IMG/VR virus record: IMGVR_UViG_3300025853_000035
Location: 1-64,000 of that record
Source: a virus
Lineage: Duplodnaviria; Heunggongvirae; Uroviricota; Caudoviricetes
DNA length: 64,000 nt
Reading direction: 5' to 3' (one strand)
Both the position numbers and the translations under genes were made by a program. Positions within the stretch are counted from its first letter, which is position 1. The number at the start of each line of letters is the position of its first letter. Below the pieces are notes generated by a model. The model was not told the origin of the DNA. It did no database searches and saw only the letters and a list, made by a program, of their open reading frames with translations. This document shows, piece after piece, positions 1 through 64,000 of this stretch.

Positions 1-128
1 GAAGGCATGGGCGGTTGACCAGCTTTTTTCGCCCGGTAAGGTTTGCGGCCATTCCACGCAAAGCGTGCCATCCACGGCGGAGCGGTAAAAGCGCGCTTTC
101 GGGCAGAATGCTAATATGAAAGCGCGGA

Positions 129-365
129 TCATGCCATTTCCTCCAACCAAGGGATCAAGGCGGGCTTATTCATACAAGAGCGCAGGCCGCCGGGGTAGCG
201 AACGGCGACGCTTTCGCCGATCGGGATGGCGCGCAGGGTTTCGATTGCGCCCGCCTTGTCGCCTTCATAGATCAGGGTGTCGTTTTCCCCGATGACGATC
301 GACGTTGCGCCGTTGCGGTCGCTGGGACCGACTTCGCGGACGGAAGAGCGATAAACCTTGAACAT
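129..365 (-). CDS. hypothetical small protein (79 aa, starts MFKVYRSS)
   Basis: ORF 129..434 trimmed to the internal ATG directly preceded by the GGAGACAGAC SD motif. Has its own upstream promoter copy. Confidence 0.45.
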   Translation of the reverse strand: MFKVYRSSVREVGPSDRNGATSIVIGENDTLIYEGDKAGAIETLRAIPIGESVAVRYPGGLRSCMNKPALIPWLEEMA

Positions 366-440
366 TGTCTGTCTCCTTGCTGTTGATTCGTTTCTAGGCG
401 AAGGGACTGATTCGGTCAAGCACTTATTCCACAAAAAGAA
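366..440 (-). promoter_or_regulatory. conserved phage promoter plus leader (family copy, minus strand)
   Basis: Reverse complement reads GTGCTTGACCGAATCAGTCCC..TAGAAACGAATCAACAGCAAGGAGACAGACAATG. TTGACC -35, 17-nt spacer, TAGAAA -10, conserved leader and SD. Confidence 0.6.
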
Positions 441-459
441 AGAGGGGGCGTTAGCCCCC

Positions 460-645
460 TCAAATCATATCCTCCGGCGGATCAATCCCATAGTCGCCCC
501 TTGGGACGCCTTGCGGGTCTTCCTCGCGCTCTATGCGGGCGATTTCCGCCTCCGCCTCCGCTATGGTTGCCCAGCGCGATAGGACGCGCTGACGCAGGAA
601 ACCGTCCGGGCAATGGACGACGGCGACGCGGTGGCGCTTACTCAC
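460..645 (-). CDS. hypothetical protein (61 aa)
   Basis: ORF only. Start overlaps the stop of the upstream ORF, suggesting translational coupling in the 1044->460 operon. Confidence 0.3.
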   Translation of the reverse strand: MSKRHRVAVVHCPDGFLRQRVLSRWATIAEAEAEIARIEREEDPQGVPRGDYGIDPPEDMI

Positions 646-844
646 CGCCAGCCGTCCGAAAGGATGCGGCGGACTCCGCTTCGCCCAGCCATTCTAGTGC
701 GGCGGCGATTTCCATATTGGAGTCGTGCAACTCCTCCTCGGAATAGTCGCCATATTGCGACCCCTGAAAGACGGCATCGCCGTGGCAGTGCAGGGCGTTA
801 ATGATGGTTGCGCGGATCGCGTCCGGCATCGCGGGCGTCGTCAT
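638..844 (-). CDS. hypothetical protein (about 68 aa, starts MTTPAMPD)
   Basis: Internal ATG of ORF 638..919 overlaps the stop of 841..1044 (ATGA coupling). Confidence 0.3.
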   Translation of the reverse strand: MTTPAMPDAIRATIINALHCHGDAVFQGSQYGDYSEEELHDSNMEIAAALEWLGEAESAASFRTAGGE

Positions 845-1044
845 GCCTTCGCGTCCTCCGCCACCGTGCCGGTGATCTCGACATAATCGATCTCGTATTT
901 CATCGAGTCGATCTGCCACGATTCGGACAGGTCCACCTCATATTCATACATGAGTTCGAGGGCCTGTTCCGCCGTCTCCGCTTCCACGACGACGCGCTGG
1001 TGCGTGAATTCCGTCACCGTATAATCAACGAAAAACTTGGGCAT
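841..1044 (-). CDS. small acidic protein (67 aa)
   Basis: ORF with SD GGAGACAGAC plus ATG and an upstream promoter copy. Acidic composition. Confidence 0.5.
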   Translation of the reverse strand: MPKFFVDYTVTEFTHQRVVVEAETAEQALELMYEYEVDLSESWQIDSMKYEIDYVEITGTVAEDAKA

Positions 1045-1118
1045 GTCTGTCTCCTTGTTGGTGATTCGTTTCTAGTATGCTCCGCCGATTCGGTCAAGCA
1101 CTTTTTCCATATTATCCG
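1045..1118 (-). promoter_or_regulatory. conserved phage promoter plus leader (family copy)
   Basis: Reverse complement: GTGCTTGACCGAATCGGCGGAGCATACTAGAAACGAATCACCAACAAGGAGACAGACATG. Confidence 0.6.
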
Positions 1119-1183
1119 GGCTGGGCGTTAACCTTAACGGATGGTAACGGATGACAGGAAAGGGAGGCTTTCGCCTCCCTCCC

Positions 1184-1597
1184 TTAGTTCAGGCCGTATT
1201 CTTCCCGAAGGGCTTCCGCCTCCTCCTCGGTCTCGACCAGCAAGGCGCGGCGGATCATGCTTGTCATGTCGGCGCAGCCGTCCGCCTCGCCTTTCTCGTT
1301 CAGTTCTTCGATCAGGCCCAGCCGGGCTTGTTCGGACAGGCGGGGAGGGGCGTCGGCGACGGAAATGTAGGTTTCGCCGATCCGGGTCAGATATTCCGAA
1401 TGATGATCCTCGAAATATTCCGCAATGGCGTCAGCCTTATCCTCCGGCATCGCCTTGTCAGGATATTCGGTTTCCCACCAGTCGGCGACAAACGCATAAA
1501 TTTCCTCTTCCAGCACTTTCGGCGATTCCGCCACATAGACGTTATTGCCGTTGCCGTGCTCGATGACGGCGACATAGACGGTCGGGCCTTTCTTCAT
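1184..1597 (-). CDS. acidic hypothetical protein (137 aa)
   Basis: ORF, strongly acidic (many D/E). Co-transcribed behind 1594..1875. Confidence 0.5.
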   Translation of the reverse strand: MKKGPTVYVAVIEHGNGNNVYVAESPKVLEEEIYAFVADWWETEYPDKAMPEDKADAIAEYFEDHHSEYLTRIGETYISVADAPPRLSEQARLGLIEELNEKGEADGCADMTSMIRRALLVETEEEAEALREEYGLN

Positions 1598-1875
1598 GCG
1601 GCGATCTCCTTTTGCTTCGTGGCGTTGATGATGGCCTCTTCGATTTGCTCAAAGCACGCCGTTGTTTCGATCCGCAGGCCGGACGCGAGAATAATCGTGC
1701 AATGGTCCCAGATTTCGCGGTCAGCGTCGTTCCAGACGTTCAGGACCGCAGCGACGTGAGGGACGGCGATCATGGCGAAGCCCGGTCCGCAATCATCGCG
1801 GCGCGCTTGCTTTTCCCATATGTCCACTTCGATGAAGCCCGGCATGGGACTGCGTGCGAAAAAATGATCCGACAA
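1594..1875 (-). CDS. hypothetical protein (93 aa, non-ATG start)
   Basis: ORF preceded by a GGGAGACACG SD-like motif and a promoter copy. Confidence 0.45.
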   Translation of the reverse strand: MSDHFFARSPMPGFIEVDIWEKQARRDDCGPGFAMIAVPHVAAVLNVWNDADREIWDHCTIILASGLRIETTACFEQIEEAIINATKQKEIAA

Positions 1876-1950
1876 ATCGTGTCTCCCTATTTGATGATTC
1901 GTTTCTAGGTGAGGGGACCGATTCGGTCAAGCACTTTTTCCACCGATCAA
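1876..1950 (-). promoter_or_regulatory. conserved phage promoter plus leader (family copy)
   Basis: Reverse complement: GTGCTTGACCGAATCGGTCCCCTCACCTAGAAACGAATCATCAAATAGGGAGACACG. Contains the palindrome TGACCGAATCGGTCA. Confidence 0.6.
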
Positions 1951-2081
1951 TGGTTAACGGGCTGGACCGCCGCGTTAACCTTAACGAATGGTTAGGACCG
2001 GCAAGCCAAAGCGGCCGGACTCAAGAGAGTCCAGCCGCCAAGATGATAAGGATGATGCCGCCTATTAGGCGCGTGATGGCT

Positions 2082-2483
2082 TCAATTATCGGCGATCTCC
2101 CATGTAAGGACGAACCACGCTTGGCAGCTTTCCGCGCCGTCGTCGTCCGCATCCTCGTCCGGCACCTCCAGCGAAGCATCGAAAATCCGGGCAGGATCGA
2201 CGCCATCGAATGTCGCGTCGATAGCGGCGGCGATTGCCTCGTCTGTCACCTCGTCCGGCACGCGGTCGCCCGTCTGGCGCACCTCGTCGATGAGTCCTTT
2301 CCGAACGTCGTCAACGGTCGAATTGCCATCGACATAGACGCCGAAAAGGCATTCGCCATCGCGATTGTGATGATCCTGCAAATAGCAGCCGATGCAGGTA
2401 TCGACATGAACCATAGCGACGCCAGAGTCCGCGTCTTCGCGGAATGTGGCCAGTTGCTCTTGGGTCGAGAGAGGGAAGGGCAT
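2082..2483 (-). CDS. acidic hypothetical protein (about 133 aa, starts MPFPLSTQEQ)
   Basis: Internal ATG of ORF 2082..2546 is preceded by GGAGACAGAC. The C-terminus is very acidic. Confidence 0.45.
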   Translation of the reverse strand: MPFPLSTQEQLATFREDADSGVAMVHVDTCIGCYLQDHHNRDGECLFGVYVDGNSTVDDVRKGLIDEVRQTGDRVPDEVTDEAIAAAIDATFDGVDPARIFDASLEVPDEDADDDGAESCQAWFVLTWEIADN

Positions 2484-2562
2484 TGCGTCTGTCTCCTGTG
2501 CGACATTGCACGCCATCTTGCTAGGGGAGGAGAGTGATTCGGTCAAGCACTAATTCCACCGC
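2484..2562 (-). promoter_or_regulatory. conserved phage promoter plus leader (family copy)
   Basis: GATTCGGTCAAGCAC element on the plus strand at 2536-2552, the same family as the other copies. Confidence 0.5.
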
Positions 2563-2571
2563 GCAAATGGT

Positions 2572-2812
2572 TAACGGGCTGGGGCTGGGCGTTAACCTTA
2601 ACAGATGGAGGAAGTCGTTAACCTTAACGCCGCGTTAACCTTAACGGCTCCGGCGTTAACCTTAACGAAGTGGTGGATTTTGTTAACCTTAACGAACCGT
2701 TAACACTAACTAAGTCGTTAACCTTAACGGATCGGTCGATTTCGTTAACCTTACCCGGCCGGCGCGGTTTCGCGCGCGTTAACCATCGGCTGGGCGCGCG
2801 GCGACGATCGCG
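2572..2812. repeat. direct-repeat array of GTTAACCTTAAC (about 8-10 copies, spacers 4-14 nt)
   Basis: Seen directly: CGTTAACCTTAACG units recur between 2572 and 2812, with variants GTTAACACTAAC and GTTAACCTTACC. Confidence 0.9.
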
Positions 2813-2835
2813 GGCGCGGTTTTCAAAATCAGATG

Positions 2836-3026
2836 CAAAATGACCTTCGTCCATAACTCCCGGCGCAAAATGGCCTCGGTCCATAGAATCGCAAAATGAC
2901 CTCGATCCATAATAGCAGATGCAAAATGGCCTCGGTCCATAATTTTGCAAAATGACTTCGATCCATGACTTCGGAGCGGTCGCGGGCGATCACCCAGCAA
3001 AATGACCTCGATCCATGACATGGGAA
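2836..3026. repeat. direct-repeat array of CAAAATGACCTCGATCCATAA (about 7 copies)
   Basis: Repeated aaaatgaccttcgtccataa, aaaatggcctcggtccatag and aaaatgacctcgatccataa units. Confidence 0.9.
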
Positions 3027-3829
3027 GGCCCGTGGGAGGCTCAGGGAGCGCCACAGGGCGTCAGGAGGCCCCAGAAGGCACCGGGAGGACCTGTTGAGGC
3101 TCCACGGCGCTTAGAACGGCTCTGAGGGGCCTCCAGACGGGCACTGTAAAGCCAGAATGGCGGTCGAAGCACCAGAAAACGGGTCAAATCCGCCATTTTA
3201 CCCTCTGAGGGGTCAATTTCCCGGCCTTATGTCGCCAAATGTCCGTTTTTCGACATTACACCGACAGTTTCACTTGACATTGGTGGTGGAGCCGACCCGG
3301 CCGGGGTCCGATTTGACGAACCATCTTTTACAACATTAGGCTGTAAAATCACAAAATCTTTTTTCGACTTTGCCCCTTCAAACCCGCAGAAAACTGCCAT
3401 TTTCCCTTCTAATATTCCAATCTACAGATTGTGTGACTTTAGTCGGTGCAACATTACCGGCGCGGCGCGGCCTCAAGGGGACGATCCGGGACGCCGGACA
3501 TGGGTCGTCGATCGCTTCCCGAGGCTTCTCAGGGCGATTTGTGGAGGCGGCTGGAGGATGTGATGGAGGTGGGAGGGGGGCGTGCTGCCCGGAAATGGTG
3601 GAGATATGGGTGGAAGGAGTGATGGAAAATCGAAATCCAACACCCCGGCCTATGTCCTGACGGGGAGGGTCCCAGAGGTCTGGAGAAAAGGGGTCCCCGG
3701 CCCTTGCTCTGAGGGGGAGGGTCCCCTAGTCTGTGTCGTGGGGACCGTCGGCCGGATGTCGTTCGTCGGGGTCCCCCTGATCGGCGGGACGGTGCGGATG
3801 CAGGCTGGCGGACGAGAGCATGGCGGGCC

Positions 3830-3957
3830 TTTTGTTAAGGTTAACGCGGGGAGGGGATTTGTTAAGGTTAACGGATTGGAAGGTTTCGTTAAGGTTAACG
3901 CGGCCGGCATTTCTGTTAAGGTTAACGCCGGGAGCGATTTCGTTAAGGTTAACGACC
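3830..3957. repeat. array of GTTAAGGTTAAC (6 copies), the inverse orientation of the 2572-2812 array
   Basis: tgttaaggttaacg repeated with 12-20-nt spacers. It is the reverse complement of the GTTAACCTTAAC unit. Confidence 0.9.
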
Positions 3958-4027
3958 GCCCGAATGTTCCCGAACGGGGTCATTTCGGTCAGATTCGGGC
4001 GGTTTTTACGCTAATGTTCCCGAACGG

Positions 4028-4088
4028 GAGCATCAAAATGACCTCGATCCATAATAACCGCAAGGCAAAATGGCCTCGATCCATAATT
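4028..4088. repeat. two further copies of the AAAATGACCTCGATCCATAA repeat
   Basis: caaaatgacctcgatccataa and caaaatggcctcgatccataa. Confidence 0.85.
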
Positions 4089-4106
4089 TTTGATTGGATG
4101 ACCGGC

Positions 4107-5870
4107 TCAGCGGTGGCCAGCGCCGGTCATCTTCTTCGTCCCGCGACGGGCCTTCTGCTTGGCCCATTTCAGATATTGCGAGGTGGCGTCCACTTGGTCG
4201 TCATTCTTGCCGTTAGGGAAGGCCACGAGTTCCTTCTCATAATCGGCAAGCCACTTGGCGCTTTCCGGCAGGTAGACCTGCCCGGCCTCGAACATCGGCG
4301 TCACTTCGTCGAAACGGAACGACTTGCTCGCGGTGCCCACCTCGATTGGGATCAGCGCGGTAGGAGCACCACCATTCGCCTTCAACTGGCAATAGGCCAG
4401 ACCGTTGCCCTTGGCTTCGACCAGCAGGGCGTCGGCGTCGTAGCGCTTCACCACGCGGGCGATCTCGGACGACAGTTCGACCAGTTCCATTCGCTTGCGG
4501 ATCACGTCCACCAGATAATGGTTCCGTTTGAGGTCTTCGATCCAGACCGTGATGACGGTGTAGTCGCTTCGCTCCTTGTCCGTGTTCGCGGCGTCAACCG
4601 AAACCACGGTGCGACGAATCTGGTTCTGCGTTCCCTTCTCAGGATCGGCCTTGGCCGGCGGATGGGTGTAGCGCTGGAACCATTCAGCATCGACCGCGCC
4701 GCCGCTCACGTCCATAGGCGTGCCCTGATACAGCGAGTTCCACGACGCGGAAGTCATATCGCTTCTGAGATTTTCCAATGCGTCGAGGTCGTAAACCTCT
4801 GGCCACAATGCTTCGCCGGACGCCCGGCCTAGAATATCGTTGTCTTCTTCGGCGATGGCGGGGAGATTAATAATTTCAAAGCGGTATTTTTTGCGTTTTC
4901 CCTCTTTTTCCTCAAGAGAATCAATGAGTTGGTCCGCAAAATCTTTTTCTATTTTTTCTTGCTCTTCTCTTTTTTCCCGTTCTTCGCGATCTGAGATGCG
5001 TCCGCAGAGGTCGTCAGAGTGCCAGCGGGTCATAATAATGCCCAGCGGGGAACCCGGCAGAAGGCGCGTGGAGAAGTCGTCTGAATACCATTTGAACGCG
5101 GTGTCGCGGATCGTCGGGCTTTCAGCGTCCTTGCGGCTCTTGTAGGGATCGTCCACCATACCGTAGTGACCACGGAAGCCGGAGATACCCTGTCCGACAC
5201 CCTTGCCGACATATTTGCCCTTACCATTGGTCAGTGCCCAATAGTCCATGGCGCGCATGTCGTGCTTGATCTTGATGTCGGGGAAGACGCGCTGGTAATC
5301 CTCAGACGCGATGATCTGGCGAACGGTTGCACCGATTTCCTTGGCGACGAAGTCCTGACTGTGCCCGGCTTGCAGGAACTTCTGCTTCGATCCGAACTTG
5401 CCGAACCACCACGCAGGGAAGTGGTGCGACGAGTGGGTCGATTTACAGTGCCCCGGAGGCATGGACAGCATGAAGCGCATGGTCTCCTTGGAAGCGGAGG
5501 ACATGAGCAAGTCTCCGATGAGTTTCTGGTGCGGCGACATGGTGTAACCATTCTCGCGCTGCATGAACTCATAGAAATCGTGGTAGCTCTCGCGCGCCAG
5601 TTCGATCCAGACTTCGTCCAGTTCGGCCTCGGCGAAGTCGATCGTCTTATCGAGCGTGGTTAGCTGCGTGTCGAGATCGTCGGACTGACTAAGCGTCCGA
5701 AGTGCTTGGTAGTCGTGGGGCGAGAGGGTTGTCTGCTTGCGGACTGCTTCCTCCACTCGCGTCTGCAAGGACTTGAGTGACTTGACCGATGAGTGCAAGC
5801 GTGTTTTGCGGTCCCGCTTGCTTTCCGCTAGTTGCATCTGCTTGTGCTTTCTCGAACATTTTGAGGGCAT
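4107..5870 (-). CDS. terL: terminase large subunit
   Basis: 587-aa ORF. ATPase region plus the MTRWHSDDL motif and a C-terminal nuclease region (VSVDAANTDKERSDYTV, GKNDDQVDA). The start is uncertain: the listed start overlaps terS by about 180 nt, and later Met codons exist. Confidence 0.8.
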   Translation of the reverse strand: MPSKCSRKHKQMQLAESKRDRKTRLHSSVKSLKSLQTRVEEAVRKQTTLSPHDYQALRTLSQSDDLDTQLTTLDKTIDFAEAELDEVWIELARESYHDFYEFMQRENGYTMSPHQKLIGDLLMSSASKETMRFMLSMPPGHCKSTHSSHHFPAWWFGKFGSKQKFLQAGHSQDFVAKEIGATVRQIIASEDYQRVFPDIKIKHDMRAMDYWALTNGKGKYVGKGVGQGISGFRGHYGMVDDPYKSRKDAESPTIRDTAFKWYSDDFSTRLLPGSPLGIIMTRWHSDDLCGRISDREEREKREEQEKIEKDFADQLIDSLEEKEGKRKKYRFEIINLPAIAEEDNDILGRASGEALWPEVYDLDALENLRSDMTSASWNSLYQGTPMDVSGGAVDAEWFQRYTHPPAKADPEKGTQNQIRRTVVSVDAANTDKERSDYTVITVWIEDLKRNHYLVDVIRKRMELVELSSEIARVVKRYDADALLVEAKGNGLAYCQLKANGGAPTALIPIEVGTASKSFRFDEVTPMFEAGQVYLPESAKWLADYEKELVAFPNGKNDDQVDATSQYLKWAKQKARRGTKKMTGAGHR

Positions 5871-6228
5871 CGCCCATCATCTTGAGGCATTCATTGGCGG
5901 CCTTGTATTCGCCGGCCGCCTGAGCGAACTTCACATTGGAAGCCATCATGTCCATGACACGTTGGAAGGTCCAAGCAGCCACTTCGACAGCGCTTTCGGG
6001 ACTGCCTGCGGCTTGCTTTCGGAGAATGTCGAACTCCACGCTTTTGCGCTCGATCTCCGCACGCAATTCTTCCACCCGTTGTTTCACGAGCGGCTGGCTG
6101 GCGAGGGTGCTGGCGTTCGAGCTTGATGGCTCGTATCCAGCGTTGGTGTAGGCATCTAGCTGCGTGCAGCCTTCGGCGAGGAACTTGGCGAAAAGCTCCT
6201 GCTTCTTGTTCAGGTAGGTTTGGGCCAT
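5689..6228 (-). CDS. terS: terminase small subunit
   Basis: MAQTYLNKKQELFAKFLAEGCTQLDAYTNAGYEPSSSNASTLASQ resembles P27-family terminase small subunits. The start sits at the stop of the RuvC-like gene. Confidence 0.65.
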   Translation of the reverse strand: MAQTYLNKKQELFAKFLAEGCTQLDAYTNAGYEPSSSNASTLASQPLVKQRVEELRAEIERKSVEFDILRKQAAGSPESAVEVAAWTFQRVMDMMASNVKFAQAAGEYKAANECLKMMGDALKMFEKAQADATSGKQAGPQNTLALIGQVTQVLADASGGSSPQADNPLAPRLPSTSDA

Positions 6229-6776
6229 TACTTGGGTGCCCCTTTTCTCTTGGGGAGGGTCCCGTTGATGAGACCGAGGTGGAAGGGTTGGGTGGGCTGG
6301 TGGCCCAACAGGATCGCGGAATAGAGGGCGATCAGAGCGGACTCGGCCCGGCCATGATCCATCTTGCGGGACCAGCCGGCGGTGCAATTCGGGAAGAGGA
6401 GCGAAGCGCGGTGCTTGGTCTGCTCCTTGTCGGCCGGGCACTGCATGTGCATCTTCCACTTGGCCGGGGCGACCGAAGCCATGGGGATGTCGAGGCCGGC
6501 GGCGATGCCGAGGGCGATGCCAGTAACCTTACCGAAGGTGAACGCGCCGACATGACCATCGTTCGGCGTCGATTGCACGTTTTCGATCGTGCAGTAGTCG
6601 AGCGGGAAATGCGAAAACGCCGCGACGTAGCCATCCACGTCGCAGCGCTTGCGTTCTTTGTCCCCGACCTTGACGATCAGAGTGGGGGTGTCCCAGAGGT
6701 GAAGCTGGAAATCTTGGAGATCGAGGACCGCGAGTGCCCCGGTCAGGCCGGGGTCGATCCCACCGATGAAGCGCAT
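6228..6776 (-). CDS. RuvC-like Holliday junction resolvase
   Basis: N-terminus MRFIGGIDPGLTGALAVLD matches the RuvC/YqgF fold signature. Confidence 0.7.
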   Translation of the reverse strand: MRFIGGIDPGLTGALAVLDLQDFQLHLWDTPTLIVKVGDKERKRCDVDGYVAAFSHFPLDYCTIENVQSTPNDGHVGAFTFGKVTGIALGIAAGLDIPMASVAPAKWKMHMQCPADKEQTKHRASLLFPNCTAGWSRKMDHGRAESALIALYSAILLGHQPTQPFHLGLINGTLPKRKGAPK

Positions 6777-7171
6777 GGGGAGACTTTGAACAGAGGGATG
6801 ACATTCCCCTCTCTGGTCTCCAGCACCGGCGGGCCGCCGGTGAAGAAGAGATCAAGTTCTCGGTAGGCGTCGAGGTAGCGGAGGATTTCTTCCACCGGTT
6901 CGACCACCGGGAGCTTCCTGCCATCGTCCAGAAGGATTTCGGTTGCAGGTAGAAGGGAGCAGAAGTCGGACTCTACACCACTTTCCTCCACTTTGTCAAG
7001 CAATGACTTGACAACAGCGATTTTGTCAATGTCAATCGAGACTGTCAGTGTTTCGATCGAGTCGGGCCGCCGGATCGGGACGGTGACCGGGAAGCTAAAC
7101 ACGGCGGCACTCCTCCGGGGTGGTCGGCCATGGCTCACCTTCCTCCGGGTAGAGAAACGGCGCAACGACAA
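6743..7171 (-). CDS. hypothetical protein (142 aa)
   Basis: ORF in the compact minus-strand operon. Confidence 0.4.
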   Translation of the reverse strand: MSLRRFSTRRKVSHGRPPRRSAAVFSFPVTVPIRRPDSIETLTVSIDIDKIAVVKSLLDKVEESGVESDFCSLLPATEILLDDGRKLPVVEPVEEILRYLDAYRELDLFFTGGPPVLETREGNVIPLFKVSPCASSVGSTPA

Positions 7172-7430
7172 GCATCCCGTTCGAGCCGACGGCGACCCAC
7201 TCCTCGTTCCCGTAGGTGAAGACCTCGACCGAGAAGCGGATTTCGTGCTGTGGGGTCAGTGCGTGCAGATCGTCATATTCGGCCGGTGGTGGGATCAGCT
7301 TCATGGGAGGCACCCACGACAGCCGCATCGTCGGACCGAAGCCGCGATGGTAGCGACTGAAACCCAGATGCTGCCAGAAGATTGCCGCCAGTGCTTCGCG
7401 GCTGGTCGGCGGTAGCTCAGCGGTAAACAA
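7095..7430 (-). CDS. hypothetical protein (111 aa)
   Basis: ORF only. Confidence 0.3.
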   Translation of the reverse strand: MFTAELPPTSREALAAIFWQHLGFSRYHRGFGPTMRLSWVPPMKLIPPPAEYDDLHALTPQHEIRFSVEVFTYGNEEWVAVGSNGMLVVAPFLYPEEGEPWPTTPEECRRV

Positions 7431-7803
7431 GATAGTCCTCCAGCTTGATGTCCGCGAGTTGGTGGAAGCCTTCCCATGGGAAGGGGTGAATGATGACGCG
7501 ATGACCGCAGACGAGTGATGCGAACACCGTGCCGCCGAGCATCGCGTCTTCCAACGTGAAGGTCAGCGTGACCGGTCGGATTGGGAAGGGGTCGATCCCG
7601 TCCTCGTCGTCAGGCTCGCGGGGATAGGAGATCGCGCTGCGGGCGGGGAAATAATCGACCACCACCTTGCGGCGCTTGGTCGCAGCCATGATCTGAGGGA
7701 CGCCAGCCAGCGCAGCCGCCTCCACCAATTCGGCGAAGGGTAGCTCCCGGCTCATGTGTTGGAACCCAGCGCGCGGATCATCGCGGCAGTGACCGGGTCG
7801 CAA
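7417..7803 (-). CDS. hypothetical protein (128 aa)
   Basis: ORF only. Confidence 0.4.
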   Translation of the reverse strand: MRPGHCRDDPRAGFQHMSRELPFAELVEAAALAGVPQIMAATKRRKVVVDYFPARSAISYPREPDDEDGIDPFPIRPVTLTFTLEDAMLGGTVFASLVCGHRVIIHPFPWEGFHQLADIKLEDYLVYR

Positions 7804-8093
7804 TCTGCGTCGTCGAGCAGGGCGACCAGTTCCGAGTAGGGAACATAGTAGCTCAGCGCGCCTGCCTTGATACCAACGATCGGATCGCGGGTGAGGGAAG
7901 GTGTGCTGTCATAGCTGACCCAGCGCGAATAGCTGATCGAGGTGATCGTGTGCTTGGGAAGCTCGACGCTCTCGAAATAGAGGTCTTTGGCGTTCGGACC
8001 GAGTTGATGTTCGTCGATCGCGATGAGAGAGGGGATGTAGTCGGTCGGGGCGGTCTTCGCGTTGTAGACCAGCCGATACCCGTGGGTGAGCAT
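7752..8093 (-). CDS. hypothetical protein (113 aa)
   Basis: ORF only. Confidence 0.4.
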   Translation of the reverse strand: MLTHGYRLVYNAKTAPTDYIPSLIAIDEHQLGPNAKDLYFESVELPKHTITSISYSRWVSYDSTPSLTRDPIVGIKAGALSYYVPYSELVALLDDADCDPVTAAMIRALGSNT

Positions 8094-8254
8094 TGATAGG
8101 GAACTCCGTGGCTTGAGGGCCTATGGTCAGCCAGAAGATACCCAATGTCAAGGGAAAATGGCGGTCAGGGAGGTTTGTAAAAATTACTGAAAAATCTAAT
8201 AAAACTGGTTGGACCGCTAACCCACGGTAATCCGCCGTCGTTTACGGAAGGTTC

Positions 8255-8298
8255 CCTACTATATTATATATTTATATATTTTTAATAATAAAGTATAT
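8255..8298. repeat. AT-rich tract (tatattatatatttatatatttttaataataaagtatata) in a 63%-GC genome
   Basis: Seen directly. Candidate DNA-unwinding element. Confidence 0.85.
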
Positions 8299-8499
8299 AA
8301 CCAAGAACCTTCGCATAGGGCCTCACCGGTCAGAACGGGGCGATCAGGGCAGACCTAATTCGTGGCTGGGCTGAATAAAAACGAAACGTAAAAGTTGGTG
8401 GCGGCTCAAAAAAGCCCGGTAAAATCGCTGTAACCCGCAGAAAACAGCCATTTCTACACCATCACTCGTCCCTTATCACCTCCTCTAATTACCTCTCCA

Positions 8500-8640
8500 T
8501 CACGCCCAAATCGCAAAAACCCACCCCGCCATCACGCCCATCACGCCATCTCGATCCCCTCCATCACGCCTCCTCGGCATCACGATCATCACGCCATCAC
8601 GATCATCACGCCATCATGGCCGTCACGTCAAAATGACACC
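8500..8640. repeat. iteron-like direct repeats of CATCACGCC and ATCACGATCATCACGCC
   Basis: ccatcacgcccatcacgccatc...catcacgcctcctcggcatcacgatcatcacgccatcacgatcatcacgcc. Confidence 0.85.
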
Positions 8641-8788
8641 CGAATATCCCGACAAAATGTCCAATAAAAAATAAAAAGACACCCGGCGGCCCCTGAAACC
8701 CTTGGAAATCCGTCGCTTTCACCTTCCACCACTTTTTCTAACATTTTGGATCGTTGACAATTATCGCGTGATGCACCATCATGTGAGA

Positions 8789-10138
8789 ATGACCACACCA
8801 ACCAGCCATACTGACGCTGCCGACTCGCAGACGCCCGCCGCCGTCCCTGATGTGCCCTTCACCAGCCGCTCCGGTGCGCTACCCAACGAGCGCGTGATGA
8901 TCACCACGGGCATCTTCTATGTGATGGAGCACGACGGCCCCATCCGCTTCTGGATTCACGCGCGCACCTACAACAAGCGCCCGGTCGCTGGTGGTCCCAA
9001 GCGCGTTCGCGGCTTCAACGAGTATGACAAGGCCGTGCGCTTCATGCGCCGGGCGACCAAGGACGCGATCGCCGCTGATCCTGCCGTCCGCAAATGGTTG
9101 GCCAGCTATGAAGGTGTTGAGGCCAACAATGCCGCCGGCATCCAGAACTTAGACCCTGTGCCCCCTCGCAAGCGTGGCCGGCCGGTGGGCAGCAAGAATG
9201 CACCCAAGCCGCAGAAGCCGGGACCGAAGCCCAAACCGCCCGAACCGAAGAAGCGCGGACCCAAGCCGAAACCCCAGCCGCCCGCGCCGATCGAGCATCC
9301 GCCCGTGTCCTTGACCGCGCTGGTTGATCGCTTCCGCATCGAGCCGGAGCTTTCCAACCCGATCGCACAGGTCTGGCGCTGCGTCTCGAACACGGCTCCT
9401 GCTCGTGGCCGCCGGGCGCGCACCGGGAACAACCAGACCGGCGACCTTCCGCACCTGATGGGGAGCTACCTCATCACGCACTATGACCGGGGCGTCTATT
9501 CGGCCGCCTCGGATGAAGACGGCGTGGCCTATATCTATCCGACGTGGATCGACGCGGAACGGGAGGCCAAGTTCTTTTACGAGCAAGCGCCGGAACCCAA
9601 GCTGCCGATGGAAGGGATCACCCACTACCGGGTCGATCATGTTGAGGTTCACCTGACGCCCGCCATCCACGACGGCCGGCCCTATTCGCTGTTCGACACG
9701 CGGGTCTGTGCATATGTGCGCGACGGGCGCGGATACAAGTCCTACACCCGACTCGACAGTGCAAAAGAAGCGGCAAACGAATATGCCGACCTCGCGCCCT
9801 TCTCGGTGCGGCTGGCCCGCGCGCTGGTGGAGACGCCGGAAGAGAAGGCGAACCGCGAGCGCCGCGAGGAACTGGAAGCGATCGAAGCCGCCCGCGCCCA
9901 AGAGGAACGCGACCGCCTCTATGAAGAGGAGATGGCTGACCTCGCGCGCCGCCGGGCGAACGCGCCAGAGCGCCGGTTCCTGACACCGGAGGAGATCGCG
10001 ATCGAGAAGGCCAAGCGCGTGCAGATCATCAACCCGACGCCGGAGCAGAAGCTCGCCGCCCGCCGGGCCAAATATGTGCGCCGGTCCTATTCGGATCGGG
10101 AAGCGCGCGCCCACCGGCAGGCGGCGTCTGATTCGTAG
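8789..10138 (+). CDS. AT-hook-containing DNA-binding protein (candidate origin-binding protein)
   Basis: Pro/Lys-rich segment with AT-hook cores (PRKRGRPVGSKN, KKRGPKPKP) and a charged C-terminal coiled region. A TTGACA promoter lies inside the listed ORF, so the start was moved to the ATG at 8789. Confidence 0.55.
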   Translation: MTTPTSHTDAADSQTPAAVPDVPFTSRSGALPNERVMITTGIFYVMEHDGPIRFWIHARTYNKRPVAGGPKRVRGFNEYDKAVRFMRRATKDAIAADPAVRKWLASYEGVEANNAAGIQNLDPVPPRKRGRPVGSKNAPKPQKPGPKPKPPEPKKRGPKPKPQPPAPIEHPPVSLTALVDRFRIEPELSNPIAQVWRCVSNTAPARGRRARTGNNQTGDLPHLMGSYLITHYDRGVYSAASDEDGVAYIYPTWIDAEREAKFFYEQAPEPKLPMEGITHYRVDHVEVHLTPAIHDGRPYSLFDTRVCAYVRDGRGYKSYTRLDSAKEAANEYADLAPFSVRLARALVETPEEKANRERREELEAIEAARAQEERDRLYEEEMADLARRRANAPERRFLTPEEIAIEKAKRVQIINPTPEQKLAARRAKYVRRSYSDREARAHRQAASDS

Positions 10139-10203
10139 AATAAGTGGTTGATCGAATCACATCACGCGGTTATGTCCGTCTCAACGAAACAACAGGAGGA
10201 CAC

Positions 10204-10575
10204 ATGAAATCCGAAGATATGGACCGCGATCAGTTGCTCGAACTGGTTGCCCGCCTGCGCGATCGCGTTGGTCTGCTGACGGCCGAGAAGAACGGCCAGC
10301 GGAAGGAATATGAAACCCGGATGGCTAATCTCCGGTCGGCCAAGCGTCTCGCAAACAAGCGCGCCGACGCGGCCGAGGAAGCTATGCGTGGCATGGCCGC
10401 CCAGATGCAGAACCTGATCGCATACAAGACGCCGGCCGGTGCCGTCGTCTGGGAACTGCTGCGCCGCTGGGTCAAGCGCTATGAGGCTGTGCCCGCATGG
10501 TCGGCCGAGCGCGACATGCAGATTCTCCTCGACTCCCGCGCCGTCCTTGCTGAGCACGAGAAGGCGGCGGCCTGA
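10204..10575 (+). CDS. hypothetical protein (starts MKSEDMDRDQ)
   Basis: Internal ATG preceded by the SD AGGAGGACAC and a TTGATCGAATCACATCACGCGGTTATGTCC-type promoter. Confidence 0.45.
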   Translation: MKSEDMDRDQLLELVARLRDRVGLLTAEKNGQRKEYETRMANLRSAKRLANKRADAAEEAMRGMAAQMQNLIAYKTPAGAVVWELLRRWVKRYEAVPAWSAERDMQILLDSRAVLAEHEKAAA

Positions 10576-10868
10576 TGTTCGGCTTCTTCAATCGCAAGCG
10601 GCCGGCCGCGCCGGTGACGCAGGTCCTCGTCGGCCTGACGCCGGAAGCGACCTCAGTTGCCATGAACGCGATCCGCCAGTCCATGGACAACATGGCGGAG
10701 CAGGAGGAGCAACTGCGGCGCGACGCCAAGGAACACCACGAGCGGGCCACGCAAGCGGAAAACAACGCACGCGATATGCGGCGCTATGGTCGCCGCTGCA
10801 CGGATGAAGCCGATGCCCTTGCCCAGAAGCGCGCCGCGCTCGCTGAAACGCTCAAGATCGGGGGATAG
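10575..10868 (+). CDS. hypothetical protein (97 aa)
   Basis: ORF. ATGA overlap with the upstream stop. Confidence 0.4.
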   Translation: MFGFFNRKRPAAPVTQVLVGLTPEATSVAMNAIRQSMDNMAEQEEQLRRDAKEHHERATQAENNARDMRRYGRRCTDEADALAQKRAALAETLKIGG

Positions 10869-10869
10869 C

Positions 10870-11133
10870 ATGAACGACAAGGAATTCCTCACCATGGTCG
10901 CTTCCCACTGGCCATACACCCGCGACTGGATGACGCCGGGAGACCTCGAAGCCGAGCGCCAGCGTATCCGTGACATCGCCGATCGCCTCACGCCGGCCGA
11001 CCAGACGCCCGAAGACATCTTCCATGCCGGATACGAGGCGGCTCTGCGCCACACAAGCGGAGGCACGCGCCCCATGGACCTGACCGCTCAGAAGGCGTGG
11101 GCGCAATACCAGCGGATGCAACAGGCGAAATAA
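10870..11133 (+). CDS. hypothetical protein (starts MNDKEFLTMV)
   Basis: Internal ATG of ORF 10786..11133. Confidence 0.4.
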   Translation: MNDKEFLTMVASHWPYTRDWMTPGDLEAERQRIRDIADRLTPADQTPEDIFHAGYEAALRHTSGGTRPMDLTAQKAWAQYQRMQQAK

Positions 11134-11193
11134 TTCACCGCCATTTGCACAAACCCTATAGACAGTCTCACATGACATAGGTATCAGAATCAC

Positions 11194-11817
11194 ATGACGA
11201 ACGAATCGCAAGCCACCCGGTCCTTCTTCGCGGAGATCGACCAGATACTCACCGAAGGAAAAGGAGCCTCCATGCAGACCACCACCGACCGCACGATCGA
11301 CTCCAGCGCAGCATTCGGCGCGCTGCTCGACGAAATCTTCGGCGCTGCCAAGCCCACGGCCCAGCCGGAACCGACCGCTGCCGACAAGGAAGACATCGAG
11401 AACGCGCTCGCCTTCATCGACCTGATGTCCGCTCTGCTGGGCGTGCCGCCGGTGGCTCCGACTGCCGCGCCGTTCGCGATGGTGCCCTTCGCCAAGCTGT
11501 TCAGCACCCGCCACGGCCAGTTGCTGGTCACGCTCAACAACCCGACGCCGGAGCACGACGGACCGCACATCGTCATTCGCGGTGCCGGTCCGCGCGAATA
11601 CACGCCCGAGTTCGTCATGGCCTACACGGGCACCGACGAGGGCTGGCTGTCGGCCGCGCGCGCGTTCGATGCCTTCTCGCAGGAAGTCGCCGAAGGTGCA
11701 GCAGCCGATCTGTCGGCGCGTGGTCAGGCGGCGTTCTCCGAGCAGTTGATGGCCGCCATGGCTGCGTCCGCCGAAGCGGGCATGACCGACACCACCAAGC
11801 ACCGCGACGCGGTCTGA
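11194..11817 (+). CDS. hypothetical protein (207 aa); its C-terminal half is paralogous to the next gene
   Basis: Shares the FAKLFxTxHGQLLxT...DGPxIxxRG motif with 11830..12129. Confidence 0.5.
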   Translation: MTNESQATRSFFAEIDQILTEGKGASMQTTTDRTIDSSAAFGALLDEIFGAAKPTAQPEPTAADKEDIENALAFIDLMSALLGVPPVAPTAAPFAMVPFAKLFSTRHGQLLVTLNNPTPEHDGPHIVIRGAGPREYTPEFVMAYTGTDEGWLSAARAFDAFSQEVAEGAAADLSARGQAAFSEQLMAAMAASAEAGMTDTTKHRDAV

Positions 11818-11829
11818 TCGGAGGGACCG

Positions 11830-12129
11830 ATGGCAAAGTTCGCAAAGCTGTTCGAGACCGAACACGGTCAGTTGCTCGCAACGATCGAAGGCGTCGGTGA
11901 CGACTTCGACGGCCCGACGATCTGCCTGCGCGGCGAAACCGCCGAAGGCGTCGAGCCGGCGTTCCGCGCCGGCCCGTTCACCGACACCCCGCAGGGCTGG
12001 GCCGAGGCCGAGGATTTCCTCGCTCGGATCGATCAGGAAGATGCCGAGAACATCGCCCGCAATCTGTCCGCGACCCTGAGCAACTTCATGCGCTCGGTCG
12101 AAGACGAGGCGGCCGAGCAGGTTGGCTGA
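11830..12129 (+). CDS. hypothetical protein (99 aa), paralog of the 11194..11817 C-terminal domain
   Basis: MAKFAKLFETEHGQLLATIEG versus MVPFAKLFSTRHGQLLVTLNN. Confidence 0.5.
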   Translation: MAKFAKLFETEHGQLLATIEGVGDDFDGPTICLRGETAEGVEPAFRAGPFTDTPQGWAEAEDFLARIDQEDAENIARNLSATLSNFMRSVEDEAAEQVG

Positions 12130-12376
12130 CGCCTTCTGCAACAAGTGCGGCTACTTCGGCCCTGAAACGACGGGTGGCGCTCATCGTCGCCCGTCGGACG
12201 GGGAGGTGTGCAACTATATGTGCGCCCCAGCCGCGCCGGTCTCCCCGGAGATCGCCGCCGAACGCGCCCGCATCCTCGCCGCTCTGGACGGGGAGGCGGA
12301 GCAATATCCCGGAACCGATTGGGAGCTTCACCTCCGAGCGGTCCAGTTCTTCCTCGAAACGGAGGTCTTCCCGTGA
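12122..12376 (+). CDS. small Cys-containing protein (CNKCGY..CNYMC)
   Basis: ORF with paired Cys residues. Confidence 0.35.
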   Translation: MADAFCNKCGYFGPETTGGAHRRPSDGEVCNYMCAPAAPVSPEIAAERARILAALDGEAEQYPGTDWELHLRAVQFFLETEVFP

Positions 12377-12699
12377 GCTACCACAACCCGCGCACCGAGA
12401 TCGCTGCGTCCATCGCTTCTGGTATGCTGGCGCGCGGCCGGGTATGGAACCCGAAGGAGGTTTGGTCTTTGGCCGATGAGCTTCTGGCGGCTGACCCGGA
12501 GGCGAACCCAGCCGAACCGACCGCCTATGAGAAGGCGCTGGAAGAGCAGAACGCCGAGTTGGTGGAAGCGCTCGAACGAATCCTGCGGATCAGCCGCGAC
12601 CGGTTGGACACTACGGACCCTATGTCCTCCTCCATCGTGGGGGATTTCCAGTGCATCGGTTACACGGCGCACCGGATACTGGCGAAGTTCCGGCCGTGA
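12373..12699 (+). CDS. hypothetical protein (GTG start, VSYHNPRTEI)
   Basis: In-frame GTG overlapping the upstream stop. Coding-like composition. Confidence 0.35.
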   Translation: MSYHNPRTEIAASIASGMLARGRVWNPKEVWSLADELLAADPEANPAEPTAYEKALEEQNAELVEALERILRISRDRLDTTDPMSSSIVGDFQCIGYTAHRILAKFRP

Positions 12700-13025
12700 G
12701 CGTCTTCGAGATCATCGGCTATGTCGTGGTGATCCTCGCAGGGATCGCGGCGGGCCTGTTCGTCCTCGTCTGCCTCTATGCGAACCTGATCCACCAGCGG
12801 TTCGAGGCGATCCTGTTCCGCAAGACGCAGCGCCGTCTTTCGCTGGCGGCGTGGCATCACACGGCCCTTAGCCAGACGCCGAAAGACGAATGGCCGGCGA
12901 GCGACTGGCCGATCAACGAGCGCCCTTTCTACCTGTCCTATCAGGCGTTCGGGCGACGCTTCTTCATCATGGCCGGCTCGCTGGGCGACCACCGGTTCAA
13001 CGCCATCAAAGGGGAGCACCCATGA
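12696..13025 (+). CDS. small membrane protein
   Basis: Hydrophobic helix VFEIIGYVVVILAGIAAGLFVLVCLYANLI. Confidence 0.4.
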   Translation: MSVFEIIGYVVVILAGIAAGLFVLVCLYANLIHQRFEAILFRKTQRRLSLAAWHHTALSQTPKDEWPASDWPINERPFYLSYQAFGRRFFIMAGSLGDHRFNAIKGEHP

Positions 13026-13300
13026 AGTTCACGGTTGAGGTGACGCAGATCGTCACCGTCACGCTCGACGAGACCAAGTTCACGTCGGAGTTCATGGATG
13101 AATTCCGCCAGTCGTTCTTCCAATTCGATACGCTCGAAGAGCACGCGGAACACCTCGCCCAGCTTGCGGCGCGCGGTATCGCGGAACCGTCGAAACACTG
13201 CGGCGAGTTCATCGAAGGCTATGGCCCGTCGGTGGATATGGGCATCACGACCAACGTGGACCTCCTCGAAACCTTCGTCATCGACAAGGCATCGGCATGA
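13022..13300 (+). CDS. hypothetical protein (starts MKFTVEVTQI)
   Basis: Internal ATG of ORF 12890..13300, ATGA-coupled to the upstream gene. Confidence 0.4.
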   Translation: MKFTVEVTQIVTVTLDETKFTSEFMDEFRQSFFQFDTLEEHAEHLAQLAARGIAEPSKHCGEFIEGYGPSVDMGITTNVDLLETFVIDKASA

Positions 13301-13521
13301 GTTGGTTCCAGAAACAGCGGCAGGACTTCATCCGCGCCACGCTGATGACTTACGGCATGATCCGCCGCAAGCAGATCGTCGAGAAGTTCGACGTGACGCT
13401 GGCGATCGCATCGTCGGACATCCAGACGTTCATGGACGCCCACCCGGACCTGATCGATTACGACCGCTACGCCAAGTGCTATGCGTTCGACGGCACCGAC
13501 CTGCTGGAGGAGAAGCCATGA
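13297..13521 (+). CDS. hypothetical protein (74 aa)
   Basis: ORF only. Confidence 0.4.
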   Translation: MSWFQKQRQDFIRATLMTYGMIRRKQIVEKFDVTLAIASSDIQTFMDAHPDLIDYDRYAKCYAFDGTDLLEEKP

Positions 13522-13877
13522 CCATCCCCAACACGAAGGAATCGCAGCGCGTCCTCGCCGAGGAGATCGCGAAGCAGGTGGCGGATAACTCCGGCTGGAA
13601 GTCCATCACGTCCAACTACGCCCGTATCTATCAGGCCGCCTTCCTTGGCGTCGTGAAGACCTGCGAGCGGCTGGCCGCGTCGGCGGCGTCGGATGCCGAG
13701 TTCCAGATCGACAACATGGAGACCATCCGCCCCGGCGGCGGTCCCATCACGAATCTCTGCCGCGAGGTCGAGTTCGAGACGCGCTATGCCAATCCGCCGG
13801 GGAGCAATCCCTGCAACGAGATCATCGGCGGATCGCAGGACGACGTGCTGGTCGAGATCGACGAGAGCCGGCCATGA
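13518..13877 (+). CDS. hypothetical protein (starts MTIPNTKESQ)
   Basis: Internal ATG of ORF 13098..13877. Confidence 0.4.
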   Translation: MTIPNTKESQRVLAEEIAKQVADNSGWKSITSNYARIYQAAFLGVVKTCERLAASAASDAEFQIDNMETIRPGGGPITNLCREVEFETRYANPPGSNPCNEIIGGSQDDVLVEIDESRP

Positions 13878-14143
13878 CGGACTTCTCAATCGGGGACCGC
13901 GTTAAGTTGGCCGACCCGGAAAACTGGAAGCAGCCCTACCGCAAATTGGGAAACGATGGTCGCCTTGCGACCGTGACTTCCATCGTCGAGAGCAACTTTC
14001 GTGATCCGATCAAGATCGAGTTCGACGTGAAGCGGAAGGGCGCTACCCACCACACGATCTGGCTCAAGGCGCGTGACATCACACTTACGGACGAGGACCG
14101 GCCGCTGGCCGGCATTCATCTGCATCAAGGAGGAGACCTATGA
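13874..14143 (+). CDS. hypothetical protein (89 aa)
   Basis: ORF only. Confidence 0.4.
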   Translation: MTDFSIGDRVKLADPENWKQPYRKLGNDGRLATVTSIVESNFRDPIKIEFDVKRKGATHHTIWLKARDITLTDEDRPLAGIHLHQGGDL

Positions 14144-14586
14144 CTTCCGCAACGGGCTGGGTCACAATGAGCTTATCTCCAATTCAGCAGCCACCCTCTG
14201 ACATGGAATCATCTGTGACCGCGATCATCGAAAACGAAAACTGGTTCGACGACCTCAGCTTCGACGCCAAGGGCGTAGCCGGCGCATGGTTCGGCATGAT
14301 GGTGCCGGGCAAGGGCGAAGTCACCTTCCAGTTGCAGAAGGCCAAGCCTTCCCCGCGCGCTCAGGCGGCGCTTGACGAACTGGTGACCAAGGGTCTGGCC
14401 AGCGTCGAAGCCTTCAACCGCTACGGCGGCCTCGTCTACCGGCCGCTGGTGCGGTTCGACATGGCGATGGAATGGCTGGGCAGCAACCTTGACCACCCGG
14501 ACATCAAGTTCGCCCTGACGGAAGAGGTCAAGGACGAGAAGGACGCGCGCAAGCACCAGAAGAAGGCGCTGGCCGTTGGCGGATAG
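14140..14586 (+). CDS. hypothetical protein (148 aa)
   Basis: ORF only. Confidence 0.4.
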   Translation: MTSATGWVTMSLSPIQQPPSDMESSVTAIIENENWFDDLSFDAKGVAGAWFGMMVPGKGEVTFQLQKAKPSPRAQAALDELVTKGLASVEAFNRYGGLVYRPLVRFDMAMEWLGSNLDHPDIKFALTEEVKDEKDARKHQKKALAVGG

Positions 14587-14772
14587 CTCACTCCATTACA
14601 TGGGCGACGACTACACCCGGTCGGTCGCCATGAAGATCGCCAGCGCAGCGGCGCAGGGCATCATCGAAGCGCCGTCGCTGGACGGCTTCCTGATGGCCGT
14701 CACCCGCGTGCTCAACACCGTAACGATCGACCACGCCGATCTGGGCGAGTTCGAGATCATCGTGAGGAAGAA

Positions 14773-15057
14773 ATGAACCACCGCCCCACACAGCCTGTCC
14801 CTTACGCGCCGTTCCGCCGTCTCCTCGCATGGGTTCTCCGCCGCCGGCTGGTGGCGCTGGTTGACCATGACAACGAGGTGAATGTCCGGGTCGAGTGCTA
14901 CGACAAGGATGGTAACCCGTTCGCATGGCGCTATAAGGGCATCAAGCGCGGCGTCCACCTCCGCGAAGGCGGCCTGACCGTCGGTATGTCCTTCGTCGAA
15001 TACTGGTATCCGCTGGCGGACTTCCGCAAGCGTAGCCGGGCGAAGGGCTGGGCGTGA
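14773..15057 (+). CDS. hypothetical protein (94 aa)
   Basis: ORF only. Confidence 0.35.
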   Translation: MNHRPTQPVPYAPFRRLLAWVLRRRLVALVDHDNEVNVRVECYDKDGNPFAWRYKGIKRGVHLREGGLTVGMSFVEYWYPLADFRKRSRAKGWA

Positions 15058-15214
15058 CCGACGATCGGATCGAGGTCGTCATGCTCAAGCGCCGGATCGA
15101 GGAGCTTGAGCACCAGATCAACCACATCAAATCTCACATGGTGAACTCGGCCGGCCGTATCCAGATCATGCTGGATGAGGACGATTACGAGGGCATCTGC
15201 GAAGAACTGGAAGC

Positions 15215-15502
15215 ATGGAAATGACGCGGAGCTACCCTGTCCCGACCGAGCGCTGGTATCACAGCTACATCCCGTGCGTGGTCATCACGACCATCTTGGG
15301 CTTCGCCATGGCGGCATGGACCGACGGGACCACCACCGCTGTCATCCTGAGCTTCGGCATCATGGGCGTCCTGAGCTTCGCCGTCACGGCTGCTGCGTGG
15401 ATGGTCGATGGCTTCACGGCGAAAAGCTGCGGTGCCTTCTGGACGATGATGACCTGCGGCGCGGTGTGCGCTTTCGTGCCTGTTGGGGTGGACCTGTTTT
15501 GA
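15215..15502 (+). CDS. membrane protein (95 aa, 2-3 TM helices)
   Basis: Hydrophobic segments. Confidence 0.4.
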   Translation: MEMTRSYPVPTERWYHSYIPCVVITTILGFAMAAWTDGTTTAVILSFGIMGVLSFAVTAAAWMVDGFTAKSCGAFWTMMTCGAVCAFVPVGVDLF

Positions 15503-15744
15503 GAACCATCCGGGACATCCTGAGCGAAATGATCGTGCTGGAGGGCGAACTGAACCTTTGCAATTATGACCACGACGACGTGGTCTGCTTGCAAGATGGC
15601 TTCATCGCTTCCTACCATCTCGCGGTGGAGGCGCTGGAGCTTCTGGACGCCGAAGCCCGCCGGGCGAGCGATGAAGCCGACGCCGAGGAAATGAACCGAT
15701 TGGCCGGAGCTACCTACCGCCAGTCGCTTGGGGACTGACACACC

Positions 15745-15975
15745 ATGCGTAACTGCCTGACCTGCAAGTGGCGGGGACCGGCACGGACTCCGCAGTGCTC
15801 CAAGGAACCGGAGCATTCGGCGACCTGTGAATACCCGCTCCCGACCATCACCATGATCGGCTTCAACGTGACGGACGTGCGCCGCCACATCAATCTGGCG
15901 ACGATGTTGCCGGACAGTCCCTATTACCATGAGGCGCACGCTGCACAGGAATGCGCCACATGGGTTGACGCATAG
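15745..15975 (+). CDS. small Cys-rich protein (76 aa)
   Basis: CLTCKW..C..C pattern. Confidence 0.35.
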   Translation: MRNCLTCKWRGPARTPQCSKEPEHSATCEYPLPTITMIGFNVTDVRRHINLATMLPDSPYYHEAHAAQECATWVDA

Positions 15976-16038
15976 GACGAATCATCCTACGACAGTCTCA
16001 CACGACACTGAGTCGATTAGAAATAAAAGGAGACTGAC

Positions 16039-16356
16039 GTGGGCAAGGCCCTCACACATAATATCCGCTTCGAGGCCGAGGTCGGCACGCGCATCCTGCG
16101 ATCGCATTTCTGGGGCATCTGCGCGTCGGACGCCGACGGTCATGCCCTGTGGTGGTCGGACAAGGCGAAGCGCTGGTTGACGTGGGAAGAGTCCCGCGAA
16201 CTGCGGTCGGGATACAGCACCCACTATCACGGTCCGCGCACCTACAAGGCATTCCTGAGTCATCTGCGCGACCACCCGGAACTGGCCGGCGCGACCGTCA
16301 CGCTGGTAAGCCGCTTCCACGATCACAGCATCGTGGCCGAACCGACCATGCACTGA
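16039..16356 (+). CDS. hypothetical protein (105 aa)
   Basis: ORF preceded by the promoter-like GACAGTCTCACACGACACTGAGTCGATTAG and the SD AAAAGGAGA. Confidence 0.4.
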   Translation: MGKALTHNIRFEAEVGTRILRSHFWGICASDADGHALWWSDKAKRWLTWEESRELRSGYSTHYHGPRTYKAFLSHLRDHPELAGATVTLVSRFHDHSIVAEPTMH

Positions 16357-16369
16357 GGAGACCGCTGCC

Positions 16370-16744
16370 ATGATGACCATGAACCAAGTGATCGCCGCCC
16401 TCAAGGAACTGGCACCGGAACGCCCGGTCGTGTTCAGCTTTGCTGACATCGCGCCGACGACCGTGGCCAGCTATCGCGGATATTATGACCAGCCAGCGCT
16501 GGGCTGGGAACCGACCGGATACGACGGCGACGCCCGCCCGCCGGAGGCTGAGGCACTGATCGAACAGCTTGAAGGTGCGATCGGCACGATCTTCACCGGC
16601 TGGAAGGGCGGGGACTATCGCTACAACGGCGACGAGACGCTATGGGTTGCGAACCCCGGCAGCAGCACCGGTAACTTCATCACGGGCCTCGACCTCAGCG
16701 GCTATTTCGCCGTGCTGATCGTCGGCCGGGAGGAAGGATATTGA
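16370..16744 (+). CDS. hypothetical protein (124 aa)
   Basis: ORF only. Confidence 0.4.
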   Translation: MMTMNQVIAALKELAPERPVVFSFADIAPTTVASYRGYYDQPALGWEPTGYDGDARPPEAEALIEQLEGAIGTIFTGWKGGDYRYNGDETLWVANPGSSTGNFITGLDLSGYFAVLIVGREEGY

Positions 16745-17283
16745 GCGCCGACCAGATGCTGATCCTTGAGGCCGCTGCGTTCGCCGCCAGCCGCCATCAC
16801 GGGCAGGTCCGCAAATGGACCGGTGAGCCTTACGTCACGCACACCTTGGAGGTCGCCTCCATCGTCGCGCAAGTGACCGACGACACCGACATGATCATCG
16901 CCGCGATCCTGCACGACGTGGTGGAGGACACCAACACGCAAATCGGCGAGGTGTGGAACCGCTTCGGCTACGAGGTGGCGAACCATGTCCAATGGCTGAC
17001 TGACGTGAGCAAGCCGTCGGACGGCAACCGGGCGATCCGCAAGGCGATGGACCGTGAGCATATCGCGAAGGCTCCGCCCCGGACGAAGACGATCAAGCTG
17101 GCCGACCTGATCTCGAACTCCCGGTCGATCCTCGCGCTGGACGAAGGCTTCGCCCGCATCTACCTACCGGAGAAAATCCGGCTGCTCGGGGTGCTGATCG
17201 AGGGGAATGAATCCCTGTGGCAAGAGGCACACGAGATCGTCCAGCAGGGCCTCGCCAAGCTGGCGGAGAAGCGCGACGCATGA
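16741..17283 (+). CDS. small alarmone hydrolase, HD-domain (p)ppGpp hydrolase of the SpoT/Mesh1 family
   Basis: HHGQVRKWTGEPYVTHTLEVASI...IIAAILHDVVEDT and IKLADLISNSRSI match the RelA/SpoT hydrolase (HD) motifs. Confidence 0.8.
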   Translation: MSADQMLILEAAAFAASRHHGQVRKWTGEPYVTHTLEVASIVAQVTDDTDMIIAAILHDVVEDTNTQIGEVWNRFGYEVANHVQWLTDVSKPSDGNRAIRKAMDREHIAKAPPRTKTIKLADLISNSRSILALDEGFARIYLPEKIRLLGVLIEGNESLWQEAHEIVQQGLAKLAEKRDA

Positions 17284-17552
17284 GCGACTTCTACAAGCTG
17301 CATTTCTGGCGGCCGGCCGCCGGCTTCAATAGCATCACGCCCTGCGATCGCACGGACGAGCGCCTGAACCGCTGCGAGATCGAGTGCTTCGGTCCCGGCC
17401 GCGACACCCATGTCTTCCTCCGCGATGAAGGCGAGACGCTGCTGCGGTTCATCTATCGCATCCAAGGCGTCGAGACGCTGATGAAGGCCGCCCACTGGCA
17501 GGGCCGCCGGTTCCAAGCCGGCGTCATGAGAGAGGCGCTGGAAGTCCGATGA
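17280..17552 (+). CDS. hypothetical protein (starts MSDFYKLHFW)
   Basis: Internal ATG of ORF 17217..17552. Confidence 0.4.
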   Translation: MSDFYKLHFWRPAAGFNSITPCDRTDERLNRCEIECFGPGRDTHVFLRDEGETLLRFIYRIQGVETLMKAAHWQGRRFQAGVMREALEVR

Positions 17553-17968
17553 CATTCGCCGACGAGGTAAAGCGCGAGCGGGACGGGGAGGGCGTCTCGA
17601 TATTCGAAGCCTTCCACCGCGTCATGCAGCGACAGATGCTCCGCGACGTGGATGCGGCCGAAACGGTGGATGACCTCAAGCACATCCTCCGCGAATTGAT
17701 CCTCGAAACCCGGTTCGATCGCCGCGTTGCTGGTTGACATCACGACTCACTTCGCATAGTCATTTTAACATGACATCGAGTCGTTCAAGAATAACAGGGG
17801 ACACCACTTGAACAATCGCTACCTCTTCTTCTTCGCCATTATCGCCTTCATTCTGGTGACCGGCGTCCTCGCCCAACTCGGCCTCTCGTCCGCTGCGATC
17901 AGCGCGGGCATCGCCGCCGTCGTGATCGCTATCGGCCTGATGGCTGAGATCGATGGCACCTTCGCGAA

Positions 17969-18163
17969 ATGAGCAAGCGCCATTTCTATGGCGCGGCGAG
18001 CATCGCCTGCGTCATCACCGCCGGCTGGATGGCCGATCAGGGTCACTATTGCAGCACCATCTCGCTCATCATCGGCGGGATCATGTGCTTCTACGCTGCG
18101 ATCGTCTGCGATGCCGATCGCATGGAATCCATGCTGGACGAAATTCTGGATAGCACCCCATGA
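17969..18163 (+). CDS. small membrane protein (64 aa)
   Basis: Two hydrophobic helices. Confidence 0.35.
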   Translation: MSKRHFYGAASIACVITAGWMADQGHYCSTISLIIGGIMCFYAAIVCDADRMESMLDEILDSTP

Positions 18164-18567
18164 TCAACACCGACGAGGCGCGCGGGACGGCAGTATGGCC
18201 GATGTCGATCGCCGACGAACTTGCAGACACGCTGACGCCCCGGCAGATCGAAAAGCTCTACGAGGCGCACAATCTGATCCACGACATGGCGGACGAGATC
18301 GAACTCCTCCGCAACTCCGGCGCTTTCCTGCTCGACGAGAAGCATAAGGAAGCGACCGAGGCGATGCTGTGGTTCGACCGTGCCCAGCAGTGGAAAGCCG
18401 ATTTCTCTCGTTTGAATGGGGAATATGATGTGGCGCTGAGGGCGCTTCGCCCCTTCGCGGACTGTTGCGAGTTCATCGACGCCACCGAAGATGACGAAGA
18501 ATGGGCGAAGTTCCGTCTTCTCATCAAACACTATCGAGCCGCAAAGCGCGCTGTAGGACCTGAATAA
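18160..18567 (+). CDS. hypothetical protein (135 aa)
   Basis: ORF only. Confidence 0.4.
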   Translation: MINTDEARGTAVWPMSIADELADTLTPRQIEKLYEAHNLIHDMADEIELLRNSGAFLLDEKHKEATEAMLWFDRAQQWKADFSRLNGEYDVALRALRPFADCCEFIDATEDDEEWAKFRLLIKHYRAAKRAVGPE

Positions 18568-18899
18568 TGGGCTTGAAGCAGAAGACGATGAAGACCGTCG
18601 AGGATGTTCTTCTCTGGATTCACACCAACGAGCACCACATCGTCGGCGGTGATTACAGGCCCGGAGCGCCTTTCGAGGAAGGTCCGACCCACCATTATTA
18701 CCAGAACCACTTCGAGAAGATGCGCGTCCCGGCCAAGCTGTTCGAGGAATTGAAGGGCTTGCTCCAGCCGAACAAGCGCGCCTTCGACACCCGCATGTTC
18801 GCGCTCACCAAGGAAGGCAAGCGTCGCCTCTATCGGTGGGCCTACAGCAACAACCCCATCATCCCGGCGAACCGGGAGAAAGCAGCAGCATGTTCCTGA
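18567..18899 (+). CDS. hypothetical protein (110 aa)
   Basis: ORF only. Confidence 0.4.
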   Translation: MGLKQKTMKTVEDVLLWIHTNEHHIVGGDYRPGAPFEEGPTHHYYQNHFEKMRVPAKLFEELKGLLQPNKRAFDTRMFALTKEGKRRLYRWAYSNNPIIPANREKAAACS

Positions 18900-19198
18900 C
18901 ACCGATCGACGACATCCTTGGGGTGCTGGAAGCCAACGCGGTCGCCTATCGCAAGGCGCAGGAGACCGGTAAGCGTGCCGACATCAAGGCATGGAAAGAC
19001 GCGGCAGGCGTCGCCGAAGTCACATGCGTCGGGCACATGCGGGCAGCGCTTACCGAGATCGCTGCGCTGCGACAGGCGCTCGACGACATGACGGACCTCT
19101 ACACCGCCCTGATCAATTCCGGTGACTGCGGTCATTGGGACCCGGAGACGGACTGGCAGGTCATTGCCGCCCGCGCCGCCCGGAGTGACGACGCATGA
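18890..19198 (+). CDS. hypothetical protein (starts MFLTPIDDIL)
   Basis: Internal ATG of ORF 18836..19198. Confidence 0.4.
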   Translation: MFLTPIDDILGVLEANAVAYRKAQETGKRADIKAWKDAAGVAEVTCVGHMRAALTEIAALRQALDDMTDLYTALINSGDCGHWDPETDWQVIAARAARSDDA

Positions 19199-19434
19199 GC
19201 GAACCGACACCGTGGCGCTGGTATGCCGGCCTCTACCCTGACGACGTGTTCGATCTGTCCGGCCCGTGCCTTACCCGCGAGGGCGCGATCAACGAGGCGC
19301 ATGGGACGTGCTGGGAGGATGGCGACACCTTCTATGTGATCGAGGCGCGAAGCGACGGCGACCCGGCCGACGAGGATGGCCTCTACTGGTTCGTGGAGAC
19401 GCGGAACCTCGAATGCGTGGAGTTCAAGGAATGA
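19195..19434 (+). CDS. hypothetical protein (79 aa)
   Basis: ORF only. Confidence 0.4.
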   Translation: MSEPTPWRWYAGLYPDDVFDLSGPCLTREGAINEAHGTCWEDGDTFYVIEARSDGDPADEDGLYWFVETRNLECVEFKE

Positions 19435-19631
19435 TGGTGTTCCTCGCTTGGTGCGGCATCGCATACATAACATGGTGCGTCGTAGGCTTTACCGTGGCCG
19501 GACTGCGGGACCGCTATGCACTCTACAGCCGCTTCGAGAAGGTTCTGGTCGCGGGACTCATCCCCTTGGTCGGCCTCTTCTATGTGGTGGCAACAGGCTG
19601 GCGCTGGTTTTTCTGGAGGCCCATCGAATGA
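19431..19631 (+). CDS. small membrane protein (starts MMVFLAWCGI)
   Basis: Internal ATG of ORF 19266..19631. Two TM helices. Confidence 0.4.
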   Translation: MMVFLAWCGIAYITWCVVGFTVAGLRDRYALYSRFEKVLVAGLIPLVGLFYVVATGWRWFFWRPIE

Positions 19632-20023
19632 GCTTGATCTACGTCGCCGCGCCTTACAGCCATGCCGATCCGGCCGTCGTCGCATCACGCGTCAACGCCT
19701 TCACGCACACCATGCGGGAACTCATCGCCTTGGGACATCACCCGGTGTCCCCGCTGATGAACCATCTCCTCGCCGAGACGGGCAACGAGTTCCCGCTGAC
19801 GTGGGACTATTGGGCCGACTTCTCCAAGAAGCTGCTCACCCGATGCGATCGCTTGTGCGTCCTCATTCTGCCCGGCTGGGAAGAATCGACCGGCGTTCAG
19901 GCCGAGATCACGATCGCCAAAGATCACGGCATCCCGGTAGGCTTCTGGATACCGCCGGAGAAGCTGATCACCGAAGACCTCTACGACGAACTGGCGGCCC
20001 GCATGAACTGGAGGACCAGATGA
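19628..20023 (+). CDS. DUF1937 / nucleoside 2-deoxyribosyltransferase-like protein
   Basis: MSLIYVAAPYS...CVLILPGWEESTGVQAEITIAKDHGIPV matches the DUF1937 pattern (IYxAxPYS ... GWExSxGxxxE). Confidence 0.5.
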   Translation: MSLIYVAAPYSHADPAVVASRVNAFTHTMRELIALGHHPVSPLMNHLLAETGNEFPLTWDYWADFSKKLLTRCDRLCVLILPGWEESTGVQAEITIAKDHGIPVGFWIPPEKLITEDLYDELAARMNWRTR

Positions 20024-20295
20024 AGCGCGCGGAACTGGAAGAGCGAATCACCGAAATGGTGGAGGACACGCTGTATGAGAACGGCGTGGACATCGGCGAG
20101 TTTCGCCACACCAGAGATGCCACCGTGGCGATCATCGAAATGGTGCTCGAATATGCGGCACAGATCGCGATGAGCGATAAGCTGATCCTCAGCGAACATC
20201 GCAGTCGCGGGAGCTTTGGCGGCGCTCGCAAGAACCACGGCGAACTGATCGCACTGATGCTGCGCCAGCCGGAAGAATTTGAAAAATTGCCTTGA
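20020..20295 (+). CDS. hypothetical protein (starts MKRAELEERI)
   Basis: Internal ATG of ORF 19516..20295. Confidence 0.4.
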   Translation: MKRAELEERITEMVEDTLYENGVDIGEFRHTRDATVAIIEMVLEYAAQIAMSDKLILSEHRSRGSFGGARKNHGELIALMLRQPEEFEKLP

Positions 20296-20352
20296 CGGCA
20301 CCGACAGTCTCACTTAACAGGCAGTCATCCCAAACAAAACAGGAGGTAACTT

Positions 20353-21144
20353 TTGAAGAAAATCGCTCTCGCATTTGCCATGGTTCTGGGCCTGAGCGCC
20401 TGCGGCGTCGCTTCGCCCGATCCGGGTCAGGAAGCCGTCCTCGTGCAGAAGCCCATGTTCTTCGGCCACGGCGGCGTCGTTGATACCCCGGTGAAGACCG
20501 GCAAGGCATACACGGCGTTCACGACCGACGCGATCTATGTCGATATGTTCCCCAAGGAATATAAGGTCTCGTTCGACGACCTCATGACCAAGGACGGCGT
20601 GCCGATGCACTTCGACGCGACGCTGGTCCTGACCATCACGGACTCGGTCAAGCTGGTCGAGAAGTTCGGCCCCAAGTGGTTCGAGAACAACATCCAGAGC
20701 GTCTACGGAAGCCTGATCCGTCAGGAAGTCCGCAAGCACCCGATGACCGAGGTCGCGATCGACACCACGGCGATCGACAACATCGACCGGGTGATCAACG
20801 CCGAACTCAAGAAATATATCGCCGAGAAGGGCCTGCCGCTGGCCGTCGGCCGCAGCACCGTCGGCAAGGCCAATCCGCCCCCGTCGGTCAAGGACCAGCG
20901 CGTGAAGACGGCGCAGGAGCAGCAGCGCGCCGAGACCGAGGCCGCCGGCCAGAAGGCCGAAGTGACCCGCAAGGCCCGCGAGTTGGCCCGCGCCGAGGCG
21001 GACAACGCCTACCGCACCCAGATGAACCTCAGCCCGGACCAGTTCGTCGAACTGGAGCGGGTCAAGGCCATCAAGGAAAGCTGCGCCGACGGTGGCAAAT
21101 GCACCCTGATCGTCGGCGGACAGGCGCTCTACACCGCCAAGTAA
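20353..21144 (+). CDS. SPFH/band-7-like lipoprotein
   Basis: Lipoprotein signal MKKIALAFAMVLGLSAC, an SPFH-like core, and an Ala/Glu/Gln-rich coiled tail. Confidence 0.55.
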   Translation: MKKIALAFAMVLGLSACGVASPDPGQEAVLVQKPMFFGHGGVVDTPVKTGKAYTAFTTDAIYVDMFPKEYKVSFDDLMTKDGVPMHFDATLVLTITDSVKLVEKFGPKWFENNIQSVYGSLIRQEVRKHPMTEVAIDTTAIDNIDRVINAELKKYIAEKGLPLAVGRSTVGKANPPPSVKDQRVKTAQEQQRAETEAAGQKAEVTRKARELARAEADNAYRTQMNLSPDQFVELERVKAIKESCADGGKCTLIVGGQALYTAK

Positions 21145-21196
21145 GGGCCGAAGCGGCGAGGTGCCCGACGCCTCGCCGCTTCCTCGGGAGCACATC

Positions 21197-21658
21197 ATGA
21201 CCGACATATATTGCAAGGGTTCGATCGCCCTCGGCACCGGGTGCATGAAGTGCTCTCGCTGCAAGGAAGAGATCGCGGCCGGCGTCACGCCCATCGCTGA
21301 GAAGCCCCGGAAGATGAAACCCATCCCGATCTCGGCGGCCGAACGGATCGCCAAGGACTATGGCTACGATCAGGTCGTCATCATGGCGCGTCGGATCGCC
21401 AATCCCGACGACGAAATCAACGGCGAACACATCACGACCTACGGAGGCAACAAGACGCATTGCGCCGTCGCCGCGATGATGGGGGATACCCTCAAGGACA
21501 TCGCCGGCTGGCCTGAGCGCGCGGACTTCGACCTCGTCCGGGAAATGTATCACGAACTGCTCGACGGGCAGATCATCCATTCCGATTACGACCGCGCCTG
21601 CGAAATGCTCGGCGCTCTCCGCCGCATCCTCTATCCGCGCGAACGGGACAAGAAATGA
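21197..21658 (+). CDS. hypothetical protein with an N-terminal Cys cluster (starts MTDIYCKGSI)
   Basis: Internal ATG of ORF 21161..21658. C..C..C pattern near the N-terminus. Confidence 0.4.
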   Translation: MTDIYCKGSIALGTGCMKCSRCKEEIAAGVTPIAEKPRKMKPIPISAAERIAKDYGYDQVVIMARRIANPDDEINGEHITTYGGNKTHCAVAAMMGDTLKDIAGWPERADFDLVREMYHELLDGQIIHSDYDRACEMLGALRRILYPRERDKK

Positions 21659-22116
21659 CCCTCCCATATTACGACATATTTGGCGTCGGCGCGGCTGTCC
21701 GCTCCTTCATGCGGACCCTCGAAAACACCAACCGCAAAACCGGCCGGACCACCCGGACCGTGGAGCAGGTCCAGCCGGGCGATGTCGTCGTCTGCGGTGG
21801 TAACAAGACGCGGATGATCTACGCCTATGAACTCAAGAGGCGTGGTCTGGAAGTCGTTGGTTCGCCCAATCATCACTCCTACCGGAACGTCCTTCTGATC
21901 GTCGATCGCCCGGACCCCGACCGCGATCTGCTCCGCGCCTACCCGCAGACAGACGGCACCATCCACTTCACCCACGACTATGTGGAGCGGGTCTATGGCG
22001 ACGCCGTCGAGACCGCATCCAAGCGCCTCGCCAACATCCGGGATCGCTGGGGCAAGGAACCGGACCGGACCCGTGAACCCGCCATCAACCACATCGACCG
22101 TGAAGGATTCAACTGA
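21655..22116 (+). CDS. hypothetical protein (153 aa)
   Basis: ORF only. Confidence 0.4.
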   Translation: MTLPYYDIFGVGAAVRSFMRTLENTNRKTGRTTRTVEQVQPGDVVVCGGNKTRMIYAYELKRRGLEVVGSPNHHSYRNVLLIVDRPDPDRDLLRAYPQTDGTIHFTHDYVERVYGDAVETASKRLANIRDRWGKEPDRTREPAINHIDREGFN

Positions 22117-22745
22117 TGCGCCAGCCGACCATCTATCTCGACTGCGACGGCGTGCTCGCGGATTTCGATCGCGGCTTCGAGGAGCATTGGGGAATGCTCA
22201 GCGCCGACTATGAGAAGCGCTATGGCTCCACCCGTTTCTGGGAAGAGATCGAAGGCCATCCCGACTTCTTCGGCACCCTTCCGCTGATGCGGGACGCGCT
22301 GACGCTGTATGAAGGCGTCAAGCACCTGCGGCCGATCATCCTGACCGGTATGCCCAAGGGCGGCTGGGCGGACATCCAGAAGCGCCGATGGGCCGCCGCC
22401 CATTTCCCCAACGTCAAGGTCATCACCTGCCTGTCGGCCAAGAAGGCGCAATATTGCCAGCCGGGCGACATCCTGATCGACGACACGCCCAAGCACCGCT
22501 CGAAGTGGATCGCGGCCGGCGGCGTCTGGATCGACCACGCGGATGCGGCCACCTCGCTCGAAGCTTTGTGGGCACACCGTCCTGACCTCCGTCCGGGGAC
22601 AGCGGACATCACCTTGGCCAAGGCCGCGCTGATCGACCGGATCATCGACGCCTACCACACCACCCGCGTCTCCGGCACGTCGGCTTCCGCGCACATCCTG
22701 TCGAAGCCTTATGTGAAGCAGGCTTTCGCGGCCCTCGGTCTCTGA
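22116..22745 (+). CDS. 5'(3')-deoxyribonucleotidase (HAD, NT5C family)
   Basis: N-terminal IYLDCDGVLADF DxDxV HAD motif typical of NT5C-family deoxynucleotidases. Confidence 0.65.
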   Translation: MRQPTIYLDCDGVLADFDRGFEEHWGMLSADYEKRYGSTRFWEEIEGHPDFFGTLPLMRDALTLYEGVKHLRPIILTGMPKGGWADIQKRRWAAAHFPNVKVITCLSAKKAQYCQPGDILIDDTPKHRSKWIAAGGVWIDHADAATSLEALWAHRPDLRPGTADITLAKAALIDRIIDAYHTTRVSGTSASAHILSKPYVKQAFAALGL

Positions 22746-22901
22746 TGCTCAAGGGGTTGGCTTTGCTCGCCACTGCTTTCCTGTTGGCCATCTATGTCGG
22801 CGAGTCCATCGGCGTGGCTCTCATCGCCGTCTGTATCACCCTGATCCTGCTCCCGCCCTCGTGGGACCCGGCCATCATCATCAAAGAAAGACAACTGAAC
22901 A

Positions 22902-23198
22902 ATGCGTCCCGATGAAGCCCTGAACCTGATCTTCTTCGATCAGGACAACTACGAAGAAACCTCGATCGCCGACTATTTCAAGCTGCAACTGGCGACGCTG
23001 TGGGAGGAAGGCGAAAGCTTCTCCGGCAAGCGCCCGTTCGGCAACAGCGGCTGGGAAATGTGCCTCGACTTCGTGCTGGTGAAGAACGGCTGCATCAAAG
23101 GCACGATCGACGAGGAAGACCCGGACTATCCCGAAGTCTACGACGTGGACAGCAAGGAGCGCGACGCCTTCATCCAGCAGATGATAGAAGCGCTCTGA
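22902..23198 (+). CDS. hypothetical protein (98 aa)
   Basis: ORF only. Confidence 0.4.
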   Translation: MRPDEALNLIFFDQDNYEETSIADYFKLQLATLWEEGESFSGKRPFGNSGWEMCLDFVLVKNGCIKGTIDEEDPDYPEVYDVDSKERDAFIQQMIEAL

Positions 23199-23440
23199 TG
23201 GGATGCCCGACCGGCAAGGTAATGCACCGGGGAAAGCGGAGCGCTCATAAGGCGCTCCTCAACGTCCAGAGCAGGACCGGCCGGTTGGTGCCTTACTTCT
23301 GTCCCAAGTGCCGGCATTGGCATCTGGGGAACACGCCGCAGACCCGGTTGGAGCGGATGAACAATCTGTTCGACCGGGTCGCCCAGCTTGACGCTGCCCG
23401 GATGGTGGATGAATCGGTGAACGGTGTGAATCACCGTTGA
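23198..23440 (+). CDS. zinc-ribbon protein (starts MGCPTGKVMH)
   Basis: CPTG..CPKCRHWH; ATG overlaps the upstream stop. Confidence 0.4.
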   Translation: MGCPTGKVMHRGKRSAHKALLNVQSRTGRLVPYFCPKCRHWHLGNTPQTRLERMNNLFDRVAQLDAARMVDESVNGVNHR

Positions 23441-23497
23441 CGTGGAGGAAGTATTGTCCTATTCCGATTCGCGAAGCAACGAACTTGGAGACAGACA

Positions 23498-24157
23498 ATG
23501 GTATACCTCACCGAAGCAGTCCACGACGCGCCCCACAGCACCGAAGTCGAGATCGTAGAGGTCTCGCAATCGACCTACGGTGAGGTCTATCTGATCAGCC
23601 GCAAGGATGGGAAGCTCTTCACCAAGGAAGATGGGTCCATTATCATGCTGGCCTCCGTCGCGCCATTCCGGGTATCTGACACCCTTCCGCGCGCGATCAG
23701 CGTGATCACCACCGCGCAGAAGGTGATCCAAGCCCGGCAGGGTGAACTCAAGGCGGAAGCCGACCGCCGCATCGCCGCCCTGAAAGCGGAGATCGCTGCT
23801 GAGCAGAAGGCCGAACTGAACCTACTGAGCGATCAGGCGCAGGCCCTTTATCGCGAGGAGAAATGGGCGGAACAGCGCGCGATCGTGGGCCACCCGCACG
23901 AAGGTAAGAAGGTCTACAAGACGATCCGTGCCGGCCGTATGGGTAAGCGCGAGGAGGTCGTCTTCGGCCTAATCGAAACGCGCCGCGCCGACACCAACTT
24001 GCCGGCAAATCGGGGCAACTGGAGCCTACCGAACATGGGCACCTCGTTCGTCCGCCTGCTCAAGAAAGATGGCAAACCGGGTCTCAATGTCGAGACTGCC
24101 TTTGCCGGTGATCCCCTACACGAAAATACCGGCTGGAAGCTGGTGGAGGAAGCTTGA
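23498..24157 (+). CDS. hypothetical protein (219 aa)
   Basis: ORF with an upstream promoter-family copy at 23440-23497 and SD GGAGACAGACAATGG. Confidence 0.5.
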   Translation: MVYLTEAVHDAPHSTEVEIVEVSQSTYGEVYLISRKDGKLFTKEDGSIIMLASVAPFRVSDTLPRAISVITTAQKVIQARQGELKAEADRRIAALKAEIAAEQKAELNLLSDQAQALYREEKWAEQRAIVGHPHEGKKVYKTIRAGRMGKREEVVFGLIETRRADTNLPANRGNWSLPNMGTSFVRLLKKDGKPGLNVETAFAGDPLHENTGWKLVEEA

Positions 24158-24855
24158 TGGCACGCGAAATCGAAGACCCCATCACCATCGAACAGGACGG
24201 CCCGCTCGGTGGGACGAAGACCCGGCACCCGTCGTTCGCGCAGATCGTCGCATCACGCGTCAGCGGTCAGACCGTCCTCTACGGCTCGGACTTCGTCCAC
24301 CAGAATTACATCACGATCACCGTGACGGCGAGCGAGCTTAACCGCACCCTGTCGAACGACTGGCACTTCGGCCGCAAGCAGATCATCGAACTGGCGATGA
24401 GTGAAGCGCAATGGTCCTCGTTCGTCTCGTCGATGAACATCGGTAGCGGCGTGCCCTGCACGCTGACATGGCAGGAAGGGAAGGGGGTGATCCCCGGCCT
24501 GCCCATGCCCGAGGCGCGTGCCGACCAGTTCGGCAAAGAGTTTCAGGAAGACTTCGACGAAGCCATTCAGGCGCTCAAGGAAGCACTGGAAGAGGTGGGC
24601 ACGCTGGGCCTGTCGAAAGCCAAGGCTGATCGGATGAAGGCCCGGATCATCACGGCCCATCGCAAGATCAGCGACGCCGCGCCGTTCGTCGCCAACCAGT
24701 TCGGTGAGCATATGGAGAAGGAACTGGAACGGGCCAAGGTGGAAATCCATGGCTATGCAACCAGCCTCTTCCAGCGCGCCGGGATCGCTGCTTTGACCGA
24801 CGGAACCGGACATTCCCCTCCTCCAATCGCTTTACCTGACAAAGGCGACGCGTGA
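24154..24855 (+). CDS. hypothetical protein (233 aa)
   Basis: ORF only. Confidence 0.45.
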   Translation: MMAREIEDPITIEQDGPLGGTKTRHPSFAQIVASRVSGQTVLYGSDFVHQNYITITVTASELNRTLSNDWHFGRKQIIELAMSEAQWSSFVSSMNIGSGVPCTLTWQEGKGVIPGLPMPEARADQFGKEFQEDFDEAIQALKEALEEVGTLGLSKAKADRMKARIITAHRKISDAAPFVANQFGEHMEKELERAKVEIHGYATSLFQRAGIAALTDGTGHSPPPIALPDKGDA

Positions 24856-25295
24856 TCTCCTACCGCAAGAGAGGGATAGATGGTCTTGAACTTCTCGCAT
24901 GGATTGAAAGCCACTGTGAGAAGGATGATGATGGGTGCTGGATATGGCCGGGTTCCGCCTCTGACCGAGGATATGGGACTATAAAATACAAGGGCAAGAC
25001 GTGGCGCGTCCATCGTCTGACAGCCTTCCTTGCCGGGAAGGGAACACCTCCAGAGTGGGATCACAATTGTGAGAAAACTCTGTGCTGTCGTCCAGCCTGT
25101 TTAGAAGATGTGACACACCAAGAGAATGTCACCAGAGGCAATCTCGATAAAGTCTCAGCGATCCGGTATTCGACCGTAACTCACTGCCCCGCTGGTCATG
25201 AGTATGCAGGAAGCAACCTGCATATCGACCGCAAAGGCCATAGACGCTGCAAGACTTGCGCGCGGGATTTACAAAGAGCGCGTAGAGCCGCTTAG
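24852..25295 (+). CDS. HNH homing endonuclease
   Basis: WRVHRLTAFLAGKG..EWDHNCEKTLCCRPACLEDVTHQEN is an HNH motif. Local GC is markedly below the flanks. Confidence 0.7.
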   Translation: MISYRKRGIDGLELLAWIESHCEKDDDGCWIWPGSASDRGYGTIKYKGKTWRVHRLTAFLAGKGTPPEWDHNCEKTLCCRPACLEDVTHQENVTRGNLDKVSAIRYSTVTHCPAGHEYAGSNLHIDRKGHRRCKTCARDLQRARRAA

Positions 25296-25307
25296 TAAGG
25301 ACGACGA

Positions 25308-25595
25308 ATGATCGACTTTAGCATCACATCCTTCGCCATCGGCGCGGGCCTGATCGCGCTTGTCTGGTCCTTTTGGCCAGAGGCAGCACAGGTCAAATAT
25401 TTCCGGGGCGTGGATTCCGCCAAGGAACTGTTGCAGCATAATTGGGACAACCGGACGGCGATCGAGCATTTCTACGAGGAGAGCTTCATGTTCTCCTCCG
25501 GCGATGCCTATGACAAAGGCTATCGCGACACGCTGCTGAACCGCATCCGCGACATGGAGCGCACCGAGGAAACTACCTGCAAATGTAGGGCGTAA
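25308..25595 (+). CDS. hypothetical protein (95 aa, N-terminal TM helix)
   Basis: ORF only. Confidence 0.4.
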   Translation: MIDFSITSFAIGAGLIALVWSFWPEAAQVKYFRGVDSAKELLQHNWDNRTAIEHFYEESFMFSSGDAYDKGYRDTLLNRIRDMERTEETTCKCRA

Positions 25596-25596
25596 G

Positions 25597-25669
25597 TGGA
25601 TAAAGTGCTTGACCGAATCGGTCATCCGGCTTAATCCGATTCGTGTAACAACGGCTGAGGAGACAGGCG
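25597..25669 (+). promoter_or_regulatory. conserved phage promoter plus leader (family copy)
   Basis: GTGCTTGACCGAATCGGTCATCCGGCTTAATCCGATTCGTGTAACAACGGCTGAGGAGACAGGCGATG. Confidence 0.65.
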
Positions 25670-25852
25670 ATGACCATGATTGAACTGAACCCGGAATCGA
25701 AAGCGCCACACGCCTATGGCGTCGGCGTCTGGGACGGCAAGGACCCCAAGACGATCACGGATGTGCTGGTCCGAGCGACGAACCGCGATCAGGCTGCTCG
25801 CATCGCCGAGCGCGCCGGCTACGTCGCCCGCGACGTGAACATGGTCGGCTGA
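25670..25852 (+). CDS. hypothetical protein (60 aa)
   Basis: ORF after a promoter/SD copy. Confidence 0.4.
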   Translation: MTMIELNPESKAPHAYGVGVWDGKDPKTITDVLVRATNRDQAARIAERAGYVARDVNMVG

Positions 25853-25853
25853 T

Positions 25854-26045
25854 ATGGCGCGCTACATCACCGTCTTCCGCGACCCGCAGAACGCCCTCGA
25901 TTGGGATTTCCACATCTCCGAGTTCGAGGACGATCTCAAGCACGTCCACCACAACCTCATAGAGCGGGGCGTCACGACCGGCGCTTCCTATGCGCTGGGC
26001 GATAAGGTGGCCGACCTCGCCGCTCTCGCGAAGAAGGGGACCTGA
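25854..26045 (+). CDS. hypothetical protein (63 aa)
   Basis: ORF only. Confidence 0.35.
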   Translation: MARYITVFRDPQNALDWDFHISEFEDDLKHVHHNLIERGVTTGASYALGDKVADLAALAKKGT

Positions 26046-26046
26046 C

Positions 26047-26289
26047 ATGGCGCTCTATCAGTTCGACATCTACAGCGAGAAGCTGGAACTCATCGCCTCC
26101 GAAGTCATGGGTTTCGAGGAGAAGGTCCATGCCCGCGCCAAGGCCGGCCGCTTCGCCAAGAAGCATAACGGCCCGGTCGATGTGGCGACCTACGATCCGG
26201 CCAAGGATTTCGATGAGCGTTACATCACGACCGCCTACCCCAGCGTCCACACGCGGAGCGGCTACTATTTCGAGAGGATCGAGAATTGA
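26047..26289 (+). CDS. hypothetical protein (starts MALYQFDIYS)
   Basis: Internal ATG of ORF 25990..26289. Confidence 0.4.
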   Translation: MALYQFDIYSEKLELIASEVMGFEEKVHARAKAGRFAKKHNGPVDVATYDPAKDFDERYITTAYPSVHTRSGYYFERIEN

Positions 26290-26522
26290 TCGTTCAGTCC
26301 CCCACGCCCTCCTATCCCGGTATGGTTCTCCCGTCCGTCGGTCTGCTCCACCGGCTTGGGGCGCAGTTGAAAGCGCTGCGGGAATCCCGTGCCAGCCTGC
26401 CGTGGTGGCAGCGCAAGAACAAGCACATCCTCACCGGGGCGATCGCCGCCTACGAGGTCGAGATCGAAGACCTCAAGGCGCTGATGGCGAAGACCGTGGC
26501 TGACACCGACATTATGGCTTGA
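26286..26522 (+). CDS. hypothetical protein (78 aa)
   Basis: ORF only. Confidence 0.35.
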   Translation: MIVQSPTPSYPGMVLPSVGLLHRLGAQLKALRESRASLPWWQRKNKHILTGAIAAYEVEIEDLKALMAKTVADTDIMA

Positions 26523-26581
26523 CATCGAGTCAGGTCCAAGCCTACTAACAGGCAATCAAGAATCACTCGGAGACAGCCTTA

Positions 26582-26821
26582 ATGCCTTTTGATCTCGAAG
26601 ACGACGAGCAGAACACGCCGCGCGCCCGCTACAACACCTTGGAGGCCGGTCTGCCGGTCCCGGCGGTGGCGCAGTCGAACCGTGCGCTGTCCGAAGCGCT
26701 CTACACTTACAGCGAGACGCACGAGTTTCGGATCGACCCCGAACTGGCGCTGACCATGTGGCAGATCGTCGAATGGGCACGCGCGGCGACGCCGGCCCAG
26801 ATCGAGGAGATCAGGCTTTGA
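26582..26821 (+). CDS. hypothetical protein (79 aa)
   Basis: ORF after the promoter TTGACATCGAGTCAGGTCC... and the SD GGAGACAGCC. Confidence 0.4.
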   Translation: MPFDLEDDEQNTPRARYNTLEAGLPVPAVAQSNRALSEALYTYSETHEFRIDPELALTMWQIVEWARAATPAQIEEIRL

Positions 26822-27192
26822 CCTACACCACGGCGATCATGGGTATCCCGCGCGCTGCGTGGGACATCATGGCCATGGCTTTGGAAGAGGCTGGCTACGA
26901 TCGCGAGATCATCACCATGGCCGGCGGCCTGAACATGGTCGCGCTCGACATGACGCATATCTCGGTGGTCGCCACCGATGACTCCGACATGGTCGCCAAC
27001 TCCGGCCGCCTGAGCGACTTCGCCGTCCAGTCGAACGAAGAGGCATTCCGCGCCGGGTTCGAGGCCGCCCGCATCGGCGACTTCTACGAGAGCTATCACG
27101 CCGCTTGGAGTGAATACACGCCCAGCGACGACATCATGGCGTTGCAGGACGCCATCGCCGGCCGAGACATCGGTCATTCCGAAATCGACTGA
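26818..27192 (+). CDS. hypothetical protein (TTG or ATG start; MGIPRAAWDI)
   Basis: In-frame TTG overlapping the upstream stop; alternative ATG at 26839. Confidence 0.4.
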   Translation: MTYTTAIMGIPRAAWDIMAMALEEAGYDREIITMAGGLNMVALDMTHISVVATDDSDMVANSGRLSDFAVQSNEEAFRAGFEAARIGDFYESYHAAWSEYTPSDDIMALQDAIAGRDIGHSEID

Positions 27193-27206
27193 CACAAGGA
27201 ACCACC

Positions 27207-27482
27207 ATGAAATCGACGCCCACTTATCGCCTGACTGCCATCACCGCTGAGGGCACCAGCCTGTCCTCCGGGCGGGGCACCGGCCTTGAAGCCGCCATCA
27301 ACTATCTGAACCGCTTCGCGCTTGGCGATCCGACCGTCGTCGGGAACAAGACGCCGTTCGCGGCGGTCCTGCTGGAGGTCGATCCGGTCACCAGCGTTGC
27401 CACCCCGATCCACTCGTGGTCGGCAGGCGGCGACTTCACGCCGACCGTCGCCGAGGAAGCGCCCGTCAATGAAGCTGACTGA
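27207..27482 (+). CDS. hypothetical protein (91 aa)
   Basis: ORF only. Confidence 0.4.
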   Translation: MKSTPTYRLTAITAEGTSLSSGRGTGLEAAINYLNRFALGDPTVVGNKTPFAAVLLEVDPVTSVATPIHSWSAGGDFTPTVAEEAPVNEAD

Positions 27483-27789
27483 CGACAATTTCGAGCAGGT
27501 GCTGCCGGCGACGACCCGGCCGTTCCTGCTCAACTTCCGCTCGTCTTTCTGCGGCCCGTCCAATGTCGTCGCCGGCCTTCTCGATCACCTGTTCGACGAG
27601 GGCTGGCTGGCTGATGAGGACATCATCGACATTGATGTCGAAGCTTTCCCCAAGCTCACCCGCGCGATGCAGATCAAGGGGACGCCCACGCTGCTCCTCA
27701 TGAAGGACGGCCAGCCGCTCGGCTCGCGCATCGGCACCATGCCCTATGAGGACTTGGTCGCCTTCATCTCAACCGCCCACGACAAATAG
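27469..27789 (+). CDS. thioredoxin-like protein (monothiol CGPS motif)
   Basis: FLLNFRSSFCGPSNVVAGLL...KGTPTLLLMKDG resembles a thioredoxin fold (FxxxWCGPC, cis-Pro TPT). Confidence 0.5.
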   Translation: MKLTDDNFEQVLPATTRPFLLNFRSSFCGPSNVVAGLLDHLFDEGWLADEDIIDIDVEAFPKLTRAMQIKGTPTLLLMKDGQPLGSRIGTMPYEDLVAFISTAHDK

Positions 27790-27798
27790 GAGATCGAA

Positions 27799-28194
27799 TT
27801 GAACGCCATCACTCTGGAATCGGAGACCGGCGATAGCCTGTCCCCCATCATCGGAAAGATCGTCACCGATCTGTTCTCGATCGTCGTGATCTTCATCGTC
27901 GGGCTGGGCGTCGCCGCCTACGGGGCCTTCGTCCTGACCACGATCTGGGACTGGTTTCTCGTGCCGGCCGGCTATGCTACCCTGTCGTTCAAGACGGCGA
28001 TCGGCGCGGCGCTCATCGTGAGCCTGCTGACCGCGAAGGACGCCAAGGTCGCCGGGGCGATGCGGGAGATGCCTGAGAACAAGCCGGACCCCGCGATTTT
28101 CAGCGACGCGGCCAAGCGGTTCACCATCGTCTGCGTGTTCATGACCATGGTCCTCGCGTCCGCCTTCGCGTGGACCCTGATCCTGCCGAACTGA
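27799..28194 (+). CDS. membrane protein (131 aa, multiple TM helices)
   Basis: Hydrophobic segments. Confidence 0.45.
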   Translation: MNAITLESETGDSLSPIIGKIVTDLFSIVVIFIVGLGVAAYGAFVLTTIWDWFLVPAGYATLSFKTAIGAALIVSLLTAKDAKVAGAMREMPENKPDPAIFSDAAKRFTIVCVFMTMVLASAFAWTLILPN

Positions 28195-28219
28195 CCGCAT
28201 CACTCGCCGCGTCAACGAG

Positions 28220-28252
28220 TAGCCCCGGAGAGCAATCTCCGGGGCTTTTTAT
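28220..28252 (+). terminator. rho-independent terminator
   Basis: AGCCCCGGAGAGCAATCTCCGGGGCTTTTTATT. Confidence 0.7.
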
Positions 28253-28305
28253 TCTCCGCACATCACGCGGCGATTAGCCATCACATTCACCGCAAAGGAA
28301 GCAAC

Positions 28306-28515
28306 ATGACTCACAGCGAACGTGACAAGCTCGCGATCACCACTATCCTCCAGCAGATGGGAGACGCGACCTATCCCGACATTGCCCTGCGCGGCGGGGA
28401 GGGACTGGCATCGCCCTTGATGGAGATGGTCTGCGCCGGCGAGGTGATCAAAGAACAGGACCCCAGCCGCCCGGTGTATCAGCAGACGCGGTATCGTCTC
28501 GCGAATGTCGATTGA
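28306..28515 (+). CDS. hypothetical protein (69 aa)
   Basis: ORF only. Confidence 0.35.
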   Translation: MTHSERDKLAITTILQQMGDATYPDIALRGGEGLASPLMEMVCAGEVIKEQDPSRPVYQQTRYRLANVD

Positions 28516-28572
28516 CGAAGAGGAACAATTGTCCTATTCCGATTCGTGTTACAGCGACACCGGAGACAGACA

Positions 28573-28926
28573 ATGGCGAACATCACCTACTTCTACGATG
28601 AGGACGAGAACCGCATCGAACTCCCCACCAAGTGGGTGATCTGCGGCACCTGCAACGGCGACGGCGCGCACTCGCGTCATCTGGGCGCGATGACCCAGCA
28701 GGACCTCGACGATTGGGACCCGGACGCGTGGGAGGACTACAAGGCCGGCGTCTATGATCGCCAGTGCGAGGCATGTGATGGTGCGGGTAAGGTGAAGGTC
28801 GCCGACACCGATCGGATGAACGCCGACCAACTCGCCCGGTGGCGTGAAGAGATGCAGGCCGAGGCGGAATACGAAGCCGAGGTTCGGGCCGAGCAGCGCT
28901 ATTTCTATGGATTGGAGGCTTACTGA
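28573..28926 (+). CDS. Cys-rich (zinc-binding) protein (starts MANITYFYDE)
   Basis: Promoter/SD copy at 28511-28572. CGTCNGDG...CEACDGAG. Confidence 0.45.
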   Translation: MANITYFYDEDENRIELPTKWVICGTCNGDGAHSRHLGAMTQQDLDDWDPDAWEDYKAGVYDRQCEACDGAGKVKVADTDRMNADQLARWREEMQAEAEYEAEVRAEQRYFYGLEAY

Positions 28927-29207
28927 TGCAGGAAATCCGCATGACCGCAACACTTCGCGCGCCGTGGATGCCGGCCGTCGGCTCTCGTGAAGAGATGATC
29001 CTGAACTTCATGACCGAGAACGGGCGCACCGGATACGAGAACGAAATCTTCGCGATCCACGACGACTTTTATCTCGTCCAGTCGGAGGCCGGGCCGGGCC
29101 ATTATCTGTGCCCGTTCGTGCAGGAAAAGCTCGACCGGATGAACAAGGAGATCGAGGAGATCGTGCAGGCCGCCGTTGATCGCTACGACGATTGGGCGAC
29201 CGACTGA
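28926..29207 (+). CDS. hypothetical protein (93 aa)
   Basis: ORF only. Confidence 0.4.
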   Translation: MQEIRMTATLRAPWMPAVGSREEMILNFMTENGRTGYENEIFAIHDDFYLVQSEAGPGHYLCPFVQEKLDRMNKEIEEIVQAAVDRYDDWATD

Positions 29208-29332
29208 TTCCTCCGCTGGCTGACAAACAAGTTTGATCAGCGATAGGTGGAATATCAGGATGACAAAATAGATTGACCGAATCGAACAACAAACCTACTT
29301 CGGTCAAGCTAGACTAATCGAAGGAGACAGAC

Positions 29333-29878
29333 ATGGACTTCGTCCGACAAGCCGTAGAACCCCTCCGGGCAGACGCGATCGAGCGCGCCCGGCAAGGGGC
29401 CGAGGAAGCGATCAAGAACGTCCACATCGCGCTCGCGGCGCATGAGTGGAACATCAACGCGGCGGCCCCTTATCCGCGCGACTTGGGTGGCGGCCTCCAG
29501 TTCTTCGCGGCGCGGGTCAAGCACAACCTGTTCCACGCGGTCACGCAGCAGGACCCGGCGCGTGGCTACCAGTCGAACAACGGCACCCGGCCGGTCTATG
29601 TCGTCATGGATGCCGAGCGCGGACAGCGCTACATCACGCAGCAGATGGAACAGGCGGCGGCCGAATACGACGCCTTCATCCTCAAGCTCATCAACAAGGT
29701 CGGCGACGTGACCGCTGCCGTGCTGCACGGCAACCACGTCTGGTCCTATTCGACGCTGATCGTCACTAAGCCGGACGGCTCTAAGGTCGCATGGCGGACC
29801 CAGCAGATTATGAATTACTCTAAGAACGGTAAGCCATTCCATCAATATCCTTCTAGGAAGGTGAAGATAGCTTCCTGA
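29333..29878 (+). CDS. hypothetical protein (181 aa); its C-terminal 23 codons run into an AT-rich inserted segment
   Basis: Promoter/SD copy at 29270-29332. The 3' end is encoded by low-GC DNA shared with the GIY-YIG element. Confidence 0.45.
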   Translation: MDFVRQAVEPLRADAIERARQGAEEAIKNVHIALAAHEWNINAAAPYPRDLGGGLQFFAARVKHNLFHAVTQQDPARGYQSNNGTRPVYVVMDAERGQRYITQQMEQAAAEYDAFILKLINKVGDVTAAVLHGNHVWSYSTLIVTKPDGSKVAWRTQQIMNYSKNGKPFHQYPSRKVKIAS

Positions 29879-30494
29879 CCGAGTAGCCCTTATGGTGCTT
29901 CCTTTTACCACTAGCTACGGAACTCATATGGCCCATCCCTAGGTTATTTTCGACGCAGTAAGCATTAAGGCTTCTTACTTCTACGACCTCTCCATTAGGA
30001 GTCGTTACCTCCCAGACATGGTCAAAAGTATCTAGGATAGCTGAGACTCTTTTCGCGGTTCGTTTTGGGTCCTCCTTGCCGCGCGTCTTCCCTAGTTTGG
30101 CCCGCCGGAGCTTGTCTCTCGTTTCCTCAGATATTGGGCTACGCCGGTAGGATGATTCTCTTATCCGGCTACGCCACTCAGGGGTCAGCCTAGGAGGCGT
30201 CTTAAACCGTGCGTCCCCTTCTCTTCGATATTGCTGGTTCAGGATCAACGGATTGTCAAAGTTGGCTTCAATGAGGCGCTGCTCATAATCGTAAGCCTCT
30301 AACGGTGTTTCAAATTCTCGGACGACATAGGCATGGAAACTAGCATACCCCATGTCTTTGACCTTCTTCGATGACGATTGATAGACACCCAGATCGTCGC
30401 TCGCGTTGTTTTTGTTCGACTCGCGGTAACCAAAGTAGAAATGGCGAGTGTCCCGGTGAACCAGTATGTAGACATAAGGAAGTGCTTCGGCCAT
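29853..30494 (-). CDS. GIY-YIG homing endonuclease
   Basis: YVYILVHRDTRHFYFGYRESNKN is a GIY-X10-YIG motif. Low GC and opposite strand to the neighbours. Confidence 0.7.
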   Translation of the reverse strand: MAEALPYVYILVHRDTRHFYFGYRESNKNNASDDLGVYQSSSKKVKDMGYASFHAYVVREFETPLEAYDYEQRLIEANFDNPLILNQQYRREGDARFKTPPRLTPEWRSRIRESSYRRSPISEETRDKLRRAKLGKTRGKEDPKRTAKRVSAILDTFDHVWEVTTPNGEVVEVRSLNAYCVENNLGMGHMSSVASGKRKHHKGYSVRKLSSPS

Positions 30495-30548
30495 GTAATT
30501 AGTATATCACATAGTTTCCGGTAAAGCTAGGTAATAGGGACCATTTGA

Positions 30549-30944
30549 TTGATCTACCACGGCAAGCCTCCCTTCCTCGAATGCTCAAGTGCCGGCGACC
30601 GTCGGTTCAGTGCATTCTACGCCCGTCTGAGGGGCAGGGAAGGGCAAACGATCGAGCAGCTATACCAAGGAGCCAAGGTCTTCTCCTGCGGCTCCACGGG
30701 CCTCTCCATCAAGGAGGCGAAGGGACTGCGCCCGGTCAACGGCCGGGAGGTGCGGGCGCTCTACGCCGCGCTGTGGGACGAGTATATCGCCGAGAACCCG
30801 GACCTGATACCGGTGCTTCTGGCGGCGACCGGGCTGGCCGATCGCTTCGGCCGGCGCGGCGGCGTCTGTCAGGCCACCGAGCTTTGGCGTATCCGCGACA
30901 GACATTTACACATGACTGTTGACGAACCGGAAGAATCGTCCTAG
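30549..30944 (+). CDS. hypothetical protein (131 aa)
   Basis: GC-rich ORF resuming just after the AT-rich endonuclease element. Confidence 0.35.
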   Translation: MIYHGKPPFLECSSAGDRRFSAFYARLRGREGQTIEQLYQGAKVFSCGSTGLSIKEAKGLRPVNGREVRALYAALWDEYIAENPDLIPVLLAATGLADRFGRRGGVCQATELWRIRDRHLHMTVDEPEESS

Positions 30945-30979
30945 TTCGGTGTCACCAACAACGACTCAGGAGACAGACC

Positions 30980-31342
30980 ATGGATTTCGACTCGATCGAA
31001 CGCGCTGAACGGGACTTCGCCAACAACTTCATCACGACCCTCGCGCTCACGCTGGGTGCGCTGCCGGTCAAGACGGCGGAGACCATGGCGAAGGCGGCCT
31101 ACAAGGTCTGCTGCGACACCTGCGTCGCCTACGGTCAGAACCCCGATTACGAGGTCTTCATGAAGACCCCGGAAGAATCCGGCGACTTCCTCGGCGGCCA
31201 GCCGGGCGTCTGGATCGTGTGTTGGGAGAGCGGCCCGTTCCAGTGGGCGATCCCCGCGAGCATGGAGATCGGCTCCACCACCGGCAAGCTCGTCGAACCC
31301 TATTACAGCTTCGACCTGACCTTCTATCCGAGCGAGGACTGA
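30980..31342 (+). CDS. hypothetical protein (120 aa)
   Basis: Promoter/SD copy at 30921-30982 (TTGACGAACCGGAAGAATCGTCCTAGTTC...AGGAGACAGACCATGG). Confidence 0.5.
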   Translation: MDFDSIERAERDFANNFITTLALTLGALPVKTAETMAKAAYKVCCDTCVAYGQNPDYEVFMKTPEESGDFLGGQPGVWIVCWESGPFQWAIPASMEIGSTTGKLVEPYYSFDLTFYPSED

Positions 31343-31343
31343 C

Positions 31344-31607
31344 ATGACCGAGTTCAGCTATAAGGATGACGACGACTTCCTTGCCGCTGGTGAGGGCGAA
31401 CTGTGGCACGTCCGGGTGATCAGCAGCCACGACGACTGCAACTATGTCGATTTCGAGGTCCGGGCCGAGACGGAGGAAGAGGCCGCCGAGAAGGCGGAGA
31501 CCGTCGCCCGGCGCAACCCGGACTATTATTTCGAGGCGGTCTCGCCGCCGACTTATCACGCCGAGCGGCGCAACATCGAACGCATCGAAGAGGAGGGCGA
31601 AGCATGA
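31344..31607 (+). CDS. hypothetical protein (87 aa)
   Basis: ORF only. Confidence 0.4.
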   Translation: MTEFSYKDDDDFLAAGEGELWHVRVISSHDDCNYVDFEVRAETEEEAAEKAETVARRNPDYYFEAVSPPTYHAERRNIERIEEEGEA

Positions 31608-32245
31608 AACTGATCGACGCGATCCGCAATGTCACCCGCCCGGCCGAGCCGGATCGGTGGCGTCACTCCGCGCCGCTGGAGGAAATCTGCGAGGCGCTGG
31701 GCATCGACTATGACTGGAACGAGCCGGAAGAACTCCAGACGCGCCTCCAGTCCTACCCGATCTTCAACTGGCTCTGCACCGACACGCACGTCGGCCTCAA
31801 CGCCATCTATTTCGATGGCGAACCGGTCGGCTGTTCCATGCAGACGGCGCGCAAGTCCAGCACCAACGTAGAATGGATTTCGGCGGAGGACGCCCGACGG
31901 GTCCGAGAAGCCATCCTGAGCTATCGGGAAGAGAAGCTTTTCGACCTGATCAAGCCGGACGCCGAGATCGGTGACGACGCTGGTGTCGCCTATACGAGTC
32001 AGGCGCTGACGAATGAGGGCACCTATCAGGGCCGGCCGGTAACGGCGCTGGTCTGGTATGACGGCCTGACCTCGCGTTCCACGCCGGAGGAGTATCGCAA
32101 GCCGGGCCGGGCCTACACTGAGGCGGTGCCCTACGCGGACGAGAAATCCAACTGCGTCCTCGTGCAGGACGGCGACGAGCAGCGGATCATCCCGATTGAG
32201 GATTTCCGCATCGCTTTCAACGTGAAAGGCGTGCAGGCAGCATGA
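31604..32245 (+). CDS. hypothetical protein (starts MKLIDAIRNV)
   Basis: Internal ATG of ORF 31403..32245. Confidence 0.4.
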   Translation: MKLIDAIRNVTRPAEPDRWRHSAPLEEICEALGIDYDWNEPEELQTRLQSYPIFNWLCTDTHVGLNAIYFDGEPVGCSMQTARKSSTNVEWISAEDARRVREAILSYREEKLFDLIKPDAEIGDDAGVAYTSQALTNEGTYQGRPVTALVWYDGLTSRSTPEEYRKPGRAYTEAVPYADEKSNCVLVQDGDEQRIIPIEDFRIAFNVKGVQAA

Positions 32246-32484
32246 ATAAGCGGGACAAGGAACGCCTTCAACGCCTGATTGACCGGGCGGCCGAGGCAAC
32301 CAGCGAACACTTCAAGGCGGTCTCCGCGCTGGATGCGTTCTGCCTATCCCACTTCGGAACCACCCCTTCCGATCTGGACGCTGACAGCATCATTGACTCC
32401 GTTCTCGGAGGTGGCGGCCTCGCCTCCGGTATGAAAGCCGAGGACTTCATCGCGATCATGGAAAACGAGGGCAACGAACCTTGA
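32242..32484 (+). CDS. hypothetical protein (80 aa)
   Basis: ORF only. Confidence 0.35.
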   Translation: MNKRDKERLQRLIDRAAEATSEHFKAVSALDAFCLSHFGTTPSDLDADSIIDSVLGGGGLASGMKAEDFIAIMENEGNEP

Positions 32485-32873
32485 AATTCTACCTCTGCCA
32501 GACTACCGACGGCCCGCAATACGTCCACCTCCAAGCGGACGCCAAGCGGATCGATCCGAAGTTCGAGACGGTCGAAGTTGATCTGACCAAGGAGGCGATC
32601 ATGAATCGCCTCAACGAGTTGATGCGACAGGCGCACTCAGGTGCCGTCCCTGACGCATCGCTGGAGGAGCCACAGGACATTCCCCCCGCACCTGTCGCTC
32701 CTCCGGCACCCAAACCGGTAGCCAAGCCTGACCGGGCCGCACGCAACGACGCCCAGATCGCATGGGAGGAGTTCATCTGGGACATCCCGGCCGGCGAGGC
32801 TTATCGCCTCAACACCTTGCAGAAGGTGATCGAAGAGCGCCGGTCCGAGATCGAGGAAGGCGTGAACGTATGA
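32481..32873 (+). CDS. hypothetical protein (130 aa)
   Basis: ORF only. Confidence 0.4.
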   Translation: MKFYLCQTTDGPQYVHLQADAKRIDPKFETVEVDLTKEAIMNRLNELMRQAHSGAVPDASLEEPQDIPPAPVAPPAPKPVAKPDRAARNDAQIAWEEFIWDIPAGEAYRLNTLQKVIEERRSEIEEGVNV

Positions 32874-33193
32874 AGGATATGCCCGAAGAAATCGCCTGCG
32901 TCGCGATCAAGTATCCCGACATCGGGACTCTTGCGCTGCCCGCGCCCGCCCGCCACCACCATGTCATGTGGACGCGGCTGTTCGTGGACGGGAAGAAGAC
33001 CGGCGGCGAAGCGAAGCAGGGGTTCCTCACCACCCACGGGCGCTTTGTCGATCGGGAAGAGGGCCTGCGGATCGCCAAGGCCAACGACCAGATCGTCGTG
33101 AAGCATGGCAACGCCAATGAACTCTATTCGGAGGACATGTGGGACACGCCGCCGGAGGCGCGCGACTACCGGATCGCCTACGCAGACGATTAG
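32870..33193 (+). CDS. hypothetical protein (starts MKDMPEEIAC)
   Basis: Internal ATG of ORF 32762..33193. Confidence 0.4.
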   Translation: MKDMPEEIACVAIKYPDIGTLALPAPARHHHVMWTRLFVDGKKTGGEAKQGFLTTHGRFVDREEGLRIAKANDQIVVKHGNANELYSEDMWDTPPEARDYRIAYADD

Positions 33194-33279
33194 TAGATTA
33201 AGTGGTGAACGAATCGGTTGACCGGGCAGTCGAATCATCCTAGATGAAGTCACAGACAGAATAAGGAGACAGACACAGA

Positions 33280-33639
33280 ATGCTTGCTTCATCTCAGGTT
33301 GCCGTAGACCGCGCCGCAGCGTCCGACGCCACCATCCTTCGCCCGATGCCGCGCCGGGGCCGTCAGGGCTTGCCGCCCATGAAGGAAAAGCCGACCGTGC
33401 GCTATTACAACACCGCCGGCTATCTGGTGCGGGAAGCCATGATCGAGACCGGCATCGACCACCACGATCTGATCCACGCACTGCTGGAGCGCGACCATAC
33501 GGTCGAAGACATCAAGGCGATGTCTCCTCGCAAGCGCCTGCAAGAATATCTGCACTGGAATTTCTACATGGACCGCGCGGACGTGATCCTTGCTGTTGCC
33601 GACGCTGCCGGCCTGACCGGGGAGGGCGCACACGCATGA
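33280..33639 (+). CDS. hypothetical protein (119 aa)
   Basis: Promoter/SD copy at 33196-33279 (GGTTGACCGGGCAGTCGAATCATCCTAGATG...AAGGAGACAGACACAGAATG). Confidence 0.5.
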   Translation: MLASSQVAVDRAAASDATILRPMPRRGRQGLPPMKEKPTVRYYNTAGYLVREAMIETGIDHHDLIHALLERDHTVEDIKAMSPRKRLQEYLHWNFYMDRADVILAVADAAGLTGEGAHA

Positions 33640-34205
33640 AAGACCTTCTCGCACTCCAGACCCGCATCAAGGCAGCTTGGGCTGACATCCATTGGCTCCA
33701 GAACCGCGACGCGACCGAACAGGATTTCACCGAACTCCTCGACGACACCAAATCGATCGTCAAGGCGCTCGATCAGATCGTCGCCCGGCGCACGCCACGG
33801 CAGGTTGGCGCGGAAACCGACTCACAGATGGTCGAGTTCCTTGAGGGCGTCACCGGCGCGGTGGATGCGGACGACTACGCCTACCACGCATTGTGGGAAC
33901 GCTTCGCTGAGGAAGCGACCAAGTTCTTCGACAGCGGTAAGCGCATCCGTTACTCGTGGGTAGCCAACACTGTCGGGCTTCGGACCTGCGTCGGCACCTA
34001 TGACGGACGCGAGTGCTGGGTCAGTCTGACCACCGCCGTCGTCGATGGACAGAAGCTCCTCTTCTATTATGGCACCAGCACCTTCGTCGATCACGACCTG
34101 ATCCGCACATGGCTGGACGCCAACATCCCCGCCACCGGCCGCCAATCGGATGGCCGCATCCATCACACCGATGCCACGAACTTCGTGAACATCCTCCGCC
34201 GATAA
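33636..34205 (+). CDS. hypothetical protein (189 aa)
   Basis: ORF only. Confidence 0.4.
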   Translation: MKDLLALQTRIKAAWADIHWLQNRDATEQDFTELLDDTKSIVKALDQIVARRTPRQVGAETDSQMVEFLEGVTGAVDADDYAYHALWERFAEEATKFFDSGKRIRYSWVANTVGLRTCVGTYDGRECWVSLTTAVVDGQKLLFYYGTSTFVDHDLIRTWLDANIPATGRQSDGRIHHTDATNFVNILRR

Positions 34206-34216
34206 GGAGACCCATC

Positions 34217-34741
34217 ATGAACCGCCGCGAAATTCTCGCCAGCATCGGCGTCGCCGCCGTGGGGGCCTTGCTGCCTACCGTCGCCTTCGCCCGCAGCACC
34301 GCCATCGAATGGGCACCCGGCACGCTCGACAACCCGCACGCCGCCTTGGTGGGGACATGGATCAACGAACGGATCGAGGAAGGCGTCCTCTACACCCGTG
34401 GTAGCAACGTCATCGACAACCAGATCGTCAAGCTGGTCATGCCGCACTTCCGAGTCGTGCCCGGCAAGCCGGTCTGGAGTTGGATGACCGGACCGACCGA
34501 CGAACCCGGCCTCGCGATCTTCATCACCGAGATGGGCGTCCCCATCACGGAGACCAGCATCCTCACCTCGAACGGGTATGAGGCGTATTTCGGCAAGCCC
34601 AAGCCGGAGCACATGCCTGACTATGCGGTCAAGCAGCCCTTCCTCAATTACGACCAGACGAAGTTGATCGAACCCTACCTCCCGAAGGGGCATATCGACT
34701 ACGACATGCGCTGGATCGAATCGTTGAAGGAGGCCCGCTGA
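34217..34741 (+). CDS. secreted protein with a twin-arginine signal peptide
   Basis: MNRREILASIGVAAVGALLPTVAFA is a Tat-type signal (RREIL followed by an h-region and AFA). Confidence 0.5.
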   Translation: MNRREILASIGVAAVGALLPTVAFARSTAIEWAPGTLDNPHAALVGTWINERIEEGVLYTRGSNVIDNQIVKLVMPHFRVVPGKPVWSWMTGPTDEPGLAIFITEMGVPITETSILTSNGYEAYFGKPKPEHMPDYAVKQPFLNYDQTKLIEPYLPKGHIDYDMRWIESLKEAR

Positions 34742-34985
34742 GCTTGGTCGAACGTAAAAGCCCTTGGGCATTCGAAGCCCCGTGGACTCCGTGGTATGTC
34801 TGGTATCCGCGTCTGATCCGCGACGAAGCGCTGGAGATCACCGCCATCATGTGGCTCGAAACCGTCGAGCGACGCCGCGTCGCTGGTCGTTGGGAATATA
34901 GGATCGCACGATAAGGCGATCCGGCCATTGACATTCTGACTTAACACAGTTACCAGAATCACTGAACAAAGAAATCGGAGTCGTA

Positions 34986-35201
34986 GTGACTGAAAACCAG
35001 CGTAACCTTGCAGTTCGCCTTTTGCGTGAACAGCACATCGCCCTTTCGCAGCGTAATGAAGTCATGCGAAAGAACTTCGGCGATCGCCTGACCAAAGCAC
35101 TCAATGCTGAGTGTGAGCAGCGTGATCGCGAGATCGAAGCCCTCGACCTGACGATCGACCTGCTCAACAAGGTCAAGGTCGTGGAAATTCGGAGTGCCTG
35201 A
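34986..35201 (+). CDS. hypothetical protein (71 aa)
   Basis: ORF after the promoter CCATTGACATTCTGACTTAACACAGTTACCAGAATC. Confidence 0.35.
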   Translation: MTENQRNLAVRLLREQHIALSQRNEVMRKNFGDRLTKALNAECEQRDREIEALDLTIDLLNKVKVVEIRSA

Positions 35202-35524
35202 CGCCGATCCGAACTCTCGTCTGCCGATCTACCGGTTGCCCCGGTATCGGACGGAAGGGACGGCCGGGGCATTCGGACGCTGGGTGGGCAGCAAGCCATC
35301 ACGCCCAGCGCCCGCAGCGCCACAGGCCGAAGTCCTCATCGGCCAGCCGGACCTGCCGCCCATCTGTTCGGGCGACGAATGCCGGCTCGGCCGCGAGAAC
35401 CCCTGCACGAAGTGGTGCCGCCTGTCAGCCCGTGCTGACAAGCCGGAGCCGGAACTGCCCAAACCGCCGTCACGTTAAAGCGTCACGACCGACATTTTGA
35501 CTTGACATAACGATCATTTTCAAT

Positions 35525-35881
35525 ATGGAGAATGTCATGTCCACCCGCCCGACCCTCAAGATGCTTTCTGGACATCAGCGAGCGGCGTCTTGCCAATTCC
35601 CTGTAGGCTCCCACTGGCGGCACCAGTCGTCGGGCAAGGTCTACGAGGTGACCGGCCACGTTACGCTTGAGGCGAGCGGGGAGGCGGCGGTGTGCTATCG
35701 CCCGGCCGAATGTGATGACCTTGAACTCCTGACCTTCGGCGAGGCCCCGTCCTCCGAAGTGGTCTTCGCGCGTCCTGCGCATGAGTTCACCGAAGCCGTG
35801 AGCTACCACGATGGCTCGGTCACCCGGCTGGGGCCGCGCTTCGTGCCTGTCATCCGCCAGACCCGGTGGGTCAGCCCGTGA
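35525..35881 (+). CDS. hypothetical protein (118 aa)
   Basis: ORF after the promoter TTGACTTGACATAACGATCATTTTCAATATGG. Confidence 0.4.
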   Translation: MENVMSTRPTLKMLSGHQRAASCQFPVGSHWRHQSSGKVYEVTGHVTLEASGEAAVCYRPAECDDLELLTFGEAPSSEVVFARPAHEFTEAVSYHDGSVTRLGPRFVPVIRQTRWVSP

Positions 35882-36002
35882 TCGCGTCCAAGACGATCGC
35901 TGCGCTGGCCGGCGTTACCGGCACACCGCCGCCACTTCCTGATCCCGGCTCGTTCCTCATCCTTGCGACAGCCTGTGCTTTGTTCGGTGAGACTCTGATC
36001 CG

Positions 36003-36473
36003 ATGGTTCCAATAACGAGTAATCTGCCCGGCGTTCTGTGCGTCGAAGTGAGTGAACTGGAGCCAGACCCGAACGCCTTATACCGCTGCTGCTTCACCGG
36101 CGGCCGGGATTTCACCGACAAGGATTGGGTCTGGCGCAACCTCTACGAACTGAACGGCTATGCCGAGGTAGGGGCGATCGCCGAGATCGGAATCGGCTGC
36201 GCCACCGGCGTGGATGCCTTGGTGCTGGAATGGGCGATCGCCAAGAACGTGGCGTGGACTCGCTACGTCGCCGATTGGGATCGGTTCGGCACCGCCGCCG
36301 GCTCCATCCGCAACACCGCCATGCTGGAGGACTTCCAGCCGGACTATCTGGGAGTGTTTCCCGGTGGCGTGGGCACGACCCACTGCGCACGAACAGCACG
36401 CAAGCTGGGGATCGAACGCGTGTTCCTTACCCCTGAGATCGATCCCTTCGAAGAGGCTTCCAAATGGGGATGA
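36003..36473 (+). CDS. SLOG/DprA-like Rossmann protein (DUF2493-like)
   Basis: YRCCFTGGRDFTDKDWVWRNL resembles the TGxRD motif of DUF2493/SLOG proteins. The assignment is tentative. Confidence 0.35.
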   Translation: MVPITSNLPGVLCVEVSELEPDPNALYRCCFTGGRDFTDKDWVWRNLYELNGYAEVGAIAEIGIGCATGVDALVLEWAIAKNVAWTRYVADWDRFGTAAGSIRNTAMLEDFQPDYLGVFPGGVGTTHCARTARKLGIERVFLTPEIDPFEEASKWG

Positions 36474-36712
36474 GAAACCAAGCGACCGTCAAGGTCATGT
36501 TCCCGGACGGCCTCCGCGAGGTCCCGGCCTACATGCAGCTTTTCGATCACGGCAACCCCTTCCGCTGCCGGGGTGGCCTGACGCCGGAGGACATGAGCGG
36601 ATGGGAATTCCACCGCATCATCGGCCGGGATTACGAGTGGGTGGCGCACGAATGCCGTCGCCCTGCCGACCCTGAACCCTTTCTTTTCGCCGTCGCGGCG
36701 GGCTGGGAATAA
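36464..36712 (+). CDS. hypothetical protein (82 aa)
   Basis: ORF only. Confidence 0.35.
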   Translation: MGMRNQATVKVMFPDGLREVPAYMQLFDHGNPFRCRGGLTPEDMSGWEFHRIIGRDYEWVAHECRRPADPEPFLFAVAAGWE

Positions 36713-36713
36713 C

Positions 36714-37934
36714 ATGAGCATCCGCAAGTCCATCACGCATCAACTCAAGCACAACAGCGCCCTCCACGGCGCGATCCTGTCCGGTGGCGCGGCGCTCATC
36801 ACCAAGCTCTACGAGGCATATCAGGAGCGGCAGGTGCTTCGGGTCCGGTTCAATTCGGACATGCCTGACTATGCCGCCATCACGCGCTACATCACCGATC
36901 ATCTGCTCGACACCGAGCGGAGCCGGTCCTTCACCTATTCGGCGGACAGCCGCTGGCGGGACGGCGAGGAAACCACCGAGAACCAGACGCTGGCGATCGG
37001 CTACGGCAACCACGCCGGGCGCTTCCGTGGCACCCTGATCGAAGTGGAGCGATCCCTCGACGAGAGCAACCGGGCGGGGACGTTCAAGGAAACGCTGGTC
37101 GTGACCTTCATCACTCGCGACAAGGCCGTCGTCCGGGATTTCATCGACGAACTGGTCAAGATCACCAGCGCCGGGTCGGCCGTGTTCAAGCACGTCCCAA
37201 TCTACACCAACACTTCGTCCTATTGGGATCGCACCGGCAAGCTGCCCCTGCGTTCGATCGAGAGCGTGTTCACGGCGGACGACGCCGGGCAGCATGTGGT
37301 GGACGCCGTCCGCGCCTTCGAGGCCAAGAAGGATGAGCATCACCGCCTCGGCCTGCCCCATCACATCGGCATCCTCCTGCATGGCGAACCGGGCTGTGGT
37401 AAGTCGAGCCTGATCCATGCCGTCGCCTCCGAACTCCAGCGGTCGATCTATTATCTCAATCTGGGGTCGGTCACCGACGACTCCTGCCTCACGAGCCTGC
37501 TGGCCGGGACGCGTGATTGGTCGAAGGCGCTACTGGTGCTGGAGGACATCGACGCAACCGGCGTGATGGTCAACAGGGCCGAGGGAGGCGCTGAGAAGGG
37601 CAAGAAGAAGAAAGACAAGGCGAAGGAGCAGGACGCGGCGGTAACCGCCTCCAGCAGCCCTGTGAGCCTGTCTGTGCTGTTGAACTCGCTGGACGGCATC
37701 CTGTGCCCGGACGGTCTCGTCGTCATCGCCACCACCAACCACCTCGACCGGCTGGACCCGGCCCTGCGCCGCCCCGGCCGCTTCGATCACCTGATCGAGC
37801 TTGGCAAGCTGGGCTATGACGATTTCGTCCGCATGGCCCGCCTGTTCGGCAAGGACCCTAACCAGTTCCTCGTCGCAAATGACGTGGAGATGACCGGGGC
37901 ACAGATGCGCGCGATCCTGCTGGATGTCGCATAG
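36714..37934 (+). CDS. BCS1-like AAA+ ATPase
   Basis: Walker A GILLHGEPGCGKSS, Walker B ALLVLEDIDA, and SLLNSLDGI...VVIATTNHLDRLDPALRRPGRFD (sensor/arginine finger typical of BCS1-type AAA). Confidence 0.75.
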   Translation: MSIRKSITHQLKHNSALHGAILSGGAALITKLYEAYQERQVLRVRFNSDMPDYAAITRYITDHLLDTERSRSFTYSADSRWRDGEETTENQTLAIGYGNHAGRFRGTLIEVERSLDESNRAGTFKETLVVTFITRDKAVVRDFIDELVKITSAGSAVFKHVPIYTNTSSYWDRTGKLPLRSIESVFTADDAGQHVVDAVRAFEAKKDEHHRLGLPHHIGILLHGEPGCGKSSLIHAVASELQRSIYYLNLGSVTDDSCLTSLLAGTRDWSKALLVLEDIDATGVMVNRAEGGAEKGKKKKDKAKEQDAAVTASSSPVSLSVLLNSLDGILCPDGLVVIATTNHLDRLDPALRRPGRFDHLIELGKLGYDDFVRMARLFGKDPNQFLVANDVEMTGAQMRAILLDVA

Positions 37935-38160
37935 CCCCGTCGTCCGGGACGAATATGGACTCCGTGTGGTCCGCTTGTCCCCGCTCCGCACCCGGCGGCT
38001 CCTCCAGATGGCTGAGCACCCCGGTTTTCACCACAAGGCATTCTACAGCCAATACTGCCGCCTCATAGAAGAGGGCTGGGTAGGGTGGGTGATTGGGATG
38101 GCTTACCTCAAACCCGACGGCCAGCAGCATCTGGCCGCCATGCTACAGGAAGGAATCTAA
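37924..38160 (+). CDS. hypothetical protein (78 aa)
   Basis: ORF only. Confidence 0.35.
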   Translation: MSHSPVVRDEYGLRVVRLSPLRTRRLLQMAEHPGFHHKAFYSQYCRLIEEGWVGWVIGMAYLKPDGQQHLAAMLQEGI

Positions 38161-38768
38161 TGGCGAAGAACGCGATGGTCGATCTGGAGACGTGGGACCT
38201 GATCCCCGGTTCCGATCTCCGCAGCATCGGCGCGGTCATCTTCGACATCGAGACGGGCGAGTTCATCGACGAGTTCTATGTCGCGATCAAGACGCCTTGG
38301 TATCTCATAAAGCGGTGGTGGTGGCCGTTCGGCAAGCTGACCCGCTCTGCTGACACCATCAAGTGGTGGTCGCAGCAGTCGGAGGAAGCACAGAACGCTT
38401 TCACCAACCCGGTTAGCATAGGCGAAGCGCTGGGGATGCTGGATGACTGGTGGCGCAAGCACGAGAGCTTCGACTACACCCGCTTCTGGGCGCACGGGCC
38501 TCACTTCGACGAGCAGCTTCTGGCCGCCGCCTACCGCCTCGTGAAAGCGGAGAAGCAGTGGGGCAAGTCCTACCTCAAGGCACCATGGCTCTACCGGGCA
38601 CCGCGCGACCTGCGGACCTTTCTCGAAGCGGCCGGTATGGACCCCAAGACGGGCATCCCCAGCTTCGGCACCGCCCACAACGCCCTCGACGACGCCAAGG
38701 CTCAGGCGCTGGCCGTGGTCGAAGCTCGCCGCCGCCTGACAGCGCCCCGGCTGGCAGAAGCCGCGTGA
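38160..38768 (+). CDS. DEDDh 3'-5' exonuclease (DnaQ/DexA-like)
   Basis: Exo I VDLETWDL, Exo II HGPHFDEQLL and Exo III HNALDDA motifs. Confidence 0.7.
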   Translation: MAKNAMVDLETWDLIPGSDLRSIGAVIFDIETGEFIDEFYVAIKTPWYLIKRWWWPFGKLTRSADTIKWWSQQSEEAQNAFTNPVSIGEALGMLDDWWRKHESFDYTRFWAHGPHFDEQLLAAAYRLVKAEKQWGKSYLKAPWLYRAPRDLRTFLEAAGMDPKTGIPSFGTAHNALDDAKAQALAVVEARRRLTAPRLAEAA

Positions 38769-39004
38769 GCGCCAAGATGACCCGCATCCTCCTCCCCGGT
38801 CTGCCGTCCGGGGAGGGCTATCTGGATTGGGACGAGCGCTCGATCGAGGATATGGTCTCCATCATGCGCCGCCGGGCGGCCCACTACCGGATGGTGGCTG
38901 ACGCCATCGACCGGGCGGCCGACGAGGACTTCAAGATCGACATCGTCCGGGGATCGATCGTCCAGCACCACATCCGCAACCTCCAGCCGGGACGCGACGC
39001 ATGA
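38765..39004 (+). CDS. hypothetical protein (GTG start)
   Basis: In-frame GTG overlapping the upstream stop. Confidence 0.35.
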   Translation: MSAKMTRILLPGLPSGEGYLDWDERSIEDMVSIMRRRAAHYRMVADAIDRAADEDFKIDIVRGSIVQHHIRNLQPGRDA

Positions 39005-39294
39005 GCTTCGAATTGCTCTCACCCGGCCCGCTAGGTGCCATCCTCCACGTCAACCGCCAGTTCATCGCCATGAACGCCAAGGACGGAGGCAACCGCCCCG
39101 TCTACACCCTCAAGCCCAACGGCCCGAACTCGACACCGATCTATGCCCGCGAGGTCTCCGTCGATGGTCCCTCGCGCTGCGTGTTCAGCGCCGACCGGCT
39201 CGCCTGCGGTGCCCATGCTTGGATTGCTATCCCGCCCGGCACCACCCTCGGCCTTCACGATCCGATGACCTTCGAGGAGGCCAAGGCCGCCTGA
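39001..39294 (+). CDS. hypothetical protein (97 aa)
   Basis: ORF only. Confidence 0.4.
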   Translation: MSFELLSPGPLGAILHVNRQFIAMNAKDGGNRPVYTLKPNGPNSTPIYAREVSVDGPSRCVFSADRLACGAHAWIAIPPGTTLGLHDPMTFEEAKAA

Positions 39295-39312
39295 CCTACC
39301 GCTGACCTACCG
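39293..39312. repeat. integrase arm-type repeats (2 copies of TGACCTAC, inverted)
   Basis: ctgacctaccgctgacctacc; reverse complement of the GTAGGTCAG repeats further right. Confidence 0.6.
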
Positions 39313-39437
39313 TTGTCTCCACCTCACCCGTCGTCCGAAAGGCCGGCGGGTGTTTTGTTTTGTGATTCGCGAGCCGCTGAATTTCCCCCATAAGACCCAT
39401 CTTGACCCATGGCGTAACACCGTGAGCCAAGGAAAAG

Positions 39438-39462
39438 TAGGTCAGAAAGTAGGTCAGCGCCA
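39438..39462. repeat. integrase arm-type repeats (2 copies of GTAGGTCAG)
   Basis: aagtaggtcagaaagtaggtcagcg. Confidence 0.6.
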
Positions 39463-39470
39463 AGAAACGA

Positions 39471-39498
39471 AAAGCCCCGCCGGTTAGGGCGGGGCTAT
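39471..39498. terminator. rho-independent terminator-like hairpin
   Basis: AAAGCCCCGCCGGTTAGGGCGGGGCTAT. Confidence 0.5.
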
Positions 39499-39524
39499 AA
39501 ACCCTTGATTTACAAGGGAGAAAA

Positions 39525-39572
39525 TGGTGGACGCACTAGGGTTCGAACCTAGGACCCGCTGATTAAGAGTGA
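39525..39572 (-). other. 3' tRNA fragment (acceptor 3' strand, T-arm and CCA): the attP core
   Basis: The minus strand reads ...GGTCCTAGGTTCGAACCCTAGTGCGTCCACCA. No matching 5' acceptor strand (GGACGCA) lies upstream, so this is a partial tRNA copy as expected of a phage att core. Confidence 0.7.
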
Positions 39573-39696
39573 CAAACTCCTGTTACACGACGAGACGCGC
39601 CGAGACAAGCTGTCTCAAGAAAACCCCGGAAATCCGCCATTTTTGGTCCTTTCTTAGTAACAACGTGGGACATCCTGTTTCATCCAGAAACGACAA

Positions 39697-39762
39697 AAAG
39701 TAGGTCAGGAGTAGGTCAGCCCTCTTGCGGCGGCGCTCCGGGTAGGTCAGAAGTAGGTCAGA
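39697..39762. repeat. integrase arm-type repeats (4 copies of GTAGGTCAG)
   Basis: agtaggtcaggagtaggtcagcc ... ggtaggtcagaagtaggtcagaaac, immediately upstream of int. Confidence 0.6.
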
Positions 39763-39792
39763 AACTCGATCTGCAAACAGGAAGATTTGTCC

Positions 39793-41148
39793 ATGAAGAA
39801 ACAGCTTACGGCGGCCTTCGTCAAGGGCCTCAAGCCCGGTCCGAAGAAACAGGTGATCACTGATTCTGTGGCGGCCAACCTCCGCCTGATCGTCCACCCG
39901 ACCGGGCGAAAGATTTGGGCATGGCAAGGCAAGGTGAACGGTGAGCCGAAGACGGTGACGCTGGGTCAGTGGTTGGAGACCGGAGGCATGGACCTGTCCG
40001 CCGCCCGCGAGCGAGCGACCGAGATCAACACCGCCAAGGTCGAGGGAAGAGCGGTGAGCTTCCTAACGCCCAGCGAGGAGTCATCCGAGCCGGCGATCGA
40101 CCCGCGCGCCTCCCTCACCTGCGACTGGATGTTCGATCAATATATGGCGGCCGAGGGCGAGACGAGGAAGACGGCCAAGGAGAAGCGGACCACCTACAAC
40201 CGGGAGATCAAACCGACGCTGGGTGAGCGGCAGATCGACACCATCACCTACGACGATCTGGCGGCGATCGTGCAGAAGAAGTTTGCGGAAGGGAAGGGGC
40301 CGGCGTCGAACCGGCTCAAGGCGCTCATCGCCCGCTGGTGGAAGTGGGGCGTCTCGCGCGGCCGGGCCGTGACCGGTCTGACCGTCAACCCGGCGATCGA
40401 TCTGGTGAGCCTCGCCGACGAGAACAAGCGTCGTCGCTACCTCACGAATTACGAGATCGGGGTGTTCTTCAAAGGAACCTATTTGGCTCGTGACACCTTC
40501 GCTGAGATGATGACCGTCATCCTCTACACCGGCCTGCGACGGAGCGAGGCGGCCGGTCTGACATGGGACGAGGTCCGCTTCCACGACAACACGATTCTGA
40601 TCAGCGGTGAGCGGATCAAGAACGGGTTGGACCTGCTGCTGTGGATGCCGGACACGGTGGTCGCGATCCTGCGCCAACGCAAGCGCCTCACCGGCAATTA
40701 CAAATACGTCTGGCCGGCCCCGTTCTCGTGGAGGCAGGGCGAGACGGTCGATGAAGACGAGGACACGTCGAAGGAGCTAATCAGCTTCACGAAGCCCATG
40801 AACGCGCTCAACGAGACCTGCCAGAAGCTGGCGGCGAAGGAGCGGAAGACCATGGAGCGGTTCACCGTCCACGATCTGCGTCGCACGCTGGCGACGGGTA
40901 TGCGGGGATTGAGGGATGCCGAGGACAAGCCTCTCATCCTGTCGGACATCGTCGAGCGGGTCATCAACCACATCATCGGCGGCGTCCGGGGCAACTACGA
41001 TCACCACGACTATTTCGCGGAGAAGAAGGCGGCGCTCCGCATTTGGGCGGAGCACCTTGATCCGATCAGGCTGACCGCTCACGCAGCCATTGAGAAAACT
41101 CACTCCGCAGCCAGCGGGTCGCCTGCACGTTCACTGGCTGAGGCATGA
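39793..41148 (+). CDS. int: tyrosine integrase (P4-type)
   Basis: N-terminal arm-binding domain (LTAAFVKGLKPGPKK...ANLRLIVHPTGRKIWAWQGKVNG, DUF4102-like) and a catalytic region with HDLRRTLATGM and a C-terminal Tyr. Adjacent to a tRNA fragment and arm repeats. Confidence 0.9.
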   Translation: MKKQLTAAFVKGLKPGPKKQVITDSVAANLRLIVHPTGRKIWAWQGKVNGEPKTVTLGQWLETGGMDLSAARERATEINTAKVEGRAVSFLTPSEESSEPAIDPRASLTCDWMFDQYMAAEGETRKTAKEKRTTYNREIKPTLGERQIDTITYDDLAAIVQKKFAEGKGPASNRLKALIARWWKWGVSRGRAVTGLTVNPAIDLVSLADENKRRRYLTNYEIGVFFKGTYLARDTFAEMMTVILYTGLRRSEAAGLTWDEVRFHDNTILISGERIKNGLDLLLWMPDTVVAILRQRKRLTGNYKYVWPAPFSWRQGETVDEDEDTSKELISFTKPMNALNETCQKLAAKERKTMERFTVHDLRRTLATGMRGLRDAEDKPLILSDIVERVINHIIGGVRGNYDHHDYFAEKKAALRIWAEHLDPIRLTAHAAIEKTHSAASGSPARSLAEA

Positions 41149-41386
41149 ACTTTCCGTCGCGCCGCCAGCGGTAAAGCGTCTGCCGGCTGATCTTGAGCTT
41201 GGCGCAGATTTCCGCGATCGTAATGATTTCGTCGGGATCAGCATCACGCGCCGGGGTGATAGTGCCGAGGAGAGTGGCCATGCTGAGGAGGCCATTCAAT
41301 TCGGCATCATCAAGGGTGATACCGAGGCCGCTGGCTTTAGCGGCCTCGATCTTCGCACACAGGGAGGTCATGTCGGTCATGCTCAT
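41066..41386 (-). CDS. AlpA-like HTH excisionase / transcriptional regulator
   Basis: ISRQTLYRWRRDGKFMPQPVNVQATRWLRSEFSQWL matches the Phage_AlpA helix-turn-helix signature. Convergent with int. Confidence 0.7.
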   Translation of the reverse strand: MSMTDMTSLCAKIEAAKASGLGITLDDAELNGLLSMATLLGTITPARDADPDEIITIAEICAKLKISRQTLYRWRRDGKFMPQPVNVQATRWLRSEFSQWLRERSA

Positions 41387-41461
41387 GGTCTACCCAGAAT
41401 GACCATCACTGTCAATTCATAATAGCTCTTGGTCGATCATCACGCGCCATCACGTCATTTT

Positions 41462-41530
41462 CCGTCTTGACCCATCGGACAAATCTTCCTATTCGCTTCT
41501 CATCAACAACGACTCGAAGGAGACAGACCG
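41462..41530 (+). promoter_or_regulatory. conserved phage promoter plus leader (family copy)
   Basis: TTGACCCATCGGACAAATCTTCCTATTCGCTTCTCATCAACAACGACTCGAAGGAGACAGACCGATGG. Confidence 0.6.
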
Positions 41531-41920
41531 ATGGCTTTCAAGATCACCAAGACCGACAACGCCCGCGTGATGAAGCTGGCCGGCGAACTCGACGATATGC
41601 GAACCGAGATCAACGACAAGCTCGACGAATGGCGGGGCGAACTGAGCGGCCTGCTCGACGCCCTCAACGAGAAGCGTGAGGAACTGCGTGGCGTGATCGA
41701 GGACATCCAAGCCGAACAGCAGAGCGCCTATGACGACATGTCGGAGCGCTGGCTCGAAGGCGACCGCGCCTCGCCCACCGAAGACTGGATCGGCGCGCTT
41801 GCGGATGCGGAGGCATTGGTCTCCGACGACTTCACGTTCGAACTGCCTGACGAAATGGAATTCGACGACGAGTTCGAAACCCTCAAGGACGAGGGTCTGC
41901 CCACCGAGCCGGAATATTGA
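41531..41920 (+). CDS. highly acidic protein (129 aa); candidate DNA-mimic or anti-restriction protein
   Basis: Strongly acidic composition (D/E-rich C-terminus DDFTFELPDEMEFDDEFETLKDEGLPTEPEY). First gene after int/xis. Confidence 0.45.
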   Translation: MAFKITKTDNARVMKLAGELDDMRTEINDKLDEWRGELSGLLDALNEKREELRGVIEDIQAEQQSAYDDMSERWLEGDRASPTEDWIGALADAEALVSDDFTFELPDEMEFDDEFETLKDEGLPTEPEY

Positions 41921-42001
41921 AACGGCAAAATGGCGGTTGACGAACCGGAAGAATCGTCCTAATTCGACCCCATCAACAACGAATCGAAGGAGACAGACCC
42001 T

Positions 42002-42352
42002 ATGGCTCAGAAGCTCATCCTTGATGACCAGATGGAGGTGCTGCGGCAGAACGGGGCGGTCGCCTCGCGCTCCGGCGACGGCAGCGATCTTCGTCCCGTG
42101 CTCAAGCTCTTCACCCCGGACGGCGCGGCGACGTGGCTTATCTCCGAGATCGATGCCGACGGCGACACGCTGTTCGGTCTGTGCGATCTGGGCCTCGGAG
42201 AACCAGAGCTTGGTTACGTCTCGCTGACCGAGATCAAGTCGATCCGGGGCGGGCTGGGTCTCCCGGTCGAACGGGACATCTCGTTCACCCCGACGATGAC
42301 CATGGCCGAATATACCACCAAGGCTCGCCGGGCCGGCCGGATCGTTCTTTGA
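42002..42352 (+). CDS. DUF2958-like protein
   Basis: LFTPDGAATWLISEIDADGDTLFGLCDLGLGEPELGYVSLTEIKSI resembles DUF2958. Promoter copy at 41922-42001. Confidence 0.4.
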   Translation: MAQKLILDDQMEVLRQNGAVASRSGDGSDLRPVLKLFTPDGAATWLISEIDADGDTLFGLCDLGLGEPELGYVSLTEIKSIRGGLGLPVERDISFTPTMTMAEYTTKARRAGRIVL

Positions 42353-42417
42353 CCGGGCCGCCGGCCACGGTCCTCCTGACCTTGAAGGAATCCGAAGCCT
42401 TGCTCTGGGGCTTCGCC

Positions 42418-42753
42418 ATGATGGGGGACTATGCTCACGAGCCGCCGGACGATGAGACTGATCCGGTCTATCTCCTGCTCAAGGCAGGGTATAGGCCGGA
42501 GCAGTTCGAGGCCGCCTGCAAGCGCCTCCGTCCGATGGCACTCGACGATTATCTGCGTGAGCCGTTCTCGGACCTCGAAAAGATGATCTTGCGGTTGGCG
42601 GTGGAGAACACATCGTGGATCACCACCTACCGCACCCACGCCCCAACCCGTGACTCGCCCATGCTGATCCGTGAAGCATTGACCGCGTTGCGAACCCTCG
42701 CCGCCAAGCTCGAAGACTTCGGCATCGAAGTCAACTACATCCCCAACGATTGA
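42418..42753 (+). CDS. hypothetical protein (starts MMGDYAHEPP)
   Basis: Internal ATG of ORF 42133..42753. Confidence 0.4.
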   Translation: MMGDYAHEPPDDETDPVYLLLKAGYRPEQFEAACKRLRPMALDDYLREPFSDLEKMILRLAVENTSWITTYRTHAPTRDSPMLIREALTALRTLAAKLEDFGIEVNYIPND

Positions 42754-42764
42754 AAAGGAGCCAC

Positions 42765-43865
42765 ATGTTCGACATCTGTGTATTCGCTGGCCGTATGCGT
42801 CCGCCGACGGCCGCTCATCTGGCCAACATCCGCGCCGGCCTCGCCGCTTCCCAATATGTCTTCGTCATCATCGGCTCGACCGGTGAAGCCCCGCACTTCA
42901 AGAACCCCTTCACGTTCGACGAAGTCCAGACCATGATCCGTGGCTCGCTGTCGGCGGCCGAGAATGATCGCGTCTTCGTCCACGGCGTCCGCGACCGCGA
43001 CAATGACCTTGCGTGGGTCCGCGACGTGCAGAAGATCGTCCACGAACAGGCGACCGCGCTGTCGATCCCCGGCGAGCCGCGTATCGCTCTGGTAGGCTGC
43101 AACAAGGACGGCTCGTCCTATTACCTCAAGCTCTTCCGCCAGTGGGGAAGCATCGGTGTCGAGCCGATCCTGAACGACGGCGAATCGATGTCGGCGACCG
43201 CCATGCGTATGGCGCTCTACGAAGCCGAGGACCCCGGCCGCGTCCTCAAGACGTGGAAGGACCTGTTCGGCGCTTCCTATCTCCCGCACGGCACCTTCTG
43301 GTTCCTGCGCCAGTGGGTGAACACCGAGCACTTCCAGCAGATGCGGGCCGAGGCGCTGTTCATGCGGGACGAACTCAAGAAGTTCCAGCCGAACCCCTAC
43401 ACCGGCCAGCCGCAGCAGCACAATTGCGCCGACTTCTATCTACAGCACGGCGGCGCTGTCCTGCTGGTCAAGCGCGATCGGATGCCCGGCGAAGGGCTGT
43501 GGGCGGTGCCCGGCGGGCACAAGCACGCCTACCAGACGTTCCGCGACGCAGCGCTCGCTGAGCTTGGTCAGGAAACCAGCATCTTCGACCTGAACGAAGC
43601 CATCACGCCCGACGTGATCAACAGCTACATCCGGGGCGACAAGCTGCTCGACAATCCGTGGCGGTCGAACCGCGAAGTGACCGTCTCGGTAGCTTACGGC
43701 GCGCTGCTGCCCGGCAGCTTCACCCGGCCGCTGATCGAAGGCGCTGACGACGCCCGCGAAGCCCGCTGGTGGAACATCGACGAGATCACCCGTGACATGA
43801 TGTTCGAAGACCACTTCAACATCATCGAGGATTTCTCGAACCGCTTCCGCGATCTGACGATCTAA
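42765..43865 (+). CDS. nadM: bifunctional NMN adenylyltransferase / Nudix ADP-ribose pyrophosphatase (NadM-Nudix)
   Basis: N-terminus ICVFAGRMRPPTAAHLANI matches the archaeal-type NMNAT motif GRFQPxH/TxGH. C-terminal Nudix box GGHKHAYQTFRDAALAELGQETS. SD AAGGAG before the ATG. Confidence 0.7.
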   Translation: MFDICVFAGRMRPPTAAHLANIRAGLAASQYVFVIIGSTGEAPHFKNPFTFDEVQTMIRGSLSAAENDRVFVHGVRDRDNDLAWVRDVQKIVHEQATALSIPGEPRIALVGCNKDGSSYYLKLFRQWGSIGVEPILNDGESMSATAMRMALYEAEDPGRVLKTWKDLFGASYLPHGTFWFLRQWVNTEHFQQMRAEALFMRDELKKFQPNPYTGQPQQHNCADFYLQHGGAVLLVKRDRMPGEGLWAVPGGHKHAYQTFRDAALAELGQETSIFDLNEAITPDVINSYIRGDKLLDNPWRSNREVTVSVAYGALLPGSFTRPLIEGADDAREARWWNIDEITRDMMFEDHFNIIEDFSNRFRDLTI

Positions 43866-43877
43866 TCAGGAGACCCC

Positions 43878-45344
43878 ATGAGCTATATCACGACCATCGG
43901 GGAACTGCTGAACCAGCCGATCCTCAACAGCGACACCTACAAGAACAGCCACTGGACGTTCGAGCACCCGCAGTTCACTTCGAGCTACGGCTACATCGAA
44001 GCCCGTAAGGGTGGCGAGTTCAGCGAGGTCATGTTCTTCGGCCTGCAATACCTGCTGCGCTATTACCTGACCCAGCGCGTCACCGACTCGGTGATCGCCC
44101 ACGCCCGCCGCTTCCTCCCGCTGCACGGCGTGCCGTTCAACGAAGAAATGTGGACGACCATCCGCGACAAGCACGATGGCCGGTGGCCGGTGCGGATCAA
44201 GGCGCTTCCAGAGGGCGTCCTCGTCCCGCAGGGCTGTGTCCTTGTCACGGTGGAATCGCTCGACGAGGAATGCGCCGGTGTCGCCGCGTTCGTCGAAACC
44301 CTGCTGCTTCGCGGCGTCTGGCTCCCCACCACGATCGCCACCCGGTCGATGCGCTGGTGGCGTCTGGTCGATCGCTACCTCACCCAGAGCGGCACGCCGG
44401 AGACGGCGGAGTTCAAGGTGGTGGACTTCTCGGCGCGCGGCGTCCGGTCGTCCGAGGACGCAGGCATCTCCGGCATGGCCCATCTCCTGAACTTTCAGGT
44501 GACCGACAATCTGCTTGGCATCCTGTTCGGCCAGAACGCCTACACGACCGAAACCATGCTGGGATATTCGATCCCGGCGACCGAGCACTCGGTCACCACG
44601 TCGTGGGGCAAGGAAAACGAGCAGGCGTTCTTCGAGCACATTCTCGAAGTCCATGGCCAGACCGTGAACCCGCTGGGCGGCCGGTCGCCGGTGTCGGTGG
44701 TGATCGACACCTACGATCAGGACAACGCCGTCCGCATGTGGCTGACGCCGGCCGAGAAGGGCGGTTGCGGCCTCCGCGAGAAGCTGGAAGCGTCGAACAT
44801 GTGCGTCGTGCTGCGGCCGGACTCGGGTGATCCGATCATCAACGTCGTCCACCTGCTCGACCTGATCGGAAGCCTGACGGGCTGGACGGTCAACGAGAAG
44901 GGCTTCCGCGTCCTCCCGGATTTCGTTCGCGTCATTCAGGGCGACGGCATCCACGAAGAATCGCTGCGCCGCATCCTCCAGCGTGTGGTCTACCACACTT
45001 GGTCGATCGACAACCTGACCTTCGGTTCGGGCGGTGGTCTGATGATGCACGACGTGGAGCGCGACACCCACCGCTTCGCCATGAAGACCTCGGAAGTGGT
45101 CATCGGCGGTATCACCAGCGCCGTCCGCAAGGAGGTCAAGACCGATCCGTCCAAGGCATCCAAGGCCGGGCGCTTCGCAGTGGTGATGGAGAACGACGTG
45201 CTGATCACCATCCCGGAAGACGAACTCAACGGTCGTCTCAACTATCTGCGGACGGTCTACGAGGACGGCGAACTGGTCGCCCCTGAGACGTTCGATCAGG
45301 TCCGGGAGCGCGCTCGCCAGTGGCGCGTCATCGGGCACGGCTAA
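43878..45344 (+). CDS. nadV: nicotinamide phosphoribosyltransferase (NadV/NAMPT)
   Basis: N-terminus LNQPILNSDTYKNSHW matches the NAMPT DT/SYKxxH signature. 488 aa. Confidence 0.8.
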   Translation: MSYITTIGELLNQPILNSDTYKNSHWTFEHPQFTSSYGYIEARKGGEFSEVMFFGLQYLLRYYLTQRVTDSVIAHARRFLPLHGVPFNEEMWTTIRDKHDGRWPVRIKALPEGVLVPQGCVLVTVESLDEECAGVAAFVETLLLRGVWLPTTIATRSMRWWRLVDRYLTQSGTPETAEFKVVDFSARGVRSSEDAGISGMAHLLNFQVTDNLLGILFGQNAYTTETMLGYSIPATEHSVTTSWGKENEQAFFEHILEVHGQTVNPLGGRSPVSVVIDTYDQDNAVRMWLTPAEKGGCGLREKLEASNMCVVLRPDSGDPIINVVHLLDLIGSLTGWTVNEKGFRVLPDFVRVIQGDGIHEESLRRILQRVVYHTWSIDNLTFGSGGGLMMHDVERDTHRFAMKTSEVVIGGITSAVRKEVKTDPSKASKAGRFAVVMENDVLITIPEDELNGRLNYLRTVYEDGELVAPETFDQVRERARQWRVIGHG

Positions 45345-45349
45345 TGGAA

Positions 45350-45377
45350 GGGCCGCCCTCCGGGGCGGCCTTTTTTA
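45350..45377 (+). terminator. rho-independent terminator
   Basis: GGGCCGCCCTCCGGGGCGGCCTTTTTTAT. Confidence 0.75.
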
Positions 45378-45402
45378 TGGAATAAGTGATTGACTGAATA
45401 TC

Positions 45403-46314
45403 TTGCTTCCCGTAAATGCTATGGCTCAACCGGAGAAGGAGACAGCCTTGAATTTCATCGACCGCATCTGTGAAGACGAACCCCTCGCGCGCGAACTGTT
45501 CGAGGGCGTCAGGGTCGTCACGGTGCATGACGATGTCTATCAGGCGGCTGTCGAACTGATGGAACGCGACGCGACCAAGATCGCCGGCATCGCCAAGTTC
45601 ACCTGCTGGCCGGACTATAACACATGGATCGAAATCCCAGCGCCCAAGGGGCAGCACACGATGGGGTTCTTGTTCTATGGCGGCCTCACGAAGAAAGAGC
45701 AGAGCGTCACGGCAGGCCATGGGCTGGTGTTCATCGGCTTCCCTGATGGTGAGATCATGGCCATCCCTGTTCGCTACGATCTGGAGAGCTACAGCCTCGT
45801 ATGGGCAGATCATCACCAGCTTGCCGCCCGCGCCGCCAAGGCCAACAACGCCAGCCCGGCTGTCCTGTCCCTGCTTGCGATCCACCAGCGGGCGACGACT
45901 GATCCCATCCTGATCCACTCGCAATATGCGGGCGTGCTCGATCACGCCAAGCCGCTGATGTTCTCGCTGCTGGCGTTCATCAATTCACCGAAGCTCGTCC
46001 GCATCCGGGAATGCGACAAGGCGCGGCTGAACGCCCGCCGACTCAAGCGTGGGAAATATCCCTTCCATCCGCATCACGAGGTGCGGCTCAACATCGACAA
46101 GCACATCCTGAGCATCACACAGGGGCAGGGGGACGGCCCTGAGCGCGAACTGCACTTCGTCCGGGCGCATCTGCGCTTCCTCGTCCACCCACGCTACAAG
46201 AACGTCTCCGTGACGCTGGTGCAGCCCCACTACCGGGGCAACCCGGAACTTGGCATCTTGAACACCAGCTATGCGATCGACCGGACGAACTCCCGGTGGA
46301 AGGATGCGGAGTAA
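45403..46314 (+). CDS. hypothetical protein (303 aa)
   Basis: ORF only. Confidence 0.45.
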   Translation: MLPVNAMAQPEKETALNFIDRICEDEPLARELFEGVRVVTVHDDVYQAAVELMERDATKIAGIAKFTCWPDYNTWIEIPAPKGQHTMGFLFYGGLTKKEQSVTAGHGLVFIGFPDGEIMAIPVRYDLESYSLVWADHHQLAARAAKANNASPAVLSLLAIHQRATTDPILIHSQYAGVLDHAKPLMFSLLAFINSPKLVRIRECDKARLNARRLKRGKYPFHPHHEVRLNIDKHILSITQGQGDGPERELHFVRAHLRFLVHPRYKNVSVTLVQPHYRGNPELGILNTSYAIDRTNSRWKDAE

Positions 46315-46416
46315 GTGAGGGACGAGTCCGCTGCGCGGACTCGTGGAGAAAGTGCTTGACCAATTCGCCGGGCTGAACTATCTGAGTCGCAGCAACAGCG
46401 AATCAGGAGACAGACG

Positions 46417-47352
46417 ATGTGCGGAACTTGTGGAAACCTTGCTCACGACGATCTCGACGATGACATCGGCGACATCTTCGGCACGGGCCAGATGAGCACC
46501 GAGGACGCCGCACGCGCTGCTGAGTTCGCCAAGGCTGTCTCGGACAACACCCGCCCGGCCGCCGGCCCGGTTCTCTATTGGGACACCTGTGGCTCGTGCC
46601 GTGGGTCGGGCAACTTCATCACCTATTCCGGCCGCGTCGGTGGGGCCTGCTTCAAGTGCAAGGGCAAGGGACAGGTTCCCTTCAAGACCTCACCGGAGAA
46701 GCGGGCGGCTGATGCCGAGCGCAAGCGCAAGAACCTCGCCACCAAGCTCGAAGCCTTCGTCACCGCCCACGCGGACGAATGGGCATGGATCGCGACGGAG
46801 GCTCCCAAGTTCGACTTCGCCAAGAGCATGTTCGACAAGCTGCTCAAGGATGGTGAACTGACGCCCGGCCAGTTGGCAGCGGTGCAGAAGCTCATCGCCC
46901 GCGAACAGGCCCGCACTGAGGCGGAGGCCGCCCAGAAGGAAGCCGCGCCGGTGATCGAGGAAGCATCACTCGCCAAGATCGAGGAGGCATTCGCCGCTGC
47001 GATCGCCCGCGACATCGCGCGTCCCAAGCTGCGCCTCGATACCTTCATGTTCTCGCCGGCCCGGTCGGGCGTGAACGCCGGGTCGATCTACGTCAAACAC
47101 CTCACGGAAACGAACCGTGATGGGGAGAAGCGCTACCTCGGCAAGATCACCGATGGGAAGTTCCTCAAGTCGTGGGGCTGCACCCCTGAGGAAGAGCAGC
47201 GGATCATTGCCGCTGCCATGGACCCGCTGGCCGCCGCCACTGCCTATGGCCGCCGTGAGGGCAGGTGTTCGTTCTGCGGGCGCAAACTCACGAAGTCGGA
47301 ATCAATCGACCGGGCGATAGGCCCGATCTGTGCAGAGAATCTAGGTTGGTAA
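46417..47352 (+). CDS. Cys-cluster (zinc-binding) protein, 311 aa
   Basis: Promoter/SD copy at 46351-46416. CGTCGN...CGSCRGSG..CFKCKGKG and C-terminal CSFCGRK...GPICA. Confidence 0.5.
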   Translation: MCGTCGNLAHDDLDDDIGDIFGTGQMSTEDAARAAEFAKAVSDNTRPAAGPVLYWDTCGSCRGSGNFITYSGRVGGACFKCKGKGQVPFKTSPEKRAADAERKRKNLATKLEAFVTAHADEWAWIATEAPKFDFAKSMFDKLLKDGELTPGQLAAVQKLIAREQARTEAEAAQKEAAPVIEEASLAKIEEAFAAAIARDIARPKLRLDTFMFSPARSGVNAGSIYVKHLTETNRDGEKRYLGKITDGKFLKSWGCTPEEEQRIIAAAMDPLAAATAYGRREGRCSFCGRKLTKSESIDRAIGPICAENLGW

Positions 47353-47411
47353 GGCTTGACCAACCGGAAGATTTGTCCTATTCCAGATTCATCAGCAACA
47401 AGGAGACAGAC

Positions 47412-47696
47412 ATGACGCAACTCGAAAAGAACCTCGCAGCGCTGCCGGCGCACTGCTACTCGATCCTCAACACGACCGGCGAACTGATCATCATCAAGCG
47501 CGGCGAGACCGGCTACTTCCCCACGGAAGGCTACACGGAGAACGAGCACTGCACGTTCGAGCAACTGGTGGTGATCCTCAACAACCGCATGGGCGTCAGC
47601 CCGGCGCAGCGCTTCGCCATGGACATGGGTTCGATGTTTGGATGGGACATCCCCGGTGCCCATCCCGATGTCCACGCCGACCGGGTGGTCGCATGA
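47412..47696 (+). CDS. hypothetical protein (starts MTQLEKNLAA)
   Basis: Promoter/SD copy at 47347-47410 (AGGAGACAGACATG). Confidence 0.5.
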   Translation: MTQLEKNLAALPAHCYSILNTTGELIIIKRGETGYFPTEGYTENEHCTFEQLVVILNNRMGVSPAQRFAMDMGSMFGWDIPGAHPDVHADRVVA

Positions 47697-47935
47697 GGGC
47701 GGTCCGCATCGCCGTGGTCATCACGGCCATCGCGCTGGCGGCCAAGGCGTCAGCGGCAGGGGGCGATCCCGATGTCCGCAAGGGCGAGGTGTATGGCACG
47801 CCATATTCCAACGACACGCAGCGGAAAATCCGCCGGGAGCAGGAGATCGCCCGACAGATCGACCGCGACCGGGAACGCCGGGAGAGCGCACGGGAGACCG
47901 AGCGCCGGGCGATCGAGAAGCTGCGGCCGAGGTGA
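47693..47935 (+). CDS. small secreted protein (signal peptide)
   Basis: MRAVRIAVVITAIALAAKASAAG signal-like N-terminus followed by a charged R/E-rich region. Confidence 0.4.
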   Translation: MRAVRIAVVITAIALAAKASAAGGDPDVRKGEVYGTPYSNDTQRKIRREQEIARQIDRDRERRESARETERRAIEKLRPR

Positions 47936-48158
47936 AAGGCGCTGTGGCTTTCGACGAACTCATCACGCGGCTGGACGCAGAGAGCAAAGTTCTGGGCGAC
48001 CGTGCCCGCACGCTCCGGGCCGAGGGGAAGACCTACGAACAGGTTGTCGAGTATTTCGACGCCTTGCGGGCGCTGGCTCGGCTTGCCCGTGCCCCTACTG
48101 TCGGTGTCGGCGCGTAGGGCAATTCTAACTTGACAGTCATGGTCATTCTTACTATGCG

Positions 48159-48698
48159 GTGAGAATGACCTTTCCCGTTTACAACGAATCGACTGGCCAT
48201 TCCCTTTTCGGGATGCCTGTCAAAGTGAGCAAATTCATTCCCGACGATGTCTTCATGGCGGTGGACCCCGCCGGAGACGCGGACAAGACCGCCATCGTGG
48301 AGATGAAGACCGGTTCCGTCCGCACGCTCAAGGAAATCTACGACGATCTCCCTGCTGATGGGGACACCCTGAGCGAAGACATCCAGCGCGCCATGGAAAA
48401 GCTCCGCGCGAATGACTACGCCACCTTCTTCGGTAGCGTCACCACCTCCAACGTCACCACCTCCAACGTCGCGGACGACACGAACGTCGCGTTCGACATG
48501 CTCAAGATGATGGACATCATCGAACAGGCCCGCATCGCGCGGTTTGAGCAGGACAAGAGCATCGTCAACGCCCTGATCAACAGCGGCTTCACCGTCACCT
48601 GCAACGAGTTCACCCACCGCCCGGTCGCCATCCTTCCTGAGGATTTCTCGGAGGCGCTGGAAGCTGTGCTGGAAGAGCGCAAGCGGAGGGTCCTGTGA
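48159..48698 (+). CDS. hypothetical protein (179 aa)
   Basis: ORF after the promoter AACTTGACAGTCATGGTCATTCTTACTATG. Confidence 0.45.
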   Translation: MRMTFPVYNESTGHSLFGMPVKVSKFIPDDVFMAVDPAGDADKTAIVEMKTGSVRTLKEIYDDLPADGDTLSEDIQRAMEKLRANDYATFFGSVTTSNVTTSNVADDTNVAFDMLKMMDIIEQARIARFEQDKSIVNALINSGFTVTCNEFTHRPVAILPEDFSEALEAVLEERKRRVL

Positions 48699-48949
48699 AG
48701 AGCACCGACCTCCAGCCCGGCCAGATCGTCCTCATGGATGGCGAACCGCACCTCGTGGAAGCGGTTGATGTCGAGGTCCACATCACGCTCCAGCGGATCG
48801 AGCCTCTTGGCGATCGGTTCACCGACATCTTGGACGGCCAGACGCCGGAGCCTTTCGCCCCGGTCTTCTGCATCCTGACCGGCAAGCGGGGCGATCCCCA
48901 GCTTTGCAGCCCGCACCTCACCCTTCTGTCACCTGAGGAAATCACATGA
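48695..48949 (+). CDS. hypothetical protein (84 aa)
   Basis: ORF only. Confidence 0.4.
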   Translation: MKSTDLQPGQIVLMDGEPHLVEAVDVEVHITLQRIEPLGDRFTDILDGQTPEPFAPVFCILTGKRGDPQLCSPHLTLLSPEEIT

Positions 48950-49275
48950 TACCTGTTGATATTGGGCCGCATCCCGACGCGCCCAACCACTACATCGTCT
49001 TCGGCAAGCCGGAAGGCTGGAAGGACGAGGACTGTTCGGTGCTGGCCACCCGCCGCGTCGGCGTCACCGGCGACGTTCTGTATGAGCCGGCAGTCCGCGT
49101 CGTGCGGAGTCCGCTGCCCTCCGGCGAGGATGTCTATCCGGCGTTCCTGTCCGAATGGGTGCCGACGGAGGAGGAGCTTCAACGGCTGAACAAGGGCGAG
49201 CCGCTGCGCCTGCTGGTATCCGGTAATGGCATCCCGCCTGTGGCGCTCTGGGTGCGCGAGGAGGACGAAGTTTGA
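48946..49275 (+). CDS. hypothetical protein (109 aa)
   Basis: ORF only. Confidence 0.4.
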   Translation: MIPVDIGPHPDAPNHYIVFGKPEGWKDEDCSVLATRRVGVTGDVLYEPAVRVVRSPLPSGEDVYPAFLSEWVPTEEELQRLNKGEPLRLLVSGNGIPPVALWVREEDEV

Positions 49276-49502
49276 CCCGCGCCTACGACAACCCCAACAG
49301 CCCCTATTACGGCCCTGCACGGCGTCTGTGGGTCACTCTCGTCGGTCTGTGCGATCTCGACCTGCTCGACCAGCAGTATAATTGGGAATGGGGTGAGCGC
49401 TGGGATACCAGCATGGCCCGGCTCCTCGCCGGTGGGGCGAGCGAGGCTGGCGTCGCCCGGCACATCCTCGGCCGGATACTGGACATCTACCAAGAGAAAT
49501 GA
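49272..49502 (+). CDS. hypothetical protein (76 aa)
   Basis: ORF only. Confidence 0.4.
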   Translation: MTRAYDNPNSPYYGPARRLWVTLVGLCDLDLLDQQYNWEWGERWDTSMARLLAGGASEAGVARHILGRILDIYQEK

Positions 49503-49530
49503 AAAACGCCCGGTAATCGCCGGGCGTTTT
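49503..49530. terminator. bidirectional rho-independent terminator
   Basis: AAAAACGCCCGGTAATCGCCGGGCGTTTTCTATT, with T/A runs on both sides. Confidence 0.75.
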
Positions 49531-49764
49531 CTATTGGGGAGCAAGCTCGCGCGCTGCCGCCAATTCCTCCATCTTCCCCAGCCCGTAGGTGTCCGCATAG
49601 GCCATGAGGACCGTCACATAGTAAGGAGCGCCCTCAGCCTCCCAGCGACGCGTCGCCCGGCCGCCGGAGGAAAACCCCATCAACCGGTCAAGCTGACTCT
49701 GGTCGATCTTGTGGCGATCCCGGAAGTCTTTGACCGACTGTGCGGGTGTGCGGGCATCAGCCAT
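49531..49764 (-). CDS. XRE-family HTH protein (Cro/CI-like or antitoxin-like), about 78 aa
   Basis: KIDQSQLDRLMGFSSGGRATRRWEAEGAPYYVTVLMAYADTYGL is an HTH_XRE-like motif. Last gene of a three-gene minus-strand operon. Confidence 0.6.
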   Translation of the reverse strand: MADARTPAQSVKDFRDRHKIDQSQLDRLMGFSSGGRATRRWEAEGAPYYVTVLMAYADTYGLGKMEELAAARELAPQ

Positions 49765-50152
49765 GACCACCGATTCCTCCCTGTTGAAGTCTCCCCGCCC
49801 CGAGAGGTTCGTTGAGGCGCACCCGCTCGCAACGAAAAACTGCTGCTGCATCCGTGACCGATTTCTTTGTGCTTTCGGCGTGCTCCTTGTCGGTGGCTAC
49901 CGCGACCAGCGTGCATTTGTCCGGGGTCAGCGCCCAAGCGAGATAGACGTATATCTCATTGGTATAAGGAGCATATTCCAGACAATTGTCATGATGGACC
50001 TTGCGAATGTCGAGCGCATCAATTAGCGTCAGCACATCCGCTGCCAGACACGCCCGGTCTTTGGGTGTGAAATTGGTGGGAAACCCCTTCGGGGTCTCCG
50101 CAGCAATCCACGTCAGCAGGCGTGAAGTGGCATCCGATACCTGATCGGTCAT
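49757..50152 (-). CDS. hypothetical protein (132 aa, starts MTDQVSDATS)
   Basis: Internal ATG abutting the stop of the upstream Zn-ribbon gene. Confidence 0.45.
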   Translation of the reverse strand: MTDQVSDATSRLLTWIAAETPKGFPTNFTPKDRACLAADVLTLIDALDIRKVHHDNCLEYAPYTNEIYVYLAWALTPDKCTLVAVATDKEHAESTKKSVTDAAAVFRCERVRLNEPLGAGRLQQGGIGGHG

Positions 50153-50460
50153 GCCGGCACCTGCGACTGGATAAGGGTCCCCGTATTTGAATCCCATGCT
50201 TGTTGACATTCTCCGCAGTGGTAGGACCGAACCCTGTCGTTCACAACCATCGCAGATGCAAGCCCCAATCGACCCTTCGATCGCGACGCACCATACAGCG
50301 CCGCTATCCGATCCGCTTCGGCCTCCGCCTCTTGTGGAGACATAGCGTCCTCGGAAAGCGCCTTCTGGTAGAAGAATTCCCAGATGCCTCCACCATCCAG
50401 CGAAACACCGCAGCTTGGGCAGTTGCCGTGCTCCAGAGGGGGAGACGGGATTGATGTCAT
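50149..50460 (-). CDS. zinc-ribbon protein (about 104 aa, starts MTSIPSPPLE)
   Basis: CPSCG...CGEC pair of CxxC motifs. Confidence 0.45.
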   Translation of the reverse strand: MTSIPSPPLEHGNCPSCGVSLDGGGIWEFFYQKALSEDAMSPQEAEAEADRIAALYGASRSKGRLGLASAMVVNDRVRSYHCGECQQAWDSNTGTLIQSQVPA

Positions 50461-50587
50461 AGACTTCCTCCACAGATTGGTTGATGAGAAGGTTTGGGTA
50501 AGTCGGACCGGAAGATTTGTCAAACGAAAAACGCCCTCGGTATTTCTACCGAAGGCGCTCAACGCTGGGGTGTGGGAAGGGGAGAGA

Positions 50588-50980
50588 TCAGCCGGCCGGC
50601 GGTGCGTCATCACGCGACGACGTGCCGAGGTTCGACGGCTTGTCAGTGCCTCGGCCGAAGGTCGGCATGACCAGACGCCAGATGTCGGCGAACACGGCGA
50701 TTGGGTTGTTCTTGAACTCGTTCGACGCCTTGAAGAGGCCGAAGATGATGTTCTCGGAGATGATCGCGGCAACGCCACAGATCGCGTAAACATAGCGGCT
50801 GTCGTGGAAGATCGAGCCGGCCAGCACAGCGGCACCGCCGCCGATGATGCACGAAAGCAGGAGACGCCACCAGACACGGCGCTCCCCAGACAGGATCGAC
50901 TGGAGAAGGACGAGCAGAGCGCCGCCAGAACCCAGCCAGACCGCCTGCTGGAGTTCGGAATCGGAGAAGTTAATCGGCAT
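50588..50980 (-). CDS. membrane protein (about 130 aa, 3 TM helices)
   Basis: Hydrophobic helices (VWLGSGGALLVLLQSIL; LLLSCIIGGGAAVLAGSIF; YVYAICGVAAIISENIIFGLF). Confidence 0.5.
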   Translation of the reverse strand: MPINFSDSELQQAVWLGSGGALLVLLQSILSGERRVWWRLLLSCIIGGGAAVLAGSIFHDSRYVYAICGVAAIISENIIFGLFKASNEFKNNPIAVFADIWRLVMPTFGRGTDKPSNLGTSSRDDAPPAG

Positions 50981-51335
50981 GACTGCGAGGACCCCAGAGG
51001 TAGATCGAGTTTGCTTGACCCTTTTGGAGGTCACCACGGATGAAGAGATGAGCGGTTGTCAGCAGGAGAGCGAGGCCGGTGTGCAGGACCAACCAAACCA
51101 CCTGATCGGGTTCATGGCAACGCCCCTGATAGGTGATGCCGTAATTGATGAATGCAGCCGTCTGCACCAGCGCGAAGATCGAAGAGAAGGTGACCCAGAC
51201 GTAGAGCAGGGCATTGCGCCGACCGCTCAGAATGTCCCGCCACTCGTATTGGAAATGTTGCCCAGACCCGACCGCCACGAGGCCAGTCAGGAAGGACACA
51301 GCGCTGCTGATCGCCGCCAGAAAGACGAGGAACAT
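50970..51335 (-). CDS. membrane protein (121 aa, 3-4 TM helices)
   Basis: Hydrophobic helices. Confidence 0.5.
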   Translation of the reverse strand: MFLVFLAAISSAVSFLTGLVAVGSGQHFQYEWRDILSGRRNALLYVWVTFSSIFALVQTAAFINYGITYQGRCHEPDQVVWLVLHTGLALLLTTAHLFIRGDLQKGQANSIYLWGPRSHAD

Positions 51336-51420
51336 AGAGACACCTTCGGTGAGATGAGACCGGTGAACCGTTCACCGAAAACGAAGGCGCTAGTATATCA
51401 CTGGTGAGGTGAAAAGGCAA

Positions 51421-51462
51421 GCACAAATGGCCGCTCGAAGAAAACACTTCGAGCGGCCATTT
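51421..51462. terminator. bidirectional rho-independent terminator
   Basis: AAATGGCCGCTCGAAGAAAACACTTCGAGCGGCCATTTG. Confidence 0.7.
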
Positions 51463-51484
51463 GTTCAATCACTTCGTCAATGAT

Positions 51485-51826
51485 TTAGTCTGGGGAAAGG
51501 GGGAGCGCCTTCTTGATGAACGTGCCGCCCATGGGACCCAGCTTGTAGGTTTTGATCACAGGACCGAAGGTGGGGAACATCTCGTGAAGGTAACGAAGCT
51601 CGACGAGATCGTTTAGCTCCTTCTCGAATTTCCCTGCCTTGAGTTTGATGAGGACTGCGATCTGGTCCACCGTGGGATAAGCCTTCTGGCCTGACATGCG
51701 GATATGCGCTTCCACTGCGATCAGCACCTTGAGATGACGGAGGGTGAGGTTCCGCTTTCCGAAGTGCATCAGGCTGCTCAGCGTCCGCAGCGCCTGATCA
51801 GCGCCCGAACCAGTTACGGATTTCAT
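51485..51826 (-). CDS. winged-helix (MarR-like) DNA-binding protein
   Basis: LTLRHLKVLIAVEAH...YPTVDQIAVLIKLKAGKFEKELNDLVELRYL resembles a MarR/wHTH fold. The start is uncertain. Confidence 0.4.
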   Translation of the reverse strand: MKSVTGSGADQALRTLSSLMHFGKRNLTLRHLKVLIAVEAHIRMSGQKAYPTVDQIAVLIKLKAGKFEKELNDLVELRYLHEMFPTFGPVIKTYKLGPMGGTFIKKALPLSPD

Positions 51827-52253
51827 CGGCGTCTTGCGCGGTGAAGCTGCCGAAGGCGTCTGCCATTTCTTCGACATGGTGGACGATCGTATTGTAGATC
51901 GAGGGGGCGCGTTCGCGGAGTTCTGCACGTTCGAGGCCAAGACTGACATCTCCCATCTTGTTGACGGGAATAATGACAGTGCCCCGCTCTTCCAGAATGT
52001 CCCATAGCCCGCCGAGACTGTTCAGGACGGCGTCCAGATCGGACTCGTTTCCCTCAACGAAAAACGACCCCGGTGTCATGGCAGGCTTCCGCTTGGTCGG
52101 CACGCCGTAGGCATTCGACGCGCCACGGATTATGGCCTGACCACCTTTACCAAATCCGAGCAGATTGTCACCAAAAACAAACGTAAAATTAGGCAGTTCG
52201 TCGCATAATCCGCGCGAATACCAGCCAGAGAAGCGTATAATCATTATATCCAC
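51798..52253 (-). CDS. conserved hypothetical protein (151 aa) immediately upstream of rtcB
   Basis: ORF with the Gly-rich motif FVFGDNLLGFGKGGQAIIRGASNAYGVPTK. Family not recognised. Confidence 0.45.
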   Translation of the reverse strand: MDIMIIRFSGWYSRGLCDELPNFTFVFGDNLLGFGKGGQAIIRGASNAYGVPTKRKPAMTPGSFFVEGNESDLDAVLNSLGGLWDILEERGTVIIPVNKMGDVSLGLERAELRERAPSIYNTIVHHVEEMADAFGSFTAQDADEIRNWFGR

Positions 52254-52322
52254 CTTGCGACCAGAGGGGTAAACGGATACCTGTCTAGGCGCGGGAAGCG
52301 TGAAACTCCCCGCGACGCTGGG

Positions 52323-53564
52323 TTAGCCCTTGACGTTCAAGACCTGCCGGAGCCGGTGCTTGATCTCGACCAGATCGTCCTGAGCGGCCATGACCGCACC
52401 GATCGGCTTGTAGGCGGCCGGACTCTCGTCCAGCACATCCGCATCAAGGCGGGCCTCGATCCCCTTCATGGCCTCGGCGTGCTGCTCCATGGTGATCAGC
52501 GCCTTGGCCTTGGTCCGGCTCATGGTCCGCCCGGCTCCGTGGCTGCACGAGTGGAACGAGTTCGGGTTGCCCTTGCCCTCCACGATGAAGCTGCCGGTGC
52601 CCATGGAGCCGGGGATGATCCCCAAGGTGCCCTCACGAGCCTGCACGGCACCCTTGCGGGTCACCCAGACATTCTCGCCGTAGTGCGACTCTCGGGTCAC
52701 ATAGTTGTGGTGGCAGTTGACCGCCATCTGCTCGGACATGAACGGGGGAAGGGTCTGACGCAGCACCCGGAGGACAGCCGCCATCATCTCCTTCCGGTTC
52801 TCCATGGCGAACTCCTGTGCCCACTCGACCGCCTCGCAGTAGTCGTCGTAGACCTCGGTGTGCTCTACCAGATAGGACAGGTCCTGATCCGGCAGATAGT
52901 CCGCGATGTGATAGCGGTGCATCTCCTCCTTCGCCTTCTCGATGAAGTAGGTGCCGATCGCGTTGCCGATACCGCGCGAGCCGGAGTGCAGCATCACCCA
53001 GACCCGGTTCTCCTCGTCGAGGCAAAGCTCGATGAAGTGGTTGCCGGTGCCGAGCGATCCCAGATGCTGGGTCGGAAGCCGACGCTGGGCGATCTTAGGG
53101 TGCTTGGCGATGATCGCGTCATAACCCTTCTCCAGATACTTCCAGCGCTCGACGACGGAGGCCGGCGGGTTGCCCCATGAGCCGGGATCACGCCCGCCAC
53201 GAATCTGATCCATGGTTCCGCGACCGTGAGGAACCGCCGCCTCGATCATCCCACGGATATGGGATAGGCTGTCCGGGAGATCGTCGGCGGTCAGGGAGAG
53301 GCGAAGCGCCATCATCCCACAGCCAATATCGACGCCGACCGCCGCCGGGACGATCGCGCCCTTGGTGGCGATCACGGTGCCTACGGTCGAACCCTTGCCG
53401 GCGTGAGCGTCAGGCATCACGGCGACGTGCTTGTGGACGAAAGGCATCCGCGCCATGTTCTCGATCTGCTGGATGGCCTCAGCCTCGAACGGATAGCCCT
53501 CCGGCTCCCACAGCTTGACCAGCTTCTTGCGGCCGAAACTGTCCTCAACCTGATGAACGCGCAT
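52323..53564 (-). CDS. rtcB: RtcB RNA ligase (3'-phosphate/2',3'-cyclic phosphate RNA-splicing ligase)
   Basis: 413 aa. MPDAHAGKGSTVGTV, HSGSRGIGN and NCHHNY motifs typical of RtcB. Confidence 0.85.
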   Translation of the reverse strand: MRVHQVEDSFGRKKLVKLWEPEGYPFEAEAIQQIENMARMPFVHKHVAVMPDAHAGKGSTVGTVIATKGAIVPAAVGVDIGCGMMALRLSLTADDLPDSLSHIRGMIEAAVPHGRGTMDQIRGGRDPGSWGNPPASVVERWKYLEKGYDAIIAKHPKIAQRRLPTQHLGSLGTGNHFIELCLDEENRVWVMLHSGSRGIGNAIGTYFIEKAKEEMHRYHIADYLPDQDLSYLVEHTEVYDDYCEAVEWAQEFAMENRKEMMAAVLRVLRQTLPPFMSEQMAVNCHHNYVTRESHYGENVWVTRKGAVQAREGTLGIIPGSMGTGSFIVEGKGNPNSFHSCSHGAGRTMSRTKAKALITMEQHAEAMKGIEARLDADVLDESPAAYKPIGAVMAAQDDLVEIKHRLRQVLNVKG

Positions 53565-53754
53565 GTCTTTGTCTCCTTCTTTTTTGGTGGGCCGACATAG
53601 CTTCCTCTACGTCGGCCCACATATTTCTGTGATGGCTCTACGCCAGTGCGATTCACTTCATGATGATCTCCTTGGTTTCGTCTACCGATTTCATCGTTCA
53701 GTGAGACTCGGTATAATGTAACGCCAAACTGTCGTCAACCGTGAAAGGGAAAAG

Positions 53755-56700
53755 TTAAAGGCCCCGGACCTTCATCGCCTTCACGTCCTCTTCGGACATG
53801 ATCTCGATGTCGAGTCCCTTGCTTTCCTTGAGGTTGGCGCGGACCTGCGAGAGCGGCGGGAAGATGAACACGCGGCTCTGGTTGGTCTGACCGTCAAGCT
53901 TCATCTTGACCTCCCGAGCGCCGAACCAGTCGCCCACCACCGTCGAGATGTCGTCGAAGCTGGTCTTGGCCTTGTCCGACGAGAACAAGAAGCGGACATA
54001 ATCCGACACCGCTGCTCGCAGGTCCTTGGCGTAGACCATCGTCTCGCGATCGTCGTTCAGTTCGATCGACGGGAAACGGTTCTCGTCGCTCGTCTCGTAA
54101 AGGCCGGACTTGACCAGTTCGAGCATGAACTTCTGCACGCCCGACAGCGTCTCGATCTGCTGCTTCTGGAGGTGGTCGGTCTTGGGCGGCGTGAACAGGC
54201 TGGCGAAGGTGCCCTTGACCGGCTTCCAGTGGAGCAGGTCGTGCAGCATGGCTTGCAGGCCACCCTTCTTGTCCATCTGCTCGCGCATCAGGCCGAAGAA
54301 CTCCAGATCGCCTTGGCGGGCATCCGAGCAGCGCAGCACGAAGAAGCGACGTTCGTCCTTGAGCGAGGCAGGGACCACCCAATCGTTGTTCGAGATCAGC
54401 GCGAGGCGCGTGTAGTTCTCGGACTGGATCGGGTCATAGCCCTTCTTTTCGATCAGCACCGACTTGTTGGTGATCATGTCCTTGAGGACACCTTCCGCCT
54501 GCGGGTCAGCGGCCCAGAAGGCTTCTTCGCAGACCATGAGCAGGGCGGTTTCAAGGTGGCCGTTGAACTGACCGACGATCTGCTTCCGCTGGCTCACGGT
54601 GATGCCGTGGAAGCCAAGCAGCTTGTTGATGAAGTCGAACAGGGTGGACTTACCCGTGCCCTTACCGCCGGTGATGACCAGCGTCGAACCCGGCTTGGCC
54701 TCCGGCTTCTGGAACAGCATCGCCAGCCACGTCATCAGCCACTCGAAATACTCGTCGTTCGACTCGCAGATGTTCTCGTAGATGTGACCACGCAGCATCG
54801 ACCAGTCACCGGCGACCGGTTCGTCCTTGTTGTCGAGGATGTTCTCCCACGTCGTCGGGACCGGCTCATACGGCCAGCCACGGAACAGGTTGTAGATGTC
54901 CTTGGCGACGCGGCGGCCGGGAGCGAACACCACCTGACGGTAGGTGCGGCGCTTGTCCCATTCCAGCCACAGGTCGAACCCGGCCAGCTTCTTCGACTGC
55001 TTGCCCTCGGCGATCCAGATCACGCGGTTCTTCTCGAACAGCTTCACGTCTCCCTGCGTTTCGAAGATCACGTCATCATCGGCGGAGCGCGGCTCCACCA
55101 GAATCTTGACGCCGCCGGACGTGCGGATCACTGCATAGCGCCGGTTGAACGCACGCAGCATGGTTTCCTCGGAATCGCCGAAGTCAAGATCGTCGTCCTC
55201 GAACTCCGGCTCCTCGGCCTCGTCGGTCGTAGGGGCGTCGGCGCGCGGCGTCGGCTTCTTCGGCTTGACCGGCTCTTCCTCCTCTTCCTCGTCCTCCTCC
55301 AGTTCGAACAGATAGTCCTTGTTGGTGAGGTCGGCCGGCGTGATCAATTCCTGCTCGATCAGTTCCTTGAGGTAGTCGAGGCGATCGCGGCCGGAGCAGG
55401 CGTTGTGGGTGCAGTTGAAGGTGAAGCCGCCTTCATAGCCGTCTTCCAGATTGTCGGAAGCGTTGACCACGAAGGTGCCGCCGCCGCCGAAGCTGGAGTG
55501 CTCGGCCTCGAACGGGCATTCGACGTGGACGCCGGCCTTGTTACCCCGGCCTTCGCGGATGAAGTCGCCACCGATCACATCCTCAAGCATCGCCTGCACA
55601 TCGAAGCGCTTGGCGTGCTTGATCGACCAGCCCTTGAGGTTGAAACCGCCGCTGGTGATGTAGCGGTTTGCGTCGTCCTCGTCGCCGTCATCCGCTCCAC
55701 CGGCCGCCGTGAAGGCGTTGCTGGCCACGGCGCTACGCTTGTTGTCGCGGCCCCGGCGCATCTTGACCCGGTCGAACTTGTCGAGGTCCAGCGGCTCGCC
55801 GCAGACCACCCACGAACCGAACGCCTTGTCCTTCGAGGCGTGGCGGGGCAGGTAGAAGAGGCGGGCAGGGTCTACGCACTTCTCATCGAAGAAGAGATCG
55901 AGCGCGGTGCAGAAGCCAGCATAGCGTTCCTTCCACTCGTCGATCGCATCCTTCTGCGAGCCGCCGCGCTTGGCGAACACGAAGGCTTCCTTGAGCGGAA
56001 ATACCGCACGGAACTTCGGCATCGGCTTATGCTGGACGAGGATGACGACGCCGTCTTCCGAGTGGTGGGCGTCATCCAGAATCGTCAGTTCCTCGACGAT
56101 CGCCGGCAGCACACCCTTCTTCTTGATCAGGTAGTCGCGGACCGCTTCCTCTTCGACCTCGGATGCCTCGGCCCACTTCATGAAGTGGTCGCGCTTGATG
56201 ACCGACGTGTTCTTGAGGTGGCTGTGGGTGGTGTAGATCACCGCCTCCAAACCATGCTGCTGGATCGTCCGCATCACGTCGTCGAGCGGCGCACCGGAGT
56301 CGAGATCGACGCCGAGGATGTGGTTGGCGATCATGGCGACGGCCTTGCGGGCACCGTTCGCGGACTGTCCTTGCAGGAAGCAGGGACCGTCCTTCTGGCC
56401 TTCCTTGTGATCCTGCAACATCGTCTCGAACTGGCCGAAGGTGCTGGACACCTCCTTCCACTTGCCCTGCGCTTCATCGCGGCGGCGGCCGGTCATGAGC
56501 GTGATGTTTGTCATGGTGCCCGGCGTCTGGATGTCGAGGTCCTGCGGGAGATACCAGTTCAGGCCGTCGAGATTGACCTTGCCCTTGCTATCGAGGAAGA
56601 CCGAGAGCGGGCACAGGTGCAGGCCGCTCTTCTGCCCGGAGACAGGATCGCCGTCGAGCATGTAGATCATACCGCCGGACACGTCGAACGAAGGCTGAGG

Positions 56701-56913
56701 CTCGACCACGTCGGGATTACCCGCGACGAAGATGCCGACAGCATCGCCGGTGTCAGTGACCAGATCGATCCACGGGTCGTTGGCATTTGACGCCCACGCG
56801 CCGACTTGCAGGAGATCATCGCTCGTGAACTCGTTCCCATCAGCATCGGAAACGGTGATCGCGCCGGTCGTGCGATCGAACAGATCGCAGATGAATTTGG
56901 TGTATAGAGCCAT
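53755..56913 (-). CDS. DNA primase/helicase (P4/D5-family NTPase C-terminal domain)
   Basis: 1052 aa. Walker A VITGGKGTGKSTL and Walker B FFVLRCSD in the C-terminal half, consistent with a phage/plasmid primase P4-type C-terminal domain. Central poly-acidic linker (EEDEEEEEEP). Confidence 0.65.
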   Translation of the reverse strand: MALYTKFICDLFDRTTGAITVSDADGNEFTSDDLLQVGAWASNANDPWIDLVTDTGDAVGIFVAGNPDVVEPQPSFDVSGGMIYMLDGDPVSGQKSGLHLCPLSVFLDSKGKVNLDGLNWYLPQDLDIQTPGTMTNITLMTGRRRDEAQGKWKEVSSTFGQFETMLQDHKEGQKDGPCFLQGQSANGARKAVAMIANHILGVDLDSGAPLDDVMRTIQQHGLEAVIYTTHSHLKNTSVIKRDHFMKWAEASEVEEEAVRDYLIKKKGVLPAIVEELTILDDAHHSEDGVVILVQHKPMPKFRAVFPLKEAFVFAKRGGSQKDAIDEWKERYAGFCTALDLFFDEKCVDPARLFYLPRHASKDKAFGSWVVCGEPLDLDKFDRVKMRRGRDNKRSAVASNAFTAAGGADDGDEDDANRYITSGGFNLKGWSIKHAKRFDVQAMLEDVIGGDFIREGRGNKAGVHVECPFEAEHSSFGGGGTFVVNASDNLEDGYEGGFTFNCTHNACSGRDRLDYLKELIEQELITPADLTNKDYLFELEEDEEEEEEPVKPKKPTPRADAPTTDEAEEPEFEDDDLDFGDSEETMLRAFNRRYAVIRTSGGVKILVEPRSADDDVIFETQGDVKLFEKNRVIWIAEGKQSKKLAGFDLWLEWDKRRTYRQVVFAPGRRVAKDIYNLFRGWPYEPVPTTWENILDNKDEPVAGDWSMLRGHIYENICESNDEYFEWLMTWLAMLFQKPEAKPGSTLVITGGKGTGKSTLFDFINKLLGFHGITVSQRKQIVGQFNGHLETALLMVCEEAFWAADPQAEGVLKDMITNKSVLIEKKGYDPIQSENYTRLALISNNDWVVPASLKDERRFFVLRCSDARQGDLEFFGLMREQMDKKGGLQAMLHDLLHWKPVKGTFASLFTPPKTDHLQKQQIETLSGVQKFMLELVKSGLYETSDENRFPSIELNDDRETMVYAKDLRAAVSDYVRFLFSSDKAKTSFDDISTVVGDWFGAREVKMKLDGQTNQSRVFIFPPLSQVRANLKESKGLDIEIMSEEDVKAMKVRGL

Positions 56914-56920
56914 GAGGACC

Positions 56921-57367
56921 TTATTTGGTGAGGTTGAGATCGTAGGTGGTCACCGGGCCACCTGTGTTCTTGTCGTGCAGCGAGGCTGCTTCGACGGCCT
57001 CTTCGGCGGTAGCCCCTGCGGCCAGCGCACCGAGGGCCAGCATCGTCCCGGAGCCGATTGCGGTGTAATCGGCATAGATCGGGACGAGGTGTCCATCATC
57101 GAATTCATAGGCGCGGCCGGAAACACGATCGACGAGCAGCGCGGAGAATTCGGAGGTGTTGTTGAGAAGGTCGGCCGGAACTTCGTCGCTATGACAACCG
57201 TCCTTGACCCACTTTTCGAGAATGCGCCGGTAACAGACAGCACCAGCCAGCGCGACGAGGTAATTGCCGCATTCGGCGATCTTGTCCCGGTGGCCATTTG
57301 TGTAGGTGTTATAGGCGATTAGGGTATCGGCAGCGAGGACGCCGTCGCGATAGCAGATGGTAGTGAT
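56921..57367 (-). CDS. HslV/proteasome-like Ntn-hydrolase protease (Thr1 directly after an unusual ATC initiator)
   Basis: TTICYRDGVLAADTL...AIGSGTMLALGALAAG aligns with HslV (TTIVSVRRNG...AIGSGGPYAQAAARAL). The listed 189-aa ORF contains a family promoter (TTGACA-N17-TATCTC) and SD GGAGACGGACC inside its N-terminal extension. The codon right after the SD is ATC, followed by ThrThr. Confidence 0.55.
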   Translation of the reverse strand: MTTICYRDGVLAADTLIAYNTYTNGHRDKIAECGNYLVALAGAVCYRRILEKWVKDGCHSDEVPADLLNNTSEFSALLVDRVSGRAYEFDDGHLVPIYADYTAIGSGTMLALGALAAGATAEEAVEAASLHDKNTGGPVTTYDLNLTK

Positions 57368-57394
57368 GGTCCGTCTCCGCCGGGTGAATGGGTG

Positions 57395-57430
57395 CGGAGA
57401 GATAATCGAAACTGTCGTTGGTGTCAAGTT
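57395..57430 (-). promoter_or_regulatory. promoter-family copy driving the HslV-like gene
   Basis: Reverse complement: AACTTGACACCAACGACAGTTTCGATTATCTC ... GGCGGAGACGGACCATC. Confidence 0.5.
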
Positions 57431-57491
57431 AGAATTGCGGTGAGTAATAACTCGGACGCCAACGGACGATGGCGGAAAGGGTGAGGACAAA

Positions 57492-57530
57492 GAAAAGGCC
57501 CGGCTCTCTTGCGAGGACCGGGCCTACCAC
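57492..57530 (-). terminator. rho-independent terminator for a minus-strand transcript
   Basis: Minus strand reads GGCCCGGTCCTCGCAAGAGAGCCGGGCCTTTTCTTTG. Confidence 0.6.
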
Positions 57531-57699
57531 CGGATTTCACCGTGTTTGGAGACAGACAATCTCCGGCGGATAACTCCTGATAGGGGGTTGCACCCTACCG
57601 GTCAAGGCACCTTTCGCTGCTGCCCGAACGAGGATAGCGGTCTATCGACTTCCGCCCTCGCCAGCACGTCTACCACTTACCCGAGGTTTATCACCGTCA

Positions 57700-58183
57700 T
57701 GCCGGCTTCTAGCCTCGGACGAGGGAGTCGAACCCTCATTTGCCCAGCTTGCCCTACCTTGGGCCTTCTCTTCCTTCATCCGTCGCGAACGGTAGGTTCG
57801 GACAGCAGCGAAAAGTGTCTTGCTCCCAGATAGGATGATTCTTCCTATCTGTCAAACACAGTTCAGAAGGAGGCCCAACACAGTCGCGCGGGGGAGTGCG
57901 ACTAGCGGTCAGGGGTGGGGTCGTGCTGGACCCCCATCTGAACTGTGTGGCCCGTTCTGTTGCTCGGTGGGCCAGCCCGCACCTTAGGAGTTGATCCCCA
58001 AGGAATTCACCGGACACAGTTTAGGCCGAAGCCCTCACATTCGTCCGGCTGAGATCACGCCGCGAGGCGCATCTCGACAACTTCGTTGTCGTTGACAGTT
58101 ACGTCGGTGATCCGCATGACGGGCGGTGTCTAAACGGGTCGCGTCCTTCTCTCAGCCTTGCCGCTCGATCCTAATTCACCCCC
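57700..58183 (-). ncRNA. ssrA: tmRNA-like (ssrA-like) gene: tRNA-like 5' end, tag reading frame, downstream T-arm-like element (3' end unresolved)
   Basis: Minus strand from 58183 reads GGGGGUGAAUUAGGAUCGAGCGG, which fits the tmRNA 5' consensus GGGGnUGAuUcuGGAUuCGAcGGG. About 95 nt downstream is an in-frame tag (V)NDNEVVEMRLAA followed by a TGA stop (plus-strand coordinates about 58046-58085), ending in the degron-like LAA. A GAGGGTTCGACTCCCTC T-arm motif sits at 57721-57737. No clean 3' acceptor plus CCA was found. Confidence 0.45.
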
Positions 58184-58997
58184 ATCAACTGCACTGACAA
58201 CCAACACCTCCATCCGCTAAGACTTTGGCGCTAGGGTCGCTAAACCCTAACCGGCGTTCCGACTGTCAGCATTACGCTTGGGCGCGCTGTCAGTGCAGAT
58301 GGTGGAGGTGGCGGGCTCTGCCCCCGCGTCACGGCTCAACCTCGATCGTCCGAATAACGACCATATTCTTTGTGGCCCAGCGCCCCGCGCTGAGAAGCGC
58401 GGTCGATAACGGCACGATGGGCCAACCTCGTTGCGATCAGATCGGTGAGGGATTCGAACCCTCGGCTGGACGGTGCGCCATAATTCTGACTACGGAGCCG
58501 TTGCCTCCGAATTCCATCCAGTCTTGCATCGATCACCCTTAAACCACTCGGGCAACCGACCTGATCAAACCTCCCCTGCACACTCGGAATAGCGGGCAGA
58601 CATTGCGGCGCTGAAAGCGCGGGAGGAAATTCTTGCCATCACTGGCAATGTGAAACCTCAAAGCTCAGCAGGCTCACTACTTCCTGCCTATAGCCGCGTC
58701 AGTGTAACGCCACACCTCTCCACGAGGAGCAAAAGGTCTCGCATTGCGAGTGATACCCGGCGGAGTAACAACAAGGAGACAAATCCGCTCCGCCGGGCAT
58801 CCGATCTGGAACTTCCCCGCATGGGCTGCTCCGTCTCGATGAACACATCTCTAAGCGATTCGTTACAGAACGTCAAGCGAAAATGTCGCTGCATTCTTTT
58901 GGCGCATCACTTTTTAGAGAGAGGTGACAAAAATCTGATTTCCTGCCAAAGAGCGGGGCGCGGCCGAGGAGGTCGAGCAATCAAAGTTAGGTGCTAA

Positions 58998-59855
58998 ATG
59001 GCTCAAGCCACCAAGAAAATCGCAGAGAAGACAGCTTGGCTGAGAGAGGCCATAGAGCGTGGCAAGAAGGAATGTTTCAGCATCGTCGCTGACATCACGC
59101 CCGAGGCGGCGGCACTCCTTCTGGACAACAACCCCGACAACCGCAGCATCAACGCGACGATCGTGCGCCAGCTAGTGGCCGACATGAAGAACAAGCGGTG
59201 GCAGTTCAATGGTGAGTCGATCATCGTCGCAGACACCGGCGAACTCAACGACGGGCAGCACCGTCTCTCGGCCGCCGTCGAGGCGGGTTTCACCTTCAAG
59301 AGCGTCCTCGTCTTCGGCGTCCCGCGCGTCAGCCGCATCACGCTCGACATGGGCCGCATCCGCAGCGTCGGGGACTATCTGCAAATCTCCTCGATCAAGA
59401 ACTCCATGACGGTGGCGGCCATCACGCGGCTGGTCATGTCTTGGGAGCGCGCCAACGGGCGCAACTTCGAAGCCGGCAAATGGCTGACGATCCCAGAGCA
59501 GATCACGCGCGCTATGACCGATGAGGCGATCCATCACGCGGCAAATTGGGCGGTCAGCCGTAACCCATACGCCCATAGACTCGCCCCCGGCTCGGCCTTT
59601 GGCTTCTGCTATGTCGTCCTGTCGCGAATCAACCCCAGCGACGCGGAGACCTATTTGGAGCAGGTCGTGATGGGAGAGGGCCTGCACCGCAAGGACGCGG
59701 CGTTCGCTGTGCGTGATGCTCTGGTGGTAAGCGAGACCCGGATCAGGGTAGAGCGGATCGCGATGATCCTGCGGGGCTGGTCACACTTCCGTAACCAGAC
59801 TGAGCCTAGCAAGCAGGCTATCAACGGACGCTTCCCGCTTCCTGAACTCAACTAG
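58998..59855 (+). CDS. ParB/Srx-like nuclease-domain protein
   Basis: IIVADTGELNDGQHRLSAAVEAG matches the ParB N-terminal box (GxxRxxA). Confidence 0.6.
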   Translation: MAQATKKIAEKTAWLREAIERGKKECFSIVADITPEAAALLLDNNPDNRSINATIVRQLVADMKNKRWQFNGESIIVADTGELNDGQHRLSAAVEAGFTFKSVLVFGVPRVSRITLDMGRIRSVGDYLQISSIKNSMTVAAITRLVMSWERANGRNFEAGKWLTIPEQITRAMTDEAIHHAANWAVSRNPYAHRLAPGSAFGFCYVVLSRINPSDAETYLEQVVMGEGLHRKDAAFAVRDALVVSETRIRVERIAMILRGWSHFRNQTEPSKQAINGRFPLPELN

Positions 59856-59866
59856 GAGGAGACCCT

Positions 59867-60274
59867 ATGGCCAGCCAAACGATGATGAACGGGTTGAAGG
59901 GCATCGCAGCCTTCGTGGCGATTGCCGGCGGTGGTGTGATGCTCTTGAAGCTCCAATATGATTCCTCACCGGCTGGGCAGGCGGTCGCGGCGAAGCTGGA
60001 GCAGCAGGAAAACGATCGGCCCCTCATCAACGTCGCGGAGACGTTGGTGAAGGGCCGATTGCGTGATCCAGATAGCGCGACATTCACAGGCACGAAGGTC
60101 GTCCGCAGCAGCGGGAAGGAAGCCGTCTGTGGTTTCGTGAACGCTCGCAACGGCGCGGGCGGTATGGCCGGCGACAGATGGTTCATCGTCGCGGACAGCG
60201 AAGCCTATTTCATGGACGACGGCGCTGACGCCGCTCAGGTGATCGAAGCGACCTGCGGAACTACTTCGACTTGA
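59867..60274 (+). CDS. membrane-anchored protein (135 aa)
   Basis: N-terminal TM/signal segment GLKGIAAFVAIAGGGVMLL. Confidence 0.4.
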   Translation: MASQTMMNGLKGIAAFVAIAGGGVMLLKLQYDSSPAGQAVAAKLEQQENDRPLINVAETLVKGRLRDPDSATFTGTKVVRSSGKEAVCGFVNARNGAGGMAGDRWFIVADSEAYFMDDGADAAQVIEATCGTTST

Positions 60275-60545
60275 TCTTCACGACCACCGTCTGATCGAGC
60301 AGACGCCCACCTTCGGTGGTGACGCGGAAGAGGATCGGACATGATTCTCCTTCGCTACCACCTGACAGCCAGACGGTCAGGCGGTTGTCTGTGAAGCCAT
60401 AGCTGTCGATGTGGACGGTGCCCTCGACCACGGACACCTCCATGATGGACGCGATGCGATCGCCGGGTTCCATGCGGCTGGAGTAATCCACCACATAGTC
60501 AAGAACCTCGTCCGGGTCCTTCGGGGTCTTCCACTTCATGCTCAT
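60261..60545 (-). CDS. hypothetical protein (94 aa), downstream of the tail fibre
   Basis: ORF only; possible tail-fibre assembly or accessory role judged from position alone. Confidence 0.4.
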   Translation of the reverse strand: MSMKWKTPKDPDEVLDYVVDYSSRMEPGDRIASIMEVSVVEGTVHIDSYGFTDNRLTVWLSGGSEGESCPILFRVTTEGGRLLDQTVVVKIKSK

Positions 60546-62167
60546 AGATATGCAATCCGGTCTTCGGCTGGGAGGAGGACTTCTCGGTCCTCGGATGGGA
60601 GAAGGACCTCACGCTCTTCGGCAGTGAGGGTAACGAGACGATCTTCGGCAGGGAGAGCCGCCACCCGATCGGCCGGCGTCGCGATGTTGCTGCTGAACGA
60701 TAGCGACACCATCCGACCAGTCATCACGCCCTCGGAGGCGATCTGGCTGGAGTAAACCGTGGCCCCGGCCCACCCCGACATGATAGACGCGCCTTGCGAC
60801 CCCATGAGGCCAACATTGATGGCGACGCCCGTCATCCGGCCGGTGCCGATCGCGCCGATCTGAGCGAAACGGCTTACCGCAAACTCCAACTCCTTGAATG
60901 CGCCGATTGACGACCCGCTACCTGAGAAGGTGGCCGGGACGGTGACATCCGTAGGAGTGAATGACCCGGTCGATGAACCCTCGGCCGCCATGCGGACAGA
61001 GACGTAACCGGTGAAGGATGCGGTGCTGGTTCCCTCGGCAAGGAAGCTACCTGCAATTGTGCGATGACCGACGAACCTGAACGAGTCGCCGTCGAATTTC
61101 GGCGACGACTCCATTTTGGCGCTGACGATCCGCTGAGCGGTAAGTGCCCCACTGGCTGAGCCGGCGGCCGAGAACTCTGCCTCGCCCGGACCGAACGCCC
61201 GTGCAAGCATCGCATCACCAGCCACGCCCGACGAGGACAAATCGCCCGACACATTAGCGCGCCCCACGAAGGCGGCTACCGAGGTGCCTGCGCTCGCCAG
61301 ATCACCGACCGAGGCGGAGAAACCGATGCTCTGAAAGTCAGGCTCAGGTGCCTGCGCCAGCGAATACATCTGGGCAGTGATGAGAGCGATCGCGTCGAAG
61401 CGAGCGTTTGACTCGCCGGCCGCGTTACGCATCTCACCGACACGGTAGGTCGCCGATTGCATGTAGGCCGTAGGCGTGGTGCCTGCCGCCGCCATGGTCC
61501 CCGACTTGGTCCAACCACCCACGAACTCAGCGGTGGAGGTGTTGGTGCTTTCCGGCGTGCCTGACACGATCGCGCCATCAACGGTGTAGGCGCTGAAATT
61601 GATGGTGCGTCCATCACCACGAATGAAGAGGCCGACCTTACCGGGCGCGGTCAAGGGGTCCGTGGCGTCCTCATACTCCCAGAGCATCGCTCCCGCTTTG
61701 AACAGCGTGAACTTGTTGCCACTGACCTGCAACTCGAAGTCGTGGAACGTGCTGGTGGGAGCCAACGGTTGCAGCCCCAACGTCTGGTTCAGAAGCGTGC
61801 GGGAGCCGTTGACCGTCTTATAGAGAGCCACATAGGACGTGGCGATCGTGATAAAATACCCGGACGTTCCGTTGATACGGAACGCCACGCCGGGAAAACC
61901 GGTCGAACCGAAGTTGCCGGTCGTGAAGGCGATATTATAGTCGGCTTCCGGTGCGTCATCGGATAGATACGCGATAACGCCCGGCGACGTGGTCGATGTG
62001 GTGCGTGCGCCTTGGTTGGCGATGACCGACATAGTGCCGGACGTGCCACCCAAGCTGGAACTGGTGCCAGACACAGAAACCCACGACCCGCCCAATGGCG
62101 CGACGCGGCCATTGAGCGCAACCGTGGTGGTTTCAGTTAGTGCGTCTTGGGCAAAGATTGTTGCCAC
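60542..62167 (-). CDS. tail fibre / receptor-binding-like protein
   Basis: 541 aa, Gly/Ser/Thr/Ala-rich beta-rich composition. C-terminal tandem LPxEDREVLL repeats. Confidence 0.5.
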   Translation of the reverse strand: MATIFAQDALTETTTVALNGRVAPLGGSWVSVSGTSSSLGGTSGTMSVIANQGARTTSTTSPGVIAYLSDDAPEADYNIAFTTGNFGSTGFPGVAFRINGTSGYFITIATSYVALYKTVNGSRTLLNQTLGLQPLAPTSTFHDFELQVSGNKFTLFKAGAMLWEYEDATDPLTAPGKVGLFIRGDGRTINFSAYTVDGAIVSGTPESTNTSTAEFVGGWTKSGTMAAAGTTPTAYMQSATYRVGEMRNAAGESNARFDAIALITAQMYSLAQAPEPDFQSIGFSASVGDLASAGTSVAAFVGRANVSGDLSSSGVAGDAMLARAFGPGEAEFSAAGSASGALTAQRIVSAKMESSPKFDGDSFRFVGHRTIAGSFLAEGTSTASFTGYVSVRMAAEGSSTGSFTPTDVTVPATFSGSGSSIGAFKELEFAVSRFAQIGAIGTGRMTGVAINVGLMGSQGASIMSGWAGATVYSSQIASEGVMTGRMVSLSFSSNIATPADRVAALPAEDRLVTLTAEEREVLLPSEDREVLLPAEDRIAYL

Positions 62168-62193
62168 GGATTACCTCCCGTTAGAGAGGCGCA

Positions 62194-62622
62194 TCAGTCC
62201 TCGGTGATGGTGCCCGTGGTGGACAGGCGCGGCGTGATGCCGTTACCGCAGACGATGTTCGGGGTGATGGTGCCCGAGTAGAGGAGGATGCCCGCGCCGT
62301 TCTGGGACAGGCCGATACCGAAGTGCGAGGCCGTGCCCGTGCCGCCGCTGCCGGTGGGGAAGTCGATGTTCTGAGCCGGGGAGACGGCATTGCCAGTCAC
62401 CTGCCAGCCGGCCGCAGTGCGGGCGACGGCGACGCGGGCATAGTTGGTGTAGGCGATCTCGTTGGTCGCCTGCGTGCCTGCTTCACCCGGATCGCTGGTG
62501 TGCAGCGAAACATAGAGGGTGGTCAGGGGAGCGACTTCTGCGTCGTCCGCGAGGTTGGCGATACCGGTGCCGTTGAAGAGGAGCGCCAGAATGGCGTTCT
62601 CAAGAAAATTGCTCTTGGACAT
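62194..62622 (-). CDS. tail fibre-associated protein (142 aa)
   Basis: Gly/Thr-rich. Directly upstream of the tail-fibre gene on the same strand. Confidence 0.4.
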   Translation of the reverse strand: MSKSNFLENAILALLFNGTGIANLADDAEVAPLTTLYVSLHTSDPGEAGTQATNEIAYTNYARVAVARTAAGWQVTGNAVSPAQNIDFPTGSGGTGTASHFGIGLSQNGAGILLYSGTITPNIVCGNGITPRLSTTGTITED

Positions 62623-62757
62623 GGGTTCTCAAATCTGGCTGGGGAGGGGCGGCACCTAAGCGGATGCCATCTTGTTAACCATAGCAGGTTATGCCCCAAA
62701 TGTCAATTCATAATGACCGTCAGTAAGACGTGACACTGGTTTTCGCTGGGGATGATC

Positions 62758-62833
62758 TGGCACGGGTGGTGGGACTCGAACCCACGTTGCACGGTTTTGG
62801 AGACCGGCCGAATAGCCGCTATCTTACACCCAT
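62758..62833 (-). tRNA. tRNA-Trp (CCA)
   Basis: Manual cloverleaf: acceptor ATGGGTG/CACCCGT, T-arm GTGGGTTCGAGTCCCAC, anticodon loop CTCCAAA, encoded CCA. Confidence 0.6.
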
Positions 62834-62842
62834 GTGAAACGC

Positions 62843-62926
62843 TGGAGCCGCCCACAGGGATCGAACCTGCGTCCTTTCGGAACCTCCGGGTTGCAACCGG
62901 GTGCCTTACCTCTCGGCCAAGGCGGC
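62843..62926 (-). tRNA. class II (Ser-like body) tRNA with apparent GCA anticodon
   Basis: Acceptor GCCGCCT/GGGCGGC, Ser-like D-arm GGCCGAGAGGTAAGGC, 14-nt variable arm, T-arm GCAGGTTCGATCCCTGT, CCA. The anticodon region CCGGTTGCAACCGG is palindromic; the most plausible loop TTGCAAC gives GCA. Confidence 0.5.
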
Positions 62927-62933
62927 TCATATC

Positions 62934-63020
62934 TGGAGGAGAGTGAGGGGATCGAACCCTCCCAGCCTTTCGGCTACCTTCGCTTAGCAAGCGAGTGCGT
63001 TACCACTCCGCCAACTCTCC
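62934..63020 (-). tRNA. tRNA-Ser (GCT)
   Basis: Acceptor GGAGAGT/ACTCTCC, D-arm GGCGGAGTGGTAACGC, loop TTGCTAA, long variable arm, T-arm GGGTTCGATCCCC, CCA. Confidence 0.65.
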
Positions 63021-63027
63021 ATTAAAC

Positions 63028-63100
63028 TGGATGCCCGGCCACGGATCGAACGTGGGTTTCATGCTTCAAAGGCACGGGTCTTACCATTAGACGAACGGGC
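63028..63100 (-). tRNA. tRNA-Gln (TTG)
   Basis: Anticodon stem CGTGC/GCATG, loop CTTTGAA, T-arm CCACGTTCGATCCGTGG, CCA. Confidence 0.55.
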
Positions 63101-63102
63101 AT

Positions 63103-63180
63103 TGGTTCTCCGCCGAGGACTCGAACCTCTATCTTTCCGCATTCAGAGTGCGGCGGCCGGACCTGCCAGCTAAGCGGAGA
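63103..63180 (-). tRNA. tRNA-Gln (CTG)
   Basis: Acceptor TCTCCGC/GCGGAGA, anticodon stem CCGCA/TGCGG, loop CTCTGAA, T-loop GGTTCGAGTCC, CCA. Confidence 0.55.
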
Positions 63181-63198
63181 ACAGGATCAGGACTTAGG

Positions 63199-63272
63199 GG
63201 TGACCTGTGGGTTTCGAACCCACCATCTCCGGCACCACAAGCCGGCGCATCAACCTACTCTGCCTAGGCCAC
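63199..63272 (-). tRNA. tRNA-His (GTG), no encoded G-1
   Basis: Acceptor GTGGCCT/AGGTCAC, anticodon stem CCGGC/GCCGG, loop TTGTGGT, T-arm GTGGGTTCGAAACCCAC. Position -1 is U and no CCA is encoded. Confidence 0.6.
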
Positions 63273-63369
63273 ACCTAAATCCTGAACTGCATCCCATCGT
63301 CCTCATGTGACCAGATATGACCGATAGGGCGGTCATATTGCCCATATATGGACGATAGAACGGTCAAAC

Positions 63370-63446
63370 TGGAGCCGACGGTGGGATTTCAACCCACGAT
63401 CTGCCGTTTACGAGACGGCTGCTTTGAGGCTCTAAGCTACGTCGGC
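63370..63446 (-). tRNA. tRNA-Thr (CGT)
   Basis: Acceptor GCCGACG/CGTCGGC, anticodon stem GCCGT/ACGGC, loop CTCGTAA, T-arm GTGGGTTGAAATCCCAC, CCA. Confidence 0.65.
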
Positions 63447-63453
63447 ATAACTC

Positions 63454-63540
63454 TGGTGCGGTTCCCCGGACTTGAACCGGGACGGCCTTTCGGCCACTGA
63501 GGTTTGAATCCAGCGCGTCTACCAATTCCGCCAGAACCGC
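63454..63540 (-). tRNA. tRNA-Leu (CAA)
   Basis: Leu-type D-arm GGCGGAATTGGTAGACGC, loop TTCAAAC, long variable arm, T-arm CCCGGTTCAAGTCCGGG, CCA. Confidence 0.65.
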
Positions 63541-63548
63541 ATTGATCT

Positions 63549-63634
63549 TGGTGCCCTAGGCAGGACTTGAACCTGCACGACCTTTCGGCCCACGGCCTCT
63601 CATGCCGCTATGTCTACCGTTCCATCACAAGGGC
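63549..63634 (-). tRNA. tRNA-Leu (GAG)
   Basis: Leu-type D-arm GATGGAACGGTAGAC, anticodon stem GCGGC/GCCGT, loop ATGAGAG, long variable arm, T-arm GCAGGTTCAAGTCCTGC, CCA. Confidence 0.6.
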
Positions 63635-63646
63635 GTGATTGTAATC

Positions 63647-63730
63647 TGGTGCGCCTCCCCGGACTTGAACCGGGACGAGTTTCCCCCACGGCTTCTGAGG
63701 CCGCTACGTCTGCCATTCCGCCAGAGGCGC
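63647..63730 (-). tRNA. tRNA-Leu (CAG)
   Basis: Acceptor GCGCCTC/GAGGCGC, D-arm GGCGGAATGGCAGACG, loop CTCAGAA, T-arm CCCGGTTCAAGTCCGGG, CCA. Confidence 0.65.
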
Positions 63731-63736
63731 GTTAAC

Positions 63737-63823
63737 TGGTGGGTAGGTGAGGTATCGATCCTCCCCCTCTTGCGAGGCGCGGTGTTACAGACCGCCTGCC
63801 GGAGCCACCGGCTTTACCTACCC
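63737..63823 (-). tRNA. tRNA-Tyr (GTA), class II
   Basis: Acceptor GGGTAGG/CCTACCC, anticodon stem GCGGT/ACCGC, loop CTGTAAC, long variable arm, unusual T-loop ATCGATA, CCA. Confidence 0.55.
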
Positions 63824-63891
63824 GTGAAAATTGAAAACAAAAAAGCGCCAAGAGCCAGTGGCTCATGACGCTGTGAAAAATCGCGATGGGG

Positions 63892-63978
63892 TGGAGGAGG
63901 GTAGAGGAATCGAACCCCTAGGTCTCTCAACACTAGCCCGGTTTTCGAGACCGGTTTGCACCCTGTGCGCTACCCTCC
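63892..63978 (-). tRNA. tRNA-Ser (CGA), class II
   Basis: Acceptor GGAGGGT/ACCCTCC, anticodon stem CCGGT/ACCGG, loop CTCGAAA, long variable arm, T-arm AGGGGTTCGATTCCTCT, CCA. Confidence 0.55.
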
Positions 63979-64000
63979 GTATCCGGGGAGCGGCGCGTCA

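Follow-up and report, generated by a model that had tools for sequence, protein, structure and literature searches.

A putative stand-alone small alarmone hydrolase encoded by a CbK-like phage of Sphingomonadales

Given the proposal that phage-encoded small alarmone hydrolases (SAHs) circumvent alarmone-based defence (Jimmy et al. 2020; PMC7229694), an SAH-like gene in a viral genome raises the question of whether it encodes a working enzyme and on which substrates that enzyme would act during infection. We examined such a gene in a window of 64,000 nucleotides, by which we mean the whole stretch of viral DNA that was analysed. The initial annotation had described its product as a 180-aa, single-domain SpoT/Mesh1-type hydrolase with all HD motifs intact, encoded by a phage among small genes that it called early.

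The gene and its phage context

The window belongs to a CbK-like siphophage of Sphingomonadales, with a TerL 76% identical to that of Erythrobacter phage XM05, and we infer that the host is likewise a member of Sphingomonadales. The setting is that of a phage, with genes for a large terminase, a primase/helicase and RtcB, an array of tRNAs and small genes that follow one another in long runs on the same strand; the gene sits among small genes, as the initial annotation had it. The window also encodes NadV and an NMNAT/Nudix protein (NAD+ salvage), an Rv2179c-like 3'-5' exoribonuclease and 11 tRNAs. The SAH gene and its immediate surroundings comprise the following features.

16370–16744, + strand: upstream neighbour ORF (124 aa, phrog_12889), not a synthetase; its stop overlaps the SAH start
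16729–16734, + strand: Shine-Dalgarno sequence GGAGGA, 6 nt 5' of the TTG and identical in L002
16741–17283, + strand: SAH coding sequence (180 aa, TTG start, TGA stop) with a single RelA/SpoT-homologue (RSH) hydrolase domain (HD_4)
17280–17552, + strand: downstream neighbour ORF (90 aa), whose ATG overlaps the SAH stop (ATGA)

The TTG start is supported by the GGAGGA sequence, by the overlap of the upstream stop with the SAH start (ATTGA, 16740–16744), which suggests translational coupling, and by comparison with the 92%-identical relative L002: the sole alternative ATG, at codon 6, is ATA there, while the TTG and its Shine-Dalgarno sequence are kept. The GC content by codon position (0.64/0.39/0.87) fits a real gene in a 61% GC genome. 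The dN/dS of the gene against L002 is 0.23 and all 15 substitutions lie outside the motifs, a pattern indicating that it is under purifying selection. The genes here form one long co-directional block, and from 7.8 to 21.5 kb the + strand has no terminator-like site; a promoter scan yielded weak consensus matches (8 where 3.9 were expected), too weak to count as evidence of early expression.

The 124-aa upstream neighbour accompanies the gene in L002 too. We also considered a two-gene module of the SAH and the 90-aa ORF and rejected it: the ORF follows in four contexts and is homologous only in the near-identical contig L002.

XM05 has no counterpart of the variable small-gene block in which the SAH gene sits, and the gene is therefore accessory. 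Like XM05, the cultured relatives Lacusarx and vB_EliS-L02 apparently manage without an SAH gene, so it is not essential to this type of phage. The XM05_231 'phosphoesterase', considered as an XM05 counterpart, has no similarity to the SAH.

Domain, predicted fold and active site

The protein matches Pfam HD_4 (PF13328; E = 2.2e-18, 66.9 bits against a gathering cutoff of 27.2), phrog_990 (E = 7e-37) and the spoT_relA N-terminal region of TIGR00691 (E = 8e-27), the last of these partially, as expected for a single domain. Sequence matches in the PDB are to mycobacterial Rel and human MESH1 (E = 1e-17), with MESH1 aligned over residues 7–159. An AlphaFold (AF2) model with a pLDDT of 97.8 predicts the compact, all-alpha fold of RSH hydrolases, made of ten helices with a short beta-hairpin at residues 23–30. 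Foldseek comparison of this model ranks MESH1 first (TM 0.85–0.86, rmsd 2.1 Å), then RelH, PaSAH and the hydrolase domains of Rel/SpoT. The hydrolase domain spans the whole 180-aa protein, and synthetase, TGS and ACT domains are absent from the polypeptide. Judged by its domain content, the protein is thus a stand-alone SAH, and the family matches and fold uphold the single-domain SpoT/Mesh1-type assignment. The codons for the predicted active site lie in three stretches.

16810–16842, + strand: codons for R24-K25, which stack on the purine and contact its N7, for Y31, a phosphate contact, and for H34, the first of the metal ligands; these map to MESH1 R24, K25, Y32 and H35
16912–16929, + strand: codons for H58-D59, the HD dyad that binds metal, and for the catalytic pair E62-D63, in the motif LHDVVEDT
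17104–17118, + strand: codons for D122, the fourth of the metal ligands, and for N126, which contacts phosphate, in the motif IKLADLISN; these map to MESH1 D122 and N126

All 11 of the metal, catalytic and nucleotide-contact residues of MESH1 are present in the SAH, and each is conserved in 85–90 of the 90 family members. The metal tetrad of H34, H58, D59 and D122 corresponds to MESH1 H35, H61, D62 and D122 and is kept in 90 of 90 sequences in the family alignment (A2), which answers the question of metal-binding His/Asp conservation attached to the initial annotation. H58-D59 and E62-D63 align with H61, D62, E65 and D66 of MESH1 and are invariant (90/90), as are D122 and N126; in MESH1, the E65A and D66K mutants are inactive. 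The nucleotide contacts R24, K25, Y31, N126 and Y141 match MESH1 R24, K25, Y32, N126 and Y146, with R24, K25, Y31 and H34 found in 86–90 of the 90 members. A search of the whole window with the degenerate pattern HDxxED returns this site, LHDVVEDT, and no other. The HD motifs are therefore intact as initially described, and family models, catalytic residues, predicted fold and purifying selection agree in pointing to a functional stand-alone hydrolase.

Characterised relatives and distribution

The closest characterised relative is PaSpo of Salmonella phage SSU5 (SSU5_099), likewise a stand-alone phage RSH hydrolase, with 46% identity over 153 residues (E = 3e-36) and a bit score of 112, compared with at most 68 for every other characterised SAH. 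The two proteins have identical catalytic residues and a P-x-DGNR insertion in common, and both are orphans among small genes of unassigned role, with no adjacent toxSAS annotated in SSU5. PaSpo is longer (213 aa) owing to an extra C-terminal insertion, and it comes from an enterobacterial phage-plasmid-like siphophage rather than a CbK-like phage of Sphingomonadales. Neutralisation of toxSAS has been demonstrated by experiment for PaSpo and is a prediction for the present protein. An identity of 46% also leaves room for functional drift.

Metazoan MESH1/HDDC3 (PDB 3nr1, 5vxa, 9chy), a eukaryotic cytosolic enzyme rather than a phage accessory gene product, matches the fold over its full length at about 31% identity and agrees with the phage protein in its metal ligands, in its catalytic ED pair and in the residues that contact base and ribose. 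The phage protein lacks the insertion that bears the nicotinamide-riboside contact R142 of MESH1 and has instead the DGNR insertion of the phage subfamily. The bacterial SAHs RelH (7qod; C. glutamicum), PaSAH (6yvc; P. aeruginosa), XccSAH (Mesh1-L; Xanthomonas) and ATfaRel (PbcSpo; C. marina) are also single-domain RSH hydrolases, which break down (p)ppGpp and/or (p)ppApp and guard against toxic synthetases. Bacterial SAH structures share the fold (TM 0.79–0.85) but are far less similar in sequence (46 bits for RelH and 27 for PaSAH); these four enzymes are chromosomal, and ATfaRel is operon-linked to its toxin while the phage gene is an orphan. The hydrolase domain of long Rel/SpoT enzymes (mycobacterial Rel, 8fr8/5xnx; RelSeq, 1vj7) aligns with residues 3–133 at E = 1e-17 to 6e-12 and has the same HD and ED motifs. 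Lacking the synthetase, TGS and ACT domains of those enzymes, and hence their allosteric regulation, the phage protein is presumably constitutively active once expressed. Membership in the family of Aph1, a (p)ppApp-specific hydrolase (7smg; PMC10083569), was considered and set aside: this HD-superfamily enzyme has a distantly related fold (TM 0.54–0.62), and its similarity in sequence is marginal (E = 7.5e-4) and limited to residues 7–67, with no significant similarity over the full length.

An alignment-based scan of IMG/VR found at least 496 relatives (a single-protein scan returned none), of which the best 80 are all full-length and 45–58% identical to the SAH. Among cultured phages, 247 records hold a homologue. 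Representative genomes of 185,579 species gave only 4 comparable matches, and as judged from these searches the PaSpo-like subfamily is overwhelmingly virus-borne. By its closest characterised relative, PaSpo, and the DGNR insertion that the two have in common, the protein is provisionally placed in this virus-dominated subfamily. An exact-sequence look-up of the protein had no match; megablast against cultured phages found no nucleotide-level relatives, and the only blastn hits were short and lay within SAH genes of phages unrelated to this one. No conserved neighbour gene was found across the family. When the neighbours in the viral loci were clustered, the two largest groups proved to be antisense shadow ORFs within the SAH gene and were discarded.

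Candidate substrates and role in infection

Two stand-alone SAHs of Salmonella phages, PaSpo of SSU5 and PbcSpo of PVP-SE1, neutralise CapRel, PhRel, PhRel2, FaRel and FaRel2, which for PaSpo makes all five of the toxSAS toxins tried (Jimmy et al. 2020; PMC7229694). PaSpo has been used to detoxify CapRel-SJ46 and FaRel2, reportedly through removal of the tRNA modification, and MESH1 both hydrolyses ppGpp and strips the 3'-pyrophosphate from tRNA. By analogy with these enzymes, we consider it likely that the gene encodes a functional stand-alone SAH that acts as an accessory factor of the CbK-like phage on alarmones and probably on toxSAS-modified tRNA during infection. The protein would be a metal-dependent 3'-pyrophosphohydrolase of the RSH family, using Mn2+ by analogy. 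During infection it may cleave the 3'-pyrophosphate off (p)ppGpp and (p)ppApp, as characterised relatives do, and probably also clear tRNA CCA ends pyrophosphorylated by toxSAS of the CapRel, PhRel and FaRel2 types. Such activity would keep host translation and transcription running and prevent host shutdown, weakening the stringent response as well as abortive infection of the toxSAS type. The initial annotation had noted that phage hydrolases of this kind can blunt the stringent response and can detoxify alarmone-based toxins; these roles match those published for phage SAHs, but 'alarmone-based' is imprecise for CapRel-type toxins, which modify tRNA instead of producing an alarmone.

The balance between these substrates could be different if the protein were primarily an RNA-end repair enzyme, acting on the 3'-(pyro)phosphorylated CCA end of tRNA alongside other phage tRNA-protection functions. 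MESH1 and ATfaRel restore the aminoacylation of pyrophosphorylated tRNA in vitro, an activity their authors compare with the 3'-phosphatase of T4 Pnk, and PaSpo is stated to take off the modification that FaRel2 places on tRNA. Close relatives of the SAH adjoin a cassette in 34 of 81 viral loci, made up of genes for a phosphatase (DSP-type), a P-loop kinase (AAA_33) and an RNA ligase (T4 Rnl1-type), and the window itself carries RtcB, the exoribonuclease and 11 tRNAs. However, the cassette is limited to 8 of the 50 SAH groups defined at 80% identity, and the SAH of the window is not among them; RtcB lies 35 kb away on the opposite strand; and since all purine-nucleotide contacts are kept, free alarmones still rank as good candidates. 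One enzyme could well have both activities, and we regard a primary role in RNA-end repair as unlikely. The corresponding proposal for the whole subfamily, that its true in vivo substrate is tRNA 3' ends (pyro)phosphorylated by host defence toxins rather than free alarmone pools, and that it is a dedicated part of the equipment phages use for RNA repair and counter-defence, is equally tentative. If it were true, these enzymes would have kinase, phosphatase and RNA-ligase partners in some lineages and be delivered inside injected polyvalent proteins in others. No literature link to RNA repair was found for the neighbour DUF2828.

Other readings fit the data poorly. Like metazoan MESH1, the protein might be a metabolite 2'/3'-phosphatase (of NADPH, CoA or PAPS) that reshapes host cofactor pools, for instance by feeding NAD+ salvage. 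Its best structural match is indeed an NADPH phosphatase, for which CoA phosphatase activity has recently been reported as well; the orphan bacterial XccSAH dephosphorylates NADPH weakly, and NadV and the NMNAT/Nudix protein are encoded in the window. Yet the nicotinamide-riboside recognition motif is absent: R142 of MESH1 lies within a 4-residue insertion that neither the phage protein nor PaSpo contains. XccSAH, likewise without the motif, handles NADPH about 40-fold less well than Mesh1 does and works far better with alarmones. In the window, 26 kb separate the NAD+ genes from the SAH gene, and XM05 keeps the former without having the latter. A cofactor phosphatase is on these grounds improbable. 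An ATfaRel-like type IV antitoxin, guarding the phage or lysogen from a synthetase of its own, has precedents in C. marina, where ATfaRel adjoins its toxSAS, and in the toxSAS PhRel, PhRel2 and CapRel that phages carry (PMC7229694). Against it, a Pfam scan found a RelA_SpoT synthetase domain in none of 30 window ORFs, and the immediate SAH neighbours have no Pfam match of any kind. A custom RSH-synthetase HMM, which a very divergent toxSAS may escape, found nothing better than an E of 0.8, whether in the 64 kb window translated in six frames or in 80 viral loci out to 6 kb from the SAH. With no toxSAS gene found in the window, the SAH is an orphan and not an antitoxin; given also the lack of a conserved neighbour across the family, the phage-borne antitoxin reading is largely refuted for this window and highly improbable. 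That the gene is a decaying or inactive remnant of an HD domain, without any enzymatic role, would suit the dispensability implied by the closest cultured relatives, but it is hardly credible for a full-length ORF with a good ribosome-binding site, intact catalytic residues, a dN/dS well below one and a very confident fold model.

We therefore return to a stand-alone hydrolase of alarmones and probably modified tRNA as the preferred reading. Phage SAHs have already been described and tested, and this one is a further example that leaves current understanding unchanged. They form an established, thinly characterised class of candidate counter-defence genes: the two tested so far were both studied by co-expression in E. 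coli and neither in an actual infection. The class now extends to CbK-like phages of Sphingomonadales, for which published relatives report only MazG. The gene is a reasonable candidate for asking, in a natural phage-host pair, whether SAHs counter the stringent response, (pp)pApp toxins or the CapRel-type immunity that pyrophosphorylates tRNA. What may be called a counter-defence flavour comes from one viral contig on which the domain is embedded in a large polyvalent protein of >2,200 aa, and from the NAD+ salvage genes, RtcB and tRNA array of the window.

Active site and fold of the hydrolase

The initial annotation described a small alarmone hydrolase (SAH) with all HD motifs intact. Calling ORFs on the window recovers the gene exactly where it had been placed (16741..17283, + strand, 180 aa), with a TTG start. 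A Shine-Dalgarno sequence, GGAGGA, lies at 16729-16734, 6 bases 5′ of the TTG, which shares bases with the stop of the upstream gene (ATTGA), just as the ATG of the next gene shares bases with the SAH stop (ATGA). TTG and Shine-Dalgarno sequence are the same in the 92%-identical relative on L002, a collinear metagenomic contig, where the sole alternative ATG (codon 6) reads ATA. The TTG start is credible. GC content at the three codon positions (0.64/0.39/0.87) is as expected of a real gene in a 61% GC genome. Compared with L002, dN/dS is 0.23, and all 15 amino-acid differences lie outside the motifs.

The protein matches Pfam HD_4 (PF13328; E=2e-18; 66.9 bits, gathering cutoff 27.2), the N-terminal hydrolase region of NCBIfam TIGR00691 (spoT_relA; E=8e-27), and phrog_990, ‘metal-dependent phosphohydrolase’ (E=7e-37). 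Its top PDB sequence matches are the mycobacterial Rel hydrolase domain and human MESH1/HDDC3 (both E ~1e-17), with the MESH1 alignment spanning residues 7-159, almost the full length. RelH, the P. aeruginosa SAH, and the (p)ppApp hydrolase Aph1, of whose family the query is not a member, score lower.

In human MESH1, H35, H61, D62, and D122 ligate the metal, Y32 and N126 contact the phosphates, E65 and D66 are required for catalysis, R24 and K25 stack against and hydrogen bond with the purine, Y146 binds the ribose 3′-OH, and R142 contacts the nicotinamide riboside of NADPH (Ding et al., bioRxiv 10.1101/325266). Alignment maps these residues to R24, K25, Y31, H34, H58, D59, E62, D63, D122, N126, and Y141 of the phage protein, all of them shared by the characterized enzyme of Salmonella phage SSU5 and each kept in 85-90 of the 90 family members. 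The sole residue without a counterpart is R142, which sits in a four-residue insertion absent from the query’s subfamily. Metal, catalytic, and nucleotide-contact residues are thus all present, and loss of the HD dyad, which the initial annotation named as a refutation, does not apply (H58-D59).

A very confident AlphaFold2 model computed from a 90-sequence alignment (pLDDT 97.8, pTM 0.92) contains ten helices and a short hairpin. It superimposes on human and Drosophila MESH1 with TM scores of 0.83-0.86 and rmsd values of 2.1-2.2 Å, followed by RelH, PaSAH, and then the Rel/SpoT hydrolase domains. Wherever the features that define an RSH hydrolase domain or a stand-alone SAH can be tested, the query has them.

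A predominantly viral subfamily

A large protein collection contains 2,487 homologs at E<=1e-10, nearly all of them stand-alone and 160-200 aa long; the closest is 92% identical and the next ~62%. Among characterized proteins, PaSpo, the SAH of phage SSU5, comes closest (46% identity, E=3e-36). By best match the query appears to group with PaSpo, and both carry a P-x-DGNR insertion that MESH1 lacks.

Relatives are encoded in at least 496 IMG/VR stretches, the top 80 of them all full-length at 45-58% identity. A scan of genomes (one per species, 185,579 species) yielded at least 80 loci. Among the 80 listed, by contrast, only four carry a full-length relative (47-52% identity), in every case on a short MAG or SAG contig; the others comprise 59 long Rel/SpoT genes and ~17 more distant stand-alone SAHs. 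The contrast is strong even though the counts are lower bounds, and the subfamily is predominantly borne by viruses and mobile elements. In a Rhodospirillales bacterium 69-11 MAG (L006:3671-7869 and L007:2362-6560), a 57%-identical SAH lies at the edge of an integrative mobilizable element, with a relaxase/Toprim gene directly 5′ and a tyrosine integrase 3′; the subfamily therefore also moves on non-phage mobile elements. The best two listed bacterial-genome matches (49% identity), from a Thiotrichaceae MAG (L010:2654-4003) and a Pseudomonadota SAG (L011:4959-6332), are ~450-aa proteins that fuse the SAH domain to a C-terminal region of ~270 aa, which weakly matches Swt1-like HEPN (E=4e-4, under the Pfam cutoff).

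An orphan, accessory gene of a CbK-like phage

The window is phage DNA, with ~41 kb of densely packed, mostly small genes on the + strand.

Features of the window
4107-5870, -, large terminase (TerL)
8702-10138, +, 478-aa gene, first and largest of the + strand block; L002 copy 86% identical
19631-20023, +, nucleoside 2-deoxyribosyltransferase-like protein (DUF1937/DUF4406), small-gene block
20353-21144, +, Band_7/SPFH protein, small-gene block
22116-22745, +, NT5C-type 5′-nucleotidase (weak match), small-gene block
27322-27789, +, thioredoxin, small-gene block
36003-36473, +, SLOG-family (YAcAr) protein, adjoining the BCS1-type AAA ATPase
36714-37934, +, BCS1-type AAA ATPase, 54% identical in XM05
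38085-38768, +, Rv2179c-like 3′-5′ exoribonuclease (E=7e-36)
39787-41148, +, tyrosine integrase-like gene (phrog_1, E=3e-39)
42750-43865, +, NMNAT (cytidylyltransferase)/Nudix protein (phrog_395)
43878-45344, +, NadV, nicotinamide phosphoribosyltransferase (phrog_448, E=9e-129)
52323-53564, -, RtcB RNA ligase (phrog_1075, E=3e-146)
53755-56913, -, primase/helicase
62758-63978, -, eleven tRNA genes

Erythrobacter phage XM05 encodes a TerL with 75.6% identity to that of the window, followed by Sphingobium phage Lacusarx (72%) and Erythrobacter phage vB_EliS-L02 (66%). All three are CbK-like siphophages of Sphingomonadales with genomes of 130-152 kb. Since these relatives infect Sphingomonadales, the host is probably a sphingomonad. 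The window and XM05 have a backbone of TerL, resolvase, AAA ATPase, NMNAT, and NadV in common. XM05 has no sequence matching 13.3-21.1 kb of the window and no HDxxED-motif gene in its 49-kb syntenic stretch; published descriptions of Lacusarx and vB_EliS-L02 report MazG and no SAH, and all three phages are absent from the best 40 of 247 phage records with an SAH homolog. SAH is thus accessory; it lies in a variable block and, among the sequences compared, is shared only with L002. An XM05 gene annotated ‘phosphoesterase’ was considered as an equivalent and rejected as unrelated.

An ATfaRel-type SAH antitoxin is operon-linked and would adjoin a synthetase of the toxSAS (toxic small alarmone synthetase) group. 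None adjoins the query, which thus lacks the defining feature of such an antitoxin. No significant Pfam match is found in the ten flanking ORFs, and no RelA_SpoT domain in 20 more mid-sized ORFs across the window. A synthetase-domain HMM, built from the 59 long Rel/SpoT genes and bearing the hallmark synthetase motifs in its consensus, gave no match better than E=0.8 in six frames of the window or within 6 kb of SAH in 80 viral loci, although very divergent toxSAS might escape it. Clustering of ORFs within 2.5 kb of SAH in 81 loci reveals no neighbor conserved throughout. SAH is an orphan gene. A putative module of SAH with a 90-aa ORF was discarded, as the 90-aa ORFs found 3′ of SAH in four contexts encode unrelated proteins. 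Between 7.8 and 21.5 kb the + strand shows no terminator-like site, which fits a single long transcription unit around SAH; early expression is plausible.

Predicted chemistry and role

The SAHs of phages SSU5 (PaSpo) and PVP-SE1 (PbcSpo) neutralize all five validated toxSAS toxins, and incoming phages were proposed to evade alarmone-mediated defense via such hydrolases (Jimmy et al. 2020, PMC7229694). FaRel2, PhRel, PhRel2, and CapRel make no alarmone and instead pyrophosphorylate the tRNA 3′ CCA end, and the SAHs MESH1 and ATfaRel restore aminoacylation (Kurata et al.). Co-expression of PaSpo is a routine means of detoxifying CapRel-SJ46 and FaRel2; the enzyme is said to strip the tRNA modification. 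The ‘HD-alarmone PDEases’ of jumbo phages are likewise predicted counter-defense enzymes (Iyer et al.). Because its active site is fully conserved, the window SAH most likely performs the same chemistry as these relatives. With metal, it would cut the 3′-pyrophosphate off (p)ppGpp/(p)ppApp and also off toxSAS-modified tRNA, and host shut-down would be averted during infection. The interpretation given in the initial annotation is supported, and the literature on phage SAHs already takes essentially this view. Modest novelty lies in the host clade (SAH is absent from the described CbK-like phages of Sphingomonadales), in the plainly accessory status of the gene, and in the demonstration of an overwhelmingly viral subfamily.

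A Mesh1-like NADPH phosphatase activity is weakened as an alternative by the absence of the Mesh1 NR motif from the query; XccSAH, which also lacks it, has poor NADPH activity. The idea that SAH is mainly an RNA-end-repair enzyme is modestly raised by 34 of 81 viral loci, in which SAH lies amid a DSP-type phosphatase, an AAA_33 P-loop kinase, and a T4 Rnl1-type RNA ligase, a neighborhood resembling an RNA-repair cassette, and by an SAH domain inside a ‘large polyvalent protein’ ORF of one viral contig. The cassette is, however, limited to eight of 50 SAH groups (clustered at 80% identity), and the window SAH is not among them. Both observations also fit a counter-defense role of SAH.

To our knowledge, no phage SAH has so far been tested during real infection, which makes this gene a reasonable, if to the specialist unsurprising, experimental candidate.

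The cassette loci comprise L092, L093, L094, L097, L113, and ~29 other IMG/VR loci (e.g., L094:4146-5092 and L092:6500-7387). Beside close SAH relatives they encode the DSP/PTP-type phosphatase, the kinase, the ligase, and an unknown 181-aa protein in varying order, and several add a DUF2828/DUF7788 protein. The polyvalent ORF (L130:35-6697, +; IMGVR_UViG_3300027608_001849) encodes at least 2,221 aa, with the SAH domain at residues 804-925 and an LPD38 ‘large polyvalent protein’ domain. Such proteins are thought to enter the cell together with phage DNA, suggesting that this hydrolase is delivered within an injected multi-enzyme protein.

In the window itself, RtcB, the 11 tRNAs, the Rv2179c-like exoribonuclease, and SAH together suggest a phage that invests heavily in keeping its supply of tRNAs protected or renewed. 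NMNAT/Nudix and the adjoining NadV form an NAD+ salvage pair, which XM05 keeps (55% and 67% identity, respectively) and which is also reported in Lacusarx; such pairs have been proposed to counter NAD+-depleting abortive-infection systems. Lacusarx encodes two tyrosine recombinases, yet was non-temperate when tested. Neither PHROGs nor Pfam yields a match for the 478-aa gene at 8702-10138, and no counterpart was detected in XM05. In XM05, the homolog of the BCS1-type AAA ATPase carries the label ‘major head protein’, apparently in error.

Follow-up and report, generated by a model that had tools for sequence, protein, structure and literature searches.

The integration modules of P4 and the P4-like elements, which carry an Arm-DNA-bind_3 (DUF4102) integrase and include CP4-57 IntA/AlpA, epsilon15, phiV10 and Tyrion-type elements, share a compact design. 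The integrase has three domains (arm-binding, SAM-like and catalytic), the attP site lies directly upstream of int and consists of arm repeats flanking a core derived from a tRNA 3' end, and a small partner gene encodes an AlpA/Vis-type helix-turn-helix protein. As in P4 itself, the arm sites of this family abut the start of int. The attP of phage lambda is likewise organized as P arm, core and P' arm with repeated arm-type sites, and is served by an integrase with an N-terminal arm-binding domain and by a small directionality factor encoded beside int. In the tRNA islands of the Islander type, the element carries a duplicate of the 3' portion of its target tRNA gene; integration rebuilds the gene, and the displaced fragment marks the far end of the island (PMC4383910). 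Among the large siphophages related to Lacusarx, the cultured members have been described as lytic (PMC9127768). For RXM, integrase and repressor genes and a "lysogeny potential" were reported (PMC8953757); neither of these two papers reports an attP site or an integration target for the group.

Here we analysed a 64,000-bp stretch of phage DNA (hereafter the window), in which the region 39291–41386 very probably constitutes a complete lambda/P4-style integration module of a phage in its free (circularized or replicating) form. The locus shares with the P4-like elements the three-domain integrase, the attP directly upstream of int with arm repeats on both sides of a tRNA 3' end, and the small AlpA/Vis-type partner gene; it shares with lambda the arrangement of arms around the core, the N-terminal arm-binding domain and, as a candidate directionality factor, the AlpA-like protein. 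However, it differs from the P4-like systems in that the block of identity with the tRNA gene covers 46 nt from the anticodon loop onwards, rather than just the T-loop and acceptor end, and in that int adjoins the displaced fragment, not the complete tRNA gene, in the integrated islands related to it. Compared to lambda, the core is a 46-bp tRNA gene fragment in place of a 15-bp intergenic sequence, and no IHF, Xis or core-type sites are recognizable by sequence in the attP. Two related chromosomal islands, L007 and L118, match the Islander pattern exactly; the present element, by contrast, is a 151-kb virion-forming phage in the attP state and not an integrated island.

Architecture of the attP site

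The attP core (39525–39570, minus strand) corresponds to the 3' 46 nt of a tRNA-Lys(CTT) gene, namely tRNA positions 31–76, and its plus strand is the reverse complement of ACTCTTAATCAGCGGGTCCTAGGTTCGAACCCTAGTGCGTCCACCA. It starts with the base that ends the 5' side of the anticodon stem (position 31) and comprises the anticodon loop, variable loop, T-arm, 3' strand of the acceptor stem and CCA. The preliminary description had placed on this strand a fragment of 48 nt (39525–39572) made of T-arm, acceptor strand and CCA; these elements are indeed present and the coordinates were correct to within 2 nt, but the fragment is 46 nt long and also includes the anticodon, so that a larger piece of the tRNA is involved. 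For the 5' side of the anticodon stem, the phage reads TGTCA in place of GCTGA. This strand is thus missing, and with it the obvious stem-based inverted repeat; no core-type inverted repeats flanking a 6–8 bp overlap region could be assigned from the attP sequence.

ARAGORN found no complete tRNA at the core locus and none in the isolated fragment, and an Rfam scan of 39200–39900 gave no tRNA match, as the model needs a longer sequence than this fragment. Joining a 30-nt host 5' half to the phage core led ARAGORN to call tRNA-Lys(ctt). The core is a single copy within the window, where ARAGORN detected no complete tRNA-Lys gene. In strain L004, the int gene is 99.8% identical in nucleotide sequence, yet four changes fall within the 46-nt core, among them a compensatory swap at the T-stem pair 49:65, which indicates that the core evolves as a tRNA.

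The arm repeat GTAGGTCAG has eight exact matches in the window, all located within 39291–39761, against a chance expectation of 0.21; none of 100 shuffles reached eight. Four repeats lie on each side of the core, as the claim of repeats on both sides had implied, and the attP spans ~470 bp. Two of them are on the minus strand (39291–39299 and 39302–39310) and six on the plus strand (starting at 39437, 39449, 39700, 39711, 39742 and 39753). The two minus-strand repeats form the distal P' arm (39291–39310), with a spacing of 11 bp and in opposite orientation to the remaining six; the repeat at 39291–39299 overlaps the TGA stop codon of an ORF at 39001–39294. The proximal P' arm (39437–39457, plus strand) is a direct pair (39437–39445 and 39449–39457) spaced by 12 bp, a homologue of which adjoins the complete tRNA gene in islands L007 and L118. 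On the integrase side, the P arm (39700–39761, plus strand) contains four direct repeats grouped into two pairs (39700/39711 and 39742/39753), each with 11-bp spacing. The final repeat stops 31 bp upstream of the ATG of int, where the int promoter is expected; a sigma-70 promoter scan of the integration module yielded no sites, including none for int. The two-pair layout of the P arm recurs with GTGAGGCAG in L118 and with GTTGGTCAG in L006. Ordered by identity of the integrase, the arm motif is GTAGGTCAG here, GTTGGTCAG at 91%, GTGAGGCAG at 81–84% and GTATGCAGA at 35%; the motif sequence co-varies with the integrase, and its position is conserved in relatives.

Two hairpins occupy the minus strand beyond the CCA end. 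A terminator-like hairpin followed by a T-run (39463–39496), with nine pairs of which eight are G-C, lies 3' of the tRNA fragment, and a smaller hairpin, CCCTTG-N5-CAAGGG (39502–39518), separates the CCA end from the terminator. The attL of island L007 keeps the terminator hairpin and has an equivalent of the smaller one. Rfam matches to sRNA families within 39200–39900 are weak only (E ~0.005, far under the gathering scores) and arise from the terminator hairpin. As the single-copy core has arm repeats to its left and right and the site is bordered by phage genes in both directions, the locus is an attP rather than an attL or attR, in line with its initial assignment.

The integrase and its AlpA-like partner

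The int gene (39793–41148, plus strand) is preceded by the ribosome-binding site AGGAAG (39779–39784) and encodes a tyrosine integrase of 451 residues with a P4-like architecture. The recorded protein is the form starting at the ATG at 39793, and an exact look-up of the product of a TTG start at 39787 gave no match. Three Pfam domains are recognized: Arm-DNA-bind_3 (PF13356; residues 5–85, 31.2 bits versus a cutoff of 27), Phage_int_M and Phage_integrase (39.4 bits versus a cutoff of 27.1). The catalytic set R249, K276, H360, R363, H393 and Y402 is complete, and all six residues are invariant in 19 homologues of 25–91% identity. The integrase noted beside the attP in the preliminary description is thus an intact enzyme by both its arm-binding domain and its catalytic residues. 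Although P4-type in architecture and in its presumed mode of action, it is only remotely akin in sequence to the P4/CP4-57 integrases: the CP4-57-type model PRK09692 of NCBIfam gives 30.6 bits, its cutoff being 434, and none of 50,697 phage records contains an integrase more than 27% identical (best 25–27%). The integrase had no match in a PDB sequence search or an IMG/VR scan, and scanning IMG/VR with an attP pattern likewise returned nothing.

Convergent with int, and overlapping its 3' end by 83 nt, is a gene on the minus strand (41066–41371 or 41066–41386, depending on the start) for a small DNA-binding protein of 101–106 residues. It matches HTH_17 (Pfam, 1e-10) and Phage_AlpA (24.1 bits versus a cutoff of 21), which agrees with its earlier description as AlpA-like, and corresponds to PHROG 66, "excisionase and transcriptional regulator"; its scores with the NCBIfam excisionase models are under their cutoffs. 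The convergent int/alpA arrangement is kept in L006, L119 and L129. Judging from its domain and position, the protein is likely a directionality factor for excision or a regulator. Purifying selection acts on both genes in the phage lineage: the dN/dS of int is 0.16 in comparison with a phage relative and 0.10 in comparison with the islands, and that of alpA is 0.07.

Host target gene and integrated relatives

The 46-nt core is identical at 46/46 positions to complete tRNA-Lys(CTT) genes at 91 genome loci, almost all of them in Erythrobacteraceae. The fragment does identify the host tRNA gene, as proposed at the outset, and comparison of the core with host genomes provides full tRNA genes as attB candidates at these loci. 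In Erythrobacteraceae, the target gene adjoins rodA-pbp2-mreDCB, and RodA is encoded inside the 8-kb locus at 76 of the 102 loci with an exact core. A host family can now be assigned to an abundant uncultured phage that is represented by contigs of >50 kb in many samples.

Integrases 81–84% identical to that of the phage reside in chromosomal islands (84% in L007, L008 and L009; 81% in L118). The order at one side of these islands is host gene, displaced tRNA-Lys 3' fragment, arm repeats and int, and at the other side P'-arm repeats with terminator, complete tRNA-Lys gene and rodA. At these junctions, L007 and L118 display exactly the attL/attR geometry predicted by the attP. The islands with a near-identical integrase are small (6–7 kb), and all of them lack their own AlpA-like gene. 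Their P' arm is homologous to that of the phage; moreover, one island has phage-type GTAGGTCAG sites and one has a second gene in common with the phage.

The window phage itself was not found integrated, either in genomes or in two attL scans of metagenomes. DNA of this phage flanked the core at none of the 102 genome loci with an exact match, and a scan for the exact 73-nt attL junction gave no matches; a gapped attL pattern gave seven, of which two are L007-type islands and five are chance matches at other tRNA-Lys loci. A homologue of the large terminase subunit TerL (54% identity) is located at 252 kb of a 3.68-Mb Erythrobacter contig and is flanked over 10 kb in both directions by phage genes, which indicates that an Erythrobacter chromosome harbours an integrated relative. 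For the prophage of an Erythrobacter MAG (L130), insertion at this tRNA-Lys gene was rejected, as the tRNA-Lys locus of that chromosome (L055) continues directly into a host gene.

Phage genome, its relatives and a candidate route to lysogeny

Two samples yielded metagenome contigs of 150,792 bp, mutually rotated, that match the window at 100% identity. In one of these contigs, the end equals the start over exactly 141 nt and no further, a signature of MEGAHIT assembly at k=141, and hence of a closed genome of 150,651 bp. As the genome closes on itself without a bacterial flank, the element is in its non-integrated form. This is what the preliminary description had claimed: the terminal overlap supplies the circular junction to be sought in the assembly, and the contigs circularize instead of running into a bacterial flank with a complete tRNA gene. 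All contigs examined that encode an identical integrase are in the attP form (24/24).

In size (~150 kb), GC content (~60%) and possession of a tRNA cluster, the phage is similar to XM05 and the Lacusarx-like phages. Its TerL is 76% identical to that of XM05, 72% to Lacusarx, 66% to vB_EliS-L02 and 53% to RXM, and 11 syntenic homologues surround the locus in XM05; synteny with XM05 extends to the genes for NadV/NMNAT, RtcB and primase. The hallmark genes and their order, common to the named members, place the phage with the Lacusarx-like/CbK-like prolate siphophages of Sphingomonadales, and by this comparison it represents a 150.65-kb uncultured relative of Erythrobacter phage XM05 and the Lacusarx-like phages. 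In XM05, the closest cultured phage, the place of attP-int-alpA is taken by seven small, unrelated ORFs, without a tRNA gene. Integrase relatives of 35–45% identity in related phages show the same layout with fragments of other tRNA genes, Arg-TCT in L119 and Asn-GTT in L128, and the identity boundary is at the anticodon loop in the Lys, Arg and Asn cassettes alike. The position of the cassette in the genome also differs among these phages. The integration cassette is therefore a swappable unit: missing in the nearest isolate, relocated in relatives, directed to several tRNA targets and common to small islands.

A further-reaching and rather unlikely proposal is that the attP-int cassette is exchanged between the ~150-kb Lacusarx-like phages and the 6–7 kb islands at the rodA-linked tRNA-Lys gene, and has been redirected to different tRNA genes (Lys, Arg and Asn). 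Because the islands share the integrase and the P' arm and have no AlpA-like gene of their own, they could be satellites or hitchhikers that need the directionality factor of a helper phage for excision. If this is true, the phage group would serve as a natural model of target switching by integrases.

That the module is a passenger or relic in an effectively lytic phage, either captured from a chromosomal island and no longer mediating lysogeny or serving another role such as the resolution of genome multimers, we consider quite unlikely. Such a reading would fit the missing integrated copies, the attP form of all contigs examined, the lack of the cassette in XM05, the reportedly lytic relatives (PMC9127768) and the fact that no repressor gene was recognized among the ORFs of the 64-kb window. 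Yet int and alpA are under purifying selection, the catalytic residues are intact, the eight arm repeats are perfect, the core keeps its tRNA pairing between strains through compensatory change, and several diverged phages that target different tRNAs have preserved the design, a combination unlike a decaying relic.

Persistence as an extrachromosomal plasmid-prophage, with integration as a secondary trait, is very unlikely. The genome assembles as a closed circle, but this is also expected from terminally redundant virion DNA, and direct terminal repeats have been reported for the Lacusarx-like group (PMC8953757). A ParB-like gene had been taken as a hint of an episome, a suggestion that found no support: Pfam recognized no ParB, ParA or plasmid replication domain in the ~95 window ORFs. 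The ORF at 58998–59855 contains a DGQHR motif that recalls ParB/Srx-fold domains; NCBIfam and PDB searches, run on this candidate alone, found no ParB or ParA domain, and motif scans together with a tblastn search using a Spo0J query recovered only the DGQHR motif, with no family support. An XM05 gene is annotated as "ParB-like partition protein", but its product has no homologue in the window, and none of 72,556 plasmid records (PLSDB) encodes a TerL relative of more than 33% identity. It is scarcely credible that the fragment is instead an attL or attR end of a small integrative element inside a phage-borne tRNA-Lys gene, since, despite the cluster of 11 tRNA genes in the phage (ARAGORN, window), the nearly identical island integrases and the varying cassette position, there is one core copy and no complete tRNA-Lys gene in the window, a single core flanked on either side by arm repeats defines an attP, and the equivalent XM05 locus holds unrelated ORFs without a tRNA gene.

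For the complete integration module preferred here, we propose that the N-terminal arm-binding domain of the integrase binds the eight GTAGGTCAG sites, while its core-binding and catalytic domains would bring the 46-bp core into synapsis with its exact counterpart, the 3' part of the tRNA-Lys(CTT) gene of the host. Strand exchange would occur 3' of tRNA position 31, at or past the start of the anticodon loop, as the identity extends that far. The resulting attL would combine the host 5' tRNA half with the phage 3' part and the phage terminator, leaving the tRNA gene intact, and the hairpin at 39463–39496 would terminate the rebuilt gene; attR would consist of the P arm and int beside the displaced tRNA 3' fragment. 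By analogy with its family, the AlpA/HTH_17 protein is most likely a helper or regulator of excision, and the arm sites that abut the start of int probably let the integrase autoregulate.

The attP is real, and its biology is textbook in kind, an ordinary type of system; its value is chiefly ecological and taxonomic. Altogether, the module suggests that a phage group known from lytic isolates only can lysogenize by insertion at the host tRNA-Lys(CTT) gene, and integration into the rodA-linked copy of this gene provides a testable lysogeny route for large marine and estuarine phages of Erythrobacteraceae.

Architecture of the attachment site and its recombination genes

The window contains eight exact copies of the 9-mer GTAGGTCAG, all inside 471 bp (39291-39761), against 0.21 expected by chance; 0 of 100 shuffles came near eight. 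These copies form a pair on the minus strand (39291, 39302), a direct pair on the plus strand (39437, 39449) and four direct copies on the plus strand (39700/39711 and 39742/39753), with a spacing of 11-12 bp inside each pair, about one helical turn. Between two repeat groups lies the minus-strand segment ACTCTTAATCAGCGGGTCCTAGGTTCGAACCCTAGTGCGTCCACCA (39525-39570), which covers position 31 through the CCA end of tRNA-Lys(CTT) and occurs once in the window. ARAGORN called no tRNA at this site and no tRNA-Lys in the whole window, nor any tRNA in the fragment by itself; joined to a 30-nt host 5' half, the fragment is called as a canonical tRNA-Lys(ctt). Directly 3' of the CCA sits a small hairpin (39502-39518, minus strand), followed by a strong terminator-like hairpin with a T-run (39463-39496, minus strand), and these hairpins account for the weak Rfam sRNA matches. 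The arrangement, with arm repeats on both sides of a single-copy core, bears out the attP proposed in the preliminary description. Elsewhere in the window, ARAGORN called a cluster of 11 tRNAs on the minus strand (62758-63978; Trp, Cys, two Ser, two Gln, His, Thr and three Leu, with no Lys).

The 451-residue integrase ORF (39793-41148, plus strand) has an AGGAAG ribosome-binding site 8 nt upstream, comprises Arm-DNA-bind_3, Phage_int_M and Phage_integrase domains, and belongs to PHROG 1, integrase. An alignment with 18 homologues (25-91% identity) shows no variation at residues R249, K276, H360, R363, H393 and Y402, which together make up the complete tyrosine-recombinase catalytic set. No integrase in a collection of 50,697 phage records is more than 27% identical to it. 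The convergent AlpA-like gene described earlier was recovered on the minus strand (41066-41371/41386); the C-terminal half of its product contains an HTH_17/Phage_AlpA domain, and it matches PHROG 66, 'excisionase and transcriptional regulator'. The two genes overlap tail-to-tail by 83 nt (41066-41148). An identical overlap is present in L006, a 37-kb contig with a 91%-identical integrase, and in L119, a phage-like contig with a 45%-identical one; this conservation hints that regulation may be antisense or coupled. Upstream of the AlpA-like gene, the exact 11-mer ATGAATTGACA carries a TTGACA -35-like hexamer (41410-41420, minus strand). A second copy precedes a tail-fibre-like gene (62701-62711, minus strand), a count that is not significant in the window, and L119 has a similar sequence close to its att region.

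Host target and related chromosomal islands

Exact matches to the 46-nt core number 102 in bacterial contigs (one genome per species): 91 fall within complete tRNA-Lys(CTT) genes, and the other 11 are displaced fragments that other elements left behind. Almost every named record belongs to Erythrobacteraceae (Erythrobacter, Altererythrobacter, Qipengyuania, Citromicrobium, Porphyrobacter, Croceicoccus and others), so the fragment does identify the host tRNA gene, as had been anticipated. Since a RodA homologue lies inside the 8-kb locus in 76 of the 102, attB is the tRNA-Lys gene next to rodA-pbp2-mreDCB. The predicted host family agrees with the nearest cultured phages by TerL: Erythrobacter phage XM05 (76% identity), Sphingobium phage Lacusarx (72%), Erythrobacter phage vB_EliS-L02 (66%) and Citromicrobium phage RXM (53%).

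An 84%-identical integrase (P0003) is encoded by small islands in bacterial contigs L007, L008 and L009. Their order is a TonB-dependent receptor gene, a minus-strand tRNA-Lys 3' fragment, two copies of GTGAGGCAG, the integrase gene, ~4 kb of cargo, arm repeats with a terminator, a complete minus-strand tRNA-Lys(CTT), and then rodA, pbp2, mreD, mreC and mreB. The 138 nt adjoining the complete tRNA match window 39433-39570 at 88% identity, and therefore the P' arm, on the side of the core away from the integrase, is homologous between island and window. The island L118, with an 81%-identical integrase (P0004), is arranged likewise, and its arm repeats are GTGAGGCAG on both sides. This layout is exactly the product expected of recombination between the window's attP and attB. 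Such recombination would rebuild a complete tRNA with the element's 3' part, followed by the element's terminator, and would leave the integrase gene at the far side of the element, next to the displaced tRNA fragment. Islands targeting tRNA genes follow the same principle of a rebuilt gene plus a displaced fragment (PMC4383910).

Several island features stand apart from this layout. L007 has GTGAGGCAG sites next to the integrase (9909-9928) and a phage-type GTAGGTCAG site next to the complete tRNA (15344-15365), where the terminator is 88% identical to the window's; these mixed arms suggest that a similar phage once inserted in tandem or recombined with the island. In islands with the 84%-identical integrase, one or two additional complete tRNA-Lys(CTT) genes lie just 3' of the integrase gene and on its strand (L007:11405-11480; L008:4131-4206 and 4251-4326; L011:1532-1607 and 1652-1727). 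These tRNAs differ from the target tRNA in the acceptor and anticodon stems, and one possibility is that they provide a spare or variant tRNA-Lys. In addition to the integrase gene, a second gene common to phage and L007 encodes a 135-residue protein with a hydrophobic N-terminus (window 59867-60274, plus strand; L007:11909-12310; 58% identity).

Closed phage genome and proposed lysogeny

A protein 100% identical to the integrase occurs on many metagenome contigs (22 index blocks in the 50-200 kb class). Contigs of 150,792 bp from two ENA samples are mutually rotated and show zero mismatches to the window in the parts compared. In one of them the terminal 141 nt equal the initial 141 nt and identity fails at 142 nt, the k=141 signature of a closed sequence assembled by MEGAHIT; this gives a genome of 150,651 bp without bacterial flank, in line with the non-integrated form claimed earlier. 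The closed assembly fits a circular replicative form and, equally well, terminally redundant virion DNA; direct terminal repeats have been reported in the XM05/Lacusarx-like group (PMC8953757). Other window genes include a large terminase, a primase-helicase, RtcB, NadV/NMNAT and a long series of small plus-strand genes. The NAD salvage genes (an NMNAT-Nudix fusion and NadV/NAMPT) and the RtcB RNA ligase gene (42750-45344, plus strand; 52323-53564, minus strand) are syntenic with XM05.

Of the junctions suggested for checking in the preliminary description, the circular one was thus found, and attL or attR of this phage appeared in none of the 102 core-matching genome loci or the JGI metagenome contigs, so its integration is inferred, not observed. 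IMG/VR scans with the integrase and the attP pattern gave no match. In an Erythrobacter MAG chromosome of 3.68 Mb, a TerL homologue (54% identity) sits at 252 kb, flanked for 10 kb on each side by phage genes, including thioredoxin, HD and PhoH (L130; ENA ERZ25074452 ctg12145, 241998-263563 of 3,684,795 bp). This is apparently an integrated prophage related to the window's phage group, and gives some support for lysogeny in the wider group. Its location at the rodA-linked tRNA-Lys is ruled out, as that locus on the same chromosome (L055) is unoccupied.

The hint of episomal maintenance through a ParB-like gene found no support in the window: no ParB, ParA or plasmid replication domain was found with Pfam (~95 window ORFs), NCBIfam or PDB sequences, and no related terminase among 72,556 plasmid records. 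The gene meant is probably the 285-residue ORF 58998-59855 (plus strand, PHROG 5931), whose DGQHR motif, the only ParB lead, resembles ParB/sulfiredoxin-fold nuclease domains, and which matches nothing in Pfam, NCBIfam or PDB sequences. The XM05 gene annotated as ParB-like has no homologue in the window.

Maintenance and modularity of the cassette

The integrase gene has a dN/dS of 0.16 against the L006 phage copy (91% identical) and 0.10 against the islands; that of alpA is 0.07. Arm-repeat positions are constant while the motif varies with the integrase: GTAGGTCAG in the window, GTTGGTCAG in L006, GTGAGGCAG in the islands, GTAGGYC in L119 and GTATGCAGA in the phage-like contig L128. In the close strain L004, the integrase protein is identical (gene 99.8% identical in nucleotides) and the flanks are ~93% identical. 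Its att region differs from the window by 11 substitutions, four of them inside the core, where T-stem pair 49:65 changes from C-G to G-C with pairing retained; the core therefore evolves under tRNA constraints, as would be expected if it joins a host gene upon integration. L006 begins within the T-loop of its tRNA core (L006:1), as would be expected from an assembly-graph branch if the host tRNA gene in the sample has the same sequence.

The attP-int cassette is modular. XM05 keeps homologues of the flanking ORF 39001-39294 (67% identity) and DUF2958 gene 42002-42352 (60%), with seven unrelated small ORFs and no integrase between them. Three phage-like contigs of the same group carry other versions: L119 (integrase 45% identical) has a tRNA-Arg(TCT) 3' part, with int and an HTH_17 gene at a different genome position; L128 (35%) has a tRNA-Asn(GTT) 3' part; and L129 (43%) has a tRNA-Lys fragment (L129:4327-4372) oriented as int, opposite to the window. 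The tRNA identity starts at the anticodon loop in L119 and L128 too. The T-stem of the L129 fragment is a mismatched hybrid of two alleles (CTAGG/CCAAG). In this phage group, some TerL homologues (P0152, P0154 and P0162; 914-916 residues) contain intein or homing-endonuclease domains (PF14528, PF14890).

Altogether, the preliminary observation and its main reading, a non-integrated attP with its integrase, were correct. The window shows a standard arm-dependent tyrosine-integrase attP whose core derives from a tRNA, in the free form of a 150.65-kb Erythrobacteraceae phage. Integrase genes had been noted in the XM05/Lacusarx-like group (PMC8953757), and neither that paper nor PMC9127768 reports an attP or target site for it. 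This kind of system was already known, the integrase lineage is new relative to cultured phages, and the interest of the attP is modest overall.

Follow-up and report, generated by a model that had tools for sequence, protein, structure and literature searches.

A probable NARP2-type NAD+ salvage operon with a non-canonical Nudix domain in a Lacusarx/XM05-like phage

We analysed a 64,000-nucleotide stretch of viral DNA (hereafter, the window) and conclude, with a probability of roughly 0.7, that it carries a NARP2-type NAD+ salvage operon of a ~151-kb Lacusarx/XM05-like phage, in which the Nudix half of the NadM-Nudix protein is not a canonical ADP-ribose pyrophosphatase. In the proposed pathway, NadV would convert nicotinamide and PRPP to NMN, and the N-terminal NMNAT domain of the NadM-Nudix protein would convert NMN and ATP to NAD+. 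Nicotinamide, the substrate for NadV, is what NADase immune effectors leave, and NAD+ would be kept available to the phage even where the host pool is hydrolysed by a TIR-, SIR2- or DSR-type defence. One possible advantage of the altered Nudix domain is that it may avoid a futile cycle, in that it would not cleave the dinucleotide just made by its own NMNAT half. The enzyme activities and the counter-defence role of the pair are predictions from sequence, and the latter draws on one heterologous experiment with the genes of phage KVP40. The features are listed in Table 1.

Table 1. Features of the NAD+ gene region (positions are those of the window)
Feature	Coordinates	Strand	Evidence and details
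Acidic 129-aa protein	41531..41920	+	pI 4.05; preceded by its own copy of the cassette at 41456-41530
Promoter-like and leader cassette	41926..42001	+	TTGACG, 17 nt, TAATTC, then ATCAACAACGAATCGAAGGAGACAGACC with RBS; read directly
DUF2958 protein, 116 aa	42002..42352	+	Pfam PF11171, E 6e-39, full length
Conserved 134-aa protein	42349..42753	+	TTG start; overlaps the DUF2958 stop by 4 nt
NadM-type NMN adenylyltransferase + Nudix (NatV-like), 366 aa	42765..43865	+	Pfam, PHROG, structure alignment; ATG at 42765 with AAGGAG ahead of it, stop at 43865
Nucleotidyltransferase motif T15-A16-A17-H18 (GRMRPPTAAH), in place of HxGH	42807..42818	+	Alignment
Non-canonical Nudix box GGHKHAYQTFRDAALAELGQETSI	43512..43583	+	Alignments
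NadV / NAMPT-type nicotinamide phosphoribosyltransferase, 488 aa	43878..45344	+	Pfam, NCBIfam, PHROG, structures; preceded by AGGAGA
Intrinsic-terminator-like hairpin and T-run, end of unit	45346..45377	+	Folding; GGGCCGCCC-TCCG-GGGCGGCC then TTTTTT; kept in L010

Assignment of the gene pair to NARP2

The NadM-Nudix and NadV genes are adjacent and co-directional, as described in the initial annotation, and are separated by 12 nt. The combination corresponds to that of Vibrio phage KVP40, whose NadV (Nampt) and NatV (Nmnat-Nudix) constitute NARP2 (Lee et al. 2017, as cited by Osterman et al.). The NadV encoded in the window is 64% identical to the Nampt of Erythrobacter phage vB_EliS-L02 (L02), which is labelled 'Nmnat-associated' in Table S2 of Osterman et al. 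(2024 preprint, 10.1101/2024.02.11.579819). By its similarity, it belongs to the Nmnat-associated clade and not to that of the Adps-associated Namat. The Nmnat homologue required for NARP2 is present in the same genome, immediately 5′ of NadV, and no Adps gene was seen adjoining NadV. The pathway had thus been named correctly, but it is not new, because the L02 relative was already catalogued as NARP2.

Two parts of the initial description need to be changed. NAD+ was said to be rebuilt from ADP-ribose; this is the chemistry of NARP1 (Adps and Namat), which starts from ADP-ribose via ADPR-PP and uses nicotinamide, whereas NARP2 makes NAD+ from PRPP, nicotinamide and ATP (10.1101/2024.02.11.579819). 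The two pathways end in the same product and are proposed to counter defence by the same logic, and Namat and Nampt are homologous. The pair was also said to overcome Thoeris, DSR, SIR2-HerA and similar defences. The preprint tested NARP2 on two systems only, type I Thoeris and DSR2, and the wider list belongs to NARP1; Nampt and Nmnat of KVP40 abolished defence by type I Thoeris and DSR2 and raised NAD+ (10.1101/2024.02.11.579819).

The comparison with KVP40, also suggested initially, gave 34% identity to NatV over the full length, and same-clade NadV relatives are ∼40% identical. The two phages encode the same two enzyme families with the same predicted chemistry. They differ in that natV of KVP40 has no NadV within 3 kb, whereas the genes of the window are adjacent; in that NatV has HNGH and an E/RE/EE box, as against TAAH and Q/AE/QE; and in that the window has a 134-aa protein gene and a DUF2958 gene coupled upstream, as well as an integrase and an attP-like site. 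The closest cultured relatives are Sphingobium phage Lacusarx and the Erythrobacter phages L02 and XM05 (64–67% identity for NadV and 50–56% for NadM). These have the same order of a ∼130-aa gene, NadM-Nudix and NadV, with DUF2958 further 5′ in XM05 and L02. Unlike the window, all three have the canonical E/RE/EE box. Their NMNAT motif is HAGH in XM05 and Lacusarx and a different degenerate form, MRARPFGPQH, in L02. No integrase lies beside the module in XM05 or L02, and the recombinase of Lacusarx is ∼3 kb downstream of it.

Alternatively, the pair could be a general auxiliary metabolic module whose NAD+ supply serves phage DNA replication and nucleotide metabolism in any infection, with no specific selection by NAD+-depleting immunity. 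This is the published interpretation of the L02 orthologues and, via the citations of the L02 paper, of KVP40, where the pathway was earlier viewed as simply boosting NAD+ for phage replication. Since PRPP is its starting point, NARP2 increases NAD+ in defence-free cells as well, and the module is found mainly in large phages rich in metabolic genes. Against this, the KVP40 genes abolished the two defences named above, and the phage has another NAD/ADPr-linked gene in the vicinity, a YAcAr SLOG-family gene (36003-36473) predicted to act on ADPr-derived signals. We regard a purely auxiliary role as possible but rather unlikely. The auxiliary and counter-defence roles are compatible, so this alternative differs from NARP2-type counter-defence in emphasis more than in mechanism.

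Conservation of the NadV and NMNAT active sites

NadV has the Pfam domains NAMPT_N and NAPRTase, scores 453 bits on NCBIfam NF006629 (cut-off 405), and matches PHROG 448 (E 9e-129) and solved NAMPT structures (E 1e-86 to 2.5e-93). Residues Y21, F184, R187, D210 and H237 correspond to Y18, F193, R196, D219 and H247 of human NAMPT, and R313, D315, G355, D356 and R395 to R311, D313, G353, D354 and R392. The GGG at 385-387 (including G386) matches human G383/384. All the mapped active-site residues are therefore kept, among them the Asp that confers nicotinamide specificity and the His that is autophosphorylated; the catalytic roles of these residues are general knowledge of the human enzyme. NadV looks catalytically competent.

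The NadM-Nudix protein aligns end to end with crystallised enzymes of this type (residues 1-355 with 2QJT, E 7e-35; residues 5-359 with 2QJO, E 1e-30) and matches PHROG 395 (E 4e-54) and Pfam NUDIX (40.5 bits). These enzymes, from Francisella tularensis (2QJT) and Synechocystis (slr0787, 2QJO), have the same two-domain architecture, but carry GRFQPFH(K/L)GH and the canonical box GGF..(E)......RE L.EE, both of which the window protein lacks. All eight NCBIfam PRK05379 models score below threshold (best NF003786, 227.9 bits against a cut-off of 397), and Pfam CTP_transf_like (PF01467) does not match the protein; precomputed matches to this family are also missing in the sub-clade.

The first NMNAT motif is TAAH. 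In the nucleotidyltransferase superfamily, Thr can stand for His, as in TNGH of PPAT; in the window protein, Ala also takes the place of the Gly of (H/T)xGH. Throughout the sub-clade the motif keeps the form (T/S)xxH, with R10, P13 and the final His invariant, and the second motif, SxTxxR, is present as S143-A-T145-A-M-R148 (SATAMR). Compared with a 97%-identical allele, the gene has 32 synonymous against 11 non-synonymous codon differences and is under purifying selection. The NMNAT domain looks catalytically competent; we infer this activity solely from lineage-wide conservation, because of the TAAH motif, the sub-cut-off NCBIfam scores and the missing CTP_transf_like match. Loss of catalytic residues had been named initially as evidence that would speak against the proposal. 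NadV keeps all of them and the NMNAT domain keeps R10, P13, H18 and SxTxxR, but three Nudix signature residues are gone.

The altered Nudix box

In the Nudix box, Q257 (43533), A265 (43557) and Q269 (43569) stand for the signature E, R and E, and E266 and E270 are kept, so that the sequence G-HKHAY-Q-TFRDAAL-AE-L-G-QE-T-S-I does not match the canonical Gx5Ex7REUxEExGU. Among 10 diverse phage NatV-like proteins, that of the window alone departs from E/RE/EE. In a sister clade of 15 members, Q/DE/QE is invariant, and the three box columns are the only ones of 366 that are fixed differently between this clade and 56 canonical relatives. The Nudix domain is equally conserved in the two groups (mean pairwise identity 0.67 in the Q/DE/QE clade vs 0.64 in the canonical one), and Pfam NUDIX scores drop to 'weak' in the Q/DE/QE proteins. 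In the window protein, the family-conserved residues outside the box are all kept (D296, P298, W299, R300, S301, D328, D329, A330, E348 and D349). As three hallmark residues are replaced, ADP-ribose-cleaving activity cannot be assumed, and the initial call of an 'ADP-ribose pyrophosphatase' is quite possibly wrong. We found no study of the Nudix box of phage NatV-type proteins in the literature searched. A tblastn search of the window for a compensating stand-alone Nudix gene, using the small Nudix gene of L013, returned only the NadM gene itself.

The Q/AE/QE and D/RE/EE (P0001) haplotypes co-circulate within one phage species. On the lineage of the window, signature residues account for 3 of the 4 derived amino-acid changes (P = 5e-6), and 8 of the 21 derived nucleotide changes fall inside 42 nt (permutation p = 8e-5). 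We rejected an artefact or an engineered edit, because the exact protein (P0124) occurs on 16 public contigs, the box occurs in four further cluster members, and synonymous changes adjoin the three replacements. Nor is straightforward gene conversion from one of the sampled Q/DE/QE donors supported, since the 42-nt tract has 8 differences from P0008, the nearest such donor, and 10 from P0001. Ancestral retention, an unsampled donor and selection are candidate origins, and the Q/AE/QE state is either convergent with, or inherited from, the clade-wide Q/DE/QE.

Precedents for a perturbed signature come from NrtR and TRPM2 NUDT9-H, in which ADPR is bound but not hydrolysed. The NrtR protein Slr1690 has a kcat of 1.4e-4 per s, and restoring the signature gave a 600-fold gain; NrtR Nudix domains superpose on that of NadM at 1.4–1.5 Å. 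Human TRPM2 NUDT9-H (box RILRQE, with Q at the second Glu position) is inactive as a hydrolase. As in the window protein, these are ADPRase-type Nudix domains with a substituted signature helix and the rest of the ligand pocket retained. The partner domain differs, being an NMNAT enzyme in the window, a DNA-binding domain in NrtR and a channel in TRPM2, and the first and third Glu are kept in the window protein, unlike in human NUDT9-H. Through this change, hydrolysis of ADPR/NAD(H) is most likely reduced or lost, whereas a folded ligand-binding domain is kept. As a counterpoint, the retained E266 and E270 are the first and third Glu of REUxEE, which have been described as the most critical in NUDT9.

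It is conceivable, though on balance doubtful, that the Nudix domain is still an efficient ADP-ribose/NADH pyrophosphatase and the protein a canonical bifunctional NatV that tolerates Q/A/Q. Besides the invariance of E266 and E270 and the retention of all the family-conserved residues outside the box, Nematostella NUDT9-H, with the R-to-A box AEFGEE, is a robust ADPRase, and the catalytic base of Nudix enzymes often lies outside the box. However, three otherwise near-invariant positions were changed together and are fixed in a whole clade, a perturbed signature in NrtR, whose Nudix domains are structurally the closest to that of NadM, cuts kcat by orders of magnitude, and the inactive human NUDT9-H shares the Q at the second Glu position. 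The weak Pfam scores point in the same direction.

A less probable variant of reduced hydrolysis, which we consider unlikely, is that the Nudix domain is a non-catalytic ligand-binding module, either an ADPR sensor that tunes the NMNAT to NADase attack or a sink for ADPR-derived immune signals. The switch is limited to the metal-binding helix, with the rest of the domain conserved and purifying selection undiminished, and NrtR and TRPM2 likewise evolved from ADPRases into ADPR sensors. NARP2 is also reported to impose a metabolic cost through being permanently active, so that making it conditional would be of benefit. However, the conservation could merely reflect oligomerisation of NadM-Nudix through the Nudix domain, the allele of the window lacks the Asp265 of the clade, and the co-circulating D/RE/EE haplotype indicates that a near-canonical state is also viable. 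More speculatively still, and improbably, in a Lacusarx-like sub-lineage a specific switch of three residues, maintained by selection (E to Q, R to D/A, E to Q), could have turned the Nudix domain of the NARP2 Nmnat from an ADP-ribose hydrolase into a non-hydrolysing binder of ADPR or ADPR-derived signals. Such a binder would turn on NAD+ synthesis when host NADases fire or would sequester ADPR-based immune signals, and the switched and near-canonical alleles would be alternative counter-defence settings under balancing selection.

That the genes are decaying or inactive remnants, as the non-canonical TAAH and Q/AE/QE motifs and the sub-threshold NCBIfam scores of the fused protein might suggest, is in effect excluded by the observed conservation: both frames are open with a 3:1 excess of synonymous over non-synonymous codon differences, 15 diverged relatives do not vary at the variant residues, 16 contigs from three sources carry the identical protein, and NadV is fully canonical.

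Transcription unit and upstream genes

Promoter and terminator were called by direct reading and folding. We relied on these because a consensus promoter/terminator scan found no promoters and did not list the obvious terminator at the end of the pair. The terminator hairpin has a folding energy of −26.1 kcal/mol (z = −4.0; matched by none of 200 shuffled sequences) and is retained in an 89%-identical relative (L010), so the strong terminator reported initially stands. The 28-nt leader core is present exactly twice in the window, against 0 expected, and the promoter/leader cassette is kept in L010 and L020-L023. We take the cassette ahead of DUF2958 to be a putative promoter and the proposed start of the unit. 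Downstream of it, the 4-nt overlap is followed by gaps of 11 and 12 nt, and an RBS precedes each gene.

The initial annotation had placed the pair in a post-integrase operon that includes the acidic and DUF2958 proteins. Both are present as neighbours as described, but an AlpA-like HTH gene on the opposite strand (41066-41386) lies between the integrase and the NAD+ genes. Because of this gene and the duplicated cassette, which precedes both the acidic and the DUF2958 gene, the unit is more likely to start before DUF2958 and to comprise DUF2958, the 134-aa protein, NadM and NadV, from ∼41936 to the terminator. The acidic gene could possibly be co-transcribed by read-through. Its product has 39 D+E against 13 K+R and only a weak match, to PHROG 4068 (unknown function).

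The DUF2958 gene is syntenic, 5′ of NadM, in XM05, L02, L010, L013 and L015; we found no functional information on this family in the literature searched. The 134-aa protein is encoded directly 5′ of NadM in most of the Lacusarx-like relatives checked, with homologues of 37–91% identity at this position in XM05, L02, Lacusarx and L010-L013, but not in L015. None of its 64 homologues has a Pfam domain. Its AF2 model is confident (pLDDT 95.3, pTM 0.89), and a fold search gave no informative match. Tightly coupled and confidently folded, the protein is a candidate third component.

Source phage and integration module

The source genome is a siphophage that is recurrent in metagenomes, and its host is probably a sphingomonad or a related alphaproteobacterium. 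A 150,792-bp contig, assembled twice with different start points, includes the window at 100% identity. The window contains terminase, primase-helicase, RtcB and a cluster of 11 tRNAs; RtcB and the tRNAs are RNA-repair-linked genes in the vicinity of the NAD+ operon. The phage has an integration module consisting of an integrase, which is missing at the corresponding position in XM05 and L02, and an attP-like site. By eye only, the attP core reads as the 3′-half of tRNA-Lys(CUU); Rfam gave no tRNA match to it and ARAGORN no call. A prophage in a bacterial chromosome was rejected, because phage genes flank the integrase on both sides, the attP-like site is intact and the 150,792-bp contig exists. 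Among species-representative bacterial genomes, a search for close relatives gave only 34%-identical matches in Acetobacteraceae MAGs. Since identical proteins are public on 16 contigs for NadM-Nudix and 17 for NadV, the sequence is natural.

Discussion

As a close relative is already in the published NARP2 catalogue, the operon mainly confirms that NARP2 reaches phages of sphingomonads with an integration module. The new observation is variation in the fused Nudix domain, for which 'ADP-ribose pyrophosphatase' is the routine annotation: one entire clade carries a fixed alternative signature, and alleles that differ at exactly these box residues coexist within one abundant environmental phage. 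'Bifunctional' annotations should hence not be transferred without a check of the motif. Should hydrolysis be changed or lost through the switch, NAD+ synthesis and ADPR/NAD(H) cleavage would be seen to trade off against each other within NARP2, and the co-circulating haplotypes would provide natural paired alleles for testing the contribution of the Nudix domain to counter-defence.

The NadM-Nudix and NadV genes

Both open reading frames of the NAD+ pair lie where the initial annotation had placed them, adjacent and on the plus strand, and each matches its family. For NadM-Nudix, an alternative TTG start at 42750 is used by no homologue. The protein's alignment with 2QJT (E 7e-35) and 2QJO (E 1e-30), both crystal structures of bifunctional NadM-Nudix enzymes, runs end to end, and the protein also matches PHROG 395 and Pfam NUDIX. 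NadV has Pfam NAMPT_N and NAPRTase domains, scores 453 bits on NCBIfam NF006629 (above the cut-off of 405) and matches PHROG 448 (E 9e-129) as well as solved bacterial and human NAMPTs (E 1e-86 to 2.5e-93). The exact proteins were found on public contigs (JGI/IMG, Logan, ENA), 16 times for NadM-Nudix and 17 times for NadV. The acidic protein and the DUF2958 protein named in the same annotation are also real.

Features of the window discussed in the text
Feature	Coordinates	Strand	Remarks
Large terminase	4107-5870	-	
YAcAr (YspA/cpYpsA-related SLOG family) protein	36003-36473	+	Pfam E 7e-10; ~6 kb upstream of the NAD+ genes
GTAGGTCAG repeats	39291-39761		8 exact copies, four pairs, within 470 bp
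tRNA-Lys(CUU)-like segment	~39524-39572	-	~50 nt, 3' half
Tyrosine integrase	39787-41148		just upstream of the NAD+ genes
AlpA-like HTH gene	41066-41386	opposite	between integrase and NAD+ genes
Cassette, first copy	41456-41530		before acidic gene
Acidic protein	41531-41920		pI 4.05
Cassette, second copy	41926-42001		before DUF2958 gene
DUF2958 protein	42002-42352		E 6e-39
134-aa protein	42349-42753	+	immediately upstream of NadM
NadM-Nudix	42765-43865	+	366 aa; ATG start, AAGGAG ahead of it
NadV	43878-45344	+	488 aa; AGGAGA ahead of start
311-aa protein	46417-47352	+	C-terminal DUF6011 (E 4e-14); PHROG 4046 (E 6e-79)
RtcB RNA ligase	52323-53564	-	E 1e-122
DUF5906 primase-helicase	53755-56913	-	
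11 tRNA genes	62758-63978	-	Trp, Cys, Ser x2, Gln x2, His, Thr, Leu x3

We aligned NadV to human (6TAC) and Xanthomonas (7YQO) NAMPT and observed that all the mappable active-site residues are conserved (Y21, F184, R187, D210, H237, R313, D315, G355, D356, the GGG loop and R395). In human NAMPT, D219 is the nicotinamide-specificity residue and H247 the autophosphorylated His; their equivalents in NadV are D210 and H237. The NMNAT domain carries the SxTxxR motif as SATAMR. Its first motif reads GRMRPPTAAH instead of GRFxPFHxGH, with R10, P13 and H18 invariant across the family. This (T/S)xxH form is stable throughout the sub-clade, which also lacks precomputed PF01467 hits, and in this nucleotidyltransferase superfamily Thr is accepted at the first His position. 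The window protein is likely to have NMNAT activity.

In an L02-like clade the NMNAT motif is more degenerate, (M/L)R(A/G)RPFGxQH, without the first His/Thr and without the conserved Gly (L002:8457-9533 of phage vB_EliS-L02, P0039, P0042, P0048, P0052, P0053, P0056, P0058, P0060, P0061, P0064 and P0066); the Nudix box of this clade is canonical, P0053 having RE/QE. In another relative, P0068 (306 aa, on a 2.5-kb ENA contig), the first half shares 81% identity with the window NMNAT domain, and a Pfam ADP-ribosylglycohydrolase hit (PF03747) stands in place of Nudix; the alternatives are a domain swap and a chimeric assembly.

The Nudix box is non-canonical

The Nudix box consensus is Gx5Ex7REUxEExGU. 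FtNadM has G-FLECD-E-TIAQAII-RE-L-F-EE and KVP40 NatV has G-HKHEK-E-TFLDAAI-RE-L-Q-EE; the window protein has G-HKHAY-Q-TFRDAAL-AE-L-G-QE, with Q257, A265 and Q269 where the signature has E, R and E, and it keeps E266 and E270. Given these replacements, the ADP-ribose pyrophosphatase assumed in the initial annotation is not supported and may well be wrong.

Among 130 tabulated relatives, nearly all have E/RE/EE at positions 257/265-266/269-270, and an invariant Q/DE/QE is present in 15 metagenomic and prophage relatives (53-64% identity). In an NJ tree, the window protein and its two nearest relatives are nested inside the Q/DE/QE clade. We compared these 15 proteins with 56 canonical Lacusarx-like ones, taking a column as fixed at 85% or more in each group. 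Only columns 257, 265 and 269 of 366 were fixed differently. All other conserved residues are common to both groups (including D296, P298, W299, R300, S301, D328, D329, A330, E348 and D349), and within the Nudix domain the variant clade has a mean pairwise identity of 0.67, versus 0.64 for the canonical one. From these alignments, we infer that the three-column change is a targeted, selectively maintained switch and not decay of the domain. The literature searched contains no discussion of phage NatV-type proteins whose Nudix box departs from the consensus.

A Q/DE/QE-type phage (L013/L014:13731-14036) has, two genes downstream of its NadV, an extra gene for a small protein of 101 aa whose Nudix box (GGHVNDGETVEEAASREWLEETSI) is canonical; the window has no counterpart.

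Two alleles co-circulate

The cluster of >90% identity that contains the window protein consists of two haplotypes. Q257/A265/Q269/D292 is found in the window protein (P0124), P0125, P0129 and P0131, with the same box in fragment P0127, and D257/R265/E269/E292 in P0001, P0126, P0130 and P0132. Between the window gene and that of P0001 there are 50 differences in 1101 nt (codon differences: 32 synonymous, 11 non-synonymous). When P0002 (86% identical) is used for polarisation, no more than four amino acid changes are derived in the window lineage: D257Q (GAC to CAG), R265A (CGT to GCT), E269Q (GAA to CAG) and E292D. The chance of at least three of four changes falling on the five signature residues is 5e-6, and a 42-nt stretch holds 8 of the 21 derived nucleotide changes (permutation p = 8e-5). 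No obvious donor for this tract was found among the sampled Q/DE/QE genes; therefore, its origin may lie in an ancestral state retained with mosaicism, in conversion from a donor outside the sample or in convergent selection.

Possible consequences of the Nudix switch

Strongly reduced ADPR/NAD(H) hydrolysis by the window Nudix domain is the reading we favour, at a probability of roughly 55-60%, because of precedents in NrtR and human TRPM2. The Nudix domains of NrtR and NadM superpose at 1.4-1.5 A; with a perturbed signature, NrtR loses ADPRase activity and still binds ADPR as an effector, and for NrtR Slr1690 the kcat is 1.4e-4 per s, with a gain of 600-fold on restoring the signature. The NUDT9-H domain of human TRPM2 (box RILRQE) binds ADPR and has no hydrolytic activity. 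Against these precedents, largely retained hydrolysis is distinctly less probable; it would fit the presence in the window protein of both the first and the third Glu, described as critical in NUDT9, and the robust ADPRase activity of Nematostella NUDT9-H, whose AEFGEE box has R changed to A. The small remainder falls to an altered specificity.

If hydrolysis is reduced, the Nudix half would, plausibly in our view, spare the dinucleotide freshly made by its own NMNAT half. The NadM Nudix domain is described as cleaving NAD+ and thereby regulating its level (Iyer et al.). More speculatively, the window domain could be an ADPR sensor or sponge.

Transcription unit and terminator

Directly 3' of the NadV stop is a hairpin, GGGCCGCCC-TCCG-GGGCGGCC, followed by six T (-26.1 kcal/mol, z-score -4.0; 0 of 200 shuffles folded as well). 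The consensus terminator scan did not pick it up. Its folding and its conservation in an 89%-identical relative support the strong terminator proposed at the end of the pair. The "post-integrase operon" proposed with it is unlikely, because the opposite-strand AlpA-like gene separates the integrase from the NAD+ genes. From 42002 the packing is tight: the DUF2958 and 134-aa frames overlap by 4 nt, and gaps of 11 nt to NadM and 12 nt to NadV precede the terminator. Therefore, the best reading is a four-gene unit of DUF2958, the 134-aa protein, NadM-Nudix and NadV; read-through from the acidic gene into this unit is possible.

A ~75-nt cassette is present in exactly two copies in the window, and its 28-nt core occurs only twice in 64 kb. 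It consists of TTGAC(C/G), 17 nt, TA(T/A)TTCG and then ATCAACAACGAnTCGAAGGAGACAGACC, and is conserved in relatives; from this pattern we infer a promoter-like element with a leader. Related sequences lie 3' of NadV in XM05 and L011. The 89%-identical relative has an extra 90-aa gene between the acidic and DUF2958 genes (L010:8871-9143), absent from the window (~41920-42002), suggesting that the duplicated cassette is the site of a small indel hotspot.

Neighbouring genes

In XM05, L02, Lacusarx and four metagenomic relatives, a syntenic homologue of the 134-aa protein (37-91% identity) directly precedes NadM, and this position is conserved in most Lacusarx-like phages checked. A profile search gave 64 homologues, apparently all inside this phage group; none has a Pfam domain, and the protein has no PHROG family. 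Its AF2 model is very confident (pLDDT 95), with no informative match in PDB or BFVD. We regard it as a candidate third component of the NAD+ module.

SLOG domains of viruses have been predicted to degrade or sense cADPR-type immune signals (Iyer et al. 2022), and the YAcAr gene is a candidate second NAD/ADPr-linked counter-defence gene. For DUF2958, no functional report was found in the literature searched. The 311-aa DUF6011 protein has Cys-rich zinc-ribbon-like motifs; most relatives checked conserve it at the second gene downstream of NadV.

Phage genome and integration module

The terminase, primase-helicase, RtcB and tRNA genes establish that this is phage DNA, and RtcB with the tRNA cluster is consistent with repair or replacement of tRNAs cut by host anticodon nucleases. 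Among cultured phages, its nearest relatives are XM05 and vB_EliS-L02 of Erythrobacter and Lacusarx of Sphingobium, siphophages of 130-152 kb, in which NadV is 64-67% identical and the NadM-NadV order unchanged. Window 32765-53865 matches a stretch of a 150,792-bp ENA metagenome contig at 100% identity. Contigs of exactly this length, with differing start points, came out of two assemblies; this suggests that the genome is complete and either circular or permuted.

Upstream of the integrase, the GTAGGTCAG repeats (0.2 copies expected) flank a segment that, read by eye, is the 3' half of a tRNA-Lys(CUU), with anticodon loop CTCTTAA, T-arm GGTTCGAACC, acceptor end and CCA. ARAGORN and Rfam called no tRNA there, as expected for a partial one. 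A 47-nt core of the segment also adjoins the integrase in relative L013 (20034-20080), and the arrangement appears attP-like. A related phage with a Q/DE/QE NadM is apparently integrated in Sphingobium sp. MK2 (L015, JAZDXA010000009.1, 15859-21125), its integrase being followed by glycogen-metabolism genes (alpha-amylase/CBM48 and glycogen synthase); this points to lysogeny in the Lacusarx-like group. Lacusarx itself tested non-lysogenic/virulent (Lacusarx genome paper). The window phage is probably temperate.

Relation to known NAD+ reconstitution pathways

NARP2 consists of phage Nampt and Nmnat and converts nicotinamide to NMN and then NAD+, using PRPP and ATP; rebuilding NAD+ from ADPR and nicotinamide, as initially proposed for the window pair, is the chemistry of NARP1 (Adps and Namat; 10.1101/2024.02.11.579819). 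In the same preprint, type I Thoeris and DSR2 were the defences used to test the KVP40 pair, which raised NAD+ even without a defence system, and NARP2 was reported in about 1.1% of sequenced phage genomes. Its Table S2 lists the vB_EliS-L02 Nampt as 'Nmnat-associated', and the pair is annotated in both the Lacusarx and L02 genome papers; the NARP2-type call for this Nampt and Nmnat pair is therefore correct but already known for the phage group. Thus, the initial interpretation holds for the family, but not for the substrates, the Nudix assumption or the operon description. L02 is counted as NARP2 in the published table despite its degenerate NMNAT motif, and its predicted Nmnat activity deserves checking.

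On the sequence evidence, an abundant environmental phage carries a genuine, intact NARP2-type NAD+ salvage operon, and what is new here is the altered Nudix signature, the polymorphism of that signature between alleles and the 134-aa gene coupled to the pair.
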